NCBI GenBank assembly: GCA_041694835.1
Contig: JBGFRZ010000032.1
Span: 57 to 64,056, forward strand
Length of the DNA stretch: 64,000 nt
Direction of reading: 5' to 3'
Origin: Ignavibacteria bacterium
Lineage (GTDB): Bacteria; Elusimicrobiota; Endomicrobiia; PHAN01
Shown: positions 1 to 64,000 of the stretch, one piece after another
Layout: every line of letters starts with the position of its first letter
Position numbering within the stretch: the first letter of the stretch is position 1
Translations under genes and position numbers: made by a program
Notes under the pieces: generated by a model
Databases searched by the model: none
Told to the model about the DNA's origin: nothing
Seen by the model: the letters and a program-made list of their open reading frames with translations, nothing else

Positions 1-23
1 TCTGTGTCTTTGTGTCTCTGTGG
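1..23. repeat. Pyrimidine-rich low-complexity fragment (TCTGTGTCTTTGTGTCTCTGTGG), likely an edge fragment of the dispersed CTCTGTCCTCTG-type element family
   Basis: Sequence composition at the window start resembles the pyrimidine arms of elements A-H. Confidence 0.3.
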
Positions 24-82
24 TAAAAGGTTTAAGTTGTAGTGCTCGAATTTTTAGCATTTTAGTGTAGCGTCAGCAGACC

Positions 83-994
83 CTATTTACTTCGCGGATT
101 ATTTTTTAGAGGTGGGTTTATTGCCATTATTTCTTTTTCAATTTCGATTTTATCAAATCCAATGCCGTTTAATATGTTAAAAGCGTTCTTATGGGCTCTG
201 GAGAGAATCCGCCCGGGTTCTATTTCCCTCGCCGCACCAAGAATTTCAAGCATAAATATATCGGAACAATTTGTCTTTTTTATGAGATGAACCAATTCGC
301 GCCAGTTTATATTTCCATCTCCGGGAACGAAGTGATTGTCGTTTGTGCCGTTGTTGTCCGATATGTGAAATGAGTTTACCGTCATTGAGAGCTTTTCAAA
401 AGCATTTATGCATCCTTTCTGCCAAAGATTCGTGTGCGAAGTGTCAAAGCAAAATCCACAGACCGATACTGAAAACCCTTCTATGAGTTTCTTTAAAACC
501 GCGATCTCGCCGCCGAATACATGCGGAAGCTGGGTTTCAATCGCCAACTTCACACCAAGGTCTTCGGCCCTTATGTAAAGGGATTCAAGGCTCTGGCGAC
601 ATTTTGAAAACCTTACGGATATGTTGTCCTTTAACGACTGTTCACTGCTCGCCGGATGGACTATCAGAATTTTTCCTCCGAGCTGCTTCATACAATACAT
701 TGAACGTTCGACTTCGGATACGGAAAACGTTCTTATAGCATCATCCGGACTCGACAAATCTATGGTGGGCGAAAAAGGAGAGTGAAGCGATTCGACCCTT
801 ATGCCGAGACCTCTGATGCAGACCTCGAGCGACTTTATTTCAAGATCCTTGTGCCAGTTGAAGTGACTGAAAGCCCCGTACTTCCCCGCTCCCGCCCATA
901 TTTCAACCACATTGAAGCCGGCTTCCTTTATCGTTGGAAGGACGGCGAGTATGCTTTCGTCGTAAAAAAGAGCCGTCGATATTCCTATTTCCAT
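83..994 (-). CDS. Sugar phosphate isomerase/epimerase (xylose isomerase-like TIM barrel)
   Basis: 303-aa ORF; general resemblance to AP endonuclease 2 / xylose-isomerase-like TIM-barrel proteins (my recollection of the family, not a search result). Confidence 0.55.
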   Translation of the reverse strand: MEIGISTALFYDESILAVLPTIKEAGFNVVEIWAGAGKYGAFSHFNWHKDLEIKSLEVCIRGLGIRVESLHSPFSPTIDLSSPDDAIRTFSVSEVERSMYCMKQLGGKILIVHPASSEQSLKDNISVRFSKCRQSLESLYIRAEDLGVKLAIETQLPHVFGGEIAVLKKLIEGFSVSVCGFCFDTSHTNLWQKGCINAFEKLSMTVNSFHISDNNGTNDNHFVPGDGNINWRELVHLIKKTNCSDIFMLEILGAAREIEPGRILSRAHKNAFNILNGIGFDKIEIEKEIMAINPPLKNNPRSK

Positions 995-2397
995 CAGGGA
1001 TTACCTGTCCATTTGTAATTAGTGAGATTAAATCCGCAGTTAGGCCTCCAACAGTATCCCTTCTCGCCGTGTGAAAAACAGTTCAAATCCTCTTCTCTGT
1101 CAACACCCGACGCGATGAGGCCGGCGAAAATACGAATATAAAAATTAGCCCTCGTCGAAGCGTCGTATTTGAACCACTGCGGACCCCACTGGTAATTTCT
1201 TTCAAGCTTTGATCTTACCAGCCCGGCGATATGTTTCGGATGCCATCCTTGCTTCATAAGGACCCTTGTGAGCGTTTGGAGGTTTGTTGGCCTGAGTATG
1301 TTGGGATTGGGCTCCCCGATGCAGTGAGCCACGCACGGAGGCAAACCCGATAAATCCAATCTGTCATAAGTACAGTGCCACTTCTCCGGATGATCGTGCT
1401 CTGCTCCATCGAAGTATTTGTGAAATTTATAAAGTTCCGAACGTTTGTAGGAGTTTATCAGCCTTTCTGCCCCGGCGGAGGATTCGGGGATAGTGGTGTC
1501 GGAAGTTTTTGCGTAATTAACCGCCGCATCAAAACTTTTCCTAACATTCAAAAGTTCGGAGAGATTCGGAGCGTATCTGGGAAGCGTGATAAGGGCGGGA
1601 ATTGCCATCGACGTGGATTCGCCGAACTTGCATTTAAAAATTTTGTGCTTCTGGTAGAGAGAAAAAGGACATCTGACGTCTCTCATAAAAACCGGATCGC
1701 CGTACATCGAAAGATCGATAGATATCGCTTCCTTGTTTTTGCCTATCGCGGTGTCGGTGAATACAACGGGCATGCCGACGTAATCCTTTCTCAGGCTCTC
1801 GAAAACTCTGTGTCCCAGGTATTCCAGGAGCCTTCCCATGCCGTCGAAAGCGAGGCCGTCTTCTATTTTGACTTTGTGCACTCTTTTGCCGTGAGTTGAG
1901 TTGTATTTGCCGACGAGAGAGCTTTCCAACTTTCCCAGCGATTCCAGCTGCTTTTTTACGGGGGAAGATGATGTTACCCTGAAACTGAAATGATAACCCT
2001 GTCCCGTCATTATGCACAGCGGATTTATCCCGAAATCCTGAAAGAGCGCAAGGAGTTTCTGATAAACAGGCTCTATCGAGTTGTATGTTCTTTCCTGTTT
2101 CCAATAAGCGTCGGCGGGGTGGACGAGGTTGAAATACTCTACATCCAGGATGCCGAGAATGTTTTCGGCGTCCCACACCGACCTGAAAAGATCGACTTCT
2201 TTTTCAAGAAGCCAGTTGAAAGATTTTCTGTCGGTGGAATAAAAATACTCCTCCGAAATCCCCTCCCTGACCATTTTTTCGCTGACGCCGACCAGATATA
2301 CTGCGGTGAATGTATCGGGAACATCCGAATTCCCCCCACAGTATTGCGCCAGCCTATGCCTTATAAGAGGATTTTTGTAAAATTCGTATCTATTCAT
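994..2397 (-). CDS. Conserved hypothetical protein with Cys-rich C-terminus; possibly carbohydrate-active; no domain confidently recognised
   Basis: 467-aa uninterrupted ORF; overlaps the downstream gene stop; neighbours are sugar-nucleotide genes. Confidence 0.35.
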   Translation of the reverse strand: MNRYEFYKNPLIRHRLAQYCGGNSDVPDTFTAVYLVGVSEKMVREGISEEYFYSTDRKSFNWLLEKEVDLFRSVWDAENILGILDVEYFNLVHPADAYWKQERTYNSIEPVYQKLLALFQDFGINPLCIMTGQGYHFSFRVTSSSPVKKQLESLGKLESSLVGKYNSTHGKRVHKVKIEDGLAFDGMGRLLEYLGHRVFESLRKDYVGMPVVFTDTAIGKNKEAISIDLSMYGDPVFMRDVRCPFSLYQKHKIFKCKFGESTSMAIPALITLPRYAPNLSELLNVRKSFDAAVNYAKTSDTTIPESSAGAERLINSYKRSELYKFHKYFDGAEHDHPEKWHCTYDRLDLSGLPPCVAHCIGEPNPNILRPTNLQTLTRVLMKQGWHPKHIAGLVRSKLERNYQWGPQWFKYDASTRANFYIRIFAGLIASGVDREEDLNCFSHGEKGYCWRPNCGFNLTNYKWTGNP

Positions 2398-2435
2398 AAT
2401 TTATGCCTTTTAGCCGCCATCGGAGTGGGGCAGAT

Positions 2436-3122
2436 TTATTCTTTCTGCATGCAGAGTTTTTTTAATTTATGGATGTTCATCACGAATATTTTTTTATCAA
2501 TTATATCTATATATCTGAGCCGTTTAAAAATGTTGAGTTGTCTGGACACCACCTCGCGCGAAGTGCCGGCAATCTCGGCAAGATCCTGATGTGAGAGCTT
2601 CATTTTAAGTTCGGCGCCATGCCTTGTTTTCTTGGAATACTTTGCGGTCAAATCGACGAGAGCCTTCGCAAGACGGGCGGGAAGAGACCTGAAAGACAAA
2701 CGTTCTATCTCCTTGTCCGCGTTTCGCAGTCTTATCGTCAAAGTCTTGAGTATGTAAAATATAAGGTCTGTGTCTTTCGATATAAGAGCGTTGAAATCCT
2801 TTTTTTCTATGACCATAAGCTCGCATTCCTCAAGAGCCACCGATGAGGCTGAGCGGGGCTTCAAATCAATGAGAGACATCTCGCCGAAAAACTCACCGGG
2901 GTTTAAATAAGCGAGTGTTTTTTTCTTTATCCCGGCCTGCGCGAAGATTTTCACAACCCCCGCAATAACTATATAGAGAGCGTTTCCGGCGGAGTCGCCG
3001 TCGAATACCATCTCACCGGGTCTATATTTTTTAAGTTTTCCGAGAGATATTATCTTTTTTAAGTTTTTGTCGGAGAGATGCTTGAACAGGAATATTTTCT
3101 TCAATACTTTTTTTATGCTCAT
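2436..3122 (-). CDS. Crp/Fnr family transcriptional regulator (cNMP-binding domain plus C-terminal HTH)
   Basis: GEFFGEMSLID cNMP-binding motif; HTH stretch LSHQDLAEIAGTSREVVSRQL. Confidence 0.8.
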   Translation of the reverse strand: MSIKKVLKKIFLFKHLSDKNLKKIISLGKLKKYRPGEMVFDGDSAGNALYIVIAGVVKIFAQAGIKKKTLAYLNPGEFFGEMSLIDLKPRSASSVALEECELMVIEKKDFNALISKDTDLIFYILKTLTIRLRNADKEIERLSFRSLPARLAKALVDLTAKYSKKTRHGAELKMKLSHQDLAEIAGTSREVVSRQLNIFKRLRYIDIIDKKIFVMNIHKLKKLCMQKE

Positions 3123-3790
3123 ATATCCTCCAAGGATTTGTCTATGTTTCTTCTGTCGTTTTCAGGGGTAATTATGCCTCCCGTTATTATAAGTTTTATC
3201 GCATCGTCAACACTCATTTCAAGCTCTATTGTGTCCTGTTGCGGAACAAACAGGAGAAAGCCAGTGGTGGGATTGGGGGTGCTGGGCAAAAACACGTTTA
3301 CAACTTCCTCTTTTGTCTTTGCCTGAACCTCGCCCATGGCTGTGGCCGTCACAAACCCTAAAGAGTAAACACCCCTTCTGGGATATTCGATTAAGACAAC
3401 CTTCTTGAACGCTTTTCTTTTTGTGAATATGTAAACAGTAAGTTTTCTTACGGCCGTGTATACCTCCTTCAATATCGGAACCTTTACAAAAAGGCTCTCG
3501 AGTTTTACAAGCAGTCTTCTTCCGGCTATATTTGTCGCAACCACCCCAACAAGCCAGACGGCAAAAAGTGTTACAAAAAAACTCAGGAGTCTCCCGAAAA
3601 ACCTGCTTTCCTCGGGCTCGAAGAATATGCGAAAAATCGGTGTTATCACCGGAGTAAACACCCCGCTTACAAGTTTGAAGATAATCCACAAAACGTTCAA
3701 CGTTACCCATAATGGAAGAATAGTAATTATCCCGGTGAACAGATATCTCATTATGTTGCTTTTTGCAGCCTGCTTTTCCATATTTTTCAC
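3119..3790 (-). CDS. DUF502-family membrane protein
   Basis: N-terminal TM helices; sequence typical of DUF502; 4-bp overlap with neighbouring genes. Confidence 0.55.
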   Translation of the reverse strand: MKNMEKQAAKSNIMRYLFTGIITILPLWVTLNVLWIIFKLVSGVFTPVITPIFRIFFEPEESRFFGRLLSFFVTLFAVWLVGVVATNIAGRRLLVKLESLFVKVPILKEVYTAVRKLTVYIFTKRKAFKKVVLIEYPRRGVYSLGFVTATAMGEVQAKTKEEVVNVFLPSTPNPTTGFLLFVPQQDTIELEMSVDDAIKLIITGGIITPENDRRNIDKSLEDI

Positions 3791-5226
3791 CTCTTGATGA
3801 AGGACTCCCCGATCGCGGCGAGTTTTTTAAGCTTAGACGCAGAAGATGTTTCAAGATACAATCTTACCACGGGCTCGGTGCCGCTCAGTCGTATTCCGAG
3901 CCACGACGAATCATCAAATATGAACTTATATCCGTCGATGGTGATTGTTTCTGCAACCTTTATGCCGTCGATTTCTTTCGGAGGATTTTTCGAAAGCCTA
4001 TTTTTCAGCCCTCCCATCTGCTCCTGCGTCAAATGAAAGTTCAACCTCTCGGTGTGGACTTCTCCTACGAGAGCCATAATTTCAGAGAGTATTTCCTTAA
4101 GCGTTTTTTTCTGAACGCATACGGCTTCAAGTGCAAGCAGGCAGGCAAGAATTCCGTCTTTTTCCGGGACATGTCCCCTTACGGTCAGTCCTCCGGACTC
4201 TTCTCCACCTATGATGAAATCCCCCTTTTTCGAAGGATACGCTGAGTTTTCCCTGACCATATAATCGCCTATATATTTAAACCCGACGGGGGTCTCTATG
4301 ACATCGACCTTGAAATGTTTTGCGATATTGTCTATCAGATTCGTCGTCATTACAGAGCGGACGACAGCGCCTTTGTATTTCTTTTCTTTTACGAAATGAT
4401 AAAGCAAAATGGAGAGAATATGATTGGGTGTTATGAAACTTCCGTCGGCGTCTAAAACGCCAAATCTGTCAGCGTCGCCGTCGGTCGCGACGCCAAGCCT
4501 CAGTTTTTCATCCTTCATCACACCGTAAAGATTTTTAAGGTTCTCTCTTGATGGCTCAGGCGAACCGCCTTCAAAAAGAACATCCCTTTCCTCATTTAGA
4601 ACCGTTATGTCGACACCAGCCTCCTCGAGTATGTTGTCCAGATATCCTATGGCCGTACCGTGAAGGAGATCGACGCCTATTTTAATTTTAGACTTTCTTA
4701 TCTCATCCAGATCGACGAGCGTTTTTATATACTTTAAGTAACTCCCCGAAGGATCCACCATTTCAAGAAGTTTGTTTTTAGCTGCATCTTTCAAATCCAT
4801 CCTTTTTACTTTTAATCTTGGGGATTCGCAGTATTTTTCGACGACTTGCGTTACATTCGGGGTGGCAGCTCCGCCCGTCGAGGGAGAAAACTTCAGCCCT
4901 TGATATTGATACGGATTATGACTTGCCGTGAAATTGATGCCGCCGGAAAGCTTTCTTCTTATGATATCAAAGGATATAACCGGCGTTGGGGTATCCCTGT
5001 TGCAAAGAAACGTCTTTATTTCGTTCGCACAAAGAACTTCGGTGGCAGATTCTGAAAACTTCTCCGAAAGAAATCTCGTGTCACCCCCTACAATTACGGA
5101 AGGTCTTTTTGAATGAATCTTGATGTAATTCGCTATCGCCTGTGTTAGGAGCCTTACGTTCTCAAATGTAAATTCATCGGCTATTATCGCCCGCCATCCC
5201 GATGTGCCGAATTTTATTTTTGACAT
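3787..5226 (-). CDS. Phosphomannomutase/phosphoglucomutase
   Basis: Active-site motif TASHNP, GGEESGG sugar-binding loop, DGDADR metal-binding loop. Confidence 0.85.
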   Translation of the reverse strand: MSKIKFGTSGWRAIIADEFTFENVRLLTQAIANYIKIHSKRPSVIVGGDTRFLSEKFSESATEVLCANEIKTFLCNRDTPTPVISFDIIRRKLSGGINFTASHNPYQYQGLKFSPSTGGAATPNVTQVVEKYCESPRLKVKRMDLKDAAKNKLLEMVDPSGSYLKYIKTLVDLDEIRKSKIKIGVDLLHGTAIGYLDNILEEAGVDITVLNEERDVLFEGGSPEPSRENLKNLYGVMKDEKLRLGVATDGDADRFGVLDADGSFITPNHILSILLYHFVKEKKYKGAVVRSVMTTNLIDNIAKHFKVDVIETPVGFKYIGDYMVRENSAYPSKKGDFIIGGEESGGLTVRGHVPEKDGILACLLALEAVCVQKKTLKEILSEIMALVGEVHTERLNFHLTQEQMGGLKNRLSKNPPKEIDGIKVAETITIDGYKFIFDDSSWLGIRLSGTEPVVRLYLETSSASKLKKLAAIGESFIKR

Positions 5227-5235
5227 AAAAACCCC

Positions 5236-7734
5236 TCACTCCTGCCATTCTTTAATTTTTGCCGAATACTCTTCCATGAGTTTTACAGAATCTTTTTCGC
5301 TCCTTGTTTCTACCCAGAGATGAAAATAACTTTCATCGGCATCGGGAAGCATGAGCGCCCATCCCTCTTCAAGCAAGAGCTTGACCCCATCGATAAGTTC
5401 ATGTTTTTTGTCCTTGGCAAAGTCGATGGCCCTCCTCATCACCGTCCCTTTTTTATCCCACGGACACGGTATCTTTTCATGGTAAATTTTAAACGAGGGT
5501 ATTTCTCTTGAGAGATGGTTGAGTCGGTCTCCGTTCGACGAGAGCATCTCTATAATTTTGCCAAGAGCGTAAAGGGCGTCAAAAGCACACTGGAATTCCG
5601 GGAAGATGTATCCTCCGTATGTGTTTCCAGCAAGGACAACGTCTTCTTTGTGGGCGGAATTTACTATGTTTTTGTTCGAAACAGAAGTTCTTTTTATCGT
5701 AATGTTATAGTTGGCCGCTAGTTCCTCTATAACCAACGAGGCGTTGACGGGAACGGCGATAACTCCGCTCTTATAGGTTTTCATTGCAAGCAATGCCACT
5801 AATATCATCGCGAAATCGTTCGGAAGTATTTTCCCTTTTTCATCGACTATGAAAAGCCTCTCCGCCCCGTTGTCAATCATGAAACCCACGTCGGCGTTTA
5901 AAGTTGTGACTATGTCGGAAAGTTGTTCAAGATATTTGCGCCGTTCTTCGCGCGATATGGAAACCTTGAGCGGGTTGATGTAGGAATTGAGTGCTATAAC
6001 CTCTACGCCGAGTTTTCCAAAAATACCCGGAAAAATCAAAGCGGCGGTCGAGTATGCGTAATCAAGAACGACTTTCATATCGGCCTTCGACATGATACCC
6101 ATTTTGATGGATTTCAGATAGCCAGTCCTGTAATATTCGGCCGCGCGGGGGGGAACTATCACCTCGTCTATCTCGTCGGGTGGTGACCTTTTGAAATCCT
6201 CCCTTAAAAAAAGCTGTTCTATCGCCTTTTCCTGATGGATAGATATCTCATCACCCTTTTCGTCGAAAAACTTTATGTCCATAACCTTCGGGTCCTTGGG
6301 TGATATCTTGACATGGACGCCGCCAGCTTCTCCTTCCTTTCCTATTTCGTATCTGAAAACCGGAAGAGGGGCGGTCTGGAGATCTCCGACTTTGACTCCG
6401 GCCGAAAGAAGTCCCGATATGAAAGTTCTCTTTATCATCCTGCTGGCCGGATGTGAGTCTCGGGAAGTTATCACGTATCTCCCCTTGCCTACATACGCCC
6501 CGTACGCCGAACCTACTTTCGCTGCGAACTCCGGCGTTATCTCGATATTCGCCAGTCCTGAAATCCCCCATGTGCCGAACAAAGCCTTGTGCCATACTTC
6601 ACCCCAGACAAGACTTGTCGAAAGTGTAGAGCCATCTTCAACAACTTTGTGAGGCCATATCTTCACGCCCGCCCTTATAGTTGCGCCGTCACCTATTTTG
6701 CATTCGTCGCTTATTACAGTACCAACCTGAATTACCGCCCTGTTGCCGACCGACACGTTGTACCCGATCACCGCTTCCTTTATGCGGGAGTTTTGTCCCA
6801 CCTGAGAATACGACCATATTACGGAACCCGAAATTACACTTCCTGATTTTATCGCTACATTGTCGCCTATAACGCTTTTAGAGAGTTTGACGCCGCTTTC
6901 AATTATGCAGTTTTTCCCTATTATGCAGGGAGTATCTATCTCGGCGTCCTTTGAGATTTTCGTATTCTCGCCAACTATGAACTCTGAATTTTTGAGTTTT
7001 ATTTTTCTCCCTTTTATCCCAACCGTGACCTTTGCGTCGAGGATGTCGTAATGCCCCAGGCGATATTCGTCGAGGTTGCCGACATCTTTCCAGTATCCGC
7101 TTGCGACGTGTCCGTAGAGCTCTTTGTCGTCGGAAAGTAATCGCGGAAAGAGGTCCTTTGAAAAATCGAAGTTTTTCTGCTCCGGTATGTATTCGAAGAC
7201 GGTCGGCTCAAGTATGTAGATGCCGGTATTTATCGTATCCGAAAAGACCTCGCCCCAGGAAGGTTTTTCCAGAAACCTTTCGATTTTGCCGTCCTGATTT
7301 GTGATGACCACACCGTAGGCGAGAGGATTTTCAACTCTCGTCAATACGATTGTCGCCGAGGCTTTTTTCTCTTCGTGCTCCTTCATCGCCGCCGTTAAAT
7401 CGAAATCGGTCAAAACATCGCCCGAAATAACGAGGAATCTCTCGGTTAAATATTTCTCCGTGAATTTCACGCAGCCGGCAGTGCCGAGATCGCTGTCGGG
7501 TTTCAGATAGCTTATCTTTATGTCAAAGGAGCTCCCGTCGCCGAAATGATTGGTTATGACCTCGGGCTGATAGAAAAGGAGCATTATGAGCTCTGAGAAA
7601 CCATGTGATTTCAAGAGTTCCACTATATGCTCAAGCATCGGAACGTTAGCCATCGGAACCATCGGTTTGGGAATGTTGGTCGAAAGTGGCCTCAGACGAG
7701 TGCCGAATCCACCTGCCATTATCACCGCTTTCAT
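5236..7734 (-). CDS. Bifunctional sugar-1-phosphate nucleotidyltransferase (mannose-1-P guanylyltransferase-like) / phosphohexomutase fusion
   Basis: N-terminal MAGGFGTRLRPLS nucleotidyltransferase motif, left-handed beta-helix hexapeptide repeats, C-terminal phosphomutase domain (TSRDSHPASRM). Confidence 0.75.
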   Translation of the reverse strand: MKAVIMAGGFGTRLRPLSTNIPKPMVPMANVPMLEHIVELLKSHGFSELIMLLFYQPEVITNHFGDGSSFDIKISYLKPDSDLGTAGCVKFTEKYLTERFLVISGDVLTDFDLTAAMKEHEEKKASATIVLTRVENPLAYGVVITNQDGKIERFLEKPSWGEVFSDTINTGIYILEPTVFEYIPEQKNFDFSKDLFPRLLSDDKELYGHVASGYWKDVGNLDEYRLGHYDILDAKVTVGIKGRKIKLKNSEFIVGENTKISKDAEIDTPCIIGKNCIIESGVKLSKSVIGDNVAIKSGSVISGSVIWSYSQVGQNSRIKEAVIGYNVSVGNRAVIQVGTVISDECKIGDGATIRAGVKIWPHKVVEDGSTLSTSLVWGEVWHKALFGTWGISGLANIEITPEFAAKVGSAYGAYVGKGRYVITSRDSHPASRMIKRTFISGLLSAGVKVGDLQTAPLPVFRYEIGKEGEAGGVHVKISPKDPKVMDIKFFDEKGDEISIHQEKAIEQLFLREDFKRSPPDEIDEVIVPPRAAEYYRTGYLKSIKMGIMSKADMKVVLDYAYSTAALIFPGIFGKLGVEVIALNSYINPLKVSISREERRKYLEQLSDIVTTLNADVGFMIDNGAERLFIVDEKGKILPNDFAMILVALLAMKTYKSGVIAVPVNASLVIEELAANYNITIKRTSVSNKNIVNSAHKEDVVLAGNTYGGYIFPEFQCAFDALYALGKIIEMLSSNGDRLNHLSREIPSFKIYHEKIPCPWDKKGTVMRRAIDFAKDKKHELIDGVKLLLEEGWALMLPDADESYFHLWVETRSEKDSVKLMEEYSAKIKEWQE

Positions 7735-9665
7735 ACACTCCCCTTTGATTTTTGCCTGATAAAATTCAAGAGACCCCCGGATTGTATTATCGCTTTATCC
7801 CGCGTGGTCAGTTTTAGTGCAAGTTTTATTGTTTGAGATGTCTCATATATTTTCGCCAAAATATTATCCGAAGCGAAGTTGATTTTATCTATGATAAGAT
7901 GCTGAGCCCGTTTGATATTTTGGTAATCATAAGCATTCGAAAAAACTGCGGGCAGGAGCCCAAAATTAACAAGATTTGCCAGATGAATTCTCGCGAACGA
8001 TTTTGCCATCACGACACTAACTCCGAGATATTTCAACACAAGAGCGGCATGTTCCCTTGAAGAGCCCTGACCGTAATTTTCCCCCGCAACTATAAATCCG
8101 CCTTTACTTTTTTGCGCTCTCCTTGCGAACTCCTTATCTATGGCGTTGAACGTAAATTCCGATATCGCCGGAATATTAGAACGAAGCGGCAGAATTTTTG
8201 AGCCGGCGGGAAGTATGTGGTCGGTTGATATATTGTCGGGAAGTTTCAGCAAAACCGTTCCCGAAAGCGAACATGGAAATTTTCCGAAAACGGGAAGCGG
8301 CTTTATATTAGGACCTCTTACTATCTTGACTTCAGAGGGCTTTGCGGAAGGTGCAAGAAACATTTTTTTATCCAGCATGAGTTTCGGCATCTTGCGTCTC
8401 ACATGGAATTTAAGCGACTTCTTCGGATCCATCATTTTCCCATTTAGGGCGGCGAGCGCCGCTGTTATGGGACTTGCAAGATATACTTTTGCATCCATGG
8501 TTCCGCTTCTGCCCTCGAAATTTCTGTTGAACGTCCTTATGCTTACACCCGACGAGACAGGCGCCTGCCCCATCCCTATGCAAGGCCCACAGGCGCATTC
8601 AATAATCCGCGCGCCGCTTTTTATCAACTGCGTCAAATATCCGTGTTTTGCCAGAGTCATCAGGACGCTTCTTGAACCTGGCGCTATTACCAGGGATGTG
8701 TCAGGGTGAATCTTTTTATCATTCAGTATCCCGCTTACGACTATCATGTCAGCCAGCGACGAATTCGTGCAGCTTCCTATGCAAACCTGATCTACCTTCA
8801 GTCCAACGATTTCCGCCGCTTTCTTTACATTGTCAGGGGTGTGTGGAAGAGCCACCATCGGTTCGATTTCTGAAAGTTCTATTTCTATTTTTTCGTCGTA
8901 ACCGGCACCATCGTCAGCTGAAAGTTCAGAAAAATATTTTTTCCGTCCCGTTTCCTCAAGAAACTTCCTTGTGACGCCATCCGAAGGGAATATGGATGTC
9001 GTGGCGCCGAGTTCCGCTCCCATGTTTGCTATCGTCGCCCTCTCGGGGACTGAGAGCGTTTTTACTCCAGGGCCACTGTACTCGAATATCTTTCCTGAGC
9101 CGCCTTTTACGCCGAAGCGCCGCAGCAACTCAAGAATAACATCTTTCGCCGAGGAATAATGTTTCAGACGACCAACAAGATATACGTTTACGATTCGCGG
9201 CATCTCTATCGTAAATGGAACGCCAGCCATAGCGCATGCGACATCAAGTCCGCCAGCGCCGAAAGCCAACATTCCGATTCCGCCCGCTGTCGGCGTATGA
9301 CTGTCCGAGCCTATAAGCGTTTCTCCCGGAACAGCGAAGTTTTCAATGTGAAGCTGATGGCAGACGCCGTTCCCCGCCCCGGAAAATACGATGCCGTATT
9401 TCGACGCTACACTCCGAAGATATTTGTGGTCATCGGCGTTTTCAAATCCCGTCTGAAGTGTGTTGTGGTCGATGTAAGATACGGAAAGTTTGGTTTTTAC
9501 CTTGTCTATCCCCAAAGACTCGAACTGAAGATAAGCCAGTGTCCCTGTGGCATCCTGGGTTAGCGTCTGATCTATCCCGATTTGAATCTCGCTTCCGCAA
9601 AGCATTTCCCCTTTTACGAGATGTTTTTTTAAGATTTTTTGAGCTAAATTCATGGCGGGCTTCAT
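7731..9665 (-). CDS. Aconitase-family hydratase (fused catalytic plus swivel domains; aconitate hydratase or homoaconitase-like)
   Basis: SDSHT motif, Fe-S Cys ligands in CIGSCTNSS and CGPCIGMG, C-terminal swivel domain GQGSSREHAAL. Confidence 0.75.
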   Translation of the reverse strand: MKPAMNLAQKILKKHLVKGEMLCGSEIQIGIDQTLTQDATGTLAYLQFESLGIDKVKTKLSVSYIDHNTLQTGFENADDHKYLRSVASKYGIVFSGAGNGVCHQLHIENFAVPGETLIGSDSHTPTAGGIGMLAFGAGGLDVACAMAGVPFTIEMPRIVNVYLVGRLKHYSSAKDVILELLRRFGVKGGSGKIFEYSGPGVKTLSVPERATIANMGAELGATTSIFPSDGVTRKFLEETGRKKYFSELSADDGAGYDEKIEIELSEIEPMVALPHTPDNVKKAAEIVGLKVDQVCIGSCTNSSLADMIVVSGILNDKKIHPDTSLVIAPGSRSVLMTLAKHGYLTQLIKSGARIIECACGPCIGMGQAPVSSGVSIRTFNRNFEGRSGTMDAKVYLASPITAALAALNGKMMDPKKSLKFHVRRKMPKLMLDKKMFLAPSAKPSEVKIVRGPNIKPLPVFGKFPCSLSGTVLLKLPDNISTDHILPAGSKILPLRSNIPAISEFTFNAIDKEFARRAQKSKGGFIVAGENYGQGSSREHAALVLKYLGVSVVMAKSFARIHLANLVNFGLLPAVFSNAYDYQNIKRAQHLIIDKINFASDNILAKIYETSQTIKLALKLTTRDKAIIQSGGLLNFIRQKSKGSV

Positions 9666-9714
9666 GCTTGAAATATTCTATATTTTTTACAGGTAAAAAC
9701 AAAATAACGTCGGA

Positions 9715-10563
9715 TTATCTTTGAAATTTTTTAATCGCCGCGGGTATGTTTTCAACTATATCAGAAGCTATCATGGAAACTTCGCCCATGACACGCTTCG
9801 ACACATCGCCTGAAAGTCCGTGAAGATAGACGGTCGTCTTTGCGGCTTCATAAAGTGGCGATATCTGATTTATAACGGCGCCCATCATACCTGAAAGGAC
9901 GTCTCCGGAGCCAGCTGTGGCCATGCCTGGATTTCCCGTTTTGTTGATGTATATTCTTTTGTCATCCGCGACGATAGTCCGAAAGCCCTTGAGGACGCAA
10001 ACGGCATTATATCTCTCCGATATCGATTTGGCCGCGAACTTTCTGTTTTTTTCTATGACATCAATGGTTAAATTCAGAAGACGCGATGCTTCTTTCGGAT
10101 GGGGCGTGAGTATTAAGTTTTTACAGGATTTTTTAACGACAACGGACGATTCGGATAAAACGTTTATGCCGTCGGCGTCGATTACAGTCGGGCAGTCGAG
10201 ATTTAATATCACTTCATTTAAAATATTTTTTACGGAGTCGGTTTTCGTCAAGCCCGGGCCGAAAACAACCGAGTCGATTTTCACGTCTCCGATAAATCTT
10301 GAGATTTCATCTGCGGATTTTTTTGAGAAAACCCCCGATTCGGAAGCGAAAGAGCGAACGATAATCTCAGGTCGCACCCTTGAACAAACGACCGCATATA
10401 TCTCCGCCGGCACCCCGAGAGTGACAACGCCGGCGCCCATTCTGACAGCGCCAGCAGCAGCTAAAACTGCGGCGCCGGAATAAATCCAGGAACCTGCTAA
10501 TATAAAAACGTGTCCGTAATCGCTTTTATGTGTATCGTTTTTCCTCGGCGGAAATACTTTCAT
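9715..10563 (-). CDS. nnrD: ADP-dependent (S)-NAD(P)H-hydrate dehydratase (YjeF C-terminal domain)
   Basis: SDYGHVFILAGS...GAAVLAA...GAGVVTLG motifs typical of the carbohydrate-kinase-like Nnr dehydratase domain. Confidence 0.8.
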   Translation of the reverse strand: MKVFPPRKNDTHKSDYGHVFILAGSWIYSGAAVLAAAGAVRMGAGVVTLGVPAEIYAVVCSRVRPEIIVRSFASESGVFSKKSADEISRFIGDVKIDSVVFGPGLTKTDSVKNILNEVILNLDCPTVIDADGINVLSESSVVVKKSCKNLILTPHPKEASRLLNLTIDVIEKNRKFAAKSISERYNAVCVLKGFRTIVADDKRIYINKTGNPGMATAGSGDVLSGMMGAVINQISPLYEAAKTTVYLHGLSGDVSKRVMGEVSMIASDIVENIPAAIKKFQR

Positions 10564-10892
10564 TTCAAAACACAGAACGCGACGGCGTATTCTTTTACAT
10601 GCGAAAGGGAAATTAAAAAATTATCCGCGGCGATATTTTTGATATAAACCGTTGGACGCCCGTCGGCAGAGTTTCTTATTTCTATATCCTTATGCGATAT
10701 GCTTTTTTTTTCGCATGCTTTCCAGACAGATTCTTTCGCTGCAAACCTTACAGCAAAGTGCTGAGAAAAGTTTTTCTTTGAAAGGCAGTATTTTATTTCC
10801 TTCGCGGTAAAAATCTTTTCAAGAAATTTTTTGCTTTTGATGAGTTTTTCTATTCTTTTTACATCAACTATATCTACACCCACTCCTTTCAT
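10560..10892 (-). CDS. acpS: Holo-[acyl-carrier-protein] synthase
   Basis: N-terminal GVGVDIVDVKRIEK motif; 110 aa. Confidence 0.8.
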   Translation of the reverse strand: MKGVGVDIVDVKRIEKLIKSKKFLEKIFTAKEIKYCLSKKNFSQHFAVRFAAKESVWKACEKKSISHKDIEIRNSADGRPTVYIKNIAADNFLISLSHVKEYAVAFCVLK

Positions 10893-10893
10893 T

Positions 10894-12723
10894 TCATTCC
10901 ACCGTTACGGATTTTGCAAGATTTCGAGGCTGGTCGACGTCGTTTCCCCTCAAAATAGCGCAGTAATAAGCGAAAAGCTGCAATGGAACCACATTGACAA
11001 GTGGAGATATAAACTCATCGACATCGGGAACTGTTATCACAAAATCTGATTTTTGTTCAATGATTCGCTCGCCGACGTTTGCCAAAGATATCACCACCCC
11101 TAGCCGCGCTTTCACCTCTTCTATGTTCGAGAGAATCTTTTCATAAACGGAGCTTTTTGTCGCAATAACTACCACCGGCATATTTTCGTCTATTAAAGCA
11201 ATTGGACCGTGCTTCATTTCTCCAGCCGGATAGCCCTCGGCGTGAATATAAGAAATTTCCTTGAGCTTTAAAGCGCCCTCAAGAGCTATTGGATAGTTGA
11301 AGTTCCTGCCGAGATAAAGAAAATCCTTCGAGTGAAAAAATTTTTTCGCTATCTCCAAAATCTTTTTGCTCCCTTTCAGAACTTCGTTTATTTTCATCGG
11401 AACGTCCCATAGAGAAAATATCATGTTTTTTACCGATTCCTTCGAGACGGAGTTTTTCTTTATCGCCCAATCAAGCGTTAAAAGATAAAGGGCCGTAAGC
11501 TGCCCGATGAATGCCTTTGTAGAAGCCACGCCGACCTCCGGTCCACAGTGTGTATAAAGAGTACTGTCAGATTCGCGAGACGCCGTTGAACCCACAACGT
11601 TAGATATGACAAGGGTGTAGGAACCGCTCGATTTTGCGAGTCTCAAAGATGCCAACGTGTCGGCGGTCTCTCCCGACTGGGTTATCGCCATCACCATGGT
11701 CTTCGAATTTAAAATCGGGTTTCTGTACCTGAACTCCGAGGCTATATCCACTTCGCATGGAATTTTAGCGTAGTTTTCAAAAAGGAATTTTCCGACGAGG
11801 CCGGCGTGGTAAGAAGTCCCGCAGGCGACTATGTATATTTTCTGAATGCTTTTTACGAGTCCTTCGGGTATTTTGAGCTCCTCATCGAAAGAGAGCCTCG
11901 ACTGCTCGGGATATATCCGCCCCCTAAAAGTATCCTGAACGGCCTGAGGTTGTTCGAATATCTCCTTCAGCATGAAATGCTTATATCCCCCTTTCTCCGC
12001 CTGAATCGGATCCCATCTTACAATATGAACCATGCGATTTACGATTTTTCTTTTGTTGTAAACTGTTACGCTGTTTTTCCTGATATCGGCGACATCGCCG
12101 TCTTCAAGATATATAACTTTTTTCGTGTAAGGTAGTATCGCGGGGATATCTGACGCGATATAGTTTTCACTTTCGCCCACACCAACTATTAAAGGGGCGT
12201 CCTTTCTTGCGGCTATCATCCTTGTCTTGTCAAGTTTTGAAATAACCCCCACGGCATACGCTCCGACTATTTCATCGATTGTGCAAAAAACCGCCTCAAG
12301 AAGATCGCCTTTGAAGTTTTTTTCGACGGTATGGACTATCACCTCCGTATCGGTCTCTGAATCGAATTTATGATTGGATTTTACAAGCTGATTTTTCAGC
12401 TCCACGTAGTTTTCTATTATACCATTGTGGACAAGGACTATATCATCATTGCATGATGTGTGAGGATGAGCATTTTCCTCCGAAGGCTTGCCGTGCGTCG
12501 CCCATCTTGTGTGACCTATACCGACGGAGCCTTTAATTGGCGAGGCTTTGATGGCAAGTTCTAACTGAGCGATTTTCCCGGTGCCCCTGATCCGTCGTAT
12601 CTCGTCGTTTTCAATCACGGCAATCCCGGCAGAATCGTAGCCCCTGTATTCAAGCCTTTTTAATCCGTCGATGATAACGGGGACGGAGTCGCTGTCGCCT
12701 ATATATCCGACTATTCCGCACAT
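10894..12723 (-). CDS. glmS: Glutamine--fructose-6-phosphate aminotransferase
   Basis: N-terminal MCGIVGYIG (Cys2 nucleophile), two SIS domains, 609 aa. Confidence 0.95.
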   Translation of the reverse strand: MCGIVGYIGDSDSVPVIIDGLKRLEYRGYDSAGIAVIENDEIRRIRGTGKIAQLELAIKASPIKGSVGIGHTRWATHGKPSEENAHPHTSCNDDIVLVHNGIIENYVELKNQLVKSNHKFDSETDTEVIVHTVEKNFKGDLLEAVFCTIDEIVGAYAVGVISKLDKTRMIAARKDAPLIVGVGESENYIASDIPAILPYTKKVIYLEDGDVADIRKNSVTVYNKRKIVNRMVHIVRWDPIQAEKGGYKHFMLKEIFEQPQAVQDTFRGRIYPEQSRLSFDEELKIPEGLVKSIQKIYIVACGTSYHAGLVGKFLFENYAKIPCEVDIASEFRYRNPILNSKTMVMAITQSGETADTLASLRLAKSSGSYTLVISNVVGSTASRESDSTLYTHCGPEVGVASTKAFIGQLTALYLLTLDWAIKKNSVSKESVKNMIFSLWDVPMKINEVLKGSKKILEIAKKFFHSKDFLYLGRNFNYPIALEGALKLKEISYIHAEGYPAGEMKHGPIALIDENMPVVVIATKSSVYEKILSNIEEVKARLGVVISLANVGERIIEQKSDFVITVPDVDEFISPLVNVVPLQLFAYYCAILRGNDVDQPRNLAKSVTVE

Positions 12724-12751
12724 ATTAGTGATTAGTGATAGTGGTTAGTTA

Positions 12752-13023
12752 GTGTCCTGTCCCGCAAATACCTTTACATTTGAAGGGTAAGATTTGAGAC
12801 GGATTCAAGAAACGACGAGTGCGGTGTAGTCTCTGGACTACATAAACGAGGAGTGACGCAGAAGCCGTCCAAATAATACCCTTCCCGAAGGGCTGATGTC
12901 TTTTGTTCATCGTCGGCGTTGCTCGTCGCTCACATACCGCAGAGGGTATGCTTCGCTCCTCGCGCCTTGACGCTGAAACAAAATACGAACAGCGAATGTA
13001 AAGGTATTTGCGGGACAGGACAC
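12752..13023. repeat. 272-bp element bounded by perfect 29-bp inverted repeats (GTGTCCTGTCCCGCAAATACCTTTACATT / AATGTAAAGGTATTTGCGGGACAGGACAC) filling the glmS 5' leader; candidate structured leader RNA or MITE
   Basis: Exact reverse-complement termini at 12752-12780 and 12995-13023; GC-rich interior with several local hairpins (CCCTTCGGGAAGGG, GTAGTCCAGAGACTAC). Confidence 0.5.
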
Positions 13024-13048
13024 TACATCTTATCACTCAATTAACTTA

Positions 13049-13771
13049 TCAGCCTGCTTTGTTTATTTTTTCTATCATTTCTCTGACGGCGTTATCCAGT
13101 CCGACAAACACCGCTCTCGCTATTATCGAAAAACCGATGTTCAACTCGTTCATACCGGGAATTTTAACCACAGAAGTTACATTATCGTAATTTAAACCGT
13201 GGCCGGCGTTCAAAATAACTCCGTTTTTTAAGGCGATTGCCGCTGCTTTTTTTAAAGTCCCGAGATTTTTTTCACATTCCTCTTTTGTAGGGCTATTCGC
13301 ATAAATACCCGTATGAAGCTCGACACAGTCGGCGCCTACTTTTTTCGATGACACTATCTGCGATTCTTCCGCGTTTACAAACATGCTCACTCTGATGCCG
13401 GCCGATTTCAACCTCGCGACGACGCTTCTGAGATAATCTGCGTTGCCCGCAACATCCAGACCCCCCTCGGTTGTAAGTTCGCTTCTTTTTTCCGGGACGA
13501 GACAGACATCGTGGGGCATGAGTTCTAAAGCTATTTTTATGATATCTTCCGCCGCCGCCATTTCAAGGTTTAACTTTGTATTTATGTTTTTCTTTAAATC
13601 ATAGACATCAGCGTCCTGTATGTGCCGCCTGTCCTCTCTCAAATGGACTGTTATCCCGTCGGCGCCCGCTTTTTCGCAAACGAGAGCGGCCTCAAGGAGA
13701 TTTGGAAATCCCTCTTTCCTCGCCTGCCTTAGGGTTGCGATGTGATCTATGTTTACACCAAGTTTTACCAT
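13049..13771 (-). CDS. pdxJ: Pyridoxine 5'-phosphate synthase
   Basis: LGVNIDHIATLRQAR...GADGITVHLREDRRHI motifs. Confidence 0.9.
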   Translation of the reverse strand: MVKLGVNIDHIATLRQARKEGFPNLLEAALVCEKAGADGITVHLREDRRHIQDADVYDLKKNINTKLNLEMAAAEDIIKIALELMPHDVCLVPEKRSELTTEGGLDVAGNADYLRSVVARLKSAGIRVSMFVNAEESQIVSSKKVGADCVELHTGIYANSPTKEECEKNLGTLKKAAAIALKNGVILNAGHGLNYDNVTSVVKIPGMNELNIGFSIIARAVFVGLDNAVREMIEKINKAG

Positions 13772-13819
13772 AAGTTTTTATCGCGGCAAGGGATAACGGG
13801 AAAAATACTTCGCCACGAT

Positions 13820-15181
13820 TTATAATGTACTTCCCGCCGAAGCCGATTCGGACAGAAAAATCTTTTTCAACTCCTCGGCCGTTTTTCTGATTTTTTTTTC
13901 GCTTTTACCTTCTATCATTATCCTCAAAAGCGGTTCGGTGCCGGAATATCTTACAAATATCCTTCCATCTTCGGCCAAAACATTTTCTTCCTCTTTTATC
14001 TTTTTCATAAATCCGGGCAGGTTCTCAATCGGAATTTTTTTCGGCACGGCGACGTTCAACATAACCTGCGGATACATTTTTATAGATCCGGCGAAACGCG
14101 AGAACCTCTTTCCAGTTTCTTTCGTGGCGGACAAAATACGCAATGCCGTGAGAATGCCATCGCCCGTCTTCGCGTATTTTCTGAAAATTATATGTCCCGA
14201 CTGTTCCCCTCCTATTAGCGCTCCGTTTTTTTTCATCCCTTCCAAAACATACTTGTCGCCGACGTCTGTCGTCAGAACATTTATTTTTTCATCTTTCATT
14301 TTTTTCATAAAACCCAGGTTTGTCATAACCGTAACGACGACGTTGTTTGGATTCGGCTCTTTTTTGTTTTTCAGGTAAATAGCATATCCTCCTATTATCT
14401 GGTCGCCGTTGATATAATTTCCGCGCTCGTCGCAAAAAACAGCGCGGTCGCCGTCGCCGTCAAAAGCAATTCCACAAAAAGCGCCCTGCCTTACAGTCGC
14501 GTTTTGAATCAGAGCGGGATAAAGCGAGCCGCAGTTTCTGTTTATATTTTTCCCGTCAGGTTTTGTGTTTAAGGCCAGCACCTCGGCGCCAAGATCGGCA
14601 AAGACGCCCGGGGCGATGGCAAAGGTTGAGCCATTAGCACAGTCCAATACTATTTTCATGCCTGAGAGGTCATCCTTCACCGTTTGCTTCAAAAACGAGA
14701 TGTATTCGTTTTGAAGGCTGTAATTCACGGCATTATTCGCGCTGTTTTTCTTTTTTTGCAACGGCACTTTGGAATTGAAGTACTCTTTTTCTACTTCACT
14801 TTCGATTTTTGGGGGAAGTTTTTCGCCATATTTGGTGAAGAATTTTATGCCGTTGTCCTGCCAGGGATTGTGAGAGGCCGAGATTACGACCCCGGCTAAA
14901 TATTTGTTTTTCTCAACGAGATGCGACACCGCGGGAGTGGGGATTATACCGACGTTTACAACGATAATGCCGGATTGGCGCAGCCCCGAAGAAAGTTTTT
15001 CGAATATAATGCCAGACGAGCATCTTGTATCCTGACCTATGATCGCTTTTGGTTCGACCCCTTTGTATTTTTTTCTTAAAACTATACCCGCGGCATATCC
15101 AAGTTTCACTATGTTTCTATCTATAAGAAATCCACAACCATATCTGCCTCGGATGCCATCGGTTCCAAATAAGGTCTTCAT
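13820..15181 (-). CDS. glmM: Phosphoglucosamine mutase
   Basis: GTDGIRG N-terminus, active-site SASHNP, GGEQSGH. Confidence 0.9.
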   Translation of the reverse strand: MKTLFGTDGIRGRYGCGFLIDRNIVKLGYAAGIVLRKKYKGVEPKAIIGQDTRCSSGIIFEKLSSGLRQSGIIVVNVGIIPTPAVSHLVEKNKYLAGVVISASHNPWQDNGIKFFTKYGEKLPPKIESEVEKEYFNSKVPLQKKKNSANNAVNYSLQNEYISFLKQTVKDDLSGMKIVLDCANGSTFAIAPGVFADLGAEVLALNTKPDGKNINRNCGSLYPALIQNATVRQGAFCGIAFDGDGDRAVFCDERGNYINGDQIIGGYAIYLKNKKEPNPNNVVVTVMTNLGFMKKMKDEKINVLTTDVGDKYVLEGMKKNGALIGGEQSGHIIFRKYAKTGDGILTALRILSATKETGKRFSRFAGSIKMYPQVMLNVAVPKKIPIENLPGFMKKIKEEENVLAEDGRIFVRYSGTEPLLRIMIEGKSEKKIRKTAEELKKIFLSESASAGSTL

Positions 15182-15275
15182 CCTGCCCTCAGATAGAGCC
15201 AGATTAGAATGGCGAAAATGACCGCTATTATTTTTAATTCAATGTTTTCCTTGAGTTTTTCAATTAGCTTCTTCA

Positions 15276-16067
15276 TCATTTAACATTCCTGCGCTCGGCG
15301 AATCCGTCGCCGCCTTGAGGGGTAAACATCTTGAGCATATGCTTTTCAGTTTCATCGATATTTATGTTGTAATGAAGCTGACCCCTTCTTGCAAGAGAAA
15401 CCTCTCCGGTTTCCTCCGAGACGACGATAATTACTGCGTCGGATATCTCGCTTAAGCCTAAAGCGGCTCTATGTCTTGTCGCACCGTGCGGTATTTCCTT
15501 TTCTATGCTCAAAGGGAGTATGCATCCGGCGGAGAGCAACTTGGTGTTGCTTACTATCACAGCGCCGTCGTGGAGCGGCGATTTGTCCACAAATATAGAA
15601 AGTATAAGCTCTTTCTTTACGTTCGCGTTCAAAACCGTTCCTGCATCTATGTAATTCTTAAGTCCCGTTTTCCTCTCGAAAACTATAATGGCGCCGGTTT
15701 TTGTTTTGGACAACTCCCTTATAGCATCAAATGTCTCCTTTAAGAACTCGACGTTGTCAGCCATAAAGAACTTTCCTATCGGTTGTGTCCCGAGGAAAGC
15801 AAGAACCGACCTTATTTCCTGCTGGAATATGATGGCGGCAAGTATTATGCCGGCAAGCCAAAATTGATTCAGTATCCAGTTGAATGTCTTTAAACCAAGT
15901 AATTTGGATACTATGGTGAGGAAAAAAATAAGGATTATCCCGAGGAATATCTGTATCGTCCGAGTGCCCCTGAAAAGCAAAAGGAGCCTGAAGATAATGT
16001 AACTGATTATCGCTATATCTAAAACATGAACAAGGAAATTTTTCCAGACGTCGACTAAAATATCCAT
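15276..16067 (-). CDS. cdaA: Diadenylate cyclase (c-di-AMP synthase, membrane-anchored DAC domain)
   Basis: N-terminal TM helices; DAC-domain motifs GAIIV...LHDGAVIV...GTRHRAALGLSE...DAVIIVVSEETG. Confidence 0.85.
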   Translation of the reverse strand: MDILVDVWKNFLVHVLDIAIISYIIFRLLLLFRGTRTIQIFLGIILIFFLTIVSKLLGLKTFNWILNQFWLAGIILAAIIFQQEIRSVLAFLGTQPIGKFFMADNVEFLKETFDAIRELSKTKTGAIIVFERKTGLKNYIDAGTVLNANVKKELILSIFVDKSPLHDGAVIVSNTKLLSAGCILPLSIEKEIPHGATRHRAALGLSEISDAVIIVVSEETGEVSLARRGQLHYNINIDETEKHMLKMFTPQGGDGFAERRNVK

Positions 16068-16076
16068 TGCATTATT

Positions 16077-16109
16077 TTATCTCGTTAGAGGTCTCCGTGG
16101 TTTGTTCAT
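16077..16109 (-). other. Conserved leader cassette copy X: 10-codon uORF (MNKPRRPLTR) about 9 nt upstream of the cdaA ATG
   Basis: Shares CAGRGTYGATGAACAAACC plus about 45 nt of upstream similarity with copies at 42688-42720 and 43805-43837. Confidence 0.35.
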
Positions 16110-16221
16110 CGACTCTGTATTCTTTGGCTTTACCATAAACCCTCTAAAACTTCTAATGTGGCTTCCCATAAATCTCCTGATACCGGGGATTCAAATGTAA
16201 ACACCACACTAACGGGTTTTA

Positions 16222-17052
16222 TCAAAAAACCGATAAAACATTGAAGAAATCCCTCGTGGCCTTCACATCGTGAACCCTGAAAATCCTCGCTCCATTCAGA
16301 TACGCCGACATATTCGCCGCCATCGTCCCGAAAAGTCTATCTTCCGGAGGAGCGTCGTCAAGTATTTTTCCGATGAACGACTTTCTTGACAATCCGACGA
16401 CGATTGGTCTTTTTAACTCGAGAAATTCGTTTAATTTTTTTATCAGAGCGATGTTGTGCTGAAACGTCTTTCCGAAGCCTATACCGGGATCTATCATTAT
16501 GTTTTCAGAACCGATTCCTTTTTTTAAAGCGAAATCGAGCCTTTCCGTGAAAAAATCTTTTATCTCTTTGACGACATCGGAGTATGAAGGATTGTTTTGC
16601 ATAGTTTCGGGGCTACCCTTCATATGCATCAATATCACGCCAACGCCAGATGCAGCGGCCACACTTGCCATTTCTCCATCGTCGTAAGTCAAGGCATATA
16701 TGTCGTTAATTATCACAGCGCCGCACTCAATCGCTTTACGCGCCACAGCAGGCTTATAAGTGTCTATTGATAAAGGTATTTCAAACTTTTTTGATATTTC
16801 CTCTATTACCGGCAGAACGCGACGCACTTCTTCATTGACTTCCACGGCTTTAGAGCCCGGGCGCGTCGATTCGCCGCCCACATCTATAATATCGGCACCG
16901 TCTTCTATCATGCTTTCCACACGTCTTAAAGATGTCTCCAAATCGGCGTGTCCGGCTCCATCATAAAATGAATCCGGTGTGACGTTTAAAACCCCCATTA
17001 CAAGAGGTCTATCCGAGATATCAAATGTCTTCTCCTTTGCTTTGAAAATCAT
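16222..17052 (-). CDS. folP: Dihydropteroate synthase
   Basis: GADIIDVGGESTRPG motif, pterin-binding TIM barrel. Confidence 0.9.
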   Translation of the reverse strand: MIFKAKEKTFDISDRPLVMGVLNVTPDSFYDGAGHADLETSLRRVESMIEDGADIIDVGGESTRPGSKAVEVNEEVRRVLPVIEEISKKFEIPLSIDTYKPAVARKAIECGAVIINDIYALTYDDGEMASVAAASGVGVILMHMKGSPETMQNNPSYSDVVKEIKDFFTERLDFALKKGIGSENIMIDPGIGFGKTFQHNIALIKKLNEFLELKRPIVVGLSRKSFIGKILDDAPPEDRLFGTMAANMSAYLNGARIFRVHDVKATRDFFNVLSVF

Positions 17053-17068
17053 CTTATGAGATTCTCGT

Positions 17069-17662
17069 TCATCTTCCGGAAATCAACGCCATAGCCTCAG
17101 CGCGAGTCTTCGGGTCACTCTGGAAAACCCCCCTCACGGAAGATGTCACCACCCTGGCGCCGGGTTTTTTTATCCCTCTCATCGTCATGCAGAAATGCTC
17201 CGCTTCGATGACGACTATCGTTCCATGCGGTTTCGCCACTTCCATTATGGCGTTCGCTATCTGTTGGGTTATTCTCTCCTGGAGCTGGAGTCTTCTTGAA
17301 TAAGCGTCGACGATTCTGGTGAGTTTTGAGATGCCTAAAAGACGGTCTTTCTTCGGTATGTACGCTATGTGAGCCTTCCCGAAAAATGGGAGAAGGTGGT
17401 GTTCGCAGAGACTGTATACCGGGATGTCCTTTATGAGAACTATCTCTTCGTGGTTTTCGTCCTCATAATGAACTCTTAGTATTTTTTGGGGATCGACGGC
17501 ATTGCCCCACAAAGCCTCTCTATAAAACTCGGCAACCCTTTTAGGCGTGTTTTTGAGTCCCTCCCTTTCGGGATTTTCTCCCACGGCCAGAAGCAATTTC
17601 CTGATTATCTTTTCAATTTTTTTAACGTCCATCTTCGGAATGTTGAGGCGATGCAATTTCAT
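17069..17662 (-). CDS. folE: GTP cyclohydrolase I
   Basis: CEHHLLPF...HIAYIP motifs; 197 aa. Confidence 0.9.
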
Positions 17663-19505
17663 TTAAGTGCTCGTTTGCATTTGTGAAAACGGTGCCGTTT
17701 ATAGGCGCAAGAGTACCGCCGGAAAGAATTGTGTCTACATCTTCTCCGTCAAGAACCTCCCTTTCGATAAGAAACTTCGCGAGGTGCACAAGTTTTTCCT
17801 TGTTGGCGCCAAGTATTTCAGATGCGCGGTTTTTGCATTTTTCAACTATATCTTTTGTTTCGGCGTCTATTATTTCAAGGGTTTTTTCCGAGAGGTGGTT
17901 CTGCCTCGCTATCTCTCTGCCGAGGAAGATTTCCTCTTCAGGTTTCTTTAACGAAAGGGGGCCGAGTTTCTCGCCCATGCCGAACTCATAGACCATCTTT
18001 CTTGCAACATCGGTTGCCTTTGAAAGGTCGTTTTGTCCACCGGTCGTTATCTCGTTGAACATCAACTCCTCGGCGCATCTTCCGGCGAGCAACACTGAAA
18101 GTCTTGCAAGGATTTCAGTTTTTGTCGTCAGATACTTGTCTTCAAGAGGGAGCTGAAGGGTGTATCCAAGCGCTGGTCCGCGCGGTATTATCGATACCTT
18201 ATGGACGGGGTCTGTTCCGGGCAAAATTTTTGCGACGAGGGCGTGGCCCGCCTCGTGATACGCTATTATGTTTTTCTCATGCTCGGATATCATCCTTGAT
18301 TTTCTCGCCGGGCCTGCTATAACCCTGTCGATAGCCTCTTCCATCTCCTCCATATTGACGGCTTCATTGTTTTTTCTCGCCGCAAGAAGCGCCGCTTCGT
18401 TGACGAGGTTTGCTATGTCCGAGCCAACAAAACCCGGCGTCCGTCGGGCTATTATCCTTAAATCCACTTTATCTCCTATACGCACTCCCCTGCAATGAAC
18501 TTTCAATATCTCTTCGCGTCCCTTCAAATCCGGGGTGGGAACGTTTATGTGTCTGTCGAATCTTCCAGGCCTTAAAAGCGCCGGATCCAGAACATCGGGT
18601 CTGTTTGTCGCTGCTATGAGAATCACCCCCTCTTTAGTGTCAAAGCCGTCCATCTCAACAAGAATCTGATTTAGGGTCTGCTCCCGCTCGTCGTGACCGC
18701 CGCCGATACCCGCGAATCTATGTCTGCCTACGGCGTCTATCTCGTCTATAAATAAAAGACATGGGGCACTCTTTCTTCCCTGCTCGAACAAATCCCTGAC
18801 TCTGGAGGCGCCAACGCCGACAAACATCTCGACAAACTCGCTCCCCGAAGACGAAAAGAAAGGAACCCCCGCTTCACCGGCGACAGCTTTCGCAAGAAGG
18901 GTTTTTCCCGTACCGGGAGCGCCGTAGAGCAGCACGCCTTTCGGTATTTTTCCGCCGAGCTTCTGGAATTTTTTCGGGTCTTTCAGAAATTCTATTATTT
19001 CTTTCAGTTCTTCTTTCGCCTCGTCGCATCCGGCGACGTTTTCGAAAGTTATCTTTTGATCCTTCTCCGACCTGAGTTTCGCCTTACTTTTTGCAAAAGT
19101 CATAACCTGCCTGCCACCGCCCTGCATATTGCGTAGCATGAATATCCAAAAGATGATAAACAGCAGTATCGGGCCAAAGTTCAGGAGAATCGTTCCGAAC
19201 CATCCCGCCCCTGTTTCCGCCGAATAACTTTTAACCCCGTATTTTGAGAGTTCGTCCGCAAGGCGGCTGTCGGGAAGGGCGGTGGTTTTGAATTTTATTT
19301 TTTTATCGTCGACGAGATACTCGCCTCTGAGCACATTTTCCTTTACAGTCAATCTTTCCACTTTGCCTTCTTTCAATTTTTCGTAAAAAGTGGAATATGG
19401 GATATCTTCGACGAGAGTGGACTCCCTGTATGTCCTCGTTAAGTAGAATATCGCAAAAAATAAAAGCACCCAAATCAAAAGGCTTGTCCAGTTTCTTTCC
19501 TTCAT
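17622..19505 (-). CDS. ftsH: ATP-dependent zinc metalloprotease FtsH
   Basis: Two TM helices, AAA+ Walker A GPPGTGKT-like [13 protein letters not shown] zinc motif. Confidence 0.95.
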
Positions 19506-20065
19506 TTTTCTCCTCTGTATATTTCAGGTTTTAATATTCCCACATAGGGCAGATTTCTGTATCTTTCCCTATAATCAAGACCGTATCCTACGAGAAATTT
19601 GTTTGGAACATCAAAACCCTTGTAATCGACTCTTACCTCTTTTCTTCTGGCCTCGAATTTATCGAGCAAGACGCATACTTTGAGAGATGCCAGATCTCTT
19701 GTCATAAAGTTTCTTAAAATATAATCAAGCGTATAGCCGGTATCGACTATGTCTTCAATAATGAGAATGTCTTTGCCAACAGGAGATTCCCTTAGATCCA
19801 TAATCATCCTTACAACGCCCGATGTCTCAATCCCGCCCCGATAAGATGAAACCGAAATAAAATCCACTTTGCACGGCATCGAGATATTTCTCATCAAATC
19901 TGCAAGAAACACGATGCTTCCCTTCAGGATGGAAACGAGAGTAAGCTCTTTGCCGCGATAATCTTCGGATATCCGAACGCCGAGTTCCCTGACTTTTTCT
20001 CTGATAGCGTCCTTTTCGATTAGAACTTTTTCGATGTCGTCGTTGGGGTTTATTGAAAACTTCAT
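19502..20065 (-). CDS. hpt: Hypoxanthine-guanine phosphoribosyltransferase
   Basis: PRPP-binding loop ILIIEDIVDTGYT. Confidence 0.85.
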   Translation of the reverse strand: MKFSINPNDDIEKVLIEKDAIREKVRELGVRISEDYRGKELTLVSILKGSIVFLADLMRNISMPCKVDFISVSSYRGGIETSGVVRMIMDLRESPVGKDILIIEDIVDTGYTLDYILRNFMTRDLASLKVCVLLDKFEARRKEVRVDYKGFDVPNKFLVGYGLDYRERYRNLPYVGILKPEIYRGEK

Positions 20066-20071
20066 AATATC

Positions 20072-21043
20072 TTAACCTGAACGCCCGACCAGATATGCCG
20101 ACTTTCGCTTTTTTTCAATCAGATATCTACCTACAGAAAGACGACGGGATGAAATGTCTGACAAAAAGGCATTTATCCTGAAGAATAAATCAAAATCAAG
20201 CGGGCGACCGAGCCAGCTTCTTACCACCTCATACCTTACTATGTTATTATACCGAAAAAAGTGGGATAAATCAAGAACTCCGTCGGTAACACAACTGACG
20301 ACCGCCTTTTTTGAATACGCGGCAAAAAAATCGTCCAAATCGCAAAGCAACGACGAAAGGTTGTTCAGATGCCTTATGACCGAAGGCCTGAATTTTTCAA
20401 GATATGGAATTATTTTGTTTCTGATTTTGTTTCTGAAAAATTTATCGCTCAAGTTGGTTTTATCAAGTGAATATCTGAATCTATTTTGCGAAAGATATCG
20501 CATTATCTCTTTTTTCTCAAAAAAAAGAAGTGGTCTTGAGACGCAAACCTTCGGTGAAAGCCATCTTTTCAACGGAATGCCGGCAAGACCTTTAAGACCG
20601 ACTCCCCTGAGCAACCACATTATTACCGTCTCGGCGTTGTCGTTCGCGGTGTGGGCGGTCATTATTTTATTGAAACCGTTTTTCACGGCAATATCAAGGA
20701 GATTTTTGTACCTTAAATCCCTTGCCTCTTCTTCGATAGACGCCATTTTCTGGAGATGAATTTTTCTGACGACAAATCTCCATTTGTAAGAACCGGCTAT
20801 TTTTTTTACAATATCCACGTCTTTTTTTATCTCAGAGCGAGGCCTGATAGGGTGATCGAAATAGACAAGGATAGCATCGATATTGAACAATCTCCGATAT
20901 TTTCCCAGAAGGTGAGCAAGACAGACAGAGTCCACCCCGCCTGATATGGAAAGTATTATTCTGTCGTTTTTTCCGATGAGTTCGTACTTCTTGCAGTTTT
21001 CGGCGAATTTTTTATCAAGCATTAAGGTGGGGGTCGAACCCAC
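20072..21043 (-). CDS. tilS: tRNA(Ile)-lysidine synthetase
   Basis: PP-loop SGGVDS; conserved tilS-hpt-ftsH order. Confidence 0.85.
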   Translation of the reverse strand: MGSTPTLMLDKKFAENCKKYELIGKNDRIILSISGGVDSVCLAHLLGKYRRLFNIDAILVYFDHPIRPRSEIKKDVDIVKKIAGSYKWRFVVRKIHLQKMASIEEEARDLRYKNLLDIAVKNGFNKIMTAHTANDNAETVIMWLLRGVGLKGLAGIPLKRWLSPKVCVSRPLLFFEKKEIMRYLSQNRFRYSLDKTNLSDKFFRNKIRNKIIPYLEKFRPSVIRHLNNLSSLLCDLDDFFAAYSKKAVVSCVTDGVLDLSHFFRYNNIVRYEVVRSWLGRPLDFDLFFRINAFLSDISSRRLSVGRYLIEKKRKSAYLVGRSG

Positions 21044-21079
21044 GACCTACGGCTTACTCGCCCCGCACCTTTTTATAAT
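21030..21079 (-). pseudogene. tRNA 3'-half fragment (TAAGCCGTAGGTCGTGGGTTCGACCCCCACC) plus an inverted-repeat spacer downstream of the intact tRNA
   Basis: Matches the anticodon-stem 3' strand through the T arm of the adjacent tRNA, diverges at the acceptor stem, overlaps the tilS 5' end. Confidence 0.4.
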
Positions 21080-21151
21080 TTACCAGGGGTGGGGATTGAA
21101 CCCACGACCTACGGCTTATGAGTCCGCTGCTCTACCACTGAGCTACCCTGG
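21080..21151 (-). tRNA. tRNA with anticodon CAT (elongator Met or lysidine-modified Ile2)
   Basis: Minus-strand sequence GCCAGGGTAGCTCAGTGGTAGAGCAGCGGACTCATAAGCCGTAGGTCGTGGGTTCAATCCCCACCCCTGGTA folds as a cloverleaf (D arm GCTC/GAGC, anticodon loop CTCATAA, T loop GGTTCAATCC). Confidence 0.75.
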
Positions 21152-21200
21152 CATTAAAAGGTGCGGGGCAAGTCCGCTGCTCTACCACTGAGCTACCCTG
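21152..21200 (-). pseudogene. tRNA 5'-half fragment (GCAGGGTAGCTCAGTGGTAGAGCAGCGGACT) plus an inverted-repeat spacer upstream of the intact tRNA
   Basis: Near-identical to positions 1-33 of the adjacent tRNA and ends inside the anticodon loop. Confidence 0.45.
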
Positions 21201-21322
21201 CTAAATTTCAGTATATTGAAACCGTTGACGCTTCGCTAAAACCCGGATTTCGTGTATCTGCACCCGTCTTACGGCGCTAATTTATCAATGAGGGCACCGC
21301 AAGGCAGTGCTCGCACAAAGAC

Positions 21323-21347
21323 CTTTTTCAGCGAGCTCATTATACAA
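21323..21347. repeat. Solo terminal-repeat remnant (TTTTCAGCGAGCTCATTATACA) of the roughly 190-bp palindromic element family
   Basis: Matches the right terminal inverted repeat GGTTTTTCAACGAGCTCATTATAA of the copies at 25250, 36759 and 58959. Confidence 0.35.
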
Positions 21348-21376
21348 AAAACACGATGGGAAAGCAAAAATCCGAA

Positions 21377-22591
21377 TCAGTATCGGTAGGAAAATCTTAC
21401 TCCGAAGGAGAATGCTGTGAAATTATACGGCAGATACTTTTCGTATTTCATATTCGAGGAAGATGTCTGATTGGCCAAATATAATGTGGTTGTTGTCACA
21501 GGATTCGGCATGTAGTTAAATCCGCATGTGATTATCTGAAGAGCATTCTGTTGTTTTTCTTTTAAAAAATTTCCGTTACCGTCTCTTGCCGGACGGCTGG
21601 AATATGATTTTATTTCATGGTCTAAAATCAAAAAGAGCTCCCATGCTTTTGCAACTGAAAGATATAACGGAAGCGACAAACTCAATTGAGAGAAAGAATA
21701 GTAGTCGGAGTGATAAGGAGAAATTTTTGCCGGCGCGGTTGAGGTGACATCGTCGAAATGAAGATAATTCTGATTAGATGCTCTCATTCCGTACTTTACT
21801 CCGGGCGAGGTAGCAAAGATTCCTGATGCAAGGTCAACCGCGCTGGCTATCGTCACAATCGTATCGCTCTGGAGAGCCCCCGAGTAAAAACTGCCGTCGG
21901 GCTGAACTATGTTGGTGATGACTTTCTGTCTGAAATAATTTTGAAGAGTTATATCAACAGAACCCTTGAGCATTTTCCATTCGCCAGAAAGACCGAGTTG
22001 CGTCAGAGCGTGGTCTTGTTTGCCGGCGGATGATTCCGCCGTGCCGCCTTCAGTGACTCTGAGTTCTGCAAGTAAATCGGTGTAGTTCGGAAAAATCATA
22101 GAATGATATTGAAAATTCCCGGAAAGAGCAACTTCGCCGAATTTTTTCTGAACGCCCAAAAGTCCGCCGAAACGATTTATGTCGTATAGCCCATAACCCC
22201 ATAGTTCGTTTGTGCCCGAACGTCGCAACTGCTTCCAATAATCAATTTGTGATTTTAATCTGAAGTTCCAGGGTGTATCCCAGTGATGTCTGAATACGAC
22301 CATGTGGTCCATCGTCCTATTGGTAAACTGCTCGCCTTCCTGTCTCTTGACTCCCGGCCCGCTATATTTTATCTGATAAAATCCTATAAGAGAATGGGCA
22401 TTGTTAAGTTTTGCTATCATGCCGATGTCATTTGCAAGATGTAGGTCAAAAAACCAACCGCCGCGCGAAGGGATGGATACGCCTTCTGTGATTTGCAAAT
22501 TGTAGTATGGCGCGAATTTTACTTCTGAATATATCGTCGTAAAGAACGACGACAAACAGAGCAACAGGCAAATTTGATATATTTTATACAT
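21377..22591 (-). CDS. Hypothetical outer-membrane beta-barrel protein with a signal peptide
   Basis: N-terminal signal peptide, alternating amphipathic pattern, aromatic C-terminal residues (FSYRY). Confidence 0.45.
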   Translation of the reverse strand: MYKIYQICLLLCLSSFFTTIYSEVKFAPYYNLQITEGVSIPSRGGWFFDLHLANDIGMIAKLNNAHSLIGFYQIKYSGPGVKRQEGEQFTNRTMDHMVVFRHHWDTPWNFRLKSQIDYWKQLRRSGTNELWGYGLYDINRFGGLLGVQKKFGEVALSGNFQYHSMIFPNYTDLLAELRVTEGGTAESSAGKQDHALTQLGLSGEWKMLKGSVDITLQNYFRQKVITNIVQPDGSFYSGALQSDTIVTIASAVDLASGIFATSPGVKYGMRASNQNYLHFDDVTSTAPAKISPYHSDYYSFSQLSLSLPLYLSVAKAWELFLILDHEIKSYSSRPARDGNGNFLKEKQQNALQIITCGFNYMPNPVTTTTLYLANQTSSSNMKYEKYLPYNFTAFSFGVRFSYRY

Positions 22592-22632
22592 AAACTTCTT
22601 TAACCTTCATCATTCATTGTCGTAATTCATCG

Positions 22633-23397
22633 TTAGAAATACCAATGCCATGCAAGAAATGGATGAATCACTATTACACCCTCGGGATAAATGTTCATAC
22701 CAACTTCCACATGCGGCGATGATGCGGTAATGCGGGCCATTAGTTTATTGTATCTGACGCCGTACGCCATTTGACTGACGACAAACCTGTCTTTTGATAT
22801 TTGATGCTCAAGTCCGCCGAAAATAAATATCTCAGACGCTGCGACATTTAAATCGGAGATTTTAAGTCCGCCGCCAAAATCAAGTGGCTCCGACGGTTTA
22901 AAATTCAAATTGACATAAGAGAACTTCGGCCCTATGAATAATCTGTTACTTTGGTCGACTCTTTTAGTTAAAATAAGTCCTACAGTGTAGTCGTAAAGTG
23001 TCGGCTTGACCGTCGAAGTACTTGAAGAATCTCGAGACATCATAGCGGCCGCGACTGCGACGCCGATATTCTGTCCATACTGCCCCTGAATATCTATCTG
23101 AGGAATATAACGTCTTTCATTGAGCACTTTTACTTTCAGATTTAGTCCCGCCCATGTGAAAGGGATAAATGTCGGGAAGAAATTGAATCTTACCTGAGCA
23201 TTTCTGTATGCCGGCACAGGGACGGAGTCCTCCATATTGGAGTGCAGGTCAAATAGAAAATCCGCCGGATTATCGATAAAGCGCAGTCCCAAATTGATGA
23301 TTTCTTGAGGAAGTTTAGGCGAGTCGGAAGCCATGGCCGAAGCGTTTAAAAGTGTAATTATTAAAACCGCCCGGATAACTATTCTCATAATATCCAT
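22633..23397 (-). CDS. Hypothetical outer-membrane beta-barrel protein with a signal peptide
   Basis: Signal peptide MRIVIRAVLIITLLNASAMA; C-terminus ends WHWYF. Confidence 0.45.
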   Translation of the reverse strand: MDIMRIVIRAVLIITLLNASAMASDSPKLPQEIINLGLRFIDNPADFLFDLHSNMEDSVPVPAYRNAQVRFNFFPTFIPFTWAGLNLKVKVLNERRYIPQIDIQGQYGQNIGVAVAAAMMSRDSSSTSTVKPTLYDYTVGLILTKRVDQSNRLFIGPKFSYVNLNFKPSEPLDFGGGLKISDLNVAASEIFIFGGLEHQISKDRFVVSQMAYGVRYNKLMARITASSPHVEVGMNIYPEGVIVIHPFLAWHWYF

Positions 23398-23420
23398 AGA
23401 TGTTTAAGGCAACAAATGAC

Positions 23421-23606
23421 AAATAGAGGATAGAGATGAGAGAACAGAGGTGATAGTTCAAGAGTTGAGAGTTTAGAGTGTAGAGTTGAGAGATGTCGCC
23501 GGGTATCTCTAAACTCTAAACTAAGTTCTCTAAACTTGTCCTCTCGTCTCTGACCCTTGTCCCCTGACCTCTGACCTCTGTCCTCTGCTGCTCTTGTGCA
23601 CTATCA
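23421..23606. repeat. Low-complexity purine/pyrimidine dyad element A
   Basis: Purine arm AATAGAGGATAGAGATGAGAGAACAGAGG..., centre GTCGCCGGG, pyrimidine arm ...CCTCTGACCTCTGTCCTCTGCTGCTCTTGTGCAC. Confidence 0.7.
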
Positions 23607-23608
23607 CT

Positions 23609-25249
23609 TTATAGACGAATAAGTGACTTCGGCGACTTATTTTCGTTGATGCCGCTTGAAAATTTAATCCTGGACAAACCCGATGCCATCTTCGAGGCCA
23701 TTGCGATAACTATATCGGGAGTAAAAATTAAATCGATATTGCGGCCTTCAAAGAAATCTCCTTTAACTTTAAGCAACGCGTCTTTTTGAGTTGGCATCTC
23801 AACCTCTTTGACGAATATTACATTCTGTAAAGCGATTTCTTTGAACAACTTAAAAGGATTCGTCTCACCGCCAACGAAAGTATTTTTTGTCAACAAACCG
23901 CCTGAATTATTGATAGCATACGCCTCTGTCCAGACAGAGACATATTTGGTCTGACCATCCCGTTCTATTTTCATCTCCGGCGATTTCGCCCAGATATACA
24001 ATTCCTCGCCGCCATCATCCATACTCTCGCTTTTTGCTATGGAGTTGTAAGATTCGTTGATTTTCCATCCGTTCAAAAATATTTCAGATTTCATATCGTC
24101 TTTACCGTCGACAACTTTTCTGCGCGCTTTAATTTCATACGAGTCCTTTCTATTAGTCAGCGTCACTTCGGCCGATTCCAACTTGATGTTATCGCCTCTG
24201 TCGAAAAAATATTTGGGCCAATCGGTCATGGCGTCGGGCAGATTTTCGGAAAACTTTATTTTTGCGTTGCAAATATCCATGCGATGGCCTGTCGTGCCCG
24301 AATATGCATCTTTGAAAAAACCCGCATACCGGTACGAATCGCGTTTTGTTATGTTAACAAACTGAATCGTATCCGCCTCCGGCCTTAAAAACTGCTGTTC
24401 AACCCTCACAAGATTTCCGAATCTATCGGTCAAAGTTCTTCCCGAAGATATATCTGCCTGTTTTATCTCGTTCGTGATGTCGCGCGCAACAACTATGTCG
24501 GCTTTCACATCCCTGATCATCTCCCGAAGTTCTTGTTTTATCTGCGCAAGTTCGGAAGCGACATCATCTCTTTTGGTTTTTTCGTCCTCCTCAACTTTTT
24601 CGTCGCTCTTTTCTTCCAATCTCTTTCCCTCTTCGAGCGCTCCATTGAAAGTCTCCTGCCACTCGTTCTGACGTGATTGAAGTTCATCGGCGGACAAAAT
24701 TTTTTCAATGGGCAATCCTGTTTCATCGAGCTTCGCCAAATTGCCCGATTCGACTGTTATGGACTGGCTCATCATTATATCACTGAACTCGACGGCGCCT
24801 TCAAAAACGACAAGCTCGCCGTATGAATCTATCCCGAAATCCGTCCCTCTGACCGAAGCAACCGCAACAGGGGTCACAACCCTGAACTTCGAGCCTCCAG
24901 CCAGTTTTACCTTCGCTCTTATCTTTCCCATTATCAGTGAAAACACACTTTCGTCTTTTGATGGGCTTTTCACTTCCATCTCGGAGTTTTCACGAACATA
25001 TATCTTTGATTCGCCATCAAGAAGCACTGCCTGCGAGTTGGAGGCGGTCTTTATTTTGTCGAGATGCGAAACTCCGTCCCCCATCCTGGCTTCCCGCCAA
25101 ACCCCGGATCGCATGGCCGCCACAGGGCCAACGGTTGCAATTATTTTTACTTCAGAAAATAAATCAGACGCCGCAAACGCACATATAAAAATCGACACTA
25201 AAATTTTATATCTCATAAAAACCTCCCGCTGCGCGGATATATTTTTCAC
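23609..25249 (-). CDS. Secreted FecR-domain protein with a central coiled-coil/charged region
   Basis: Signal peptide; N-terminal FecR-like fold (VTPVAVASVRGTDF); E/K-rich middle segment. Confidence 0.5.
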   Translation of the reverse strand: MKNISAQREVFMRYKILVSIFICAFAASDLFSEVKIIATVGPVAAMRSGVWREARMGDGVSHLDKIKTASNSQAVLLDGESKIYVRENSEMEVKSPSKDESVFSLIMGKIRAKVKLAGGSKFRVVTPVAVASVRGTDFGIDSYGELVVFEGAVEFSDIMMSQSITVESGNLAKLDETGLPIEKILSADELQSRQNEWQETFNGALEEGKRLEEKSDEKVEEDEKTKRDDVASELAQIKQELREMIRDVKADIVVARDITNEIKQADISSGRTLTDRFGNLVRVEQQFLRPEADTIQFVNITKRDSYRYAGFFKDAYSGTTGHRMDICNAKIKFSENLPDAMTDWPKYFFDRGDNIKLESAEVTLTNRKDSYEIKARRKVVDGKDDMKSEIFLNGWKINESYNSIAKSESMDDGGEELYIWAKSPEMKIERDGQTKYVSVWTEAYAINNSGGLLTKNTFVGGETNPFKLFKEIALQNVIFVKEVEMPTQKDALLKVKGDFFEGRNIDLIFTPDIVIAMASKMASGLSRIKFSSGINENKSPKSLIRL

Positions 25250-25438
25250 TATTATGAAATTGTTGAAAAACCCATCTTTTTCACTTAAAGAGCAGTTTTT
25301 TAACGGTTAAAAGTTTCAATCAGACCGCAAAACTCCTCGCTTTGCTCGTCGGACATTGCGGTCTAAACGATTTCAACTTTTAACCTGAAACTGCCAAATC
25401 GTTCAAAAGATTAAGGTTTTTCAACGAGCTCATTATAA
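25250..25438. mobile_element. Roughly 190-bp imperfect-palindrome element, copy 1 (ERIC/Correia-like MITE candidate)
   Basis: Terminal inverted repeats TATTATGAAATTGTTGAAAAACC ... GGTTTTTCAACGAGCTCATTATAA; nested internal stems GGCAGTTTC/GAAACTGCC, GGTTAAAAGTT/AACTTTTAACC, GACCGCAA/TTGCGGTC. Confidence 0.65.
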
Positions 25439-25491
25439 TAGCAAAAAAAGGGACGAATTGCAAGTGATGTAACAAAAAAAAATTATTGAGT

Positions 25492-28400
25492 TTATTTTGG
25501 GGGTGTTTCCGTTTTTTCTTTTATCTTTTTCAAATCATCATCCAGCGTTCCTATATCCGAAAGTTTATCAAGATATAATCGCGTCTGCTCATAATCCTTC
25601 GAACGGTAAGTCTTGTAAATCATTTCGTTTAATATAAGCCCATAAAGATTTTTCGCTCCCTTGTGGTCGGGATTGATTTTGATCGCCTTTTCAAGAAGGG
25701 CGGCGACCTCTTCGGATGCCCCCCGCGTGTACATCACAGATGCATTCTGATAGTAGTTTTCAGCGATCTCTCTTCTTATCGCCGACATCCTGCTTAAGAC
25801 AACAACTCCCGCTAAACTCAGAACGAACGCAACGGCCGCGCCTATCAATAATATCTTTTCCCTTAGATATTTTATCCACCCGCGTGAAGCGACAATGCCG
25901 AGTGATTTTTTCGCGCCTTTGACGGTGGCAGCCGCGTCGTTTTTGAGCTCGCTTATCTTCTTGACTAAAATTTCGGCTTCAGCGGCATCTTTCCGACTTT
26001 CCTTTTTTAACTCGTCCAAAACTTTTCTATACTTGGATGCTATCTCAAGCTCGAATTTTTCACACTCCTGTTTTTTAATTTCAAGAAACCGCTTTTGCTT
26101 TTCCTCGATATCGACACGGAGATTTTCCATATACTTTCTTTCATTATCGAATTTTTGTCTCTCAATTTTTTCCATCTCAAGAATTTCTTTTATTTTGACT
26201 TCGGCCTGACCGAGTTTGTTTTCAAGGAGCTCTTTTTCCGAAGAAACGCGGTCAATGTCAGACAAAAATTTAGCCCTATCCTTCTCAAGGGATTTTATTT
26301 TTCTTTCAAGACCGTCGATTAAAATGGCGTTTTTGCCATCCATTTTGATTGTCTGTTCGTTTAAGCGGGATTTCTCATCGCACAACTTTTTGTTTTCCAC
26401 TTCGACCGCTGTCAACTTCGCTTGCAGTTTCTGTGTTTCTTCAACTTTCGACTGGAAGCGGGCGTTGCCCTCGTACAATTCTTTTTGCGTGGAAATGACC
26501 TTGTCCTCAAGGAATTTGACCCTTTCTTCAAGTGTTCGTCTGATGTTTTCGCTCTTTTCATTTTTTTCAGCATCCGACCTTCTCTGCGTTGCATCCAATT
26601 TCTTTAATTCGTCTTCAAACTCCGATTTTTGTCTTGTAAGACCTGCCTTCAATTTTTCTGCAAGTTCTTCCGTTCTCCTTAACTTCTTCTCAATCGCCTC
26701 TTTTGATGAGAACAGAGATTCTTTCTCGCTTGAAATCAGCGATATTTCTTCCCGCAATTTATTCAATTCTTCTTTGAGAGTTTTTATCCGCGAAGAGCTC
26801 TCCTGTTCGGCGGTCATCAACCCTTTTAGAAGCGATTCTTTCTCGAAAATAGATGTCGCCATATCGGATATTATTCCGTCTTTTTCCTTTATTGCATCCT
26901 GATACTTGGATATATCCACCTTTAACTTTCCGACGTTTTCGGAAAGCTTGTCTATAAGCGAATTTTTTATACTCTGAACCTCTTCGAATTTCAACTGTTC
27001 CGACAAGATGCGTTTTTCAAATGAGATACGTTCCGATTTCATTGTCTTCTCCCACTCATCGCGCTCCTTCTGCCAATCATCCAGAAGCATCTCTCTCTTT
27101 CTTTCAATATCGTCCAAGCCCGAAAGCTTCTTTTTAAGCTCATTTATTTCCAGATCAGCCGCTCTCTTTGAATCCGAAAGTTCGCTCAAGAGTGAACCGA
27201 CTCTATTTTTTAGATTAGCGTTACTTTCCGACAACTCCATTTTTTCCTTCTCGCGCACTTCCGCCCCGGCTGACAACTGCTGCGAAATCAATTTATTTTC
27301 TTTTATAACGCTTTCTATTATTTTTGTCTTGGCCGCCAACTCAGCGTCCGACTGCTCCAGATCGCTTCTAACAGCGGAAAGAGCGTTTTTAAGTTCTTGA
27401 ATATTTGAACTCATCTGTTCAATTTTCTGAGTATGCCTTTTTTCGGCGGAGGCCAGTTTTTCTTCAAACTCTATTTTCTCTTTCTCTAGCGTCGAAGCGA
27501 GAGCTCGAGCCGACTCGTTCAGACGGGCATTTTCTTCTTCATGTTGTCTCTGTCTATCGGATAATTTTTCTTCCAATTCTTTTATCTTTGCCTTCGCAGT
27601 CACAATGGCGGTTTCGACTGTCCTTCTTTCATCTTTTTCCTTTGACAGGGCATTTTTATGATTTTCTATCTCAGAACTAAGTTGGGCAACAATTTTTTCA
27701 TTGTTTTGTTTTATCGATTCCCGTTCGACAATCAGCGATGAAATTTTCTTGCCCAATTCCGACTCTCTCTTTTCGTATTCTGCGCGGATAACCTGTTTTT
27801 CTTCTTCGAACATTGAAAATATATTAGAGCGATCCCGCTGGAATTCCTCCGCCTTTTTCTTGAGCAAACCTATCTGTTCGTCTCTCTGGTACTGATAGTT
27901 CACGGCTTCCAAAAGAAGTCTTTTTCTTTCTTCTTCAAGATATATGATTTTGTTTTGGAGTTCCAGATTTTCCGAGTTTTTCTTTTCCTTATCCGACAAA
28001 ACCGCGGTGTATAATTCGTCAATCTTTGTTATATCGGCGTTTAATCTCTCTATCTCCTTGTTTTTTGAATCTATCTCGGTGTTGTGCCTGTTTAACTCGC
28101 TGTTTCTCTCAAGCTCTATCGAATATAACCTGTGTTTTAATTCTCCTTCGGCAACGGCTCTTTCCTGAAGTGAAACGTTCATTCTCTCTATGGTTTTCTT
28201 GAGCTCTTCAGCGGCAAGTTCCTTCTGCTCCAAAGAGATTTTTTTCTCCGACAGCAACCGGTTTATTCTCTCTTCCGTTTCATTGCGAACTTCTTCGGTT
28301 GCTCTTTGAAGTCTGTCATTCAGAGAGTTTATCTCGTCCTCTTTCGCCGACAAAACAGACTTTATTTCCTTTATTTCCATTTCTCTGGCGACAAGTGCCG

Positions 28401-29907
28401 AGGATGAACGTTGATACTCTTGTTTTGTTTTGACCAGTTCACCGATATTTAAGTCAATTTGTTTTTGAATCGCATCAAGTTCGTCATTTCGCGATCTGAT
28501 TATGGACGCGTATCTCTCTTCTTCTTTTTTGCTTTTTTCGGACAGACGAGATGTTTCTATAAGGAGAGTTTCTTCCCATCGCTTTTCTTTCTCTGTGATA
28601 ACCTTCTCTAATTTCGCTTTTTCCTCTTCTAGTTGTTTTATTTTTCCGAACTTTGCTATGCCATCGTTTTTCTCAACCTCGAAAAGCTTTTGTGTTTCGC
28701 TGAGCGATGCTCTTAAGTTTAGAATATCGCCGGAAAGTTGTTTTATTTCTCCTTCCCTTGTTTGTCTGTTATTCTCGTATTCCGATATCACTTCATCGTA
28801 TCTTTTCTTCAAAGATAAAACTTCCTCGGAAAAAGTTTTCTGCCACTGTGCCGATATTTCGCTTTGTCGCTCCATAAGCTTTTCGTTTTCGGCGACAAGT
28901 TCAACATTCTTCTGCTCAGCGGAAAGTCTTGCCGATTTTTCCTCACTCAACTGTTTTTCTATTATCGAAAGGGTTTCCATTATACGCTCTATATGCGATT
29001 CCGTCTCGACTTTAAGCGACTCTTCCCTCTTCGAGTAATCCTCTTTTATTTTTTCCCAAGATGCCTTTTCCTCTTCCCATCTTTTCCGCCATGAAGCTCT
29101 TTCTTCTTCAAGGGCCTGTCTTAACTTTTGATGCTCAAGTTCGTAATGGTAAAGCTTTTCCTCGGCGTTTATGCGTTTTTGCTCCTCGTCAATCCTTTTT
29201 TCCTCAAGTTTCGTTATTGTTTCAATTTTTTCAAGAAGACTCTCTTTTGTTTGAGACAGTTCATGGTCTTTTTTCTGAATTATTTTTTCCTGGTAGAGTT
29301 TTTCATCGGAAAGGCTTAATTCAAGTCGATTCGTTTTTTGTTCAAGATTGTTTATAGTTTCCTGAAGGCGATGTTTATCTTTAAGATAATTTTGTTCTGA
29401 TAGCAGAAGTTTTTCCTTTATGGAGAGTATCTCTTCTTCCTTATTTGACACCATCTCTTTCAATCGTTCCTCGCTCTTGCGGGCCTCCTCTTTGAAATTC
29501 GCAAGTTGATTTTGTATTTCCAGAAATTTTGAACGCGCGTTCTCCGCTTCCTGCCTGTATTTCCTTATTTCATCTTCAACCATGCCCCATTTTTTTTGCT
29601 GCTGTTTTTTCTGCGTCTCAAACTCTATGGCCTGAACTTTAATGTGACCAATTGAAGCCTCCCTCTCTTCGGCAAGTTTCGCTTGAAGCTGTTTTACTTT
29701 CTCTTCGGCGAGGCCAAGCTGATTTTTAAGCTGCAACACCTCGTTTTCCTTCGACTGAAACACTTTATTCCATTGCTCCTTCTCTCTGGCGGACCTTTGA
29801 CGGATAAGTCTAATGGTCTCTTCCGCCATCTGTTTCTCTGTGTTAAGAAGTTCGTTTACTACACTCTCCGGGGATGAAAATTTCAACTCGTCTCTTTCGT
29901 TTTCCAT
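25492..29907 (-). CDS. Giant (1471-aa) tail-anchored coiled-coil protein: about 1330-aa E/K/Q-rich coiled coil, one C-terminal TM helix, short TPR-like C-terminal domain
   Basis: Heptad-rich low-complexity sequence, no signal peptide, TM helix ILLIGAAVAFVLSLAGVVVLS near the C-terminus. Confidence 0.7.
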   Translation of the reverse strand: MENERDELKFSSPESVVNELLNTEKQMAEETIRLIRQRSAREKEQWNKVFQSKENEVLQLKNQLGLAEEKVKQLQAKLAEEREASIGHIKVQAIEFETQKKQQQKKWGMVEDEIRKYRQEAENARSKFLEIQNQLANFKEEARKSEERLKEMVSNKEEEILSIKEKLLLSEQNYLKDKHRLQETINNLEQKTNRLELSLSDEKLYQEKIIQKKDHELSQTKESLLEKIETITKLEEKRIDEEQKRINAEEKLYHYELEHQKLRQALEEERASWRKRWEEEKASWEKIKEDYSKREESLKVETESHIERIMETLSIIEKQLSEEKSARLSAEQKNVELVAENEKLMERQSEISAQWQKTFSEEVLSLKKRYDEVISEYENNRQTREGEIKQLSGDILNLRASLSETQKLFEVEKNDGIAKFGKIKQLEEEKAKLEKVITEKEKRWEETLLIETSRLSEKSKKEEERYASIIRSRNDELDAIQKQIDLNIGELVKTKQEYQRSSSALVAREMEIKEIKSVLSAKEDEINSLNDRLQRATEEVRNETEERINRLLSEKKISLEQKELAAEELKKTIERMNVSLQERAVAEGELKHRLYSIELERNSELNRHNTEIDSKNKEIERLNADITKIDELYTAVLSDKEKKNSENLELQNKIIYLEEERKRLLLEAVNYQYQRDEQIGLLKKKAEEFQRDRSNIFSMFEEEKQVIRAEYEKRESELGKKISSLIVERESIKQNNEKIVAQLSSEIENHKNALSKEKDERRTVETAIVTAKAKIKELEEKLSDRQRQHEEENARLNESARALASTLEKEKIEFEEKLASAEKRHTQKIEQMSSNIQELKNALSAVRSDLEQSDAELAAKTKIIESVIKENKLISQQLSAGAEVREKEKMELSESNANLKNRVGSLLSELSDSKRAADLEINELKKKLSGLDDIERKREMLLDDWQKERDEWEKTMKSERISFEKRILSEQLKFEEVQSIKNSLIDKLSENVGKLKVDISKYQDAIKEKDGIISDMATSIFEKESLLKGLMTAEQESSSRIKTLKEELNKLREEISLISSEKESLFSSKEAIEKKLRRTEELAEKLKAGLTRQKSEFEDELKKLDATQRRSDAEKNEKSENIRRTLEERVKFLEDKVISTQKELYEGNARFQSKVEETQKLQAKLTAVEVENKKLCDEKSRLNEQTIKMDGKNAILIDGLERKIKSLEKDRAKFLSDIDRVSSEKELLENKLGQAEVKIKEILEMEKIERQKFDNERKYMENLRVDIEEKQKRFLEIKKQECEKFELEIASKYRKVLDELKKESRKDAAEAEILVKKISELKNDAAATVKGAKKSLGIVASRGWIKYLREKILLIGAAVAFVLSLAGVVVLSRMSAIRREIAENYYQNASVMYTRGASEEVAALLEKAIKINPDHKGAKNLYGLILNEMIYKTYRSKDYEQTRLYLDKLSDIGTLDDDLKKIKEKTETPPK

Positions 29908-29959
29908 ATCTCACCTCTCGTAAACGCAGCGATTAGGAGATTGGGGAATGTAAAAAATT

Positions 29960-30046
29960 CCTTTCCCGCCCCGCCTCTCCTCTATTCTCCCGCCTCTATC
30001 TTCTAAACTAAGTTCTCTGAACTTTCCAGTGCGTGCACTGGATAGC
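29960..30046. repeat. Partial low-complexity element B (pyrimidine arm plus CTAAACTAAGTTCTCTGAACTT motif shared with element A)
   Basis: CCTCTCCTCTATTCTCCCGCCTCTATCTTCTAAACTAAGTTCTCTGAACTTT. Confidence 0.45.
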
Positions 30047-30061
30047 GAAACATCAACAATC

Positions 30062-31507
30062 TCATTTTGCCAGTTCTGTTTTTGCTTCCGAAATATCCAC
30101 TCCGGTATTTTCATATTTTCTGATTATCCTTCTTAAGATATCTTTTTTTTCTCTTTCCGAAATACCGCGGTCCTTCAGTTGATAATAATATCGCATTGAA
30201 GTGTCGAACTCAATCTTTCTGTTGTCGATATCGGATTTTGCCGTAGAAATTCTCGGCGCTTTCTTTTCAACCGAAATTTCACGAGGCGGAATATATTCCA
30301 CAGCCGGCGACCTTTCCGCTTTCGGTTCTTCCTTTTCTTTTTCAGACGCAAGTAGTGATTCTAGTTCTTTCTTTAATCTGTCTTTCTCGTTCTCCAACCT
30401 CTCTACTTCTTTCAGGAGTTTTTCATTCTGGGACTTTTCCGTGAACAATTTTTCACTCAACTCTTTTAGTTTTTTGCTTTCGGGCGGTTTTCCGAATCTC
30501 ATATTAAGTGAAATCCTCTGAATGTCTCCGGAGTTCTTTATCCCAACCAAAGGGAATATATAAGAATAATTGAATCCAAACCATTTGAGTGAATGGCCGA
30601 AACCGACAGCAAACCTTCTCAGTTCCCTGCTTCCAAATGTCATGCCGCATCTTATGGCCGTTGCTCCATATTCTCCGAAATCAAAATGCCTTTCAGCCCC
30701 GAATGAAAACACATAGTCTAAGATGTTATTCGAGTACTCCTGAGCTGAAAAATCAGCGGAGAGATTTATCAGGGTCGTGTTCATTGCAAAGCCAATCGTT
30801 GATTTCATTTTTTTCGTGTCACCCGAGTTTTCAAACGACATATCCGGCTGATTGATGTCCTTGATAGAGAGCCCGATTTTGTAGTTTTCAGAGATGTTAT
30901 ACAAGATACCGGCATCCAGAGAGAAGAGCGTCTTCGACTTCCCAGTGAGATGGTCGGTTATGCCCCGTTTTGCTTTGCCAGTTTCATCCACGGAATTAAA
31001 GGAATAATCATCGGTTCCGATAGATTTTCTTAAAATTTTAGCAGTCAATCCGAAAACAATTTTTTTATATATTCCCGAGAGTGAAAAAGCGTAAGTCTCA
31101 TCCTTGTAGAACTCTCCGCCCAATAAAAAATATCCGAAAGCTGGCACATAACCCTTGTAAGGCAGCCCCGCCGCCAAATATACTTCCGACAATTTAGAGC
31201 CATCGGTTAATTTTGGATAAAGCGTTGTATAGGATGTGAATATCTCCGATGTTTTTATATTGTAAAGGCCGGCCGGGTTGTAGAAAATCGACTCGATGTC
31301 ATCCCCTGAAGCAACATAAGTCCCGCATACCCCGGAAGATCGGGAAGCATAAAGACAGGGGATAGTGAATAGCGAATAGCATATAGCGAATAGAGAATAG
31401 AGAATAGAGAATAGAGGATAGAGATTAGAGGTTAGGAAATGGAAATTATTACTCCTCTCCCTATCCGCTCGTCTATCTTCTCTCATCTCCGACCTCTGTC
31501 CTCTCAT
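30062..31507 (-). CDS. Putative outer-membrane beta-barrel protein (NPAGL-type N-terminal motif) with a C-terminal charged coiled-coil extension; start codon uncertain
   Basis: IFYNPAGL motif; beta-barrel-like middle; about 150-aa K/E-rich C-terminus. The first 50 or so codons are read through repeat element C and there is no in-frame ATG or GTG after the repeat. Confidence 0.45.
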   Translation of the reverse strand: MRGQRSEMREDRRADRERSNNFHFLTSNLYPLFSILYSLFAICYSLFTIPCLYASRSSGVCGTYVASGDDIESIFYNPAGLYNIKTSEIFTSYTTLYPKLTDGSKLSEVYLAAGLPYKGYVPAFGYFLLGGEFYKDETYAFSLSGIYKKIVFGLTAKILRKSIGTDDYSFNSVDETGKAKRGITDHLTGKSKTLFSLDAGILYNISENYKIGLSIKDINQPDMSFENSGDTKKMKSTIGFAMNTTLINLSADFSAQEYSNNILDYVFSFGAERHFDFGEYGATAIRCGMTFGSRELRRFAVGFGHSLKWFGFNYSYIFPLVGIKNSGDIQRISLNMRFGKPPESKKLKELSEKLFTEKSQNEKLLKEVERLENEKDRLKKELESLLASEKEKEEPKAERSPAVEYIPPREISVEKKAPRISTAKSDIDNRKIEFDTSMRYYYQLKDRGISEREKKDILRRIIRKYENTGVDISEAKTELAK

Positions 31508-31520
31508 CTCTGACCTCTCA
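31359..31520. repeat. Low-complexity purine/pyrimidine dyad element C
   Basis: GATAGTGAATAGCGAATAGCATATAGCGAATAGAGAATAGAG...GAGGTTAGGAAATGGAAATT...CTCTCATCTCCGACCTCTGTCCTCTCATCTCTGACCTCTCA. Confidence 0.7.
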
Positions 31521-31535
31521 CATTAGTACCCTCTT

Positions 31536-34500
31536 TCATCTTGATACCGTCACAGTTCCGTTTATTACTTTGTCGTCGGATTCAATCTGATAGATATAAA
31601 TTCCCGAGGGCACTTTGTTTCCGAATTCGTCGTCGCCATCCCACCTTAAAGATGTTTCACGGTTTGGTCCCCTTTTATTCAGTTTTTTGACAAACCGCCC
31701 CATTTTGTCGAATATAAATCCGACGACTCTTTCTTCAATTCCCGGCGGGCCGTCAAAATTTATAATCAAAAAATCATTTTTATTGTCGCCGTTCGGGGTT
31801 ATTATTTTCGGATAAACGTCATCTTTTCCTACCGAGAATGTTGAGCGATTCGTTAGTTTTAGTTGAAATTTTCCCAGAACTGACGCTGCCACTGAAATCG
31901 TCTTGTTGAATCTGTCGACGGCACCACCGAATCTGATCCATCTCACTCCGTTGAACCAGTAAACGGCATACTCGCTTTCATAAGAACCCGGGGACATCAC
32001 CGCAGAACCCCTGTCAAAGTAAGTAAACGATATATTGAAAGTTTGTTCTTTTGGAACATTTTTTTCTTTATTTGATTTTATATCCCGAAGTGCTACAACA
32101 AAAGATTTTACCACGCGGCCGATTTTTTCCTCAGGCACTTCTGTAATCCTGAGCACTGAGTTCTCAGGCAAAATGGCCGATGTCTCAACAAACAAGTCTT
32201 TATTGTCGCTCATTACTATTATAACCGGCGCAGTCTTCGATGCCACTATTGCCGACGGCAGGCTTTCGTTTGAATATATATCCACAGCCTTTATCGTGTA
32301 ATAATAAACGTTTTTTTTTGTGTCTTGAGAAAATTCGTTCGACTTTAACGGAAGCATCGTTATTTTTTCGTATATCCCATCCATCGAAGTGCTCCTGTAA
32401 ACAAGATAACCGTCGATGTCGTAAATCGGGCTCAGGTCCTCGTTGTATTTAACTTCATCCCAAAATATTTGAAAAATCCCGCCCGAAAAACTCCCGCGAA
32501 CTCCGGTGGGAGCAAGTGGGGGCATTTTATCGACGACCTTATCGGTCATAACGTTGACAATATCAGTAGGGGCGGTTATTATTCCGTCGCCATTGAAGCC
32601 ATATAGACGGTAGTAGTATGTGGTGGAATGGCTCAAATTTCCATCGGTATAAGTTGAAGAAGAACCAGATATATTGTCGCTTACAACTGAAAAAAATAAG
32701 CCGTCAAGGGATCTCTCGAGTCTAAACTTGCTGGAGCCGCCCGTCGGAGATTGCCAGGAGAGCGTAATTGAATTTTTTGTTTTGGCTATACTCCCCAAAT
32801 TTCCGGGCGGATTGGCCAGGGTGTATTTTGAAACTACCGATGAACCGAATGAAACGCCGCTTGCATTCCCCGCTTTGATATATCTTGAATATTGTGTATT
32901 GGGTTCTAAACCGATTTCGTTCCAAGATATTGTTTCGTTTCCTTCAAGATTTTTCAACAGATGATTATCACCGGCTCTATAAATCTGATAATATGTCGCA
33001 GATGATGTTATCTCCCATGTCCAGTTGATCGCCACCGTGCTAACGGCTACCCCGCGAAAACCCAACGGCTCTGAAGGAATTGCCGGAAGTGTGATAGTTG
33101 AGATTGTTGTATCATATATCGTGGGTATACCCTCGCTATTGAACGCCTGAACCTTGTAGTAATATGTAGTCGCAGGCTCTAACCCTGCCGAGTCAGTAAA
33201 TGTTGTGCCCGTTTGGTTGTTTGCAAATGAGCTCAAGGTAAAGGTAGAGGTGAAGAAGTTATTCGTTGAGCGCAATACTCCCCATCTGGTTGATGCCGGA
33301 TTTCCGTTATTGCTCCATGTGATTTCTATTGAATGTGAAGTCCTCTTTAAAACATAACTATCAACGGGTGGCATCGCCATGGTATATCTTGAAGCGACGT
33401 TGGATGAAGATATTGATACGCTATTATATGCCGCCACATACCTGCTATAATTAGTATTAGCGGAAAAATTAGTTTCAAGCCAGATCGTCGTTCCGTGCGG
33501 CAACTCTGATAGCAATGCGTTTGTGGAACTAAATATCCTGAAACCATCTTCGTCAGGGGAGTTGTCTTTCCATGACCATAAAATCGAACCTGTCGACAAA
33601 ACCATGCCGCTAAACTCCGAAGGAGCGGATGGAACTCCGATGGGGCGGGTTGAAACGACGGAGGAAAAGGCACTTATAAAAATCTGCGGTGGAGCATCGT
33701 AAGAGTTCATCTTGTAAAAATATGTCGTTCCGTTGGTGACAGAGGTATCAACATAAGTATTGCTACGCGTAGTTCCTATAAGGGAATAGGTATTTCCGTC
33801 GGTTGAACGGTGAATTTCGTAGTAATCGAAGTCAAGATAACCGAGCTGCCCGAGCATATCATTCCAAAAAAGCTCAACCAACCCGCTTGAAGCCACTGAT
33901 TTGAGCCCGGTTGGAGGAGCGGGAACAATATCAAGGGCATAGCTGAACGCCTGTGTGAGCGACACAGTCGGCTCATCGATGGGAGAGATATTTCCGTCGG
34001 CGTCTTTTGATTTAATTGAAAAATAATATGTTGAAGAAGGGAAAAGACCGGAAATTCCGGTAATCTCTTCGGAGCCTGGAGATTGGGGGGACGGTGTATT
34101 ATTAAGCGAAGTGGCGACACTCCACCATGCAGTGGTATCTCCCAAAAGTGAGTTTATGGAAAACGTGGCGTATTTTATGATGTACTCTGAAACTTTCTTG
34201 TTCTGAGGAATATCTCCGGGGGCAATCCATGAGAGTTTGATCTCCCCTTCGCTCGCCCCTGTTACAGCAACAATGGATGTAACCGCTCTCGGCGGATAAA
34301 TATCCGCGATATAGTGTGAATTTTCATCCGACCATACGCTCTTCAACAAGCCCGAATCTATTGAAGCAACTGAAAAATAATATGTCGTTCTTATGGCAAG
34401 TTTTTTTATCAATATACTGTTAGTCGTGCCGATTCTTTTGGGCCTCGGATAGTTTCCCGAAAACGGTGTCGCCCATTGCGGACTCACGACATAACTTGAA

Positions 34501-36581
34501 GGGTTTATGCTGAAGGGGGCCGTCGCCATCCTGACAAGATAGTTGAGTGACTGCTGAGGTGTTTTATCATCGGAACCGTCTTGAAAAGATATGACCAGAT
34601 TTTCGTCGATATATTCTGCGATTGGCCCTGGCGGAGCTGATGGCGCAGCGTTGATTTTACCTGAATCTCTGTATGTGTTTTTGTAAATTCTTATCAAATT
34701 CGAAATGCCCGAAGACGGCGACCCCGAAACGACGAGATCCAGATCCCCATCGTTGTCTATGTCGCCGAAAACGACCGATGAGAGCTGGAGACCGAGATTC
34801 TGACCAAGAATCTCCTGGTCGGAATAAAACGTTCCGGAAGAATTCTTAAACAATATAAATCTCAAAAGACCGTTATTGTCCCTCCCTGTCACAACAATAT
34901 CCGGCCATCCGTCGGTGTTGTAATCGCCGAAGGCAAGCGAGCTATTGTCAACACCTGCAGCCAAACCCATTGGCTCCTGGTCGAGGCTAAAAACACCGTT
35001 TGTATTCTTAAAAAGAATAAGCCGTCTACCAGATGCTGTTCCATCAATTGTTCCGCTTACCGCTATATCCAGATCGCCGTCGAGGTCGTAGTCGCAAAAA
35101 GCCACAGAGCCGTTCTCAAGACCGATATTGACACCTAAGGGTTCTTGGTCGATTAAAAAAGTTCCGGAAGAATTCCTAAATAAAATGAATCTCCTGTTGC
35201 CTGTCGTATCTCTGCCTATGGCAGCAAGGTCAACCCATCCATCTTTGTTGTAGTCGCCGACGGACAGTGCCGAGTTGGAAAGCCCTGTCAAATCAAAACG
35301 CATCGTAAAACTTGAATTGTTGTTCTCATACACCCTTAAGTATCTGTTGTTGGGCAAACTACCAGGTCCGATGCCGCTTACGACAATGTCGTTGTCACCG
35401 TCATTGTCGAAATCCATCAAAACAACACACCCCATGACAAATCCGTCGGCGGAACCCATTGGTTCGCTGTCCAGAACAAACGGTGGAGTGCCGGAGGTGT
35501 TTCTGTAAACAAAAAATCTCCTGGTTGAGCCGTCAGGTGAACCGACCGCGATCTTGTCATCTTTACCGTCGGAATTTATGTCGCCGAAATAGAGGGAACT
35601 AGCCTGAAGGCCGACGGGAAATTCCTGCCACAACGAAAAATTTCCGACAGAATTTCTGTATATAACGTTTTTTCTGCTCACACCATCAAAGCCGCTGACA
35701 GCCAAATCTATGTAGCCGTCTGTGTCTATATCCGAAAAAGAAAAGCCGTTTTCGCTCGACAAAACATCACGAAGCCCCTCGAATGTTTGTGAGAGAAAAA
35801 AAGACGACGATACTGCAGTCGCCGTAGATGACCAGTTTGACTGGTTAGAGTTTTCGTCGAATGCAGATATCCATATATAGTGGGTGGCCGACGGGAGGAG
35901 CGAGGTGAGCATGAAGACATGGCTTGTGGCTGGTGAAAAATTCGATGATATAGAGATTTGATAAGTCGCTGTTTGCGGTGTGTCGGAAGGATTCGTTGAA
36001 TATCTTATTAAAAATCCGCCGCCGACTACCGAGCCGTTGTAAACATCATCGCCGGGAGCCGTCCATGTAAGTAAAATCTGGGCGGACAGCGTCGCCGAAA
36101 GATTCGTGATCTGCCCGGGAGGCAGTAAATCCCTCTGCGCCCAAGATGTAGCGGCATTAGAGATTGGAGAAAAGTTGGCAGGCGGAGATGATGTCCAAAT
36201 TCTGAAAAAGTATGTCGCCCCGCCGGTCAAACCGGTTATTGTGTGGCTTTGCGGCGCGCCGGAATTAACATTTGATGTGGATATTCTTATTTGCGCCGAA
36301 GCGGTTGACCAAACAACGTCGGAATCCTGCGAATGCTGTATGAAATATGTCGAACCAACAGGGAGGGAAGATGGACCGGGATACATCCATCCCAACACAA
36401 CCCCGCCTTCGGACTGCCCCCGGGTGGCGTTTAGATTTGTAACGGGGGACGGCTGGGCCGAAAGATAAAAAGGCCCCGCTATTAAAAAAAAGACAATTAG
36501 CGCTCCGTGACAAAAATAAAAAGCCCCCGCAAACCCGCGGTGGCTTGTAGATAAATGACTGACAAAATTAATTTTTATCAT
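31536..36581 (-). CDS. Large (1681-aa) secreted FG-GAP/fibronectin-III repeat protein with a T9SS type-B (CHU_C / gliding-motility-associated) C-terminal sorting domain
   Basis: At least six DxDxDGxxD FG-GAP calcium-binding repeats (e.g. FGDINSDGKDDKIAVG, GDIDNDGDLDLVVSG); Fn3-like segments; C-terminus ITPNGDNKNDFLIINF...LRWDGDDEFGNKVPSGIYIYQI typical of type-B sorting domains. Confidence 0.75.
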   Translation of the reverse strand: MIKINFVSHLSTSHRGFAGAFYFCHGALIVFFLIAGPFYLSAQPSPVTNLNATRGQSEGGVVLGWMYPGPSSLPVGSTYFIQHSQDSDVVWSTASAQIRISTSNVNSGAPQSHTITGLTGGATYFFRIWTSSPPANFSPISNAATSWAQRDLLPPGQITNLSATLSAQILLTWTAPGDDVYNGSVVGGGFLIRYSTNPSDTPQTATYQISISSNFSPATSHVFMLTSLLPSATHYIWISAFDENSNQSNWSSTATAVSSSFFLSQTFEGLRDVLSSENGFSFSDIDTDGYIDLAVSGFDGVSRKNVIYRNSVGNFSLWQEFPVGLQASSLYFGDINSDGKDDKIAVGSPDGSTRRFFVYRNTSGTPPFVLDSEPMGSADGFVMGCVVLMDFDNDGDNDIVVSGIGPGSLPNNRYLRVYENNNSSFTMRFDLTGLSNSALSVGDYNKDGWVDLAAIGRDTTGNRRFILFRNSSGTFLIDQEPLGVNIGLENGSVAFCDYDLDGDLDIAVSGTIDGTASGRRLILFKNTNGVFSLDQEPMGLAAGVDNSSLAFGDYNTDGWPDIVVTGRDNNGLLRFILFKNSSGTFYSDQEILGQNLGLQLSSVVFGDIDNDGDLDLVVSGSPSSGISNLIRIYKNTYRDSGKINAAPSAPPGPIAEYIDENLVISFQDGSDDKTPQQSLNYLVRMATAPFSINPSSYVVSPQWATPFSGNYPRPKRIGTTNSILIKKLAIRTTYYFSVASIDSGLLKSVWSDENSHYIADIYPPRAVTSIVAVTGASEGEIKLSWIAPGDIPQNKKVSEYIIKYATFSINSLLGDTTAWWSVATSLNNTPSPQSPGSEEITGISGLFPSSTYYFSIKSKDADGNISPIDEPTVSLTQAFSYALDIVPAPPTGLKSVASSGLVELFWNDMLGQLGYLDFDYYEIHRSTDGNTYSLIGTTRSNTYVDTSVTNGTTYFYKMNSYDAPPQIFISAFSSVVSTRPIGVPSAPSEFSGMVLSTGSILWSWKDNSPDEDGFRIFSSTNALLSELPHGTTIWLETNFSANTNYSRYVAAYNSVSISSSNVASRYTMAMPPVDSYVLKRTSHSIEITWSNNGNPASTRWGVLRSTNNFFTSTFTLSSFANNQTGTTFTDSAGLEPATTYYYKVQAFNSEGIPTIYDTTISTITLPAIPSEPLGFRGVAVSTVAINWTWEITSSATYYQIYRAGDNHLLKNLEGNETISWNEIGLEPNTQYSRYIKAGNASGVSFGSSVVSKYTLANPPGNLGSIAKTKNSITLSWQSPTGGSSKFRLERSLDGLFFSVVSDNISGSSSTYTDGNLSHSTTYYYRLYGFNGDGIITAPTDIVNVMTDKVVDKMPPLAPTGVRGSFSGGIFQIFWDEVKYNEDLSPIYDIDGYLVYRSTSMDGIYEKITMLPLKSNEFSQDTKKNVYYYTIKAVDIYSNESLPSAIVASKTAPVIIVMSDNKDLFVETSAILPENSVLRITEVPEEKIGRVVKSFVVALRDIKSNKEKNVPKEQTFNISFTYFDRGSAVMSPGSYESEYAVYWFNGVRWIRFGGAVDRFNKTISVAASVLGKFQLKLTNRSTFSVGKDDVYPKIITPNGDNKNDFLIINFDGPPGIEERVVGFIFDKMGRFVKKLNKRGPNRETSLRWDGDDEFGNKVPSGIYIYQIESDDKVINGTVTVSR

Positions 36582-36758
36582 TGTTTCGGTAGCCCAGCCG
36601 GCATCCGTTCAAACCCGAACCCCGTCGCCTTTCAACGACGGATTGTCCCATAACGCGGGATTTAGCCCTGTTGGCTTTGCGTCCCCCGGTTTCCCGGCAT
36701 CCCGACACAAAATCGGAACGTTCCCATATGACCAGCAGGGAAGGTTTGCCTTTGTCGC

Positions 36759-36946
36759 TATAATGAGATTATTGAAAAACCCATCTTTTTCACTTAAAGG
36801 GCAGTTTCTTAACGGTTAAAAGTTTCAATCAGACCGCAAAACTCCTCGCTTTGCTCGTCAGACATTGCGGTCTAAACGATTTCAACTTTTAACCTGAAAC
36901 TGCCAAATCGTTCAAAAGATTAAGGTTTTTCAACGAGCTCATAATA
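36759..36946. mobile_element. Roughly 190-bp imperfect-palindrome element, copy 2
   Basis: Differs from copy 1 at only a few positions; terminal repeats TATAATGAGATTATTGAAAAACC ... GGTTTTTCAACGAGCTCATAATA. Confidence 0.65.
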
Positions 36947-36996
36947 CAATATATATAGTGAAAATAATTTTGTTTGTCAAGGTTTTTTTCAAAACT

Positions 36997-39672
36997 TTAG
37001 ACAACGCATATATTGGAATAAGGACAGTTCCTGCAGTAAAGCTCGTCATCGCTATCCCTTTCAAACGGAGTTTTGGGGTCAAATATCCCGGAAATCAACG
37101 CTTTTAGCGAAGGTAAAAATATGCCGTTCATGGCATCGGCCGCGTTATTCTTGAAAATGCTCACCTCTTCTATCTCCCTTATCGAATAAAACTCCGCATT
37201 TATCCTCTCCAAAGGAAGTCGTGGGTTTTCTCGCCAGAAAAGAAAGACATAAACGGGCAGTTGGAAAGATTTTATTTTTTTTCTCATGGTTTTTCTGTCG
37301 TTTATCGCGCCATCCAGGTTTTTTAGCGGAGTTTTAAACTCCCCGCTCTTATAATCAACTATGAAAAAATCGTCACATCTTCTATCGAGCCTGTCAGCCC
37401 GTCCCTTTAACCTGACAAAGGTTTCTCCTTCCAACTCAAGCCTTGAACGCAGTTTAACTTCAGTCGCGATAATCTCGCAATCTCTCCTGTTTTTTTCAAA
37501 ATCAAAAAAACTCAAAAGTTTGTTCTTGACAATATCTCTCAACAGATAGATTTCTCCGCGGATTTCGCCGAAATCGTTTTTTAGATGAAAATCCATTAGT
37601 TCCAGAAGACGATTTTTATCTTCATCCGAAAGATTTAGTTTTTTTCCGACAAAAGGTCTGAAAAATTCATCCAAAATTGAATGAAGGCATCTTCCTATGC
37701 GGCTTGCGTCCGGATCCCGTTGGACGTCCTCCCTTTCCTTGAAGTTGAGCAAGGATGAAAAATAAAACCTGGCGGGACAGTTCAGGTAAACGTCTATCGC
37801 AGTGGGCGAAAGTTCTATATCCGACAATAATCTCATTGTGTTTTCGGATTTCCCGAGCGACGCACTTCTTTTTTCGTCGGCGTCTATGCGGAAAAAAACC
37901 GGAGAAACTTCCGACTCTTCGGATTCGACCGATTTTGAGTTCATCTGTTTTTCCCAGATTATCTCTTCAATGTATCTGCTTCTGGTATCTTTGCTGTGTT
38001 CACTGTATATCAGATGAACTTCCCTGGCCGAATTTACGAGATTCATGAAATTTTTTCTGAACACTTTCTCCCTCTCCCTGTAAGTCGGAAGTCCAAGATG
38101 CATTCTTGTAGCCGGAGGCAGAATCGGATCGTGTTTCGAAATGTTCGGAACTATTCTTTCATTTACGTCCAAAACTATGACTTTATCAAAACTTAGGTTT
38201 CGAATCTCAAGCATCCCAAGTATCTGAAGCCCGCCCAGAGGCGTGCCCGAGAAGGGTATTGTTTCAGTCGATATGAAATATCTGAAAAGCTCGAAAAGAG
38301 ATGGCGGTTCCATGGCTTTATCAGAAAACATTGTTTTCTTCATTTTCTCAAAGAGCTCAAAAAATTTTTTAGTATATTGCGCGCCGAAGGGCTGGGTCTT
38401 AAGCAGAGATTCTGTTATAATAAATTTTAAGATATTTGCGAATTTTACAGCCAACTCGCGAAATGTGCGAATTTCCTCCGACGAAATCGTCAATTCCTTG
38501 TGGAGCCCACTTAAAAGAACGCTTTGACCCAAAATACTTTCTATTTCATCTAGCGAGCAAAAGGCCTTGTTCACGCGAGACGATATCATATCTTCCACTT
38601 CTTCCGTCCTGATGGGCAGAGCGGAAAGTATGTTTTTTACATATGGGTGAAAAATGACGGAAAGGTAGTCTCGCATGTAATATTCGTTGCCGACGCGGGA
38701 CTCTTCAAGTCTGATTATTGTCTCAAGAAACGTGTAAACGGGTGTCCTGACGAGAGGATAACCCATGGTGACGTTGTAGTCCACCTCCAATTTGCCCACA
38801 ACCTCGGATAAAAGAGGAATCAGAGCATCCGACTGCGGCAAAATAACGGCTGTCCGGTCGGGGTCGAAATCTTCCGATAAAATCTCTCCAACCTTTCTTA
38901 CTTGCGAATGGGTGTCAAAAGCCGAATATATAAACACCCCTTCCGTTTTCCATTTATTCCCGGAGTTTCTTACAACCGTTATTGTGTTCTTTAACGAACG
39001 GAGCTTGTTCAGAATTTTTTGCTCAAGCCTCAATGGTTCGAATATGCCGCAAAGATAAATTGATTTGTAATCTTTCAGGTGCTCTTCGGATATATTTTCC
39101 GAGACAACTTTAAAATTCAAAGCCGCCGTGGTCAAATTTCTATTCCTGAGCTCTTTGCGGAAAGCATCTCTTATTTCGCCAAGATTCGCAAGTATGTTGA
39201 GGAGTTTCGGGGGTATATTTTCGGAATGCAGAGACTTCAGGCTATCGTTCTCAACGTCACAGATATCTATTTCATCGATGACATTGAAGATTCTTAGTCC
39301 CCACATATAAAAACCGCTGAAGTTGCCGGAAAACGATTTTATCTTAAGCTTGTTTATGACCTCGAAAAGAAGCCACACCTTATCAAGCTCTTCTATAATC
39401 CCAACGCCGGGATTTATTTTTTGCGATATATAGTTTACAAATCCACTTATAGAAAAAACGGCGGGTGGCAGAAACGGCCCGTTCAGTTTTTCGCTTAAAT
39501 ACTTTATGAAATAATGCGAAGGTCTTTTATTCGGAAAGATCGCCACGATGCCGGACAAATCATTCCCCCCATCGTTCTTCATGATATGATCGGCAATTTT
39601 TTCTATGATGTTTTCGTTTTGCGACAATTTGATTATCATAAAATGTCGGTTCTTGAAACTTTCAAGCGGCAC
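36997..39672 (-). CDS. AddB/RexB-like PD-(D/E)XK nuclease with an inactivated N-terminal helicase-like domain and a C-terminal Fe-S (Cys4) RecB-family nuclease
   Basis: C-terminal nuclease motifs GRADRLD, IVDYKSG, QLPVY and Cys ligands CP...CRNCPYSNIC; no intact Walker A at the N-terminus (GIVAIFPNKRPSHYF). Confidence 0.65.
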   Translation of the reverse strand: MPLESFKNRHFMIIKLSQNENIIEKIADHIMKNDGGNDLSGIVAIFPNKRPSHYFIKYLSEKLNGPFLPPAVFSISGFVNYISQKINPGVGIIEELDKVWLLFEVINKLKIKSFSGNFSGFYMWGLRIFNVIDEIDICDVENDSLKSLHSENIPPKLLNILANLGEIRDAFRKELRNRNLTTAALNFKVVSENISEEHLKDYKSIYLCGIFEPLRLEQKILNKLRSLKNTITVVRNSGNKWKTEGVFIYSAFDTHSQVRKVGEILSEDFDPDRTAVILPQSDALIPLLSEVVGKLEVDYNVTMGYPLVRTPVYTFLETIIRLEESRVGNEYYMRDYLSVIFHPYVKNILSALPIRTEEVEDMISSRVNKAFCSLDEIESILGQSVLLSGLHKELTISSEEIRTFRELAVKFANILKFIITESLLKTQPFGAQYTKKFFELFEKMKKTMFSDKAMEPPSLFELFRYFISTETIPFSGTPLGGLQILGMLEIRNLSFDKVIVLDVNERIVPNISKHDPILPPATRMHLGLPTYREREKVFRKNFMNLVNSAREVHLIYSEHSKDTRSRYIEEIIWEKQMNSKSVESEESEVSPVFFRIDADEKRSASLGKSENTMRLLSDIELSPTAIDVYLNCPARFYFSSLLNFKEREDVQRDPDASRIGRCLHSILDEFFRPFVGKKLNLSDEDKNRLLELMDFHLKNDFGEIRGEIYLLRDIVKNKLLSFFDFEKNRRDCEIIATEVKLRSRLELEGETFVRLKGRADRLDRRCDDFFIVDYKSGEFKTPLKNLDGAINDRKTMRKKIKSFQLPVYVFLFWRENPRLPLERINAEFYSIREIEEVSIFKNNAADAMNGIFLPSLKALISGIFDPKTPFERDSDDELYCRNCPYSNICVV

Positions 39673-41515
39673 TCTCTGCGTCTATAGAAACACTAACCGA
39701 ATAATTCCTTGAGCTCCGAACAGCAGAAATAATTTTCGAAAAATCGCCGTTTCCCTTCAAAATTATTTTCCAGAGATACCGCTTCCTTAATTTCTTCCGA
39801 TAATCACTTGATGGACCGACGATTTCCGCCTCTAAGTTGTTTTCGTTTAATATCTTTTCCATGAGAGTGGACGTTTTTTCGGCGTATAACTTGGCCAACT
39901 TATCATTTTTGCTCCTGAAGGTCAGCGTTATCAGACGGGCGTAAGGAGGGTATTTGAGTTTTTTTCTTTGTTTCAACTCTTCGGAATAAAACTCCTCATA
40001 ATTTAATTTGAAGGGGTAGTAATCCGGGAAGTGGGTTTCGACATAGAGCTCGGGCTCTTCGGCTTTCTTTGATAAAAGTTCGCTATAATCCGCCATCTTC
40101 AAAAATATTTTTTCATTGGAAAAATACTCCGGATGCATGAAATCGAAATCCGCATTCAATAAAATGACAAGTCCTATATCAGACGACACCATATAATGCC
40201 TGGGAGGATGTGTGGCGATGATGAAATCGGCTGATAACGACTCTTTATTTTTATTGCTTTTGTATGAATTCCTGGCGTCGAGATCGTAACGGGTTATAGT
40301 CGCACACGGATAAAGCTGTCTTAAGGACTCCTCGATTTTTTGCGTTCCAAAAGAAAGAGCGGTAAGATTCCGAGAGCCGCAGATATTGCATAATGGGGCA
40401 TAGACGATCTGTCTGCCACAGTAGTTGCATCGGAGTATTTTTTCTTTCCCGGCGATGTAGAGCGTGAGGGGTATGTCGCAGTCTTCGCATTTCAAAATCC
40501 TTTTGCATGAGCCGCAGTAGTATCCCCCGGAAAAACCTTTCAGCGGATAGTGTATAAGCGTGGTAAGCTTTTTGATGTAATTTCTGTCGATACTTTCCTT
40601 TAAAATTGAGATAATGTCATAATTCCTGCTCTTATATTTTTTAACGATTTCCCAATGATTTTTTTTATACGCATCGGGAGGTTTTTCCGTCAACTTTTTC
40701 ACGCCGCCTTCTTTGATTTTGGAATAGATGTCGACTGAGAACGCGGATCCTCCGAAAATAACTCTTATCTTATATCGCTCCGATTTTTTGAGCGCCACGT
40801 TTCTTGTGTTGTAATAAGGGCGCCGTCCATCCTTGTGGGCGTAGTCGTACTCTCTGTCAACAATTATGGTCCCGAGGTTGTTGAGTGGCAAAAACACGCT
40901 TCTTCTTGTGCCTATCACAAAACTGCATTCGTTCAAGAGTAGTTTTTCGAATGTTTCCGATTGCATTTTTTTTGATAAATCCGAACTCCAGACAACGGGC
41001 TCGAATCTGGCGTAATAATTTTTCGCCCAAACAACATCCGAAAGCGTTGGTAGAACAAGAAGCACGCTTTTTTTTGCGCTGAGCCCATCTGATATTTCTT
41101 TTTTGTAAAAATCATATCTTTCATCGTTCCCGAGGAATGCGGCGAAAAGAGTACTTTTGTCTTTTCCATTATTTATCTCTGGATTTTTTGATGCGGTTTT
41201 TATGTGTTTAAAATCAATCGGATATATCAGATTCAACACCGCGCCAACGGAAACAAAGTAATGCTCGCTCAAGGCATTTGCGAATGCGAGGGCTTTTTCG
41301 TCAATAACCGGGGTTTCGTCCACTGATGAGATTACTTCCTTTAATTGATGCTTAAGATGAGGTTCTTTTTTGCCAACATCGACGACATATCCAAGGCGGG
41401 ACGTGCTTCCGAAAGGGACATTCACCCTTGAACCGACAGATAGATTTATGCTCACAGGGACAGCATAATCAAACTCTCCGTCGGGAGGCTTTGGAAATAC
41501 TACTTTTGCAAACAT
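39662..41515 (-). CDS. PriA-like protein with degenerate ATPase motifs (primosomal protein N' homolog lacking Walker A/B and the arginine finger)
   Basis: PriA-type N-terminal 3'-DNA-binding domain (FDYAVP...RVNVPFG), motif Ia LLVLPTL, PriA Cys-rich zinc module (CGSC...CEDC...CNYC...CNIC); Walker A position reads GNDER, DEEH reads DREY, the GRAGR region is absent. Confidence 0.65.
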   Translation of the reverse strand: MFAKVVFPKPPDGEFDYAVPVSINLSVGSRVNVPFGSTSRLGYVVDVGKKEPHLKHQLKEVISSVDETPVIDEKALAFANALSEHYFVSVGAVLNLIYPIDFKHIKTASKNPEINNGKDKSTLFAAFLGNDERYDFYKKEISDGLSAKKSVLLVLPTLSDVVWAKNYYARFEPVVWSSDLSKKMQSETFEKLLLNECSFVIGTRRSVFLPLNNLGTIIVDREYDYAHKDGRRPYYNTRNVALKKSERYKIRVIFGGSAFSVDIYSKIKEGGVKKLTEKPPDAYKKNHWEIVKKYKSRNYDIISILKESIDRNYIKKLTTLIHYPLKGFSGGYYCGSCKRILKCEDCDIPLTLYIAGKEKILRCNYCGRQIVYAPLCNICGSRNLTALSFGTQKIEESLRQLYPCATITRYDLDARNSYKSNKNKESLSADFIIATHPPRHYMVSSDIGLVILLNADFDFMHPEYFSNEKIFLKMADYSELLSKKAEEPELYVETHFPDYYPFKLNYEEFYSEELKQRKKLKYPPYARLITLTFRSKNDKLAKLYAEKTSTLMEKILNENNLEAEIVGPSSDYRKKLRKRYLWKIILKGNGDFSKIISAVRSSRNYSVSVSIDAESAA

Positions 41516-41520
41516 ATTTC

Positions 41521-41565
41521 GCTATTTGCTATTTGCTATTCGCTATTCGCTATCTATAGCGCGAC
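41521..41565. repeat. Short low-complexity element D (GCTATTTGCTATTTGCTATTCGCTATTCGCTATCTATAGCG)
   Basis: CTATTCGCTATTC unit shared with elements C, E and G; supplies the last codons and the TAG stop of the SpoIID-like gene. Confidence 0.5.
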
Positions 41566-42691
41566 GAACAACCGTTCCGGGATAATAAAATTTTAATATC
41601 TGGACGTAATCCCGCCCTTCATCGGCCATACCTTTGGCGCCGGCCTGACAAAGTCCCACCCCATGGCCCCAACCGGAACCGCGAAACTCAAAAGAGTCTT
41701 TATGTCTCACAACCGCCGTAAGCTTCGTGCTCCTCATTCGCCACGGGTCCAGCGCCAGGCGGAATTTTCCGGCATGAATCAATGTCTTGCCTGCGGTGTG
41801 GCTCACTCTTATGTGCTTTGCCCGCCCGGATACACTTCGCCCAACAATCTCAAGATTCTTTATTTTTCCGACTTTATATCCGGAAACGTACATCTTCTTT
41901 CTTATCAATTCTCCGTCGAAAACATGTGTCCAGTTAAAATGCTTATAATGAGTGCAAAATTTGCAAACCCTGGGAACAAAGTAATGCGGAATTTCGTTTG
42001 TCATATTCCAGACATTGGCTATTTCTTCGGTGTGTCCGCCACAGCTTGCATGGTAAACGGCGTTTACAACCTCGCCTTTTCTATCATAAAGAACCTCGCC
42101 TTTTGTTTCGAAGACCGCCCTATCCGTGGCAGGATTTTCGACTTCGAGGCCGCCGTAAACCTGGCAATGAACCGTAGAACATACATCGAAACCATCTGCT
42201 CTGTGGCGACCTGAATTCTTCCAGACAAAACTCCTTGCCGCCACAGCCTGTGCTTTCAAAGCCTCGGGTGGCCATGAGGGACTCATCTCCTTCGGAAGCA
42301 CCCCGCGGATGTAGTTGTCTATCCCGAGCTCGTTGATAACGTTCAACCCGTTTGAGGTTTTTAAAATCAAAATCGAATCCCTGTATCTTCTGCCGTTTAT
42401 TTTTACATGCTCATCGCCGACGGGGACGAGCCTAACGGGCAAATTATATCCCTTGCCATCGATCAAAAGAGAGTCTTTTCTTATGCGCGCCAGATAATCG
42501 TTTGAATCGTTGAAAGTTCTTTTTTTTCCGCTTTTTATCTCATAGACATAATAATTATTACCTGAAACATTGAAACCCGGAACATCCTTGATTATCCCAA
42601 CTTTGATTATGTCCCTCGAAGCAAAAACAATTTGATAAAGACAAAGCATGAAGCAGAGCGAAAATATCACTAAATGTAAAATTTTTTTCAC
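41543..42691 (-). CDS. SpoIID/LytB-domain protein (amidase-enhancer family), secreted; start proposed at GTG 42691
   Basis: GFDVCSTVHCQVYGG SpoIID motif. A GTG start gives a clean signal peptide (V)KKILHLVIFSLCFMLCLYQIVFA; the longer ATG-initiated ORF to 42775 reads through the conserved leader cassette. Confidence 0.65.
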   Translation of the reverse strand: MKKILHLVIFSLCFMLCLYQIVFASRDIIKVGIIKDVPGFNVSGNNYYVYEIKSGKKRTFNDSNDYLARIRKDSLLIDGKGYNLPVRLVPVGDEHVKINGRRYRDSILILKTSNGLNVINELGIDNYIRGVLPKEMSPSWPPEALKAQAVAARSFVWKNSGRHRADGFDVCSTVHCQVYGGLEVENPATDRAVFETKGEVLYDRKGEVVNAVYHASCGGHTEEIANVWNMTNEIPHYFVPRVCKFCTHYKHFNWTHVFDGELIRKKMYVSGYKVGKIKNLEIVGRSVSGRAKHIRVSHTAGKTLIHAGKFRLALDPWRMRSTKLTAVVRHKDSFEFRGSGWGHGVGLCQAGAKGMADEGRDYVQILKFYYPGTVVRRAIDSE

Positions 42692-42720
42692 CCCGTCAGA
42701 AGCTCCGATGGTTTGTTCAT
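42688..42720 (-). other. Conserved leader cassette copy Y: 10-codon uORF (MNKPSELLTG) whose TGA stop overlaps the proposed GTG start of the SpoIID-like gene (GTGA)
   Basis: AGGGTTGATGAACAAACCATCGGAGCTTCTGACGGGGTGA on the minus strand. Confidence 0.4.
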
Positions 42721-42771
42721 CAACCCTGAATTTTTGGGCTTTGCTCGTAAATTTTCTAAAACTACATGGGT

Positions 42772-42984
42772 TCATTTTTTAAAAAGATTGATAATTAAAG
42801 TTAGAATGATTGATAAAATTATCGAAGTAGTGAACGGGAAGAAAAATACGAAATTTTCTTTTTTGATGTATATATCCCCCGGAAGGCGCCCAATAAACGG
42901 AATTTTATGCCCCATGTAAAAAAATATGCCCAAGACAATCATAATTAAACCCGTTATTATAAAAATTTTTCCGAAATTGGACAT
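42772..42984 (-). CDS. DUF2905-family small membrane protein (start at the internal Met; longer ORF to 43119 is repeat-derived)
   Basis: MSNFGKIFIITGLIMIVLGIFFYMG...GRLPGDIYIKKENFVFFFPFTTSIILSIILTLI. Confidence 0.5.
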   Translation of the reverse strand: MSNFGKIFIITGLIMIVLGIFFYMGHKIPFIGRLPGDIYIKKENFVFFFPFTTSIILSIILTLIINLFKK

Positions 42985-43005
42985 AATTTTAGCGGCGAAG
43001 GCAGA

Positions 43006-43250
43006 AGTGCACAAGAGCGCAAGAGCACAAGTCAGAGGACAGAGTTCAGGGAACAGAGAACAGAGGTCAGAGGCTAGAGGCGAGGGACAAGAGGTTAGGG
43101 AATGGAAATTTTTATTCAATTTCTTGTCCCCTATCCTCTATTCTCTATACGCTATTCTCTCACCTCTGACCTCTCACCTCTCATCTCTCATCTCTATCCT
43201 CTATTCACTATTCGCTATTCGCTGTCCTACAGTCTCTAATCTCTGCTGCT
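43006..43250. repeat. Low-complexity purine/pyrimidine dyad element E
   Basis: GCACAAGAGCGCAAGAGCACAAGTCAGAGGACAGAG...GGTTAGGGAATGGAAATTTTTATTC...TCACCTCTGACCTCTCACCTCTCATCTC...CTATTCACTATTCGCTATTCGC; the central GGAAATGGAAATT motif is shared with element C. Confidence 0.7.
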
Positions 43251-43808
43251 TTTTTGTTCTACCCGTTTACCTCTCTCTCCCTTGTCGCTTTCCTGTCTGC
43301 TGAATATGCATCCGCAGTATTTCTGACTGTAGAGCCCAAGTTTTTTTATCTTCTCTTTTGCTTCGCGGTATTTCTTCCTCACATCGACATAAATAAATTC
43401 AACATTCCATTTTTGCGAAAGAGTCTCCGCTATTCCTCTTATTAAATCGTGCTTTTGATAAGGACTTGCAAGAAGTGTCGTCGAAAAGCAGTCGAATATT
43501 TTGTCGCCTCTAAAGCAACGTCTCGCCGTTTCTTCGAGTCGGTTTATATAACAATACTTGCATCTATCAGCCGAAGCTTTCGCCGCATCAAGCCACTTTT
43601 CCATGCTATGAGCCGGGATATTTATAGATGAGATTCCTTTAAGGGCGTTGAATTTTTCAAGGGCGTCAAAACGGAGATATGATTCCTGTTCGGGGTGTAT
43701 GTTCGGATTATACCATAAACCGTAGACATCAAAATCCATCTCTATTCGCTCCAGCATCGGAGCGGTGCAGATAGCACAACACTGATGAAGCAAAAGTTTC
43801 TTTCTCAC
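43236..43808 (-). CDS. queH: Epoxyqueuosine reductase QueH (DUF208)
   Basis: LLLHQCCAICT N-terminal Cys cluster, YVDVRK..GLY..KYCGC; GTG start; last 5 or so codons run into element E. Confidence 0.8.
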   Translation of the reverse strand: MRKKLLLHQCCAICTAPMLERIEMDFDVYGLWYNPNIHPEQESYLRFDALEKFNALKGISSINIPAHSMEKWLDAAKASADRCKYCYINRLEETARRCFRGDKIFDCFSTTLLASPYQKHDLIRGIAETLSQKWNVEFIYVDVRKKYREAKEKIKKLGLYSQKYCGCIFSRQESDKGERGKRVEQKSSRD

Positions 43809-43837
43809 CAGATCAGAAGTCCGCGCAATTTGTTCAT
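43805..43837 (-). other. Conserved leader cassette copy Z: 10-codon uORF (MNKLRGLLIW) whose TGA stop overlaps the queH GTG start (GTGA)
   Basis: AGGGTTGATGAACAAATTGCGCGGACTTCTGATCTGGTGA on the minus strand. Confidence 0.4.
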
Positions 43838-43863
43838 CAACCCTGAAGTTTTTGGCTTTACTC

Positions 43864-44889
43864 TTACTGGAAAAGTGAATTTTTCTTGTCAGGGACTGGA
43901 ATTTTTAGATGTCCGTAGGCTTTTTCGGTGGCGATGCGGCCGCGGGGTGTGCGGGCTATGAATCCCTCCTTTATCAGATACGGCTCATAGACATCGGACA
44001 CTGTGTCGACATCCTCGGAAACTGATATTGCCACAGATTCTACTCCGACGGGACCACCGTTAAATTTTCCCACTATGCTTAAAAGAATCTTCCTGTCCAT
44101 CTCGTCGAGACCGCCTTCATCCACCCTCATCTTTAAAAGAGATTCCCTCGCTACATCCATAGTAATTATGCCATCGGATTTAACATCGGCAAAATCTCTT
44201 ATCCTTTTAAGCAGTCGGTTCGCGATTCTCGGAGTACCCCTTGAACGAGCGGCTATTTCCGCTGATGCGGTGGATTCGATGCGGATGTCAAGTATCTTGC
44301 TAGAGCGGGCGAGTATTTGATTCAATTCCTCCGTTTGGTAATATTCAAGATGTTCGACGATCCCAAATCTTTCCCTTAGGGGCGTGCTCAATAATCCCGC
44401 TCGTGTCGTCGCCCCTATCAAAGTAAATCTGGGAACTGGCAGACGAAATGTCCTTGCGCTCGGGCCCTGACCAAGAATGATATCAAGCTGAAAATCCTCG
44501 AGAACGGGATAGAGAGCTTCTTCTACAAGATGATTCAATCTATGAATCTCGTCGATGAAAAGGACGTCTCCTTCCGACAAACTCGTCAGTATCGCCGCAA
44601 GGTCGCCGACACGAACCAATATGGGGCCGGATGTTGCCCTCAGATTCACCGATAACTCCTTTGAGACAATGTGAGCGAGTGTGGTTTTGCCAAGACCTGG
44701 TGGCGAATAAAAAAGACAGTGGTCAAGTGGTTCGCCCCTTTTTTTGGCTGCCTGTAAAAAAACCTTAAGGTTCTCTTTCATTTTTTCCTGGCCAACGAAC
44801 TCATCAAGCGTTTTTGGCCTTAGGGAGTTTTCGAACGGGGTTTCTTGCGCGAATTTTTCGGCGATTGTAATTTCTTCATTATTCTCCAT
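43864..44889 (-). CDS. ruvB: Holliday junction branch-migration helicase RuvB
   Basis: Walker A PPGLGKTT, Walker B DEIHRL, sensor motifs. Confidence 0.95.
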
Positions 44890-45524
44890 TACAACCTCTT
44901 AAGAGCGTCTTTGACGACTTCCTCTACTTTTTCTCCATAAGGCATTTCGTCCAATGATTCATCGACGGCGGTTTTGGCCTGGCTTTCGCGATATCCCAAA
45001 GCCACAAGCACGGCGACCGCCTCCGCCCTTGTATTTACATATCTGGATGAGCGTTTTTCCATGGGGCCTATTTTTAATTCGGCGATTTTATCTTTCAAAT
45101 TCGATATGAGTTTTTCCGCTGTTGGTTTTCTGAAACCAAACAAAGTAGAAAGTATTGGAACATCCTTGTCTATCACTGCCTTCCGGAAATCTCCGACGGA
45201 CTTCGTTATCTTATCAAGATACTCCAACGCTTTTTTTGCGCCTGTGCCAGGCATCGTTCTCAACAGCTCGAACGTGTCTTTTTCGATCTGGCTCTGAAAG
45301 CCGTAAAGCGTTGTCGCGCCGCCGTACATGGCGGTAGATTCGCTGATAAAGAACCTGACCTCAGCCGCCGCATCGTCGGGAAGCGACGCAGACGTGGAAG
45401 GGGTGACGAAAACTTCCCATCCGACACCCGAAACCTCGACGATGACGCTCCCAGAGTTTTTTTTCAATAATATACCTCTCAGAGATGCTATCACGAGAAC
45501 CTCACCGAATTGAAATAATGACAC
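44889..45524 (-). CDS. ruvA: Holliday junction DNA helicase RuvA
   Basis: 211 aa; OB-fold N-terminus and HhH motifs; in ruvA-ruvB order. Confidence 0.9.
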
Positions 45525-45982
45525 ACGGCCACCGCAAGAGCGTCAGCGGTATCGTCTGGTTTTGGGATATCCTTTAAGCCCAGAATGTTTTTCACCATAT
45601 GCTGCATCTGGTTCTTCTCGGACGAGCCGTATCCTGTCAACGTTATCTTGATTATCCTGGGGTTGTACTGAAAAATCTTCATTTTGTTTTTGGCCGCTAT
45701 GTATAGAATCACACCGCGTGCCTGCGCAATTGAAAACAATGTTTTAGATTTTTTTAAGAAGAAAATCTCTTCTATAGCAAGCGTTTCAGCCTTATGTTTC
45801 TTTATTATAAAATCCATCGAATCCGCTATTTCCAAAAACCTATTTTCCGATGACAGTTCGAGCGATGTTTCTATACAGCCGTATTCAATCGCTTCAATTT
45901 TCTCTGGACCAGAGCCGCCGCAAACACGAACCGCCGCCCATCCAGTCCTCGCAACACCCGGATCTACGCCGATAATTATCAT
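45491..45982 (-). CDS. ruvC: Crossover junction endodeoxyribonuclease RuvC
   Basis: MIIIGVDPG...TGWA N-terminus typical of RuvC. Confidence 0.9.
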
Positions 45983-46734
45983 AAATTTGAAGAACCTGAT
46001 TCTTTCAGGTTGGAAATATCGAAGTTGGCATAGATGTTTTTAACATCATCGTAATCTTCGAGGCTCTCCATTAATTTTAGCATTTTTTCGGCCTCTTCCC
46101 CGCTCAGTTTTATGAAAGTCGTGGGATGCAGCGACACCTCGGCGGTTTCTACCGCTATTTTTTTAACTTCAATAGCTGATTTTACATTGTTGAAATTTTC
46201 AGGTGAAGTTGTGATTTCGTAGATGTCGTCGTCTTCAGTCCTGACGTCGTCGGCGCCCGCTTCAAGCGCCACACTGATTATTTCATCTTCGGTAATTCTC
46301 GTTTTATCGACGGAGATATAACCCTTCAAATTAAAGAGCCACGCGACGCATCCATTTTCTCCGAGATTGCCGCCGTGCGTCGAAAAAATCTTTCTTATCT
46401 CCGCTGTAGTTCTGTTTTTGTTGTCAGTCGTTGCCTCGACCATAATCGCAACGCCACCCGGACCGTATCCCTCGTAAACAATCTCTTCGTAATTAACACC
46501 CGGCAGCTCACCTGTGCCCCTTTGAACCGCTTTTTTGATGTTGTCAAGGGGCATGTTCGCTTCTCTTGCGTCATCCATTGCTTTTCTAAGACGCGGATTG
46601 TTTTCCGGATTTCCACCACCAAGTCTGGCGGAGATTGTTATTTCGCGTATTATCCTTGTAAACAACTTCCCTCGTTTTGCATCGATGACGGCTTTTTTGT
46701 GTTTTATACCCGCCCACTTCGAATGTCCCGACAT
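45979..46734 (-). CDS. yebC: YebC/PmpR-family transcriptional regulator (start at internal MSGHSKWA)
   Basis: [15 protein letters not shown] signature; the 17-codon upstream extension is probably not translated. Confidence 0.85.
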
Positions 46735-46802
46735 CTTTATTCTCCTATGGTCCCGCTTTGCGGGAACATCCCCGAATAAATTCAACCCCGCCCTGCGGGT
46801 CT

Positions 46803-49124
46803 TTATTTCAATCTCTCGACAGCCATTTTGTTTGTAGGGTCTATCTGTTTTACCCTTTCCCAGACGCTCCTCGCCTCTTTCGACCTATTTTGCTTTTCAT
46901 ACATCAAAGCCAGATTTGAAAGAAGCGTGGCGTTGCCGGGCTGAGATTGAATAAGTTCTTTGTAAATTTTCTCTGCGTTGTAAAAATCCCCGGCGGTAAA
47001 ATAGAGGTTCGCGAGATAAAATCTGCCCTTGAAACTTCCCGGATATTTTTCCGCTATTTTTTCAGCTATGCCAATAGCCGATGACCAATCTTGTTTTTCT
47101 ATAAACCTGCCGAGCTGCTCCATAAGTTTATCGTATTCGGTCAGGAAAGAAACAGACGCTCCCTGTTGTCTGAGCAAGGTCTCAAGGTTTTTTCTCGCCA
47201 TTAAAAACTCTGGGTCAATCTCAATGGCCATCTTGTAGAAATCAATTGCACGCTTCGGTTGGTTGGTGCGGGTATAAAGATAACCCAGATTATTTATTAT
47301 GTCCTTGTTGTCTGGAAAAAAATTATGGGCTTGTTCAAAAAGGCTTATTGCCCTGTTGGAATTTTTCTCAATATCGTTCATATATATCGCACCGAGCGCC
47401 ATATATGTATCAAAAGAGAGCGGATTTATTCCGAGTGCCATCGAGTAGTTTTTTTCCGCCTCACTGCGATCGCCCATCTGATTATAAACCGTTGCCATGT
47501 TAAAAAATATCTCGTCGTATCCGGTATTTGCTTTTAACGCCTCCTTGTAAGCCCATATCGCTTTTTCCTTCATGCCAAGCCTCGCATAGGTGTTTCCAAG
47601 TTCGTAGTTGTTGTTGACTTCAAATCGCTGATATTTATGAGCGCGCTCAAGATACTCCATCGAACTTCTTACCTCTCCTCTTTTCGACAGCTTGAAACCC
47701 GAAAAGTAATTTATTTCACCCATGAAATTTTTGTAATACCTTATTATAAAAATCACGCCTGCAAGAATAAGCACAAAAACGATGGATTTCGAGAGCATGT
47801 TCTTAATCTGTATTTCCCTGATTCTGGGAGACGCTATAGACATCAGGACGCCGACAACCCACCAGTAGAGAAATGCCGGTACGGCAAAGTGAATAGAGAC
47901 ATTTAAAAGATTATCGATAAGCATGCCAAATATCCCGGCGGATAGAGCAAGAGAGAGCGTCTTTTGAAAACCGGACGCGGATTTCCATATTTTAAATCCT
48001 GATACGAAAAGAGTGCATATGAGCCAGATATAAACGCCGAATCCAATTATTCCCGTCTGAGACCATATCTCCAGAATTTCGTTGTGGGCGTTGTTTGCAT
48101 GTGTCCTAAGGGTTCTATATATGTCAAAAAAAAGATATCTCCCCTGATAAAAAGGAAAAAAAAGCTCGAATAGTCCCCATCCCCTGCCTATCAGCGGCAT
48201 CTCAACAATCATATTCCATGCGCACGACCATATCAACTGCCTCTGATGCGCTGGAGCGTAGACTTTTGTGGCGTAATCTTTTGATTCTATCAATCGTTCA
48301 AAAATCGCCGGGGTGTATTTCTCGACGCTTTTCGGGTGAGGCCAGAAAAAAACAAGCAATGCCACAAATGCTCCGAGAACAATCAATCTCTTTTTGCTTC
48401 TATATATCAGCTCTTTCTGTAAAAGTGCAAAAAACAAAACCAACCCGCCAAACGCCCCGAGCCAGGAAGATCTGGTAAGAGTAACAACAAGCGATGTCAT
48501 ATAGGTAAAAATATAGATGAAATAAAAAATGACATCCGATGATTTTTTGGCATTGATATAATAAGCGAAAAGAATCGGCAAAAGTATTACAAGGTAAGAA
48601 GATAAAAAGTTGGGATTCCCGAAAGTTGAGACGGAACGGCCGCCGAAAGGATTGAGCAATCTTGGCCAAACAAACTCTATGCCGAGAAACTGCAAAATGC
48701 CGTAAAAAGCGGCGATGAACCCGACGAAAAACAAAACACCAAAAGTCTTTTTTTTGAACTCCTCGTCCAATAAATTTATAGGAATGTGATAAACGAGGAT
48801 TGCGTTGACAAGGAAAAACAGCCAACGTTTCAGGCCTTCTGAGTAACTCGAAAATCTAAGAAAAACGTCGGAGTAGTTTTCAAAAAAATTGAACAGCCAC
48901 GAAAAAGTCGCCACAGAAAAAAAGACAAAAAGCGGGAGATCTATATTTGAAGTCTTTAATGTTATTTTTTTCGCAATCAACCCTTTAAGCAAAAACCAAA
49001 TCCAGATAAAAAGGGTTAGAGCGTTCAAAAATACTATCTGAAAGTAGTACGGATTCCTTGTAAGGTCTGTGAAAAAAACTATCGGCGGAATCGTCAGTAA
49101 TATGAAGATTAAAATTTTGTACAT
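46803..49124 (-). CDS. O-antigen ligase-like (Wzy_C) polytopic membrane protein fused to C-terminal TPR repeats
   Basis: Twelve or more TM helices, [12 protein letters not shown] Wzy_C-like motif, several TPR repeats at the C-terminus. Confidence 0.6.
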
Positions 49125-49129
49125 CTTCT

Positions 49130-51538
49130 CTATATGGCACCCAGTCGGGAGAGATTCATGTCTTCAGGGAACAGTTCCCTGTAGCGACGGACGGCTTCGT
49201 TCAATCTTTCCATTTTGTTGGTTTCTCTGTATAACGCTATAAGGTTTTTCCATGCATGGAGGTTTTCGCTATGTCTGTCAATAGCGCGATTGTAGAATTT
49301 TTCGGCATCGCTGAAGTTTCTTCTTAAATAATAGAGGTTGGCAAGTTGAAAATATGAATCTGAATATTCGGATGCCCGACGACGCGCCCAATCCTCAGGA
49401 AAAAGAAGATAGTACTCCCTGTTGTGATGTTCACAACATCGCCACTCCACCTCTTCCTTAAATTGCGACATTAAGTCATCAAACTTTTTTCGCTCTTCCT
49501 GTGTTTTTATATTTTCAGGATTGATAATATCTTCCGGGTTTTGAAGTAACCATTGGGTGTAAAGATGTGCTTTATACACTTTTTCGACCATGTCCATATC
49601 GCCCATTTGCAAATATACCCACGCCATTCTTTGATAGTTCGCAGGGAAAATGGGGTCTATCGTGTGATATCTCCAAAAGTGCCCGAGCGACTTATTCCAA
49701 TAAGACCTCATTTTCTCATCATCGCCTCTGTCTTTAAATTCTCCGCCAAGCTTCATATAAACGAGACCAGCCTGATGATGACTCTGCACATAGTTGGGCG
49801 CGACTCTCCATACATCTGTGTACTTATCTATTGAACGCTCGGGGTCTATTCTCCCCTCTTTGCCTAAATCAATCTCGACCCACGGCTTGTCGGCCTCCTT
49901 GTCGCCCCACTCTGGATGAAACACACGCGATAGAATCCATCTGTCGTTGAAAACATTGCCCATAAAGTAGTGGCACATTACAAATCCGTAGTTTTTTTCG
50001 GAAACGATGTTGTAGTTCGTCAAAGCTTCCGACCATCTGGCCTGTTTTGAGAAAAATATCGCTATGTTGTGATGGATGTCAGCCTTGAAAAAACCATAAA
50101 AAACAGTGACTGCCCATATAGCCGGCGGTATTATTACAAATACGAGCAACCTCCTTATTTTAACTGGAATTCCGCCGCTGGCGACGGAGTTAAACGATAC
50201 TTCGCCAAGAGGATTATTTACGATCAGCGAGCCTATCATTCCCAAAAGAAACCATAACATAACACCACTTGAGACGAATCTCAAACTGACGCAAACCAAG
50301 TTGTGAACAAGCATCCCACCCGATGCGGCAAGAAGTCCCAGCAAATAATATGCCCTGAAATCCGGGCGGCCACTTTTTGTATCTATGTTTGAAAAAGACT
50401 TCAATGCCTTGAAGCCACCAATGAAAAATATCGCAATCAGCCAGAGAAAAATCCCAAAACCCACTAATCCCTCGTCATGCAAGATCTCGAGATATTCGCT
50501 TTCGGGACTGTTCGACTGGGTGTTGTGTTTGCCTTCGACGAAAAAAATCTGCGGCCTTCTCCATGCGGGATATGTAACCTGGAAACTTCCTATGCCTGTT
50601 CCAAGAATTGGTTTCGTATTTATCATCTCCCATGTGGAGAGCCATGTGAAGATTCTAAACTTCGCTGAATCCGTTCTTTGAGTTAGTTGAAAATAAACAG
50701 CTCCGCCCGTCAATAAACTTACGAGTGTTATGACTAAAAGCGCATGCTTTTTTATGTTGACAGTCTTGGGATGCGGAAAGAAAAAAATATAAACCAAACC
50801 CAGAAGCACATGCCCCGCCACATAACCTATCCATGCGCCTTTAGAGTATGTGACATAGACATTAAAGAGGGTCATAAGCCACAAAATCAAAAGATAGGGT
50901 TTTCCTGACTTAATAAACAGAGCCAAAGTTATTGGTCCTGTCACGGCGAGAAAATCGCCAAAGAAATTAGGATTTCCGAAAGTTGAAAAAATGCGGTATG
51001 AGAATGCCTGTCTCCATATAAACGGGTCAAGCCCGGGCTCGGGGTTTGGAGGAAAATATTTTCCGTCCAAGAACTGTATGAGCCCGTAAAAGGTCGACAC
51101 GAATGTCGCGGCAAGAACCCAATTCAAAAGTCGGTCGACTTTTTTTCTGCTGTTGAATTCTTTCATTATCACAAGTGGGAGTGTAAAATATACAACCCTT
51201 CTTATCAGTTCATGACCGCTCATCCAAACAAAGGGCGATCTGAAATAAGAAATTACAGCAGACACAAAAAATGTTAAAATCGGAGCGACGTATGTTGCGT
51301 TTTTCGCGAAAAAATTCCACGAATTTTCTTCAATAATCTTCGCCAATAACATCGCGAGTAAAACAACCCCGCCTATTTGCACGATTGTTATTTTTATCTG
51401 AGCCGAGTCGTAAGTTCTGAGATAAAACATAACCGCTACGAGAAAATAAAAGACGGACGTCAAAAAGACGATATTTTTGCCCAAAAAATTAATGAAACCT
51501 AAAGAGCCGACGTTTTGGATTTGCGGATTTACTTTCAC
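49130..51538 (-). CDS. O-antigen ligase-like membrane protein fused to TPR repeats (paralog of the upstream gene)
   Basis: Same architecture as the 46803-49124 gene. Confidence 0.6.
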   Translation of the reverse strand: MKVNPQIQNVGSLGFINFLGKNIVFLTSVFYFLVAVMFYLRTYDSAQIKITIVQIGGVVLLAMLLAKIIEENSWNFFAKNATYVAPILTFFVSAVISYFRSPFVWMSGHELIRRVVYFTLPLVIMKEFNSRKKVDRLLNWVLAATFVSTFYGLIQFLDGKYFPPNPEPGLDPFIWRQAFSYRIFSTFGNPNFFGDFLAVTGPITLALFIKSGKPYLLILWLMTLFNVYVTYSKGAWIGYVAGHVLLGLVYIFFFPHPKTVNIKKHALLVITLVSLLTGGAVYFQLTQRTDSAKFRIFTWLSTWEMINTKPILGTGIGSFQVTYPAWRRPQIFFVEGKHNTQSNSPESEYLEILHDEGLVGFGIFLWLIAIFFIGGFKALKSFSNIDTKSGRPDFRAYYLLGLLAASGGMLVHNLVCVSLRFVSSGVMLWFLLGMIGSLIVNNPLGEVSFNSVASGGIPVKIRRLLVFVIIPPAIWAVTVFYGFFKADIHHNIAIFFSKQARWSEALTNYNIVSEKNYGFVMCHYFMGNVFNDRWILSRVFHPEWGDKEADKPWVEIDLGKEGRIDPERSIDKYTDVWRVAPNYVQSHHQAGLVYMKLGGEFKDRGDDEKMRSYWNKSLGHFWRYHTIDPIFPANYQRMAWVYLQMGDMDMVEKVYKAHLYTQWLLQNPEDIINPENIKTQEERKKFDDLMSQFKEEVEWRCCEHHNREYYLLFPEDWARRRASEYSDSYFQLANLYYLRRNFSDAEKFYNRAIDRHSENLHAWKNLIALYRETNKMERLNEAVRRYRELFPEDMNLSRLGAI

Positions 51539-51691
51539 TCCACTACCTCCGTTAAAGGAATTGTTTTTGTCATTATAGCAACTTTCAGTCTCTTGAGAGT
51601 TAGCGGGGTCATATCTTCATCCCTATGGGGTTGTATGCTCCTTCCTCACGCCTTGAAATCGCCTCAAACTTAGTTCTCCAAAATGTCAATA

Positions 51692-52633
51692 TTATTTTTT
51701 GGCAACCCCTATGTTTATGTAATGATTTGCGCCAAGCTCCCCTTTAGGATAATACCCGTAATCAAATTTAATCTTGCCAAAAGTTAAACCTAATCCGAAG
51801 GTCACGCGCGACATAACAAAATCCCCTGTATCGTGTTCCCTGAAAGGATGACGGAAACCCGCCCTGATTGCCAGTATTTTTTCGACAGGCGCTTCCAACC
51901 CGACTTTGACCTCGCCGTTGTTTATTATGTCCTGCTCGGCCTCCAATACGAATCCCACTACATTGATTTTTTTGAATATGGTCAAAAAAACACTTGACGG
52001 TGCGAAGTTTGAAGGATTAAAAGCGCCGCCCAAATTTCTCGCGCCGATGCTGAAAAAAGACGTTTTGTCGACAATCTCGGTCAAAGCTAAATCTATTACG
52101 CGGCCGAAGTATGTGGCAGAATATAGTCTTTCCGCCACAACTTTTGTCGAAACACCGAAAGATGTACGGGGCTGAATCATAACCGAATAAAACCCGCCTA
52201 AAACTAAATTGTATGTAAGGAATCTTCCTGATTCCTGATAAAGATAATTTTTATCCAAAATCGGAGCAGAAACCTGCGAGTGTTCGGCTCCGGAGTATGA
52301 AATGCAAAATCCGTATGCCCTTCCTTCTTTTTTGAAGAGAGCGCTTGCGTTTACAAAATTAGCGACGCCCCCCAGATGGCTGATACCTCCTGCAGCGACT
52401 TCGCTTTGATGCACGAGTACAGCGGAAGAAGGATTACTCCATGCCATAGTACCGTCGGAGGGACCGAAAAAGTTAACGCTTCCAAGCGACGCAAGTCTTG
52501 CGGAAAAAGGCAATTTCAAAAACTGAAAAGCGGCTGTTTCTTTACAGCACGCGCTCCTGGGGGCGGTAAGATACGTCATAATCAAGAACCATTGAACTAT
52601 CGCCGCCACAAAAAATTTTCTCATTTTCCACAA
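51692..52633 (-). CDS. Hypothetical outer-membrane beta-barrel protein with a signal peptide
   Basis: Signal peptide, alternating hydrophobic pattern, C-terminal aromatic residue. Confidence 0.4.
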   Translation of the reverse strand: MWKMRKFFVAAIVQWFLIMTYLTAPRSACCKETAAFQFLKLPFSARLASLGSVNFFGPSDGTMAWSNPSSAVLVHQSEVAAGGISHLGGVANFVNASALFKKEGRAYGFCISYSGAEHSQVSAPILDKNYLYQESGRFLTYNLVLGGFYSVMIQPRTSFGVSTKVVAERLYSATYFGRVIDLALTEIVDKTSFFSIGARNLGGAFNPSNFAPSSVFLTIFKKINVVGFVLEAEQDIINNGEVKVGLEAPVEKILAIRAGFRHPFREHDTGDFVMSRVTFGLGLTFGKIKFDYGYYPKGELGANHYINIGVAKK

Positions 52634-53655
52634 ATCCGTCTTAATTGTTCAAGTTTTTCAGCAGCCTTCCCAGAGTCGATTGACTCTTCGGCGACTTTAA
52701 CGCCTTCAAGGATATCTTTCGATTTGCCAGCGGCGGCGATGGCTGCCGCTGCATTTATCACAACGATGTCTCTTTTGGGACCCCCTTCGCCATTCAGTAT
52801 CTTTAATATCGTTGCTGCGTTCTCCCCGGCTCCTCCACCAGAAACATCGTCTTTTTTCGCTCTCTTAATGCCGAAATCCTCAGGCGCAATCATGTATGTT
52901 CTTACCACACCGTCTTTTAATTCGGAAACTTGCGTCTCGGCCGATACCGATATCTCGTCGACGGAGTCCATGCCATGCACAACGAATGCCCTTTTCGTCC
53001 CGAGATTTTTAAGGACATATGCCACGGGCTCCGTAAGTTTTGCAAGGTAGACGCCAAGAACTTGAGCGTTGGCGCCAGCCGGATTAGTGAGCGGGCCCAA
53101 CATATTGAATATCGTTCTTATACCGATCTCCCTTCTTGGGTTTATAGCGAATTTCATCGCCAGATGAATGTTGGGCGCGAACAAAAAACCGAGCCCTATT
53201 TGATTGATGCACTCCTCAACTTTTTCCACCGCTAAATCGACATTTATTCCCATAGCTTCAAGTACGTCCGCGCTGCCGCATTTTGAGGAAACAGCGCGGT
53301 TTCCGTGTTTCGCCACGACGACGCCGATACCGGCAACTACGAACGCAGCGGCGGTAGAGACATTGAATGTCTTCGCATGGTCGCCGCCGGTGCCGCATGT
53401 GTCGACGATGGTTTTCCAATCTATCAACTTACATCCGTCGCTTCTTATCCTGATTTTGACGGCATGCATCCGCATGACGCGCGCTGCTCCCGTTATCTCG
53501 TCTATCGTCTCCCCCTTCATCCTAAGAGCGGTTATGAAAGACGCTATCTGGGAGTCGGTGGCATTACCTGACATTATCTCTTCTATAACGGACGCTGTTT
53601 CTTCCTGAGTGAGGTTTTGCCCGATGACCACTTTGGATATCGCTTCTTTAATCAT
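52621..53655 (-). CDS. trpD: Anthranilate phosphoribosyltransferase (start at internal Met 53655, ATGA overlap with the trpG stop)
   Basis: GTGGD motif (DTCGTGGDHAKTFNVSTAAAFVVAG). Confidence 0.9.
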   Translation of the reverse strand: MIKEAISKVVIGQNLTQEETASVIEEIMSGNATDSQIASFITALRMKGETIDEITGAARVMRMHAVKIRIRSDGCKLIDWKTIVDTCGTGGDHAKTFNVSTAAAFVVAGIGVVVAKHGNRAVSSKCGSADVLEAMGINVDLAVEKVEECINQIGLGFLFAPNIHLAMKFAINPRREIGIRTIFNMLGPLTNPAGANAQVLGVYLAKLTEPVAYVLKNLGTKRAFVVHGMDSVDEISVSAETQVSELKDGVVRTYMIAPEDFGIKRAKKDDVSGGGAGENAATILKILNGEGGPKRDIVVINAAAAIAAAGKSKDILEGVKVAEESIDSGKAAEKLEQLRRICGK

Positions 53656-54251
53656 TTGTCTGTCCCCAGAATAAAGTTTCTTATCAGTTTTTTTCCTTCC
53701 GATGTGAGAATCGACTCCGGATGAAATTGGACGCCCTCGACTATGTTTTTCGGCTTCCTCTTTGAGTGCGGCAGGAATTTTAAGCGAACGCCCATTATCG
53801 TTCCGTCGGCGACCCACGAGGATATCTCAAAGCACTTCGGGAGCGTTTTTTTATCTGCTATCAATGAATGATACCGTGTTGCTTCAAAAGGATTCTTCAG
53901 ACCATTGTATATCGTTTTCCCATCATGATGTATGAACGATGTTTTTCCGTGCATCAGCTTTTTCGACCTGATTATTTTTCCTCCGAAAGCCGCCACTATG
54001 CTCTGATGCCCCAGACAGACACCGAGAATGGGGAGTTTCCCCGCGAAAAATCTGACGGCTTCGACTGAAATTCCAGCCTCTGACGGCGTGCAAGGTCCAG
54101 GCGAAATCACTAAATGGGAAGGATTTAGTTCCTTTATGCCGGCTATAGAAATTTTGTCGTTTCTGAAAACCTTTATTCCGGCGGTGTATTCGCCTATATA
54201 CTGGACTAAATTATACACAAATGAATCGTAGTTGTCAATGACGACAATCAT
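53652..54251 (-). CDS. trpG: Anthranilate synthase component II / glutamine amidotransferase (start at MIVVIDNYDSF)
   Basis: Class-I GATase triad region GVCLGHQ; the longer ORF to 54332 runs into repeat element F. Confidence 0.85.
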   Translation of the reverse strand: MIVVIDNYDSFVYNLVQYIGEYTAGIKVFRNDKISIAGIKELNPSHLVISPGPCTPSEAGISVEAVRFFAGKLPILGVCLGHQSIVAAFGGKIIRSKKLMHGKTSFIHHDGKTIYNGLKNPFEATRYHSLIADKKTLPKCFEISSWVADGTIMGVRLKFLPHSKRKPKNIVEGVQFHPESILTSEGKKLIRNFILGTDK

Positions 54252-54270
54252 TTTACCACCTGATATTGAT

Positions 54271-54377
54271 GCACAAGGCACAAGAGCATAAGTCAAGAGC
54301 ATAAGTGCACAAGAGCACAGTAAAAACCTCACCTCTCATCTCTATGCTCTATCTTCTATTCACTATTTGTTATTTGC
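54271..54377. repeat. Low-complexity element F (GCACAAGAGCATAAG module followed by TCACCTCTCATCTCTAT and CTATTCACTATTTG modules)
   Basis: Shares modules with elements A, E, G and H. Confidence 0.6.
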
Positions 54378-55874
54378 TTTGTATATCTTTTTAGAAAGTT
54401 CGATGGCCTTGAAAAGCCCCTTTGCCTTGTTCAATGTTTCCTGATACTCCCTCTCGGGGACCGAGTTGGCGACAATCCCGGCGCCAGCCTGAACGTATGC
54501 CGTTTTGTTCTTGTACACAATGGTTCTTATAGTTATCGCCATGTCCATATTGCCGCTGTATGAAAAATATCCGACGGCTCCGGCATAGGGACCCCGCCCG
54601 ACGGTTTCGAGTTCGTTTATTATCTGCATTGCGCGCACTTTAGGGGCGCCGCTAACGGTGCCCGCCGGGAAGCACGCCCTGAAAAGGTCGAAGGAATCTA
54701 TTTTTTTTCTCAGCTTTCCCGTAACTGTCGAAACCATATGTATCACGTGCGAATACTTCTCTATGTTCATAAGCTCCGTAACCCTGATGGATTTTAAATC
54801 GCAGACCCTTGAAAGATCGTTTCTGCCCAAATCTACAAGCATTATGTGTTCCGCTTTTTCCTTCGGATCCGATGTCAGGGCGTTTATCAATTTGATGTCG
54901 TCTTCGGCGGTTTTTCCCCTGTAACGCGTCCCCGCTATGGGCTTTGTCACGGCGATTTCATCCTCTCTCCTTACGAGTATTTCAGGCGAGGAGCCAATGA
55001 TATAAAAATTTTTCAGATTGAAGTAATACATATAAGGGGATGGATTGACGATTCTGAGCGCTCTGTATATGTCAAAAGTCCTGGATGTAGTTTCGACATC
55101 AAACCTCTGAGAAAGAACCACCTGTATTATATCGCCGCTTTTTATATGTTTTTTAGCCGTGGCCACGTTTTCTATGAACTTTTTTTTCGAGATGTTCGGC
55201 CGAATTTTTGCATGACTTTTAGAAGTGCTGATTAACCGACATAGAGAGCGCGTTTTAATCCTTTTTATCGCGTCGTCGATATTTTTGCACGCATCCTTGT
55301 AAAGCGCAGGACTCATTTTTTTTGTTCTTACATCAATGCAAGACACTATTTTCATGGTATGATAAAGATGGTCGAATACTATCATGTTGTTGGTAATCAT
55401 GAAAACCATCTCGGGCAGTTTAAGATCGCATGGCGGAAAAGCTGGCAGGTCCTCGATGAATTTCACTATATCGTAGGCGGCATAACCCACCGCACCGCCC
55501 CAGAATCTTGGAAGCTTTTCCGATTGAAAAGGAAGATAACCTTTCATTAGATTTTTTAGCTCTTCTATAGGATCTGAGTTTTTTTTCTTTGAAGAAAGTT
55601 TTCCTTGCACATATACCGACACCTCGCCGCTCTTCGAAATAAAAAGAGTATCGGGACGGTGCGATATAAAAGAATACCTACCCCACCTCTCACCTCCCTC
55701 GACACTTTCAAGGAGACACGAATATTTTTCTCCGGCGGCGACTTTAAGATATACGGAAACCGGCGTCTCAAAGTCCGCTATTATCTCCTTGTAAACCGGA
55801 ATGAGATTGTATTTTCCGACAAGCTTTTTTACTTCGTTGAAAGTCAGCGAAAAATCACGCGATGTATTTTTCAT
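54363..55874 (-). CDS. trpE: Anthranilate synthase component I
   Basis: 503 aa; chorismate-binding family motifs (GAVGYFSYSGNMDMAITIRT). Confidence 0.9.
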   Translation of the reverse strand: MKNTSRDFSLTFNEVKKLVGKYNLIPVYKEIIADFETPVSVYLKVAAGEKYSCLLESVEGGERWGRYSFISHRPDTLFISKSGEVSVYVQGKLSSKKKNSDPIEELKNLMKGYLPFQSEKLPRFWGGAVGYAAYDIVKFIEDLPAFPPCDLKLPEMVFMITNNMIVFDHLYHTMKIVSCIDVRTKKMSPALYKDACKNIDDAIKRIKTRSLCRLISTSKSHAKIRPNISKKKFIENVATAKKHIKSGDIIQVVLSQRFDVETTSRTFDIYRALRIVNPSPYMYYFNLKNFYIIGSSPEILVRREDEIAVTKPIAGTRYRGKTAEDDIKLINALTSDPKEKAEHIMLVDLGRNDLSRVCDLKSIRVTELMNIEKYSHVIHMVSTVTGKLRKKIDSFDLFRACFPAGTVSGAPKVRAMQIINELETVGRGPYAGAVGYFSYSGNMDMAITIRTIVYKNKTAYVQAGAGIVANSVPEREYQETLNKAKGLFKAIELSKKIYKANNK

Positions 55875-56241
55875 CGGGATTGAAGAACCTTTTTTCTTCG
55901 ATTAAAATTTTATTTTCTGATATTTTTCTGTAAAAACAGCTTCGATACCCCGTATGGCATGCGGCGATGCCGAGCTGCTCCACTTTTATAAGAAGACAGT
56001 CGGCGTCGCAGTCGATGTAGAGCTCTTTTACCTTCTGAAGGTTCCCCGAGGTCTCGCCTTTTGTCCAGAGTTTTTTTCTAGACCGACTCCAGTAAGTGGC
56101 GTTTCCGGTTTTTAGTGTCATTGAAAGAGAGTCGGCGTTCATATATGCGACCATAAGAACCCTGTTGTCCCTGTAATCCTGAACTACAACAGGCACAAAG
56201 CCGTCTGAATCAAACTTAATTTGTTTTATTATTTCATCCAT
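55855..56241 (-). CDS. hisI: Phosphoribosyl-AMP cyclohydrolase (start at MDEIIKQ)
   Basis: KFDSDGFVPVVVQD...YWSRSRKKLWTKGETSG...CDADCLL motifs. Confidence 0.85.
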   Translation of the reverse strand: MDEIIKQIKFDSDGFVPVVVQDYRDNRVLMVAYMNADSLSMTLKTGNATYWSRSRKKLWTKGETSGNLQKVKELYIDCDADCLLIKVEQLGIAACHTGYRSCFYRKISENKILIEEKRFFNPDEKYIA

Positions 56242-56340
56242 AAGAACTCCAATTCCCCGCCTTGACAGGAACACCGTCCACATGGACTCCAATGCCATTG
56301 AATACGGAGTCCGCAGCGGCTGGGGAAATCTGGAACCATA

Positions 56341-56550
56341 GAGCACAAGAACACAAGTCAGAGGTCAGAGGTGAGAGATGAGAGAATAGCGTATAGAGGA
56401 TAGAGGATAGCAAATAGCAAATAGCGAATAGTGGTTGGTGACTGGTGACTTGTGGCTGGAGGAAATGAGCAACGAGCCACGAGCCACTAATCCTCTGTCC
56501 TCTGTCCTCTGTCCTCTGTTCTCTGTCCCCTGTTCTCTGCTCTCGGCGGT
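56341..56550. repeat. Low-complexity purine/pyrimidine dyad element G
   Basis: GAGCACAAGAACACAAGTCAGAGGTCAGAGGTGAGAGATGAGAGAATAGCG...GGATAGCAAATAGCAAATAGCGAATAG...CCTCTGTCCTCTGTCCTCTGTCC. Confidence 0.7.
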
Positions 56551-56568
56551 AATATTTTTCATTCGATG

Positions 56569-57585
56569 TTATATCCTGATCGGCACGCCTCTCTTTTTGA
56601 GGTAAAGTTTTAATTCTTTTATGCCGATTTCTCTAAAGTGAAAAAGAGAGGCGGCGAGGCATGCCGAAGCTTTAGCCTCCGCGAAACCCTCGTAAAAATC
56701 TCCTTTTGAACCGGCTCCGCCCGAAGCTATGACTGGTATCGAGACTGCCTCAACCACGGATTTCGTCAGTTCGATATCATAACCGTCTTTTGTGCCGTCC
56801 TTGTCCATACTCGTGAGTAAAATCTCGCCCGCTCCCATTTTTTCAACGTATCTCGCCCATCTCACAACATCTAATCCAGTATTCTTTCTTCCGCCGTAAG
56901 TATAAACCTCCCATCTTAATCGAGAGGTGAGAGGTGAGAGGTCAGAGGTCAGAGATGAGAGGTGAGTTTTTTCTCTGTCCCCCGTTCTCTGTTCTCTGTT
57001 CTCTGTCTTCTGTCCCCTGTCCTCTGTCCTCTGTTCTCTGTCCTCTGTCCTCTGTCCTCTGTTTTCTGTCCTCTGCTGCTCTTGTGCACTTGTGCTCTTG
57101 TGCACTTGTGCTCTGCCACTCTGTTCTCTGTCCTCTGTCCTCTGTTCTCTGTCTTCTGTCCTCTGTCCTCTGTTCTCCGCTCTCTGTCTTTTTGCGTCAA
57201 TTGCTATGACTATGCATTGGCTCCCAAACTTTTTTGCCGCTCCTTTTATGAAATCCGGATTTTCTACGGCGGAGGTGTTGATTGAAACTTTGTCGGCGCC
57301 GTTGGCCAGAAGCGTCTGAATATCTTTTAAATTTCTTACCCCGCCTCCAACGGTAAGTGGTATGAAGACGCTTTGCGCCGTTTTTTTTACGACATTTAAA
57401 AGTATCTTTCTTTTTTCGCAAGATGCGGTTATGTCGAGAAAAACAAGCTCGTCGGCGCTTTCTTTGTCGTACTTCTTTGCGACTTCAACAGGGTCGCCCG
57501 CGTCCCTCAAATTCAAAAACCTCGTTCCCTTTACGACGCGACCGGCATTTACGTCCAAACAAGGAATTATTCTTTTAGTAAGCAT
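56569..57585 (-). CDS. hisF: Imidazole glycerol phosphate synthase cyclase subunit HisF carrying an in-frame insertion of about 91 aa low-complexity sequence
   Basis: N-terminal residues 1-133 and C-terminal residues 225-338 are a complete HisF (RIIPCLDV...AIDAKR // [13 protein letters not shown]...IASGGAG). The intervening [23 protein letters not shown]... stretch is encoded by repeat element H. Confidence 0.85.
56921..57192. repeat. Low-complexity element H, inserted in-frame inside hisF
   Basis: GAGAGGTGAGAGGTCAGAGG purine block followed by about 230 nt of (CTCTGTCCTCTGTTCTCTGT)n plus a CTCTTGTGCACTTGTGCTCTTGTGCAC module; all three forward frames are open. Confidence 0.75.
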
Positions 57586-57588
57586 TCT

Positions 57589-58308
57589 TTATTCGAATAA
57601 AGCAATCGCTGATTTAAGGTCGATATTCCCCTCGTAAATCGCTTTGCCTATTATTACGCCTTTTATGTTTTTATGTCCGAGATTTTTAATGACCGATATA
57701 TCGTTTATATCCCTTACGCCTCCCGAAGCGATTATTCCCGTCCGACCCCGTGAAGCGAGATTGCGAATGAGTTCCAAGTTAAGACCAGAAAGCATGCCGT
57801 CACGACTGACGTCAGTGACTATAACTTCGCCTATACCTATTTTTCCGACGGTCATTATAAAATCTTCCGCACTTATTTCGGTTAATTTCCTCCAACCGTT
57901 TACAGCCACTTTTCCATTAACAACATCGCACGCAACGATTATCCTGCCCGGGAATTTTTCCGCGGCGCTCTCTAATGCATCCGGAGATATCACAGCCAAT
58001 GTACCTGCTATAACGTAATCGAAACCTTCGTTAATCAGGTCATTTATCTTTGCAAAATCCCTGACACCCCCTCCTATCTGTATTGGAATTTTTACACTCG
58101 CTCTTATCTTTTTTATCACTTCAATGTTGGCGGGGCCGCCAAAAGCGGCGTCGAGATCGACGATATGGAGCCTTTTTACTCCGGCTTCCTGAAAAACTTG
58201 TGCGAGCGCCGACGGTTCTTCCGAATAAACACTCTCTCTGTCGGGATCGCCCTTTGTCAGCATGACGCACTTTGAGTTTCTGATGTCAATAGCGGGAATT
58301 ATCAGCAT
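57589..58308 (-). CDS. hisA: 1-(5-phosphoribosyl)-5-[(5-phosphoribosylamino)methylideneamino]imidazole-4-carboxamide isomerase
   Basis: MLIIPAIDIRNSKCV...; (beta/alpha)8 HisA family. Confidence 0.9.
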   Translation of the reverse strand: MLIIPAIDIRNSKCVMLTKGDPDRESVYSEEPSALAQVFQEAGVKRLHIVDLDAAFGGPANIEVIKKIRASVKIPIQIGGGVRDFAKINDLINEGFDYVIAGTLAVISPDALESAAEKFPGRIIVACDVVNGKVAVNGWRKLTEISAEDFIMTVGKIGIGEVIVTDVSRDGMLSGLNLELIRNLASRGRTGIIASGGVRDINDISVIKNLGHKNIKGVIIGKAIYEGNIDLKSAIALFE

Positions 58309-58928
58309 ATTTTCTCGATAAAATTCCTGATCAGTTTCAAACCCAACGAACCGCTTTTTTCAGGATGAAACTGACAAGCGAATATATTCTCCTTGTAAAC
58401 CGCCGAACAAAACTTTGCACCGTAATCCGTCGTAGATGCGATAATACTTTTATCCTCCGGTTCCACATAATACGAGTGAACGAAATAAAAATAAGAATCA
58501 TCCTGTATTCCTTCGGAAACTTTGAACTTTGAACTTTGAACTTTGAACTTTATCTGGTTCCATCCCATATGAGGCACGAGCATTTTTGTTTCGTCGAACT
58601 TCCTTGAAAAACCCTTAAATATCCCAAGACCATTGCTTTTTCCTTCCTCACTTTTTTCGAAAAGGAGCTGAAGACCCAAACAAATGCCGAAAAAAGGTTT
58701 TTTTTCAATTATCCGCGGGAGACCTTCCCAGATACCCCTTTTTTTCAAGTTTCTTACCGCAACGTCAAACGACCCCACGCCTGGAAGCACGACGCAGTCG
58801 GCAGGGCTTATTTTTTTCATGCTGCCCGTAACTCCAACCCTCGCTCCAGATTTTTCAAAAGCTTTCGCCACACTCTGAAGATTCCCCATGCCATAGTCAA
58901 TGACGCAAACATTTATCGTGTTTCGCAT
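58302..58928 (-). CDS. hisH: Imidazole glycerol phosphate synthase glutamine amidotransferase subunit
   Basis: VIDYGMGNLQSVAKAFE, GICLGLQLL, HPEKS triad motifs. Confidence 0.9.
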   Translation of the reverse strand: MRNTINVCVIDYGMGNLQSVAKAFEKSGARVGVTGSMKKISPADCVVLPGVGSFDVAVRNLKKRGIWEGLPRIIEKKPFFGICLGLQLLFEKSEEGKSNGLGIFKGFSRKFDETKMLVPHMGWNQIKFKVQSSKFKVSEGIQDDSYFYFVHSYYVEPEDKSIIASTTDYGAKFCSAVYKENIFACQFHPEKSGSLGLKLIRNFIEKIC

Positions 58929-58958
58929 TTTTAATCACAAATTTTCAATCTTGAATGC

Positions 58959-59146
58959 TATATTGAGATTATTGAAAAACCCATCTTTTTCACTTAAAGG
59001 GCAGTTTCTTAACGGTTAAAAGTTTCAATCAGACCGCAAAACTCCTCGCTTTGCTCGTCAGACATTGCGGTCTAAACGATTTCAACTTTTAACCTGAAAC
59101 TGCCAAATCGTTCAAAAAATTAAGGTTTTTCAACGAGCTCATATTA
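58959..59146. mobile_element. Roughly 190-bp imperfect-palindrome element, copy 3 (between hisH and hisB, overlapping the hisB stop codon)
   Basis: Near-identical to copies 1 and 2; terminal repeats TATATTGAGATTATTGAAAAACC ... GGTTTTTCAACGAGCTCATATTAA. Confidence 0.65.
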
Positions 59147-59740
59147 AAGAATCTCTTTCGTCGAAGGGATTCGTCCCTTGAGCCTATTTTCGATTTTTAC
59201 CGCTTGAAACAGTGCCTTTCCGAATCCTTTGAATATCGACTCCGCTATATGGTGGTTGTTTTCGCCCGAGTATTGTTTTATGTGGAGGTTCATGCCCGAA
59301 GCGTTTGAAATCGCCCTGAAAAATTCCTTGAGCAGCGAGTAGTCGAAATCTGACGGACAGGAGGTTTTTTTGAATTTTACGTGGTACGATAAATAAGGCC
59401 TCCCCGACAAATCAACGGCCACGTAACTCAACGCCTCATCCATGGGCAACAAAAAATTGCCGTATCTCGAAATGCCTTTCTTTTTACCGAGAGCCAACTT
59501 TATCGTCTCGCCAAGAACTATACCCAGGTCTTCCACAAGGTGATGTCCGTCTATATGTGTATCGCCGAGCGCGCTGATTTTCAAATCCGTCAAAGAGTGC
59601 TTTGAAAAAAGCGAGAGCATGTGGTCCATAAAGGGCAACGGCGTATTTATCGCGGATTTTCCGCTTCCTTCAAGATTAAGCGATATCCTTATCTGCGTTT
59701 CAGCGGTGTTTCTTACAACAATCGCTTTCCTTTTTTTCAT
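59144..59740 (-). CDS. hisB: Imidazoleglycerol-phosphate dehydratase
   Basis: RNTAETQIRISLNL...DTHIDGHHLVEDLGIVLG...HHIAESIFKGFG motifs. Confidence 0.9.
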   Translation of the reverse strand: MKKRKAIVVRNTAETQIRISLNLEGSGKSAINTPLPFMDHMLSLFSKHSLTDLKISALGDTHIDGHHLVEDLGIVLGETIKLALGKKKGISRYGNFLLPMDEALSYVAVDLSGRPYLSYHVKFKKTSCPSDFDYSLLKEFFRAISNASGMNLHIKQYSGENNHHIAESIFKGFGKALFQAVKIENRLKGRIPSTKEIL

Positions 59741-59759
59741 ATTTTATCCGCTCCATTTT

Positions 59760-60956
59760 TCACGACGTTAAAATGCCGTCTATTTTATTATTGCGTCTTC
59801 TTATTTTTGCGGATTCGGAATGATAAACCAATCCTTCGGCGGCGGCAATCGCTTCAACCTGTTCTGGCCAAATACCAATAGATTTTTCACCGGCGAAAAC
59901 AAAGGTCGTTTTCTTTAAAAATGTATGCGCTGAAATCCCACTTGAAAACCTCGCTGTGGAGGCAGTCGGCAGAACATGAGAAGGTCCGGCGAAATAATCG
60001 CCAATCGCCGTCGGGGTGTGGTAGCCCGCAAAAACCGCCCCGGCGTTTTTTACATACGCAAAATATTTTCGGGGATTTTTCAAAAGCAGCTCAAGGTGTT
60101 CCGGGGCGAGAGTATTTGAAATTTTTATCGCCTCGGTGATGGCTACTTTTCTGATTTTGATTTGTTTTTTATATTTTCCCGGAATCATGTTTTTCACTTC
60201 ATCTATGATTTTCTTTGAATCGGTAAACAAAAACGCCCTGCTTGAGGGGTCGTGTTCGGTTTGTGCAAGAAGGTCATACGCTATAAACTCAGGAGGTGCG
60301 CCACCATCCGCTATAATGACAACCTCGCTGGGCCCGGCAAGCATGTCTATGCCAACCGTTCCGAAAAGCTGTCGCTTCGCTTCGGTGATGTATTTATTGC
60401 CAGGGCCAACTATCATGTCGACCTTTGGTATCATCTTCGTTCCAAAGGCGGCGGCAGCCACAGATTGCACACCGCCGACGGTATAAATTTCATCGACACC
60501 AGATATATCGGCGGCAACCAGTACCGATGGGCTTATGTTTTTCGGTGGTGTTAGCATTATGATTTTTTTAACGCCGGCGATGGATGCCGGTATGACCGTC
60601 ATAAGAACCGAGGATGGATACGAATATCTTGCACCGGGCGCATATACGGCGACCGACTCAACGGGACGAACATACTCTCCGCTTTCTATACCCGCCCGAG
60701 AAATGCTCCAACTTTTTTTTAGATGTTTCATCTGAAAGGTGTGGAATATCCTTATGTTCTCAGCAGCCTTTTTTAAAGCGAGATATAATTTTTTATCTAC
60801 TTTATTTTTTGCGTCTTTTATCTTTTCCAAACTGACTTTAAACTCAGATGGTTTTATGACGACACCGTCGAACTTCTTCGTGTAAAAACTGACGGCGACA
60901 TCGCCGTTTCTTTTGACTCTTTCTATTATTTTTCTCACTGAATTTTCAATTTTCAT
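59760..60956 (-). CDS. hisD: Histidinol dehydrogenase
   Basis: 398 aa; QTEHDP and GPSHVLPT motifs. Confidence 0.9.
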   Translation of the reverse strand: MKIENSVRKIIERVKRNGDVAVSFYTKKFDGVVIKPSEFKVSLEKIKDAKNKVDKKLYLALKKAAENIRIFHTFQMKHLKKSWSISRAGIESGEYVRPVESVAVYAPGARYSYPSSVLMTVIPASIAGVKKIIMLTPPKNISPSVLVAADISGVDEIYTVGGVQSVAAAAFGTKMIPKVDMIVGPGNKYITEAKRQLFGTVGIDMLAGPSEVVIIADGGAPPEFIAYDLLAQTEHDPSSRAFLFTDSKKIIDEVKNMIPGKYKKQIKIRKVAITEAIKISNTLAPEHLELLLKNPRKYFAYVKNAGAVFAGYHTPTAIGDYFAGPSHVLPTASTARFSSGISAHTFLKKTTFVFAGEKSIGIWPEQVEAIAAAEGLVYHSESAKIRRRNNKIDGILTS

Positions 60957-62235
60957 ATTTATGCCTTTTTATATCCGCCCCCAAACTAGAAAGTTTCTTT
61001 TCTAAGTTTTCATAACCCCTGTCGAGGTGATATATCCTCGAGATTTTTGTAACTCCCCTTGCGGCAAGACCGGCGAGCACAAGCGCCGCTCCCGCTCTCA
61101 AATCTGACACCATGACAGGCGCTCCCGAAAGTTTTTCGACGCCATTCACAAACACTTTGTTGCCCGCAACTTTCAAATCTGCACCCATCCTTCTAAGTTC
61201 AGCGACATGCAAAAACCTGTTCTCAAATATCGTCTCAGACATAACGGAGCGACCCTTGATGCTCGACATAAGAGCCATCCACTGAGCTTGTATGTCAGTC
61301 GGAAAACCGGGATAAACCGATGTGCTTATGTCTACCGGCTTCAATGGTCTCTGCCAGACGGCTGTTATTGTCGTGTTTTTTATTTCTATTTTCATGCCGG
61401 ATTCTTTCAGTTTTTCTATAACTGTCCTGCAATGCGAAGGGGCGGAGTTTTGAACGGCGATTTTTCCCTTCGTAATCGCAGCGGCTATGAGATATGTTGC
61501 CGTTTCTATTCTGTCCGGTATTATCCTGTGGGTTATACCGACGAGTTTTTTGACGCCTGTTATTTTTATACGATTTGTCCCGGCGCCAGATATTATCGCC
61601 CCCATGGAAACAAGCGCGTCACACAAATCTGTTATCTCCGGCTCCCTCGCAACGTTATCTATCACGCTTTCCCCTTCTGCCAGAGAGGCCGCCATAACCA
61701 GGTTTTCCGTCGCACCGACGCTCGGAAATTTTAAAGCAATTCTTCCACCACGCAAACGACGATGAGACGACATCTTAACATAGCCCGACTCCAGTTCTAT
61801 CTTCGCACCAAGTTTCGCAAAGCCGTCCAGATGTATGTCTATAGGTCTCACACCTATCGCACATCCTCCCGGTAAAGATATCTTTACCCTGCCGTATCTT
61901 GCCAGCAACGGCCCGGCCATAAGTATGCTAGCCCGCATCTTTCTTACAAGCTCGTAAGGAATTTCAGGCCTGGCTTCCGAAATCGTTTTTATATTATACT
62001 CAGAGCCTTTTGTGAAAATTTTCTTGCCGGAGAGTTCAAGAAGGATGGAAGACGTTTTTATATCTTCAAGATCAGGAACATTTTTAAATTCAACGTATTC
62101 GTCAGTGAGCAGCGAGCTGAAAAGAAGCGATAAAGCGGAATTTTTAGAGCCTGAAACTTTCATCGCACCTTTTAATTTTCTTCCACCCCTTACTATAAGG
62201 TAATCCATGTCATTAGGCGGCGGTTGCAACTGCAA
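60946..62235 (-). CDS. murA: UDP-N-acetylglucosamine 1-carboxyvinyltransferase
   Basis: 429 aa; EPT-family fold, active-site Cys in the ...GGCAIG... loop. Confidence 0.95.
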   Translation of the reverse strand: MQLQPPPNDMDYLIVRGGRKLKGAMKVSGSKNSALSLLFSSLLTDEYVEFKNVPDLEDIKTSSILLELSGKKIFTKGSEYNIKTISEARPEIPYELVRKMRASILMAGPLLARYGRVKISLPGGCAIGVRPIDIHLDGFAKLGAKIELESGYVKMSSHRRLRGGRIALKFPSVGATENLVMAASLAEGESVIDNVAREPEITDLCDALVSMGAIISGAGTNRIKITGVKKLVGITHRIIPDRIETATYLIAAAITKGKIAVQNSAPSHCRTVIEKLKESGMKIEIKNTTITAVWQRPLKPVDISTSVYPGFPTDIQAQWMALMSSIKGRSVMSETIFENRFLHVAELRRMGADLKVAGNKVFVNGVEKLSGAPVMVSDLRAGAALVLAGLAARGVTKISRIYHLDRGYENLEKKLSSLGADIKRHKYEN

Positions 62236-63088
62236 CTCTGTTGTTTCCGCCGAAATCCTTTACGATATTTATATTTTTGTATTCAAAAAACGAAAGTATG
62301 TTTTTCACATTCTCGGCCTGATTGTATCCGATTTCAAGAGCGAGAAAGCCGCCTTTTTTTAAAAAGAACTTCGACTCCGGGATTATTCTTCTGTAAAAAT
62401 CGAGCCCATCTTCCCCGCCGGAAAGGGCGAGGGGCGGCTCATAAAGTGACACTTCAGGCTGAAGCGTCTTTATGTGCTTTTCGGGTATATAGGGAGGATT
62501 TGAAACTATGACATCGAAAAAATTAAGAAATCTCTTGTTGTTCTCGAAAGGAGAAAAAATATCGCCTTTGTAAACCGCAAGCTTTGAGTAAACGGCATTC
62601 ACAACGGCGTTCTGACACGTAACCCTGAGAGCGTCTTCGCTGATATCAACGCAGTAAACCATAACATTTTCAGTATTTTTTGCTATGGCTATCGATATAT
62701 TCCCGCATCCACAACCCAGATCCAGTATCTTTAAATTTCGAGAGGACTCGCTTGAAGCAACTGCTTTCAGTACTTCGTCCACAAGGATTTCCGTCTCTCG
62801 TCGCGGAATAAGACAGCCCTCGTTTAAGTTGAGCCTCAGTCCGTAAAAATCGGCAAAACCCGTAATGTAGGAAAACGGCAGACGTTTTGCCCGCTTCATC
62901 AAAGCAACTCTGTATAAATCGATTTTGTCCTCGGAAACCACCTTGTCCCTCATGAGATAAAGTTCAGACCTCTCCATCTCAAGAGCCCAACCCAAAAGAT
63001 TCTCTGTTTCTACAACGGCATCGTCTACACCGTGTTTCCTGAGATACTCCTCGCTCAAGTTCAAAAGTTCACCTATTGTTTTTTTCAT
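62213..63088 (-). CDS. prmC: Release factor glutamine N5-methyltransferase
   Basis: VSNPPY motif, SAM-binding LDLGCGCG. Confidence 0.85.
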   Translation of the reverse strand: MKKTIGELLNLSEEYLRKHGVDDAVVETENLLGWALEMERSELYLMRDKVVSEDKIDLYRVALMKRAKRLPFSYITGFADFYGLRLNLNEGCLIPRRETEILVDEVLKAVASSESSRNLKILDLGCGCGNISIAIAKNTENVMVYCVDISEDALRVTCQNAVVNAVYSKLAVYKGDIFSPFENNKRFLNFFDVIVSNPPYIPEKHIKTLQPEVSLYEPPLALSGGEDGLDFYRRIIPESKFFLKKGGFLALEIGYNQAENVKNILSFFEYKNINIVKDFGGNNRVAVATAA

Positions 63089-64000
63089 ACCACAAGAGCC
63101 TGTAGTTTCTCCTTCTGAGATTCATCTACCAGGGCGCAGAGCAACTCGTCGATGTAGCCCTCCATCGCCTTCGGTAGATTGTAGACGCTGTAATTTATCC
63201 TGTGATCCGTGATGCGATTCTGCGGATAGTTGTATGTTCGTATCTTTTCTGATCTGTCGCCGGTGCCAATCTGTTTTTTTCTTAAGTTTGCTATCGCGCT
63301 TTGTCTCTCCTCCTTCGCTCTGTCCAGAAGCTTCGCTTTCAGGAGCTTCATCGCCTTGACCCTATTTTTTATCTGCGACCTTTCTTCCTGGCAGGCAACA
63401 ACTATGCCCGAAGGAAAATGTGTGATTCTTACCGCCGAGTCCGTCTTGTTGACATGCTGACCGCCGGCGCCCGAAGATCTGTAGGTATCTATCCTTAAAT
63501 CCTTCTCGTCTATCTCGACCTCTACATCCGCCGCCTCGACAAGCACAGCCACGCTGACGGTGGATGTGTGTATCCTTCCTGACGCCTCCGTTATCGGAAC
63601 CCTCTGAACTCTGTGAACCCCGCTTTCAAACTGGAAGTGTTTCCATGCATCTTTTCCCCTAACCATAAAGACTACCTCTTTGAATCCTTCAAGGTCAGTG
63701 GGGCTTGAGCTCATAACATCCGTGTCTAGATTCTTCATAGACGCAAACCTACTGTACATCTTGAACAGATCTGCAACGAAGATGGCCGCCTCATGTCCTC
63801 CGGCGCCGGCTCTGACTTCCACAATTATGTTTTTCCCATCGTTTTCATCACGCGGGAGCAGGGAAACTATTATTTCGTTTTCTATCTTCGAGAGTTCTTT
63901 TTCCATCCTTATATTTTCTTCCACTATGAGCTCTTTCATCTGCGGGTCTTTTTCCCCGTAAAGCAATTCAAGGTTCTTCTCCTTCTCGCTCGCTATTTTT
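63085..64000 (-). CDS. prfA: Peptide chain release factor 1, 5' end truncated by the window edge
   Basis: GGQHVNKT motif; RF1-type domain order; reading frame stays open to position 64000. Confidence 0.9.
   Translation of the reverse strand, partial: KIASEKEKNLELLYGEKDPQMKELIVEENIRMEKELSKIENEIIVSLLPRDENDGKNIIVEVRAGAGGHEAAIFVADLFKMYSRFASMKNLDTDVMSSSPTDLEGFKEVVFMVRGKDAWKHFQFESGVHRVQRVPITEASGRIHTSTVSVAVLVEAADVEVEIDEKDLRIDTYRSSGAGGQHVNKTDSAVRITHFPSGIVVACQEERSQIKNRVKAMKLLKAKLLDRAKEERQSAIANLRKKQIGTGDRSEKIRTYNYPQNRITDHRINYSVYNLPKAMEGYIDELLCALVDESQKEKLQALVV

Follow-up and report, generated by a model that had tools for sequence, protein, structure and literature searches.

A 178-bp palindromic repeat of Elusimicrobiota, probably a previously undescribed MITE family

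Correia elements (NEMIS/CREE) of Neisseria duplicate TA, and IS200/IS605 and REP elements have neither target duplications nor terminal inverted repeats. Among insertion sequences, the ISfinder descriptions give duplications of 3-4 bp for the IS3 family, 2-3 bp for the IS30 family and 2-4 bp for subgroups of the IS5 family. Prokaryotic MITEs are defined by a size of 50-800 bp, inverted repeats of at least 10-15 bp, duplications of 2-10 bp and no transposase (PMC11602168). Correia copies are co-transcribed as a long hairpin that is cleaved by RNase III at its paired ends, and an action at the level of the RNA is assumed for ERIC copies (PMC10969869). A search of the literature on MITEs or palindromic repeats in Elusimicrobia returned no relevant paper. 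Here we describe a repeat present in three full copies in the window, the whole stretch of 64,000 nucleotides analysed in this work. We consider that it represents, with a probability of about 0.8, a previously undescribed Elusimicrobiota MITE family, non-autonomous, 178 bp long and moved in trans by a DDE transposase. The copies in the window are the following:

25255-25432, + strand, MITE copy A, 178 bp, TGAAATTGTTGAAAAACC...GGTTTTTCAACGAGCTCA
36764-36941, + strand, MITE copy B, 178 bp, from sequence and alignment
58964-59141, + strand, MITE copy C, 178 bp, from sequence and alignment

The length between the TGA...TCA termini was exactly 178 bp in the three copies, and their pairwise identity (96.6-99.4%) agrees with the near-identical copies reported at these places by the sequence-only reading. 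Copies B and C differ at one position, and copy A differs from them at 5-6. Alignment of the three copies extended over ~190 columns before identity collapsed; in all pairs, similarity ended no more than 5 bp beyond the termini, and the flanks were unrelated. Since the flanks outside the element fail to align, the copies did not arise by segmental duplication of larger regions, the origin that would have spoken against independent insertion. A fourth copy, 92% identical to those of the window, was located at L017:10002-10178 (contig JAZDKR010000012.1 of GCA_043802785.1, another Elusimicrobiota MAG). The terminal inverted repeats are imperfect and ~18 bp long (TGAGATTATTGAAAAACC vs the reverse complement TGAGCTCGTTGAAAAACC; the element end is also given as TGAKMTYRTTGAAAAACC), which match at 15 of 18 positions in copies A, B and C and at 16 of these positions in the L017 copy. 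The inverted repeats announced from the sequence are thus present, and the sizes first given for the element (~190 bp) and for its repeats (24 bp) have to be reduced, as they took in, at either side, the duplication and 2 bp of flank. The right-end 19-mer, allowing up to 3 mismatches, had six occurrences in the window, where 0.05 would be expected from shuffled sequences; these sites are both ends of copy A, both ends of copy B, the right end of copy C and a supposed remnant that is described below. A search of the window with an nhmmer profile of the copies detected nothing further.

The element has no coding capacity: stop codons break all six frames, and the longest open stretch covers 38 codons and has no start. 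The Rfam search that had been recommended, 6S RNA included, gave no family on the element at the gathering score; with E values up to 5, it returned only hairpin-shaped chance matches to plant microRNA models, far below threshold. A hammerhead-like reading of the apical CUGACGAG...CGAGGAG, made by eye, was dropped for lack of a stem II and of an Rfam match. In its size, in having inverted repeats, site-varying duplications and no transposase ORF, and in its dispersal over three unrelated sites in 64 kb plus one in a second genome, the element corresponds to the prokaryotic definition of a MITE. The proposal that it is MITE-like is therefore upheld by its inverted ends, its lack of coding capacity and the near-identical copies at unrelated intergenic sites.

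The junctions of the four full copies with the surrounding DNA were as follows (flanks in lower case, hyphens on both sides of the duplicated triplet):

Copy A, left cacTA-TTA-TGAAATT, right GAGCTCA-TTA-TAatag
Copy A, duplication TTA at 25252-25254 (left) and 25433-25435 (right), read from the sequence
Copy A, maximal direct repeat ATTAT at 25251-25255 and 25432-25436
Copy A, TA flanks at 25250-25251 and 25436-25437
Copy B, left cgcTA-TAA-TGAGATT, right GAGCTCA-TAA-TAcaat
Copy B, duplication TAA at 36761-36763 (left) and 36942-36944 (right)
Copy C, left tgcTA-TAT-TGAGATT, right GAGCTCA-TAT-TAaaga
Copy C, duplication TAT at 58961-58963 (left) and 59142-59144 (right)
L017 copy, tgTA-TAA-TGATATT...GATATCA-TAA-TAtcc

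Inspection of the flanks for target-site duplications, as had been advised, revealed that all four copies are flanked by perfect direct repeats (TTA, TAA and TAT in the window and TAA in L017), always within an A/T-only target of the form TA-WWW-TA. If the three variable positions can hold only A or T, all four copies would match by chance with a probability of ~(1/8)^4. The triplets of copy C are direct but not inverted repeats of each other, which identifies them as a duplication lying outside the terminal repeat. The adjoining A and T fit both the direct and the inverted reading, so that the maximal direct repeat reaches 5 bp in each copy (AWWWT; ATTAT, ATAAT and ATATT in the window) and the duplication is of 3 bp or at most 5 bp; a 3-bp duplication corresponds to TGA...TCA ends, and a 5-bp duplication to GAG...CTC ends. 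The duplication rule rests on four full copies, and its length is ambiguous between 3 and 5 bp. Two other partitions of the junction, a 2-bp TA duplication of the IS630/mariner type and a longer terminal repeat including the variable triplet, were discarded on copy C, with its direct but not inverted triplets. These duplications point to staggered cuts by a DDE-type transposase acting in trans, a class that we infer. Such an enzyme, encoded outside the window, would bind both ends of the element and cut at TA-WWW-TA, with duplication of the central 3 bp (or of the 5 bp AWWWT should the ambiguous A and T be part of the target).

A run of T followed by G (or GC) directly precedes TA-WWW-TA at three insertion sites:

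25436-25449, copy A, flank read on the - strand
21340-21351, short relative of the element (see below)
L017:9990-10001, fourth copy

The sequence TTTTTTGTATAA is identical at the relative that starts at 21339 and at the L017 copy. This T-run plus G may be an extended target preference resembling an extended -10, or it may be a coincidence in A/T-rich spacers.

Comparison with described elements showed likenesses and differences in each case. As Correia elements, the repeat belongs to the 100-200-bp non-coding elements with terminal inverted repeats that are mostly intergenic and near genes, and it uses A/T-rich targets containing TA, hence the resemblance of the junctions to -10 boxes. It differs from Correia in its duplication (TA vs 3 or 5 bp), in lacking an internal promoter-like site (Correia subtypes have tested promoters and an IHF site) and in its host phylum, the contrast in sequence resting on the ERIC-side searches (E. 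coli, plasmid and phage). With ERIC it shares the imperfect palindrome, a similar size and a position in intergenic regions of operons that are transcribed, in the present case probably; unlike ERIC, it belongs to another phylum, has site-specific duplications and TG...CA termini, and finds no match in the genomes of E. coli, which carry ERIC. Indeed, blastn searches against plasmids, phages and 5,426 E. coli genomes gave no match to the element. The TGA...TCA ends, the 3-bp duplication and the A/T-rich, nearly palindromic target are reminiscent of IS3- or IS30-type elements. Against a relationship with IS3, IS30 or IS5, no nucleotide match was obtained among plasmids, phages and E. coli, which hold many members of these families, and the fit is poorer if the duplication is 5 bp, with GAG...CTC ends. 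Finally, Rickettsia palindromic elements (RPE) are also small mobile palindromic repeats, and the genome studied here likewise tolerates repeats inside genes; however, all four MITE copies are intergenic and have frames full of stops, and the intragenic repeat in this case is a heptamer element in hisF.

Each copy is an imperfect palindrome over nearly its full length, and the nested stems previously noticed in the sequence were recovered by RNA folding of copy B, with -74 kcal/mol (z = -8.3) for the - strand and -62 kcal/mol (z = -8.2) for the + strand. One strand, the same in both genomes, folded 10-12 kcal/mol better regardless of the direction of the neighbouring genes. The L017 copy and copy B show ~14 differences, eight of which constitute four pairs altered on both sides: a G-C to U-A change in the terminal repeat (G/C to T/A at both ends), a C-G to U-A change in the second stem, for which copy A holds the U·G intermediate, and two adjacent A-U pairs that became U-A and C-G in L017. 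In this comparison, 97.7% of cells were paired and the observed values were reached in 4 of 500 column shuffles, while control structures slid by 1-3 columns contained 0-1 doubly changed pairs. None of the five private changes of copy A was compensated. Judged from two lineages, these data are suggestive, not decisive, of a palindrome kept by selection. Co-adaptation of both ends to one transposase would account for the pair in the terminal repeat, and the internal pairs may reflect selection on the hairpin, either as RNA or as single-stranded DNA. Intrastrand template switching yields paired changes in quasi-palindromes without selection, and the internal pairs may alternatively have arisen by such a selection-free 'correction'.

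All sizeable ORFs of the window are on the - strand, and copies A, B and C each lie between co-directional genes, as had been described; the gene labels assigned at that time (FecR, FG-GAP, AddB-like for the PD-(D/E)XK nuclease, hisB and hisH) also match the domain hits. Copy A is followed downstream by a FecR-domain gene and preceded upstream by a gene for 1471 aa with no Pfam match. Copy B has the PD-(D/E)XK nuclease gene upstream and a gene for 1681 aa with FG-GAP, fn3 and CHU_C domains downstream. Copy C separates hisB (IGPD), upstream, from hisH (GATase), downstream. The regulatory features found around copies A and B are the following:

25435-25463, - strand, promoter-like TTGCAA-17-TATTAT preceded by TG, upstream of the FecR-like gene, from the consensus scan
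36992-36964, - strand, promoter-like TTGAAA-17-AATTAT, in the 50-nt spacer upstream of copy B, from the scan
36981-36953, - strand, promoter-like TTGACA-17-TATATA, by eye; rejected by the scan, as position 6 is not T
36585-36760, - strand, c-di-GMP-I riboswitch aptamer, 39.5 bits vs a gathering score of 35

In the promoter-like site at copy A, the -35 is host DNA and the -10 is made of flank and the last base of the duplication. Copy A thus looks like an insertion on or just behind the -10 of the FecR-like gene's own predicted promoter; transcripts from this site would have their 5' end in the terminal repeat, with the full hairpin ahead of the GGGAGG RBS and the ATG at 25216. Copy B is located between the nuclease stop (36997) and the riboswitch, whose 5' end is separated from it by only the 3-bp duplication (36761-36763). 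Transcripts from either promoter-like sequence at 36953-36992 would run through copy B into this riboswitch, which belongs to the leader of the gene for 1681 aa, whose product has a CHU_C signal for type IX secretion. The aptamer itself contains two ~55-nt insertions in hairpin loops. Copy C comes directly after hisB, whose stop codon (59144-59146) combines the TA flank with the final base of the right-hand duplication, and the insertion enlarged the hisB-hisH spacer from ~34 to 215 nt. The genes of the window and its promoter-like sites all read through the copies, and we infer that A, B and C are probably transcribed with their neighbouring genes. Each copy would then add a hairpin of ~178 nt, to the FecR-like leader (A), to the leader ahead of the riboswitch (B) and to the hisB-hisH junction (C), and by analogy with Correia and ERIC elements it is plausible that RNase III could cut this hairpin or that the latter could alter mRNA stability. 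The default reading is that of selfish DNA tolerated in intergenic spacers.

The fourth copy came to light when protein representatives were searched with the translation of the element's longest open frame. It is inserted at an unrelated site with its own TAA/TAA duplication, and its neighbouring genes are on the '+' strand of the element, i.e., in the opposite orientation to that of the window. The gene V1833_01390, annotated as a 41-aa 'hypothetical protein' (L017:10001-10126), is an artefact gene call across this copy: its ATG combines the last duplicated base with the TG at the end of the element, and a deletion of 1 nt in the L017 copy joins two MITE frames. Housekeeping genes have a third-position GC of 44-54% in the window and of 22-38% in the second genome; GC content is 44% and 35% for the two genomes and 37% for the element in both hosts. 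An identity of 92% in non-coding DNA between such different genomes argues for horizontal spread.

Searches elsewhere gave no additional copies. A profile search with the translated element frames returned V1833_01390 again and nothing else. Exact-match scans with the right-end 19-mer over genome, metagenome and viral contig collections yielded 14 loci that we regard as chance matches, as they matched only the 19-20-mer, one of them at 22 of 23 bases; one of the 14, L003 (nhmmer E = 0.0025), was rejected as a copy because it is inside a coding gene. Internal segments of the element had no match in the viral contig collection. No copy and no longer element with the same ends appeared in 10 kb more of the L017 contig or in ~80 kb from relatives reached via HisB or the restriction-modification methylase of that contig, and the ~280 kb of loci retrieved contained no autonomous element or transposase with matching ends. 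Within the window, the ~50 ORFs included no transposase, integrase or Y1 domain. The nearest relative of the window HisB is 75% identical, and the named matches are Elusimicrobia/Elusimicrobiota MAGs. An empty site was sought through these HisB relatives and none was found: at the hisB-hisH junction, the nearest one carries an unrelated 235-nt hairpin, and the others have no adjacent hisH.

The paired changes and the genomic setting bear on what the element does and how it moves. It is conceivable, but in our opinion unlikely, that the element is mobile and yet is kept mainly for its RNA hairpin, as a portable cis-acting RNA module such as an RNase III processing site, a cistron stabiliser or insulator, or a leader structure, i.e., a functional analogue of Correia and ERIC. 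Such a role would accommodate the four doubly changed pairs between distant hosts, with nearly all other differences keeping or improving pairing, as well as the advantage of the same strand by 10-12 kcal/mol in both genomes, a strand that is the mRNA sense in the three window copies and in the short relative. It would also have precedents, since RNase III cuts Correia transcripts and ERIC alters mRNA decay (PMC10969869). However, the L017 copy is reversed relative to its neighbours, which leaves no fixed sense orientation, and the common orientation of the four elements of the window has a probability of ~0.125 by chance. Moreover, the five private changes of copy A are all uncompensated, template switching can produce paired changes without selection, and the pair in the terminal repeats is explained by recognition by the transposase. 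A more elaborate proposal, which we hold to be distinctly improbable, is that of a promoter-proximal mobile hairpin module, in which the TA-WWW-TA target, with the T-run and G that often precede it as they do in extended -10 regions, would steer the element into -10 boxes or just behind them and the hairpin, placed at the 5' ends of leaders, would be selected and horizontally exchanged among Elusimicrobiota genomes. If this were true, a conserved 178-nt hairpin of the RNase III type would be placed ahead of leaders, including that of a c-di-GMP riboswitch.

Regarding the junction hexamers, the sequence-only reading had suggested that a -10-like hexamer in the terminal repeats makes the element a mobile outward promoter. 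TATAAT-like hexamers do occur at every junction, the copies are upstream of genes, and Correia and several other MITEs have sigma-70-like promoters (PMC10969869). Nevertheless, each hexamer is formed by the flank TA, the duplicated triplet and the first T of the element, and reads TATTAT, TATAAT or TATATT according to the site; it differs among copies because target and duplication differ among insertion sites, and only one of its bases belongs to the element. The -35/-10 consensus scan found no pair inside the element, no -35 partner within it at 16-18 bp and no outward site at the gene-proximal ends. The match at the copy A junction has its host -35 on the gene-distal side and reads into the element, and copy C, within the his operon, is at a place where a promoter is not needed. 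An outward promoter is thus very unlikely. Even harder to sustain, and in our estimation close to negligible, is the idea of a palindromic repeat copied via single-stranded DNA by a Y1 (HUH) enzyme, either REP/RAYT-like or derived from IS200/IS605, the mobiliser for which a search had been suggested. The strong hairpin potential, as single-stranded DNA or RNA, and paired changes by which the hairpin is preserved would suit it; on the contrary, the site-specific duplications in the four copies, the terminal inverted repeats extending to the very ends and a size of 178 bp, far larger than that of REP units, speak against it, and no Y1 gene is present in the window. Altogether, the evidence favours a MITE moved in trans by a DDE-type transposase.

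The solo terminal-repeat remnant proposed in the earlier description turned out to be something different, since the segment 21322-21344 corresponds to the 5' end of a 114-nt hairpin:

21226-21339, - strand, diverged short relative of the element, 114 nt, 5' TGAGCTCGCTGAAAAAGG ... CCGGGTTTTAGCGAAGCGTCA 3'

In this relative, TGAGCTCGCTGAAAAAGG starts at 21339 and pairs with CCGGGTTTTAGCGAAGCGTCA, which ends at 21226, so that it has its own inverted ends, with a different interior. It folds as an extended hairpin (-47.8 kcal/mol, z = -2.8) and is flanked by the stop of a 404-aa ORF and by a tRNA-Met region; a matching flanking duplication was not found around it. The neighbouring tRNA-Met(CAT) gene (21080-21153, - strand) is nested within partial copies of itself spanning 21026-21200: its 5' half recurs exactly over 30 nt at 21171-21200, and its 3' half recurs over 31 nt with 94% identity at 21026-21056. 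The two spacers in between form a 21-nt inverted repeat (21056-21076 and 21153-21173). This arrangement resembles a tRNA gene placed inside the anticodon loop of another copy that is no longer complete, the outer halves being without the 3' acceptor strand.

A second repeat system, unrelated to the MITE, occupies many intergenic spacers of the window and consists of arrays of 7-nt units, of AGAGNNN type followed by an inverted type (CTCTGTC / CTCTCAC). These heptamer arrays are located at:

23425-23602, heptamer array
29975-30025, heptamer array
31351-31541, heptamer array
41501-41553, heptamer array
42995-43265, heptamer array, folding as a long hairpin (-106.7 kcal/mol, z = -6.3)
54281-54378, heptamer array
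56340-56565, heptamer array
56922-57219, heptamer array, in frame inside the hisF ORF 56569-57585 (- strand)
L015:2090-2170, heptamer array

Similar heptamers are found between hisB and hisH in the closest HisB relative. The in-frame array of hisF results in a HisF of 338 aa vs ~250, with a low-complexity insert of ~90 aa between AIDAKR and WEVYTYGG that splits the Pfam His_biosynth match in two; this insert is reminiscent of the in-frame Rickettsia palindromic elements. In other Elusimicrobia contigs, a transposase of the IS110 family (DEDD_Tnp_IS110, Transposase_20) was observed ~5 kb upstream of an MvaI/BcnI-type restriction-modification pair:

L019:269-1300, IS110-family transposase
L020:91-1122, IS110-family transposase
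L022:269-1300, IS110-family transposase

The context of the MvaI/BcnI-type pair is different in each genome, and the pair thus appears to be mobile.

The finding leaves general concepts unchanged, and its novelty lies in an undescribed family of the well-known MITE kind. For the organisms concerned, the data point to a transposon system that was recently exchanged horizontally inside an uncultured phylum. The element marks repeats that break assemblies in Elusimicrobiota MAGs and has already been mis-annotated once (V1833_01390). Furthermore, its copies provide testable cases of the effects of MITEs on leaders, on riboswitch function and on operon polarity, at three housekeeping transcription units with a very stable predicted hairpin, namely the FecR-like gene, the riboswitch-controlled type IX secretion substrate and the his operon.

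Follow-up and report, generated by a model that had tools for sequence, protein, structure and literature searches.

The PriA proteins of Escherichia coli and Klebsiella (4nl4, 6dcr, 8fak) are built from a 3′ DNA-binding domain (3′BD), two RecA-like lobes, a region with eight cysteines and a C-terminal domain. In Deinococcus radiodurans PriA is a pseudohelicase: arginine stands in place of the Walker A lysine, Walker B is degenerate and the protein has neither ATPase nor helicase activity, though it still binds fork DNA, single-stranded DNA and DnaB (Lopper et al, 2015, PMC4504706). In E. coli PriA the K230R mutation abolishes the ATPase (PMC4504706), and an ATPase-dead PriA is an already published category (PMC4504706). 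For AddB, an inactivated helicase-like domain is part of the definition; this domain is used to recognise Chi (PMC3321194). Walker A is kept in only ‘a large subset’ of AddBs (PMC3064778). Both AddB of Bacillus subtilis (3u4q/4cej) and AddAB of Bacteroides fragilis (PMC2887965) combine an inactivated SF1-helicase-like region with a RecB-type nuclease and a four-cysteine Fe–S site.

Here we analysed a 64-kb stretch of DNA (the window) in which a gene for a PriA is followed by one for an AddB (Table 1). The lineage is uncultured, unrelated to D. radiodurans and nearest to Candidatus Desantisbacteria by AddA and AddB similarity. The original prediction had suggested that the pair could be a new replication-restart, recombination or defence module. 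What we find instead is an unusual arrangement of known parts, and we consider it probable that these are two known DNA-maintenance proteins, a PriA pseudohelicase and an ordinary AddB whose AddA is encoded elsewhere, joined by a lineage-specific rearrangement.

Both open reading frames, on the minus strand, are real. The downstream frame covers 36997..39672 and encodes 891 aa if read from a GTG (39670–39672), and with that start alone does it overlap priA by the 11 nt reported earlier; the start is probably the ATG, which leaves a 22-nt gap. The ATG is favoured because the N-terminus of the protein (MIIKLS) is homologous to that of its closest relative, the AddB of contig L005 (MIIQIG), and because the database gene call (P0121) is the 880-aa protein. 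A 4-nt overlap of the ATGA type joins priA and addB in three relatives.

Table 1. Features of the priA–addB locus, in window coordinates.
Feature	Position	Strand	Basis or remark
priA (pseudohelicase)	39662..41515	(-)	617 aa, ATG start
3′ DNA-binding domain, aa 1–100	41216..41515	(-)	PF17764, E 3e-22
Walker A remnant, aa 127–135	41111..41137	(-)	FLGNDERYD replaces GVTGSGKTE
Walker B / motif II remnant, aa 218–224	40844..40864	(-)	IVDREYD replaces IIDEEHE
Cys-rich zinc-binding region	40379..40516	(-)	PF18319 match
PriA C-terminal domain, aa 524–613	39677..39946	(-)	PF18074, E 8e-10
priA–addB spacer	39640..39661	(-)	22 nt; priA stop 39662–39664, addB ATG 39637–39639
addB	36997..39639	(-)	880 aa from ATG; likely start
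Nuclease/Fe–S domain, aa ~610–880	37000..37812	(-)	PF12705; family-invariant columns
yebC-ruvC-ruvA-ruvB-queH-DUF2905-spoIID	41543..46785	(-)	Pfam; co-directional, upstream, ends 27 nt before priA

The upstream gene encodes a 617-aa PriA that has the 3′BD, both helicase lobes, an eight-cysteine zinc module and the C-terminal domain. As had been predicted for all but the last of these, the Pfam matches (PriA_3primeBD, Zn_ribbon_PriA, PriA_C), the TIGR00595 priA score (239.7 bits, cutoff 230.35) and the best PDB sequence match, Klebsiella PriA 4nl4 (phmmer, E 6e-45), all agree. Structure prediction, proposed earlier as a check on both proteins, gave a confident AF2 model (pLDDT 87.6, pTM 0.88) that superposes on E. 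coli PriA (8fak_H, TMq 0.86), its top Foldseek match together with the engineered winged-helix deletion 6dcr, which it resembles. The 3′BD aligns to residues 20–129 of 4nl4, and Phe15, Asp16 and Tyr17 align with the FDY of the Klebsiella and E. coli proteins; both Phe15 and Tyr17 are invariant in five dead PriAs and Tyr17 in all 48 PriAs of the alignment. Of the zinc-region cysteines (C334, C337, C343, C346, C363, C366, C376 and C379), seven are invariant across the 48 PriAs and C343 nearly so. Unlike the E. coli and Klebsiella proteins, the window PriA has no ATP site. The winged-helix domain of about 110 aa is also absent in the alignments to 4nl4 and other PriAs, a loss that the first reading of the sequence had missed.

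The state of each motif was read residue by residue against 4nl4 and the 48 PriAs, and every ATPase element is lost, as originally claimed. GNDER is found for GSGKT in Walker A, with Arg133 at the position of the Walker lysine, DREY for DEEH in Walker B, GGSAFS for GSATPS in motif III and DYSELLSK for QVxGRAGR in motif VI; GK[ST], DExH and GRxGR occur nowhere in the protein. The Walker B replacement VDREYDYAHKDG is conserved in one relative (P0002) and nearly so in another (P0003). D. radiodurans PriA has the same lysine to arginine change and a degenerate Walker B, and still binds fork and single-stranded DNA (PMC4504706); the window PriA keeps its DNA-binding and zinc modules. In the window PriA, however, the decay is far more complete, with motifs I, II, III and VI unrecognisable, there is no winged-helix domain, the whole protein having about 617 aa, and the gene is coupled to addB; the D. 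radiodurans protein is known biochemically, this one from its sequence. A sequencing or assembly artefact, named earlier as what might overturn the prediction, is extremely improbable since L004 and L005, assembled independently from other samples, show the same substitutions, and no P-loop hidden in another frame was found at the P-loop site.

Dead PriAs are common and form a large family. Motifs I, II and VI are missing from 51 of the 150 best-scoring PriA representatives (50%-identity clusters); the median length of these 51 is 621 aa and 31 of them have arginine at the Walker lysine. Those with names come from metagenome-assembled genomes of Candidatus Omnitrophota and Elusimicrobiota and bear the plain PriA annotation ‘primosomal protein N′’. 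One dead PriA is encoded directly upstream of a methionyl-tRNA formyltransferase gene (fmt). The clade of the window PriA is a very long branch, only 26–29% identical even to other dead PriAs, which could indicate a changed function. The long branch, a TIGR00595 score just above the cutoff and a search for a second priA that covered the 64-kb window, where none was found, would all be compatible with a redundant, decaying or neofunctionalised paralogue, restart being carried out by a canonical ATP-dependent PriA encoded elsewhere. We regard this as quite unlikely. Independent assemblies carry an uninterrupted frame at 45–51% identity, with conservation of the 3′BD, the C-terminal domain and the zinc cysteines. 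Inside the clade, the lobe that once formed the ATPase (59/48% identity) is conserved to the same degree as the 3′BD (61/52%); this and the retained zinc cysteines point to purifying selection rather than decay. The size of the dead family, the annotation of its members as PriA and the one gene next to fmt also speak against a redundant paralogue, as does D. radiodurans, which manages with a pseudohelicase PriA (PMC4504706). The window gene would be the sole priA of its genome.

The 880-aa protein is a genuine, ordinary AddB with an inactivated SF1-helicase-like N-terminal domain and a C-terminal RecB-type Fe–S nuclease. The predicted intact nuclease with four Fe–S cysteines is borne out by a PDDEXK_1 (PF12705) match over residues 620–889 (E 6e-30) and by the presence of all its motifs: GRADRLD (D749), DYK (762–764), QLPVY (793–797), C621 and C869-x2-C872-x5-C878. 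GRADRLD, DYKSG, QLPVY, C621 and CxxCx5C are conserved across the family. The top Foldseek matches of the AF2 model (pLDDT 86) are the B. subtilis AddB chains 4cej_B, 4cei_B, 4ceh_B and 3u4q_B (E about 1e-27, TMq 0.65), although B. subtilis AddB is longer by about 280 aa and shares only about 14% identity with the window protein in the structural alignment; there are weak matches to NCBIfam addB_alphas and TIGR03623. No Walker A is found in the protein, as stated originally, but the degenerate helicase domain is not a peculiarity, as Walker A is missing from all 29 aligned family members, from Omnitrophota to Bacteroides, which have PNKRP/GGKRP instead. The family has 221 homologues, and its Bacteroides members resemble the characterised BfAddB in length, cysteine pattern and DYK motif (PMC2887965). 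Like these, the window AddB belongs to a Walker-A-less branch of roughly 880–960 aa.

In about 55 of 80 related GTDB loci addA is directly upstream of addB, often with a short overlap. Candidatus Desantisbacteria CG1_02_38_46 and CG1_02_49_89, the nearest genomes, are among these, and L001 has the same order. In the window priA, not addA, occupies this position, and there is no AddA/UvrD-like ORF in the 64 kb. Among the 80 loci, about 8 whose upstream sequence reaches 3 kb or more likewise have no addA beside addB, though priA is upstream in none of them. The addA and addB genes of Helicobacter pylori are also unlinked. While no AddA is nearby, as had been noted, the suggestion that AddB has no partner is not supported, as intact, unlinked AddAs are present in both samples that contain the nearest PriA–AddB relatives. 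P0248 comes from the same sample (ERR14790953) as L005 and P0249 from the same sample (ERR14788558) as L004, the orphan-AddA and priA–addB contigs having matching GC contents of 0.494 versus 0.478 and 0.398 versus 0.375, respectively. The two orphan AddAs share synteny, and three-way identities are 51/45/48% for PriA, 49/44/44% for AddB and 50/48/48% for AddA. A third, P0251, is found at NCBI only, like the window's own proteins, and its sequence appears to fit the window's lineage. The unlinked AddAs keep GSGKT, DEFQD and the C-terminal nuclease motifs. From the co-occurrence in samples and the congruent divergence, AddA is most likely at a separate locus of the same genome. Given the prevailing addA–addB order and these intact AddAs, the description of the pair as lacking motor activity is not sustained.

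The distinctive feature of the locus is the conserved, tight priA–addB junction. The linkage proposed originally is kept in four related lineages (the window, L004, L005 and L174); the pairing is absent from 80 other addB loci and from 80 other priA loci for which flanking sequence was available. In L170, L171 and L173 the dead PriA is followed by a TMEM260-like/TPR gene, and in L168 and L169 the orthologue of that gene comes after the orphan AddA (39–44% identity; L169 versus L170 full length, E 7e-176). The junction probably arose from one rearrangement in which priA swapped downstream neighbours with addA, although the taxonomy of these lineages is uncertain and the two ancestral junctions were not seen together in any single sister genome. 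The ancestral state would have been priA–TMEM260-like plus addA–addB and the derived state, through exchange of downstream neighbours, priA–addB plus addA–TMEM260-like; the motor AddA would most likely lie at a locus of the order HypC/radical-SAM – addA – TMEM260-like. The derived pair would since have been kept tightly coupled in at least four related lineages.

That the junction has stayed tight while the proteins diverged to 38–51% identity, with 4-nt overlaps in three lineages, might alternatively reflect a dedicated physical complex of PriA and AddB, with or without AddA, forming a new composite restart module. PriA would provide fork, D-loop or 3′-end recognition and AddB DNA-end binding and nuclease; if so, processing of breaks or reversed forks would be directly coupled to replisome reloading. 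PriA holds the place usually taken by addA, the PriA of the junction clade is unusually divergent, and resection, recombination and PriA-dependent restart are consecutive functions. We nevertheless think such a complex unlikely, as the pairing is absent from the 80 other addB and 80 other priA loci, the relatives' samples still contain an intact AddA whose divergence matches and a single neighbour swap explains the junction. The AddB also has no clade-specific architecture, the AddBs of the AddA-linked relatives L001 and L008 being equally about 880 aa.

The upstream array from yebC to spoIID may be co-transcribed with priA; promoter and terminator scans gave nothing above chance. The pair had been placed next to ruvABC, but ruvB is three genes (queH, DUF2905 and spoIID) and about 2.3 kb upstream. 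It had also been suggested that the pair could be a defence module. Anti-phage and other defence systems do include RecB-type and Cas4-like nucleases, and PADLOC gives a weak Cas4 match to the AddB nuclease domain (E 2e-5). This match, though, reflects the generic PD-(D/E)XK/Fe–S fold common to AddB, and PADLOC has none for PriA. With housekeeping neighbours (ruvABC, yebC, queH, spoIID, his/trp/aro genes), uniform base composition and an AddB family made up of the chromosomal AddAB of many phyla, a defence role is very improbable.

Under the preferred reading, of two known proteins brought together by rearrangement, PriA would keep the parts that recognise forks and D-loops, the 3′-end-binding domain and the scaffold of the helicase lobes, and those on which reloading of the replisome is nucleated, the zinc module and the C-terminal domain, while its sequence predicts that it no longer binds or hydrolyses ATP. 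With these parts kept and ATP binding and hydrolysis lost, it is most likely a static fork-recognition and helicase-loading platform, by analogy with D. radiodurans PriA and E. coli K230R. AddB would be the Chi-scanning, DNA-end-binding, 5′-strand nuclease subunit of an AddAB helicase–nuclease. The arrangement would co-express a break-resection subunit with a post-recombination restart factor. Selection for stoichiometric co-production may lie behind the ATGA overlap kept by three relatives, which, if true, would fit a physical partnership of PriA and AddB better than a neutral rearrangement.

PriA*, the product of the upstream gene of the pair, has the architecture of the PriA family, with two RecA-like SF2 lobes, an inserted zinc region containing eight cysteines and a C-terminal domain. 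Pfam matches the 3' DNA-binding domain (3'BD) over its full length (PF17764, E 3e-22; aligned to residues 20-129 of Klebsiella PriA, PDB 4nl4), the PriA zinc ribbon (PF18319) and the PriA C-terminal domain (PF18074), while the TIGR00595 priA score of 239.7 bits is marginally above the equivalog cutoff of 230.35. AF2 gave a high-confidence model (pLDDT 87.6, pTM 0.88), whose best superpositions in Foldseek are on E. coli PriA bound to PriB and a fork (8fak_H, query TM-score 0.86) and on the deletion of the winged helix, 6dcr. Conservation extends to all eight cysteines of the zinc region, to the FDY segment in the 3'BD and to the PP motif at the C-terminus. Profiles, model and superposition agree with the 3'BD, helicase fold and zinc module originally read from the sequence. 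The winged-helix domain is missing, about 110 residues of 4nl4 (130-237) being unmatched; as it is also missing from some PriAs with intact motifs (P0106, P0107), this domain is not strictly defining for PriA.

The motifs of the motor have all been replaced. In the alignment to 4nl4 the Walker A region of PriA*, AAFLGNDERYDFY, faces AGITGSGKTEVY, IVDREYD lies opposite VIDEEHD of Walker B, IFGGSAF opposite ILGSATP of motif III and SELLSKKAEE opposite SGRAGRAGKQ of motif VI, such that none of motifs I (GxGKT), II (DExH), III (SAT) and VI (QxxGRxGR) remains. Arg133 aligns to the Walker lysine and DREY to DEEH. The same losses appear when PriA* is aligned with 10 or with 47 other PriAs, and no GK[ST], DExH or GRxGR was found across the whole protein, which upholds the claim that every catalytic ATPase element has been lost. 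The original prediction had named a sequencing error or misassigned motifs as what might overturn it; both were looked for and neither was found. The two closest relatives, P0002 (51% identity) and P0003 (45%), which were independently assembled, show the same losses, and no P-loop is hidden in another frame, so sequencing error was rejected as their cause. The replacement sequence is itself conserved in the relatives (VDREYDYAHKDG), and among the three proteins the former ATPase lobe is conserved as much as the 3'BD. Since the domains and fold are kept while the motifs are gone, and since both the losses and their replacement are conserved, PriA* is a real protein under selection and would, from its sequence, be unable to act as an ATPase.

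There is a published precedent for such a protein. In the PriAs of Deinococcus-Thermus the Walker lysine is replaced by an arginine and Walker B is poor; the D. radiodurans protein has no ATPase or helicase activity yet still binds forks, ssDNA and DnaB, and in E. coli PriA the K230R mutation abolishes the ATPase (PMC4504706). PriA* has the sequence features of this Deinococcus type of pseudohelicase, namely a lysine to arginine change in Walker A and a Walker B that has degenerated, the rest of the protein being PriA-like (PMC4504706). By inspecting the best-scoring 150 PriAs (P0365-P0512 among their handles) from a profile search over 1.84 billion cluster representatives, we found motifs I, II and VI jointly missing in 51, with one or two of the three missing in an additional 27. 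The dead PriAs have a median length of 621 aa, as against 763 aa for the intact ones; at around 620 aa they are without the winged-helix domain and often carry R-W/Y where the Walker K-T would stand, with arginine replacing the lysine in 31 of the 51, as in PriA*. The named ones come from MAGs of Candidatus Omnitrophota and Elusimicrobiota, where they are annotated 'primosomal protein N'', and one of the genes lies directly upstream of fmt. Motor-dead PriAs are, then, a sizeable group that is already annotated and, as far as a limited literature search shows, barely discussed. A metagenome scan with the dead-PriA alignment, whose patterns were loose enough to take in canonical PriAs too, gave 80 loci, all at 30% identity or below, with four more dead PriAs (L088, L092, L094, L111). 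In a neighbour-joining tree of 155 PriAs the window clade, by which we mean the lineages with a priA*-addB junction, forms a long branch with the midpoint root beside it, and because of this the tree neither shows nor excludes a single origin of the dead PriAs.

AddB*, the product of the downstream gene, is recognised in Pfam only through its C-terminal PD-(D/E)XK domain, and its AddB and TIGR03623 matches in NCBIfam are both sub-threshold. As phmmer against PDB sequences gave no match, a structure search was needed to establish the relationship with AddB. Structure prediction, a check proposed at the outset, confirmed the folds of both proteins. The AF2 model of AddB* has a pLDDT of 86, and its top five Foldseek matches are B. 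subtilis AddB chains (E ~1e-27, query TM-scores 0.62-0.66; best 4cej_B, E 3e-27, 0.65), with AdnA and RecC ranking after them. The N-terminal UvrD-like fold, of the Chi-scanning type found in AddB, is present and its helicase motifs are absent. A homologue search returned 221 proteins of roughly 880-970 aa from Omnitrophota, Thermodesulfovibrionales, Spirochaetia and Bacteroidota. In an alignment of 29 sequences the RecB-family nuclease residues Asp749, Asp762-Tyr763-Lys764, Gln793 and Tyr797 are invariant, and the four Fe-S cysteines (Cys621, Cys869, Cys872, Cys878) are present in most, consistent with the intact nuclease and Fe-S Cys4 ligands reported earlier. One Omnitrophota subgroup (P0138, P0139, P0144, P0150) has lost all four cysteines and kept the nuclease motifs; it has an asparagine at the first position and a C-terminus truncated before CxxCx5C. 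The four-cysteine set around the nuclease domain, which ligates a 4Fe-4S cluster, occurs in many AddBs, not in all.

The absence of Walker A from AddB* was also correctly noted, PNKRP standing where B. subtilis AddB has its Walker A, but it is not peculiar to this protein. PNKRP or GGKRP is found there in all 29 aligned family members, for which reason a recent loss by AddB* was rejected. Only 'a large subset' of AddBs has a Walker A (PMC3064778), so that this motif does not define an AddB, the helicase-like domain of AddB is inactivated and is the locus of Chi recognition (PMC3321194), and the short, 4-Cys, DYK-containing AddB of B. fragilis works only together with AddA (PMC2887965). Given this literature and the family-wide lack of Walker A, the traits earlier thought odd are normal for this branch of AddB.

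The two genes stand at the end of an array that runs in one direction, yebC-ruvC-ruvA-ruvB-queH-DUF2905-spoIID-priA*-addB; the pair is thus separated from ruvB by three genes rather than being next to ruvABC, as had been stated. The remaining genes of the window are housekeeping (glmS, ftsH, aconitase, his/trp/aro and cell-envelope genes) and its base composition is uniform. Scans for promoters and terminators gave signals not above shuffled expectation, and did not define the operon limits. For addB the ATG start is favoured by N-terminal homology with L005, a contig carrying the same pair, and by the database gene call, which would replace the 11-nt overlap of the original prediction with a 22-nt spacer. 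Other features of the window, together with regions on contigs of relatives, are listed in the table.

Coordinates of the pair, of other features of the window and of regions on related contigs
Feature	Sequence	Coordinates	Strand	Remarks
priA* ORF	window	39662..41515	-	617 aa
addB ORF	window	36997..39672	-	891 aa from GTG; 880 aa from ATG at 39639
c-di-GMP-I riboswitch aptamer	window	36585..36760	-	in 415-nt gap after addB; Rfam RF01051, 39.5 bits (gathering score 35)
FG-GAP/fn3/CHU_C (type IX secretion signal) surface protein	window	31536..36581		1681 aa; aptamer directly upstream
E/K/L-rich ORF	window	25492..29907	-	1471 aa; no Pfam match; extremely E/K/L-rich, apparent coiled coil, then hydrophobic segment and TPR-like tail at C-terminus; at GC minimum (0.40) and strongest AT skew (-0.32 to -0.37) of the window
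O-antigen-ligase-like (Wzy_C) tandem paralogues	window	46803..49124 and 49130..51538	-	773 and 802 aa; membrane domains fused to C-terminal TPR repeats; directly upstream of yebC-ruvCAB
addB in two ORFs	L174	152..2573		200 aa and 596 aa; may be frameshift or assembly error
TMEM260-like/TPR partner-switch region	L168	250..5851		
TMEM260-like/TPR partner-switch region	L169	2790..10889		
TMEM260-like/TPR partner-switch region	L170	7348..12177		
TMEM260-like/TPR partner-switch region	L172			
TMEM260-like/TPR partner-switch region	L173			
Four tandem TMEM260-like paralogues	L056	5959..14112		directly downstream of addA-addB, Omnitrophota MAG

The original prediction also held that no AddA is nearby and that the pair is without a motor. 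Within the 64-kb window there is indeed no UvrD/AddA-like ORF, the upstream neighbour of addB being priA*, nor a second PriA-like ORF, but intact orphan AddAs are present in the samples of both relatives. In a scan of GTDB representative genomes addA lies directly upstream of addB at about 55 of 80 loci, including the two best matches, Candidatus Desantisbacteria CG1_02_38_46 (45% identity) and CG1_02_49_89 (40%), and about 8 of the 80 with enough upstream sequence show no addA. With at least 3 kb upstream these are L019, L021, L035, L040, L070, L075, L079 and L085, and unlinked addB is not rare in the family. Outside the clade the closest AddB is P0122 (42% identity), encoded directly downstream of a 1005-aa UvrD-type AddA. 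Searching with the AddA of L001, a contig with addA-addB, gave three AddAs at 40-44% identity (P0248, P0249 and P0251), all of which keep the GSGKT, DEFQD and C-terminal nuclease motifs. The contig of P0248 derives from sample ERR14790953, as does L005, and that of P0249 from ERR14788558, as does L004, the other related contig with the pair; the orphan-addA and priA*-addB contigs of one sample agree in GC, whereas the two samples differ from each other. P0251 is, like the window's own proteins, NCBI-only. Pairwise identities within the three sets are congruent (PriA* 51/45/48, AddB 49/44/44, AddA 50/48/48). The orphan addA genes of these two samples are each flanked by a HypC-fused radical-SAM gene on the upstream side and by a TMEM260-like/TPR gene on the downstream side, and neither has an addB beside it. 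In L169, hydrogenase-maturation-like genes (hypA and radical-SAM) are found in the neighbourhood of addA, and in L172 hypA comes after the dead priA. Read most simply, these data mean that the genomes of the window clade, and we infer also that of the window itself, would encode a complete AddAB with unlinked subunits, the missing motor AddA most likely being encoded elsewhere in the genome.

As for the co-occurrence of the pair across relatives, priA* lies directly before addB on four contigs (the window, L004, L005 and L174), but priA is not near addB at any of the 80 GTDB-representative loci, and the 80 metagenome PriA loci gave neither an AddB adjacency nor a new member of the window clade. 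L004 and L005 have ATGA overlaps; in L174 a 50-aa C-terminal fragment of PriA ends 4 nt inside addB, the gene coordinates implying a 4-nt overlap. The other dead PriAs that come nearest (L170/L171, labelled Elusimicrobia CG1_02_37_114, and L173) have a TMEM260-like/TPR gene overlapping the 3' end of priA. Its clear orthologue (39-44% identity) comes immediately after the orphan addA in L168 and L169; those of L169 and L170 match over their full length (E 7e-176). The upstream partner of this gene is a dead priA in the Elusimicrobia-labelled MAGs and an orphan addA in the window clade. Ancestral priA*-TMEM260-like and addA-addB junctions, known from separate genomes, may have become priA*-addB and addA-TMEM260-like, for example via a single inversion whose breakpoints fell immediately behind priA* and addA. 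Judging by these gene orders, we infer that one exchange of downstream neighbours would give the arrangements observed.

A direct partnership, in which a motor-less PriA serves as a stoichiometric, translationally coupled partner of AddB or AddAB in a small uncultured clade, would be in keeping with the translational coupling, which is conserved, and with the long branch of PriA*, but it seems to us improbable given that AddA persists, that the pairing is seen nowhere else and that the architecture of AddB* is unremarkable. Were it true, AddAB-processed ends or reversed forks would be handed directly to the replisome-reloading machinery, and resection and restart would be physically fused, which is not known to have been described in any bacterium. 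Nor do the AddA evidence, the family-typical features of AddB* and the published PriA pseudohelicases favour the novel motor-less module first proposed. A defence role, also raised then, was rejected; in PADLOC-DB PriA* has no match and AddB* only a generic Cas4 nuclease match (E 2e-5), and the neighbours are housekeeping genes.

PriA* and AddB* are instead a protein of the PriA-pseudohelicase kind beside an ordinary AddB, their operon arrangement being specific to the lineage. PriA* would most likely be a static scaffold for fork or D-loop recognition and replisome loading, and AddB* most likely the Chi-scanning nuclease subunit of AddAB. Resection, recombination, junction resolution and restart follow one another, so it is physiologically sensible for the two genes to be co-transcribed, and possibly ruvABC with them. 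Both proteins come from well-characterised families and reveal no new repair or defence system. PriA pseudohelicases appear to extend far beyond the exception published for Deinococcus-Thermus, with around one in three of the best-scoring 150 cluster representatives motif-dead, and the Desantisbacteria-like window clade is a further lineage with a dead PriA beside Omnitrophota and Elusimicrobiota. Their spread supports fork recognition and primosome assembly, not unwinding, as the essential role of PriA, and the conserved coupling of priA* with addB gives a natural starting point for finding out whether resection is physically coordinated with restart.

Follow-up and report, generated by a model that had tools for sequence, protein, structure and literature searches.

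The MIRUs of Mycobacterium are repeats of 40-100 bp with tetranucleotide direct repeats, for which both empty and filled sites are described (PMC3184786). They insert at start codons and carry an internal ORF which is coupled at −4 with the gene that follows (Supply et al. 1997, via PMC12548453). The REP2 repeats of Neisseria and the upstream inverted repeats of Borrelia supply expression signals (ribosome-binding site, start codon) to the gene behind them (PMC3184786). Putative mobile promoters (PMPs) are defined as stretches of 50-100 nt with an identity of at least 80% (Matus-Garcia et al. 2012, PMC3488235).

The window, i.e., the whole stretch of 64,000 nt that was analysed, comes from an uncultured Elusimicrobiota-like MAG with 44% GC. 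It contains three copies of a block of 55-140 nt (80, 55 and, for the longest, up to 138 nt). All are on the minus strand, in the sense of the flanking genes, and they are found between folP and cdaA (copy A), between DUF2905 and spoIID (copy B) and between ruvB and queH (copy C). The neighbouring genes are co-directional at all three junctions (Table 1).

The comparison with the described systems leads to the following picture. (i) Like MIRUs, the block is a short dispersed repeat of operon spacers, oriented like the genes. Its sites are empty in about 12 loci of (distant) relatives, and tetranucleotide direct repeats occur at the filled sites. The stop of a short ORF overlaps the start of the next gene (−4), as already seen by the first-pass annotation; a review gives the same arrangement for MIRUs (PMC12548453), and here it is present in two of the three copies (spoIID and queH). 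Unlike in MIRUs, the ORF of the cdaA copy ends 9 nt before the start and the ORF start does not overlap the upstream stop. Every copy is single, Tandem Repeats Finder giving no array of the block unit, whereas MIRUs form tandem VNTR arrays. The phylum is also another one and three copies are seen; the likeness is one of architecture, not of homology, and from base composition and phylum one would not expect the sequence to resemble that of MIRUs. (ii) Like the Neisseria and Borrelia repeats, the block is dispersed directly upstream of unrelated genes. However, those repeats have a recognisable promoter and two stem-loops, whereas neither a sigma-70 promoter nor a significant stem-loop was found in the block, which would supply a relay ORF and not the ATG context of the gene itself. 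(iii) As with PMPs, a conserved 5' block precedes non-homologous genes of one genome and can be interpreted as reused regulatory DNA, but its identity between copies (68-75% over the whole 56-nt block) is below the criterion, which only the 32-nt core reaches with 81-91%.

The preferred reading, to which a probability of about one half is given, is that the block is a small lineage-specific insertion, MIRU-like or MITE-like, with an internal ORF that maintains the translational coupling of the gene behind it. The block probably allows inserted DNA to sit within an operon while the gene behind it is not silenced.

Table 1. Positions of the three copies of the block and of the features next to them in the window.
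Feature	Positions	Strand	Remarks
Copy A, element	16080-16217	-	folP-cdaA spacer; outer limit set directly within the flanking TAAA repeats
Copy A, block common to all copies	16080-16135	-	
Copy A, further 5' stretch common to copy B	up to ~16152	-	
Copy A, left direct repeat TAAA	16218-16221	-	directly after folP stop TGA (16224-16222)
Copy A, right direct repeat TAAA	16076-16079	-	its TAA is the uORF stop
Copy A, uORF MNKPRRPLTR + TAA	16077-16109	-	10 codons
Copy A, 30-codon ORF	16077-16169	-	same frame as uORF; ATG 16169; AGGAG Shine-Dalgarno, -7.4 kcal/mol
cdaA (TIGR00159)	15276-16067	-	ATG 16067
Copy B, element	42691-42770	-	80 nt; between DUF2905 and spoIID
Copy B, conserved block	42691-42746	-	
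Copy B, left direct repeat TGAA	42771-42774	-	contains DUF2905 stop TGA (42774-42772)
Copy B, right direct repeat TGAA	42687-42690	-	its TGA (42690-42688) is the uORF stop; with G 42691 gives GTGA
Copy B, uORF MNKPSELLTG + TGA	42688-42720	-	10 codons; alternative start TTG 42723
SpoIID/LytB-domain gene	41543-42691	-	from GTG 42691; 382 aa
DUF2905 small membrane protein gene	42772-42984	-	upstream neighbour of copy B
Copy C, element	43808-43862	-	55 nt; between ruvB and queH; lacks the 5' part of A and B
Copy C, left repeat-like TAAG	43863-43866	-	contains ruvB stop TAA (43866-43864)
Copy C, right repeat TGAG	43804-43807	-	holds the uORF stop TGA (43807-43805), in overlap with GTG 43808-43806
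Copy C, uORF MNKLRGLLIW + TGA	43805-43837	-	10 codons; alternative start TTG 43840
queH	43236-43808	-	from GTG 43808; 190 aa; Pfam QueH profile position 1 aligns to residue 5

The recurrence of the block 5' of three genes, which the first-pass annotation had claimed, is borne out by a repeat search and by an nhmmer profile. Both retrieve the three copies, with significant profile matches at 16070-16134 (E=5e-16), 42681-42745 (E=6e-19) and 43799-43862 (E=7e-19). The next nhmmer match in the window (4273-4323, E=0.098) is weak and lies inside a coding region; it was dropped. The 32-nt consensus has no match in 100 shuffles. This 32-nt core, around the start of the upstream ORF (uORF), is A-rich, unstructured and nearly invariant, with 26-29 of its 32 positions identical between copies. 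The 21-nt tail, i.e., the uORF body, reaches only 48-57% (10-12/21). Conservation is higher in the core than in the uORF body, in line with what had been stated, and this difference argues for a constraint on the core and not for recent copying alone. The consensus proposed earlier is found in part: its core is present in all three copies, while its 5' part (..AGTTTTAGA..) is common to the cdaA and spoIID copies and missing from the queH copy.

The block had been called mobile-looking, and it is indeed missing at every orthologous junction in relatives, while 4-nt direct repeats flank the copies. About 12 orthologous loci of the nearest relatives keep the gene order without the block; the cassette, which was to be looked for in related genomes, gave no nhmmer match in them. 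In locus L073 the ruvB/queH junction is TAATG and the DUF2905/spoIID junction is ATGA. Unrelated spacers of 15-76 nt are found in L074, L071 and L072, and folP/cdaA spacers of 5-42 nt in L075-L079 and L200-L202. Since the junctions of the relatives are either overlaps or spacers of 5-76 nt, the copies of the block appear as lineage-specific insertions. It should be kept in mind that the nearest relatives are distant (CdaA 69-72% and SpoIID 52-58% identical): the empty site is approximate and the dating loose.

The flanking repeats are TAAA/TAAA for copy A, TGAA/TGAA for copy B and TAAG/TGAG for copy C, i.e., two perfect pairs and one of 3/4. When the block and one repeat are removed, sensible junctions are left, namely AAAAAATGAAAAAAATT, CAGTGAGAAAG and a 12-nt spacer. 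On functional grounds, either end should have a stop codon anyway, thus the T-R-A of the repeats is not independent evidence, which is given by the fourth base alone. In copy A the ends are complementary at 8 of 11 positions in register (binomial P ~0.002, post hoc in part) and those of copy B at about 5 of 9, while copy C has no 5' end. An imperfect inverted end motif, CCCGTYAG, can be recognised, and the five available termini fit CCCG(N)TYAG. Where copy A begins on its left side is ambiguous; a 5' motif further inside (CCACATTAG) gives no direct repeat. With three copies, the statistics on terminal inverted repeats, target-site duplication and ORF are weak and partly post hoc. The block is like a MITE in being small, non-coding and multi-copy; the short direct repeats beside it and the imperfect inverted repeats at its ends may be further points of likeness. 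It differs from a MITE in that its terminal repeats are short and weak, one end being absent from copy C, and in that all copies have the same orientation to the genes. No partner transposase is known for it, and neither a transposase nor an IS with matching ends is apparent in the 64-kb window.

At spoIID the stop/start overlap GTGA is present as reported (GTG 42691-42689, TGA 42690-42688), and this GTG stands exactly at the position of the relatives' ATG, the length being equal up to the DIIK/RVG motif. At queH the overlap is also present (GTG 43808-43806, TGA 43807-43805) and the GTG again coincides with the relatives' ATG (VRKKLLLHQCC vs. MERKLLLHQCC). Homology thus supports the GTG that the first-pass annotation took as the annotated queH start, although on the source record queH starts at an internal ATG and its product has 173 aa (P0243). 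The queH copy does not overlap the ruvB stop, contrary to what had been stated: the similarity begins 3 nt after it. At cdaA the uORF ends, as described, with a TAA (16079-16077) 9 nt before the ATG, and ATG 16067 agrees with the start of relatives (MDILVDVWKNF vs. MEFIASLWKNF and others). The element misleads gene callers at two genes. The source record starts SpoIID at ATG 42775 (410 aa, P0001), i.e., 28 codons too long, reading through copy B, and queH is called 17 codons too short, with loss of the conserved HQCC motif.

The 410-aa SpoIID corresponds to another reading, in which the block is coding and forms an N-terminal extension, read in frame with the downstream gene (SKAxxFRVDEQ...). 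Through copy B this frame stays open, beginning with an ATG that overlaps the DUF2905 stop (ATGA), and when read in it, several of the differences between the copies turn out synonymous or conservative. Against this, the homologues (364-390 aa) have no such extension, and the variable positions fall 9, 6 and 10 times at codon positions 1, 2 and 3 (hand count), hence no coding signature. No protein with the segment was retrieved: a concatenated-peptide search for proteins reading through the block gave no candidates, and a profile search of 1.84 billion representative proteins for the block-encoded segment gave one unrelated match (P0123). The frame of the gene itself was discarded as coding because it is closed or start-less in two copies: in copy C no start codon precedes the GTG, and copy A has TAG and TAA stops in this frame, which moreover does not match that of cdaA. 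Such a coding role is very improbable.

The uORF itself is characterized by ATG-AAC-AAA plus 7 codons in all copies, with the same length and the same stop column (TGA/TGA/TAA), and the predicted peptides are those given by the first-pass annotation (MNKPRRPLTR, MNKPSELLTG and MNKLRGLLIW). The first codons are conserved and the body of the peptide is variable. The uORF starts 26-51 nt after the stop of the upstream gene; an ATG overlapping the upstream TGA is found in copy B only, in a frame other than that of the uORF. The AGGG announced 5 nt before the ATG does exist, but its end is 3 nt from the ATG, and the cdaA copy has AGAG instead. The pairing with the anti-Shine-Dalgarno sequence amounts to -2.4 to -3.8 kcal/mol and does not exceed that of random positions (median -3.0), so that the ribosome-binding site ascribed to the cassette is not supported, and a Shine-Dalgarno sequence for the 10-codon uORF was rejected on this background level.

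These properties may also be read as those of a neutral or selfish repeat, which reached tolerant spacers through transposition or gene conversion, with ORF, stop and GTGA as by-products of the insertion site and of chance. The uORF without detectable Shine-Dalgarno and the non-conserved peptide fit this view. So does the coincidence of the stop column, which has a P of only ~0.04-0.05 (column shuffle, three copies only, partly post hoc), and the genome has many other lineage-specific intergenic repeats (heptamer arrays, a 190-nt hairpin element). On the other hand, the core is much more conserved than the tail of the same copies, each of the three copies has the sense orientation, with its end at or beside a start codon, the stop is kept as TGA/TGA/TAA, and two essential-looking genes now rely on a GTG made at the edge of the element. 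Neutral DNA is, on balance, considered unlikely.

For the preferred reading, i.e., an insertion that keeps coupling, the following steps can be proposed from the junctions. The element would insert at the T-R-A-R tetranucleotide which holds the stop codon of the junction, and would duplicate this tetranucleotide. The left copy of the repeat would preserve the stop of the upstream gene. At the other side, the terminal G of the element together with the right repeat would create GTGA, i.e., a new GTG start in the old frame, overlapped by TGA. This TGA would close an ORF of 10-11 codons borne by the element (TTG/ATG-AAC-AAA...); in the longest copy (A), the relay ORF may be of 30 codons, with its own AGGAG. 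The 32-nt core would be the translation-initiation region of the element, and it may in addition serve as promoter or as binding site for a protein. Ribosomes on the relay ORF are candidates for terminating at the downstream start and re-initiating there, and through such termination and re-initiation the formerly direct coupling would persist despite an insertion of 55-140 nt.

The possibility of a promoter deserves separate attention. In this alternative the core is a promoter or operator cassette which gives the three genes an internal, co-regulated transcription start, and the ATG of the uORF lies inside the -10 element and is untranscribed. The consensus of sigma-28/FliA-type promoters is TAAAGwwy-N11-ryCGAwrn. 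The core of copy A, which reads TAAAGCCA-N11-GTCGATGA, resembles this consensus, its TAAA-CGAT spacing being that of sigma-28, whereas copies B and C have TGA instead of CGA and copy B has CAAA; the critical CGA is thus replaced in two of the three copies. The sharp drop of conservation, from 81-91% in the core to 48-57% in the flanks, fits a protein-binding site, no conserved RNA structure was found, and there are precedents upstream of genes (Neisseria REP2, Borrelia repeats, PMC3184786; putative mobile promoters, PMC3488235). A promoter is compatible with the evidence for insertion and could hold alongside the main explanation. However, none of the three copies has a sigma-70-type match, and no alternative sigma factor was identified. 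Matches to a relaxed sigma-28-like pattern number 6 in the window, near the 3.6 expected from shuffles, and no further one is gene-proximal. The three genes are functionally unrelated; the invariant AACAAA, the ORF of equal length and the exact register of the start codon would be left unexplained. As the sole explanation, a promoter is distinctly unlikely.

The first-pass annotation had also named attenuation as a candidate function. On this reading the block would be a regulatory leader peptide, i.e., an attenuator or ribosome-stalling sensor, and the translation of MNK... would control transcription termination or the access to the start codon, with a metabolite or a charged tRNA as the signal. 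A short ORF directly 5' of a gene, with conserved first codons, is what such a leader looks like. Nevertheless, the three copies have no terminator-like hairpin or U-tract, no intrinsic terminator being present in any of them, and no alternative hairpins. Their fold z-scores range from -0.85 to +0.75. The covariation analysis that had been suggested was run on the three copies and yields no conserved fold, the alifold energy being -4.3 kcal/mol with an unfavourable covariation term. In Rfam 15 nothing matches at the gathering score, nor does any relevant family up to E=10. The body of the peptide varies and contains no run of regulatory codons, and the downstream genes have no common pathway. 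A leader peptide or attenuator is largely refuted by the absence of alternative structures and has hardly any probability left.

Copies outside the window were sought in several collections. In the GTDB representative genomes, an 18-base pattern has 68 single matches in unrelated taxa, i.e., at the level of chance. In the JGI metagenome contigs, a 21-base pattern has 2 matches, in GC-rich coding DNA, and in IMG/VR the 15-base core has, among the matches listed, single matches only. With nhmmer, 199 loci give 17-22 bits, confined to the seeded pattern, vs. 54-64 bits for the true copies. Judged from these sequences, the block is known from this genome only among the public collections scanned.

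The insertion reading that is preferred here can be extended, tentatively, to an undescribed family of non-autonomous elements of Elusimicrobiota. Such a family would target the stop tetranucleotide of ATGA/GTGA overlaps. The tetranucleotide, duplicated beside a terminal G, would restore the upstream stop and an in-frame GTG, and the element's own relay ORF would let it colonise operon junctions without polar effects. It would be an independent, convergent counterpart of MIRUs, and its core might double as a portable promoter. This extension is possible, with less confidence than the insertion as such. If it is true, (i) it would be a second, unrelated case, outside Mycobacterium, of start-codon-inserting repeats which shield the downstream gene by a built-in coupling ORF; (ii) it would suggest "operon-safe" insertion as a general solution in gene-dense genomes; (iii) it would offer a natural test case for termination-reinitiation and for the conversion of ATG to GTG at the edge of an insertion.

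Heptamer arrays are among the other lineage-specific intergenic repeats of this genome. The window also has a clear MITE-like repeat of ~190 nt. An 11-nt match between copy B and this repeat (ACGAGCAAAGC) was attributed to chance (E=0.86). The 190-nt repeat is present in 3 copies and forms a hairpin of -74.7 kcal/mol (z=-8.5).

The first-pass annotation had described a block recurring 5' of three genes, and this is confirmed with small corrections. The three minus-strand copies, named A, B and C (see table), form a single repeat family (D8) in the repeat search of the window, and their own profile finds all three (E = 5e-16 to 7e-19). No convincing fourth copy is present in the window, the next profile match (E = 0.098) being intragenic, and the 32-nt consensus gives 0 matches in 100 shuffles. 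No further copies were found in public collections (GTDB representatives, JGI metagenome contigs, IMG/VR among the matches listed, fetched loci). The ungapped block common to all three copies is 56 nt long (68-75% identity) and very unevenly conserved: the core, TAAAGCCAAAAAyTTCAGrGTyGATGAACAAA, has 81-91% identity and the 21 nt directly after it only 48-57%. The sequence upstream of the body of the short ORF (uORF) is thus the better conserved part, as had been claimed. Copies A and B share an extra 5' stretch (..AGTTTTAGA..), which copy C lacks.

Coordinates and surroundings of the element copies and of the other features of the window
Feature	Position	Strand	Surroundings	Flanking repeats
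Copy A		minus	between folP stop (16224-16222) and cdaA ATG (16067)	TAAA, ACCCGTTAG...CGAGA, TAAA (4-nt direct repeats)
Copy B		minus	between DUF2905 gene stop (42774-42772) and GTG 42691 of SpoIID/LytB-domain gene	TGAA, CCCATGTAG...CGGGG, TGAA (4-nt direct repeats)
Copy C		minus	between ruvB stop (43866-43864) and queH GTG (43808)	TAAG, AGTAAAGCC...TCTGG, TGAG (4-nt repeats)
Hairpin repeat, ~190 nt	25242-25437, 36751-36946, 58951-59146	minus	5' gaps of three different genes, one copy each	
c-di-GMP-I riboswitch match	36585-36760	minus	directly 3' of one hairpin copy, 5' of a 1681-aa ORF	
Degenerate heptamer arrays	23425-23602, 31351-31541, 43014-43260, 54295-54378, 56340-56554, 56923-57219		intergenic gaps; 43014-43260 between queH and DUF2905	
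AATAGCG/AATAGCA x5	41515-41553	minus	directly 5' of priA start codon	
CACTAAT-like heptamer units	~12724-12760	minus	directly 5' of ORF starting at 12723	
33-codon ORF	15178-15279	minus	between cdaA and glmM	

The best homologues carry the labels Endomicrobiia or Elusimicrobiota, and the window's own proteins are singletons. The nearest relatives (SpoIID 52-58% and CdaA 69-72% identical) keep the gene orders yebC-ruvCAB-queH-(DUF2905)-spoIID-priA and tilS-hpt-ftsH-folE-folP-cdaA-glmM. The element block is absent from 12 of the 12 orthologous loci of relatives. In one of them, L073, the junctions are direct overlaps (TAATG for ruvB/queH, ATGA for DUF2905/spoIID); in the remaining loci both hold unrelated spacers of 15-76 nt. 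The folP/cdaA spacer is 5-42 nt in relatives vs. 154 nt in the window. This absence from tight or overlapping junctions gives good comparative support to the view that the three copies are lineage-specific insertions. At the folP position of another locus, L078 (2524-3451), two ORFs (175 and 101 aa, no Pfam match) stand instead of the Pterin_bind gene, and folP may be disrupted or replaced there.

The flanking repeats suggest transposition with target duplication, though a stop codon is to be expected at either end in any case, which leaves the fourth base of each repeat as the sole independent evidence. Deleting the element and one flanking repeat yields plausible ancestral junctions: (i) a 12-nt spacer for copy A; (ii) AAAAAATGAAAAAAATT, i.e., an ATGA overlap as in L073, for copy B; (iii) CAGTGAGAAAG, i.e., a GTGA overlap, for copy C. 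CCCG(N)TYAG describes the five termini that are available. In copy A the two ends are complementary at 8 of 11 positions in register (P ~0.002), those of copy B match each other poorly, and copy C has no 5' end. An alternative inner boundary in copy A leaves no direct repeat there. Such a transposition would generate the GTG starts mechanically, the last G of the element joining the duplicated TGA, and the uORF stop would be the duplicated target itself.

In each copy the uORF opens with ATG-AAC-AAA, continues through seven codons that vary between copies, and stops in one common alignment column. As described in the first-pass annotation, the stop is TGA within GTGA in copies B and C, giving a 4-nt overlap with the downstream start, and TAA, 9 nt upstream of the cdaA ATG, in copy A. 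The three stops coincide in ~4-5% of trials when the variable columns are shuffled, which is suggestive, not strong, as a non-chance feature. In copy A a start codon with a strong AGGAG (-7.4 kcal/mol), ATG 16169, already opens this frame (a 30-codon ORF). The AGGG/AGAG preceding the uORF ATG pairs with the anti-SD at -2.4 to -3.8 kcal/mol, no better than random positions (median -3.0). It must be noticed that the ~48 long ORFs of the window (1-64000) are all on the minus strand, many with -4 or -1 stop/start overlaps; the co-orientation of element and genes is thus weaker evidence than it appears.

Mycobacterial MIRUs are described as inserting at start codons, their internal ORF being coupled to the next gene at -4 (PMC12548453). 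MIRUs are 40-100 bp long and co-transcribed in operons, are absent from homologous M. leprae sites, are flanked by tetranucleotide direct repeats and contain ORFs overlapping adjacent genes (PMC3184786). The element has the same architecture, i.e., short, intra-operon, with empty sites, tetranucleotide repeats and an overlapping ORF. It differs from MIRUs in that (i) its copies are not in tandem arrays; (ii) the start of its ORF does not overlap the upstream stop; (iii) it comes from another phylum; (iv) it is known from three copies only. Neisseria REP2, Borrelia upstream repeats and putative mobile promoters are looser analogues, and the copies are less similar to one another than the definition of the last requires. 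The most likely mechanism, at roughly even odds (about 0.5), is a MIRU-like relay ORF keeping translational coupling across the insertion; the uORF would itself be translated.

The mobile cassette first proposed is supported in part: the data favour the insertion and the coupling architecture, but not the ribosome-binding site or the attenuation device. No copy has a significant fold on either strand (lowest z = -1.62, copy A, plus strand), an Rfam match or an intrinsic terminator, and therefore attenuation is not supported. The consensus fold of the copies reaches just -4.3 kcal/mol, and its covariation term is unfavourable. None of the three copies has a sigma-70-type promoter. As a rival or additional function, the core may be a putative promoter or operator: in copy A it reads TAAAGCCA-N11-GTCGATGA and resembles a sigma-28-type promoter. 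In copies B and C the expected CGA is replaced by TGA. The relaxed pattern matches 6 times in the window vs. 3.6 expected, and no other match is gene-proximal.

The GTG at 43808 had been taken for the annotated queH start; the source record uses an internal ATG, though by homology the GTG is the best-supported start. The product, VRKKLLLHQCC..., is at equal distance to the HQCC motif as the closest relative's MERKLLLHQCC, and the Pfam QueH profile begins at its residue 5. Read from GTG 42691, SpoIID reaches the DIIK/RVG motif after as many residues as does the protein of the relative from its ATG (homologues: 364-390 aa). The cdaA ATG 16067 agrees with the relatives' start. In the source record (41543-42775 and 43236-43808), SpoIID (410 aa, P0001) exceeds the reading from the supported start by 28 codons, and QueH (173 aa, P0243) falls short of it by 17, losing the conserved HQCC motif. 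These probably wrong starts are probably caused by the element: SpoIID was called from ATG 42775 because the downstream-gene frame (SKAxxFRVDEQ..) is open through copy B, the only copy where it is. The element as coding sequence in that frame was rejected; copy C has no start codon in it, and copy A is closed at both sides and out of the cdaA frame.

The window holds other repeats. The three ~190-nt copies (92-97% identity) fold as a single long hairpin with few imperfections (-74.7 kcal/mol, z = -8.5), look MITE-like and match no Rfam family except generic hairpins. The c-di-GMP-I match scores 39.5 bits (gathering score 35) and spans 176 nt for a model of 87 positions. The heptamer arrays, probably at operon borders, consist of inverted halves (AGAGGTS... 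then CTCTGWC...) forming long imperfect hairpins; between queH and DUF2905, L073 and L074 have only a few bases. The conserved 33-codon ORF (MMKKLIEKLKENIELKIIAVIFAILIWLYLRAG) overlaps the glmM start as ATGA, and L076, L079 and L200-L202 likewise have a 33-aa ORF at this position.

Follow-up and report, generated by a model that had tools for sequence, protein, structure and literature searches.

The hisF gene in the window, by which we mean the whole 64,000-nucleotide stretch of DNA analysed here, carries an array of seven-nucleotide units that lengthens HisF by more than a third and leaves the reading frame intact. We propose that this array is probably a tolerated passenger, translated and disordered, lodged in the one turn of HisF that permits insertions and deletions and held in frame by selection on the enzyme. 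Since 7 nt is not a multiple of three, such units would be expected to stay out of essential coding sequence, and our search of the open-access literature turned up no account of heptamer arrays lying in frame in HisF or in the phyla concerned.

The array and the enzyme that carries it

The gene lies in an operon of the order hisH-hisA-hisF-hisI, in synteny with the Elusimicrobia relative L002. Its product scored 380.2 bits against the NCBIfam profile TIGR00735 (cut-off 294.55) over profile positions 1-254 of 254, and in a PDB search its residues 1-133 and 225-338 covered residues 1-133 and 138-251 of HisF-LUCA. These full-length alignments agree with the first-pass annotation, made from the letters alone, which had taken the two segments together for a complete HisF separated by a low-complexity, in-frame insert of about 91 residues. 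The insert comprises residues 134-224 (273 nt), so that a native turn of about four residues between the motifs AIDAKR and WEVYT becomes 91 residues, an exact length that is uncertain given that the array comes from a short-read metagenome assembly. The interval first given for it, 56914-57192, was right as to location but included two native codons, and the insert ends at 57186 instead. The nearest HisF proteins belong to Elusimicrobia metagenome-assembled genomes with flanks 75-79% identical to those of the window protein, and no close relative was found among 5.8 billion proteins, the nearest having 79% identical flanks. Together with the synteny, these best hits suggest an Elusimicrobia-like host.

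Apart from the insert, the (beta/alpha)8 barrel is most likely normal and HisF still active, judging from sequence conservation and the predicted structure. At the 107 alignment columns where 22 homologues show no variation, D11 and D130 among them, the window protein does not deviate, and in Foldseek comparisons the target-normalised TM scores to 1THF, 1GPW, and 4EVZ were 0.91-0.96. The AF2 model gives the barrel a pLDDT of 87-98 and places the insert, at 44-52, between strand beta5 (residues 125-133) and a strand at residues 225-229; the charged, low-complexity loop of 91 residues is thus probably disordered. Homologue alignment and mapping onto a structure, both of which had been recommended with the expectation of a surface loop, put the insertion point in the surface turn of the beta-hairpin that follows beta5. 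In HisF, the C-terminal face of the barrel bears the active site, and the opposite face is the docking surface for HisH. Because the insert starts three residues after the catalytic D130, it would project from the catalytic face, and as the longest loop seen at this place it could conceivably affect catalysis.

The insert consists of about 30 heptanucleotide units and an 8-mer module (Table 1). Tandem Repeats Finder (TRF) reported a period of 7 with 30 copies at 56973-57188 (score 203), GAGAGGT with 6.4 copies at 56922-56966, and the 8-mer module at 57077-57114, and GGACAGAGGACAGAG, with up to two mismatches allowed, occurs 29 times against 0.09 occurrences expected. The units are imperfect, with a longest perfect run in the hisF array of 3.9 units, and the peptide has a seven-residue period, QRTEDRG/E. 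The first-pass annotation had described the insert as open in all three forward frames. This holds for the purine-rich part of about 225 nt, which contains only four T, but not for the pyrimidine-rich arm, where TGA occurs in both other sense frames, and the whole insert is open in the hisF frame only. A frameshift or stop within the insert, which had been named as evidence against a tolerated insertion, is absent: the length is a multiple of three and the hisF frame is free of stops.

Table 1. Features of hisF, its insert, and the related heptamer arrays of the 64-kb window
Feature	Positions	Strand	Description and basis
hisF CDS	56569..57585	(-)	338 codons + stop, 338 aa; TIGR00735 match
HisF residues 1-133	57187..57585	(-)	beta1 through beta5, with catalytic D11 and D130; structure alignments, invariant columns, AF2 strand 125-133
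Insert, codons 134-224	56914..57186	(-)	273 nt; 44% charged, 10% hydrophobic; pLDDT 44-52
Purine-rich heptamer block 1	57115..57186	(-)	CAGAGRA units on the coding strand; TRF, sequence
8-mer module GCACAAGT/GCACAAGA	57077..57114	(-)	TRF, alignment
Purine-rich heptamer block 2	56973..57076	(-)	GGACAGA/GAACAGA units, peptide QRTEDRG/E; TRF, sequence
A6 centre between the arms	56967..56972	(-)	T6 on the + strand; sequence
Pyrimidine-rich arm	56920..56966	(-)	CTCACCT/CTGACCT units on the coding strand, ~45-47 nt; TRF, sequence
HisF residues 225-338 + stop	56569..56913	(-)	WEVYT strand to the C-terminus; alignment, AF2
In-frame array in hisH	58518..58551	(-)	4.9 perfect AACTTTG units (KFKVQSSKFKV) in a variable loop; TRF, alignment
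Intergenic heptamer element, hisF-hisI spacer	56340..56550	.	sequence, alignment
Intergenic heptamer element	23423..23601	.	right end is a 20-mer common to the hisF insert; alignment, exact match
Intergenic heptamer element	31361..31521	.	alignment
Intergenic heptamer element between QueH and DUF2905 genes	43001..43259	.	alignment
Heptamer/8-mer element between trpE and trpG	54270..54377	.	overlaps the trpE stop; alignment

The insert belongs to a repeat family that is otherwise dispersed between genes, as had been proposed at first reading and as alignments, shared 12-mers, and an exact 20-mer now bear out. Within the window, its alignments and 12-mers match solely other heptamer elements, and six of these share them, including the five intergenic elements of Table 1; a seventh heptamer array (41515-41553) has no alignment or 12-mer in common with it. 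The 20-mer GTGCACAAGAGCAGCAGAGG matches exactly between 57070-57089 and 23582-23601 (0 expected by chance), block 1 and the arm of the spacer element at 56491-56544 agree at about 91% of positions over 54 nt, and a 75-nt stretch of the insert has 81% identity with the left end of the element at 43001-43259, made of the 8-mer module and heptamers. Intergenic copies have the 8-mer module at an outer end of the element. In hisF it lies mid-insert, and because a module that elsewhere marks the ends of elements sits in its middle, the insert would be a composite of at least two events.

The intergenic heptamer elements of the window all sit between co-directional genes, and with the insert they share one polarity, from purine- or G-rich units through an A/T-rich centre to pyrimidine- or C-rich units. 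The arms are built of different unit types (for example, 43031-43093 vs 43131-43228) that are complementary in a GAG/CTC skeleton only; in that element, at 43001-43259, the left arm has CAGAG units and the right arm CTATYCT/CTCAYCT units. The same order, often with an A5-6 centre, recurs in the loci L001, L004, L086, L087, L088, and L090, and the opposite order in L031 (16648-16758). A scan of 1.4 Mb of other loci gave three arrays of the same polarity and one of the opposite, too few paired arrays to inform. The hisF-hisI spacer, which holds one of the elements, is about 330 nt long in the window; hisF and hisI have a few bases in common in the relatives L002 and L088.

At two other places the elements reach into genes: an ATAG-type heptamer in the element between trpE and trpG provides the trpE stop codon TAG, and the last roughly 20 residues of QueH extend into the edge of the neighbouring element (region 43236-43300). 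The start of trpG, immediately downstream of the trpE-trpG element, contains a 12/12 match to a sigma-70-like promoter (54238-54210, minus strand; TTGACA-17 nt-TATAAT), which may be a chance occurrence. The array at 41515-41553 is reminiscent of the Beggiatoaceae TAACTGA repeats that lie just upstream of start codons. Elsewhere in the window, a c-di-GMP-I riboswitch (36585-36760, minus strand; 39.5 bits vs a gathering score of 35) is placed directly upstream of a 1681-aa open reading frame (31536..36581) with FG-GAP, fn3, and CHU_C (type IX secretion) domains.

The beta5 turn in other HisF proteins

Extra residues at this turn are common in HisF. Among the 120 best homologues, 73 carry at least three extra residues at the beta5 turn, and none carries as many at any other internal position, a comparison of related genes that had been recommended at first reading. 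Judging from these alignments, we take the turn of the beta5 hairpin to be the sole length-tolerant place in HisF. At the DNA level, 88 loci from several phyla were recovered by tblastn, independently of gene calling, and at every one of them the two halves of HisF are in the same frame with no intervening stop, across loops of 4-80 codons; the window loop, with its 91 codons, is the longest seen. Because the same loop is filled in many lineages and all 88 loci are in frame, this distribution suggests a permissive site on which selection acts as a filter. Such inserts occur in independent assemblies from NCBI, JGI, ENA, and Logan.

Many of the loops are heptamer arrays like that of the window. 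They occur in NC10 (L001), Elusimicrobia (L015, L090), Methylomirabilota (L029), and Nitrospirota (L036, L087), as well as at L086 and L088; several read at the DNA level as G-type units, A5-6, and C-type units, and the A5-6 centre in L086, L087, L088, and L090 resembles that of the window. An RTEDRGQ-type (GGACAGA-type) array even occupies the same site in a HisF only 64% identical to that of the window. Another group of Nitrospirota HisF proteins (L006-L014, L022, L032, L047, L057, and others) has a conserved 33-aa loop insert, ATGExWFxDxSLKDVxL, a protein-like segment without excess folding energy. In some Nitrospirota, a second REP-like perfect hairpin, ATCCCCCC...GGGGGGAT, is nested in the insert and yields the peptide IPPxPPLxKGGxGG. 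Compared with shuffled sequences, the RNA of the window insert folds with z = -3.5 and that of other repeat-derived inserts with -2 to -5.8.

The content of the loop turns over between near-identical alleles. Loops can be unrelated even in HisF pairs whose flanks are 96-100% identical: P0074 and P0087 share all 245 flank residues and have 18-residue loops without anything in common, P0029 and P0038 combine near-identical flanks with wholly different loops, and P0004 has a 24-residue heptamer insert where the 96% identical P0008 has none. The DNA of L086 matches that of L089 at about 90% identity as far as AAACGA and then once more from AGCTGGGAAGTC onward, and between these boundaries one has 75 nt of GAGTTGC/CGAACTC units and the other 45 nt of GAAGYCA units. 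Among an NC10 trio with flanks 98-99% identical, the loops differ by +14 and +28 aa, multiples of the 7 aa that correspond to three heptamers. On this evidence, the HisF loop behaves as a hypervariable minisatellite across several phyla. The identical boundaries around unrelated content, together with the array in the 64%-identical HisF, would be explained equally well by repeated site-specific insertion and by turnover in situ.

The pair L090 (filled) and L091 (empty), with about 91% DNA identity, gives the closest view of a young array. About 12 native nt, the codons C-D-K-N, are replaced by 63 nt, the array being (GTTCAGA)x4-G-A6-(CTACGAA)x4-CTG with perfect 4+4 units, and the comparison of filled and empty alleles revealed no target-site duplication. 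Were the right-arm unit a perfect complement of the left, a TGA would fall in frame within three units, and it is at exactly the two positions concerned that the right-arm unit departs from that complement.

Because in-frame arrays also occur in HemC (twice), in PrmC, at the N-terminus of HisG, and in HisH, HisF is not their sole target. They lie in two loops of hemC in L087 (17660-17740 and 18125-18190), in the inter-domain linker of prmC in L001 (1498-1593; GCCGAGA units, as in the HisF insert of that locus), and at the start of hisG in L086 (4790-4830), each with units common to the HisF inserts of their genomes. In the window, the hisH array lies between HMGWN and YFYFVHSY, the same place at which the hisH of L002 has ACAAATG/ACAAATT units (6978-7031). 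In the window, hisF and hisH, the genes for the two subunits of one enzyme, thus both carry heptamer arrays, and slippage of a single unit in hisH would be a frameshift. A search with the insert peptide returned mostly short hypothetical open reading frames over intergenic repeats, or the ends of reading frames that enter them, and added no host protein that has such an insert in its interior. The RTEDRGQ-type peptides of Leptospira inadai, Alkalispirochaeta, and an Olavius symbiont are spurious small reading frames over intergenic repeats, and their presence in such unrelated bacteria implies that the unit family is widespread.

Origin and persistence of the array

We propose that an array of the dispersed intergenic family came to sit in the beta-hairpin turn following beta5, and that it is transcribed and translated as part of HisF into a charged loop projecting from the barrel. 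At least two pieces would have been copied or recombined from dispersed arrays, followed by slipped-strand expansion and turnover of units. Selection on HisF would then act as a filter: surviving alleles would be those whose length changes by multiples of 3 nt, that is, in steps of three units (21 nt, 7 aa), and whose units are free of stops in the registers actually read. The open frame is accounted for by such a filter, and luck is not needed. This bears on both explanations offered by the first-pass annotation. The idea of a recent insertion that happens not to break the gene is unlikely as a general account, given the many lineages with inserts and the 88 of 88 loci in frame and stop-free. 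A tolerated surface-loop insertion of a mobile repeat fares better, in that the array is in frame, in a surface turn, in an apparently functional HisF, and of the intergenic family, but nothing observed speaks for mobility of a transposon-like kind: the window elements lack register-true terminal inverted repeats, no transposase was found in the 14 of about 48 window genes scanned, and the filled and empty pair shows no target-site duplication and differs by a replacement of codons.

Fixed boundaries around replaced content, the recurring polarity with its A-rich centre, and the perfect 4+4 allele would equally fit a site-specific or repeat-synthesising machinery, which we keep in mind as a minority possibility. 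In its broadest form, which we regard as unlikely though worth entertaining, heptamer palindromes would be an undescribed, cross-phylum class of elements with dedicated machinery, replacing each other at landing sites in essential genes; the tip of the HisF beta5 hairpin would be a conserved landing pad and the window array a composite of several events. Slightly less probable is site-specific homing, in which dedicated machinery repeatedly inserts or replaces heptamer palindromes at a fixed hisF site and a few others, with no passive survival in a permissive loop. Candidates for such homing would be a mobile element specific for structure or sequence, or templated repeat synthesis onto the two 3' ends of a break. 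The exact boundaries in L086 and L089, the different loops in proteins with fully identical flanks, the GGACAGA-type array at the same site in the 64%-identical HisF, the young allele of L090, and the recurrence of unit families across phyla are all consistent with homing, and so is the combination of a G-rich to A/T-rich to C-rich polarity with arms that are not register-true, as an independent extension of two break ends predicts. Against it stand the failure to find a transposase, target-site duplication, or conserved termini, the arrays at many other permissive places, both genic and intergenic, and the opposite polarity of L031, and the polarity shared within the window is not independent if its copies are one family. 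Moreover, selection on the flanking strands would give fixed boundaries too.

A function at the level of nucleic acid appears improbable to us. The insert might form a hairpin that modulates translation, decay, or processing in the his operon, or serve as an on/off switch of hisF (and hisH) by slippage, since a change of one unit shifts the frame; heptanucleotide repeats drive phase variation in some pathogens, according to literature cited in PMC4679880 and PMC2651432. The insert RNA is more stable than its shuffles (z = -3.5), and heptamer arrays occur in both hisF and hisH, the latter with 4.9 perfect units. Yet the arms pair only loosely, the purine arm being five times the length of its partner, and the longest perfect run in hisF is 3.9 units. 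With all 88 loci in frame, no off state was seen, and many close relatives have no insert at all. Neither an Rfam family nor a terminator-like excess speaks for it: at gathering and permissive thresholds, Rfam gave only sub-threshold matches of the insert to hairpin-shaped miRNA precursors, and a scan for promoters and terminators gave no excess over shuffles.

We are still more doubtful that the loop is an adaptive protein segment, whether an interaction surface, a solubility tag, or a regulator on the active-site face. Its place on the catalytic face, adjoining D130, would suit such a role, and the conserved, protein-like insert of 33 aa in Nitrospirota shows that the loop can host one, but the window sequence is of low complexity and modelled by AF2 with low confidence. 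In addition, nothing is kept between close relatives, whose content is swapped wholesale, and the same peptide arises from spurious reading frames over intergenic repeats in unrelated bacteria. An intein, an intron, or translational bypassing was rejected, as the open reading frame is continuous without an Rfam intron match, all 88 loci are in frame and free of stops, and the insert is of low complexity with no protein family match in PDB or NCBIfam. Very improbable, finally, is an assembly error or a decaying pseudogene backed by another copy of hisF, because, even though the array comes from a single metagenome-derived contig in one database and short reads assemble poorly over long tandem arrays, the gene is continuous with no deviation at the 107 invariant columns, the array is a multiple of three without a stop, and like inserts appear in the independent NCBI, JGI, ENA, and Logan assemblies.

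If the array is, as we favour, a tolerated passenger of the beta5 turn, it has a bearing beyond this gene. HisF is a favourite scaffold for protein engineering, and the loop marks a natural site that tolerates large insertions. The arrays show selection at work in their 21-nt steps and stop-free units, and the pairs of filled and empty or variant alleles offer material for the study of how bacterial heptamer repeats arise and spread.

Likeness to known repeat classes

Among known systems, we consider the closest in the way they work to be the in-frame Rickettsia palindromic elements (RPEs) and intragenic miniature inverted-repeat elements (MITEs) (PMC10969869), and the closest in composition to be the long simple sequence repeats (SSRs) of heptanucleotides in bacteria. 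Members of the REP/BIME class are G+C-rich perfect hairpins, 20-40 nt long, that bear a GTAG or CGTC head (PMC3733652). Direct reading of the window sequence showed no G+C-rich perfect hairpin of that length, and the secondary hairpins of Nitrospirota HisF inserts are closer to the class than the window insert is. With SSR contingency loci, the hisF array has in common a coding repeat whose unit is not a multiple of three, so that a change of one unit is a frameshift. However, contingency loci are long perfect runs in surface or virulence genes with both on and off states, whereas the hisF case consists of imperfect units in a biosynthetic gene with every copy seen in frame.

The heptanucleotide SSRs of bacteria (Mrazek et al. 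2007, as cited in PMC4679880 and PMC4692102) include the tandem heptanucleotides of cyanobacteria, GGGAATC of Xanthomonas, and TAACTGA of Beggiatoaceae, and polymerase slippage is proposed as their source in the accounts of PMC4679880 and PMC4692102. As described there, they too consist of 7-nt units in tandem, occur sporadically across phyla, and lie for the most part between genes, at times as inverted pairs. The published arrays are intergenic or at the ends of open reading frames, and insertions succeed mainly at the protein periphery (PMC4679880); in contrast, the hisF array places about 30 units in the middle of an essential enzyme and recurs in the same loop of many lineages.

Intragenic MITEs, such as ERIC, QMITE1 of Coxiella, and those of Anabaena, likewise are small non-coding repeats that give genes peptide segments, but MITEs have defined terminal inverted repeats, target-site duplications, and linkage to insertion sequences, which the heptamer elements, without terminal inverted repeats or duplication, do not match (PMC10969869, PMC5896051). 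RPEs, according to Ogata et al. (2000) as presented in PMC10969869, are dispersed palindrome-like repeats that occur in intergenic DNA and also, in frame, within housekeeping genes unrelated to one another, where translation turns them into an additional surface segment that the fold of the host protein accommodates. The heptamer elements resemble them in these respects. RPEs are described in PMC10969869 as elements of about 150 bp, conserved in sequence and peptide, in obligate intracellular Rickettsia, whereas elements of the window type are built of 7-nt units with loosely complementary arms, differ in content even where their host genes are nearly identical, and occur in genomes of Elusimicrobia-like, Nitrospirota, NC10, and delta-type bacteria.
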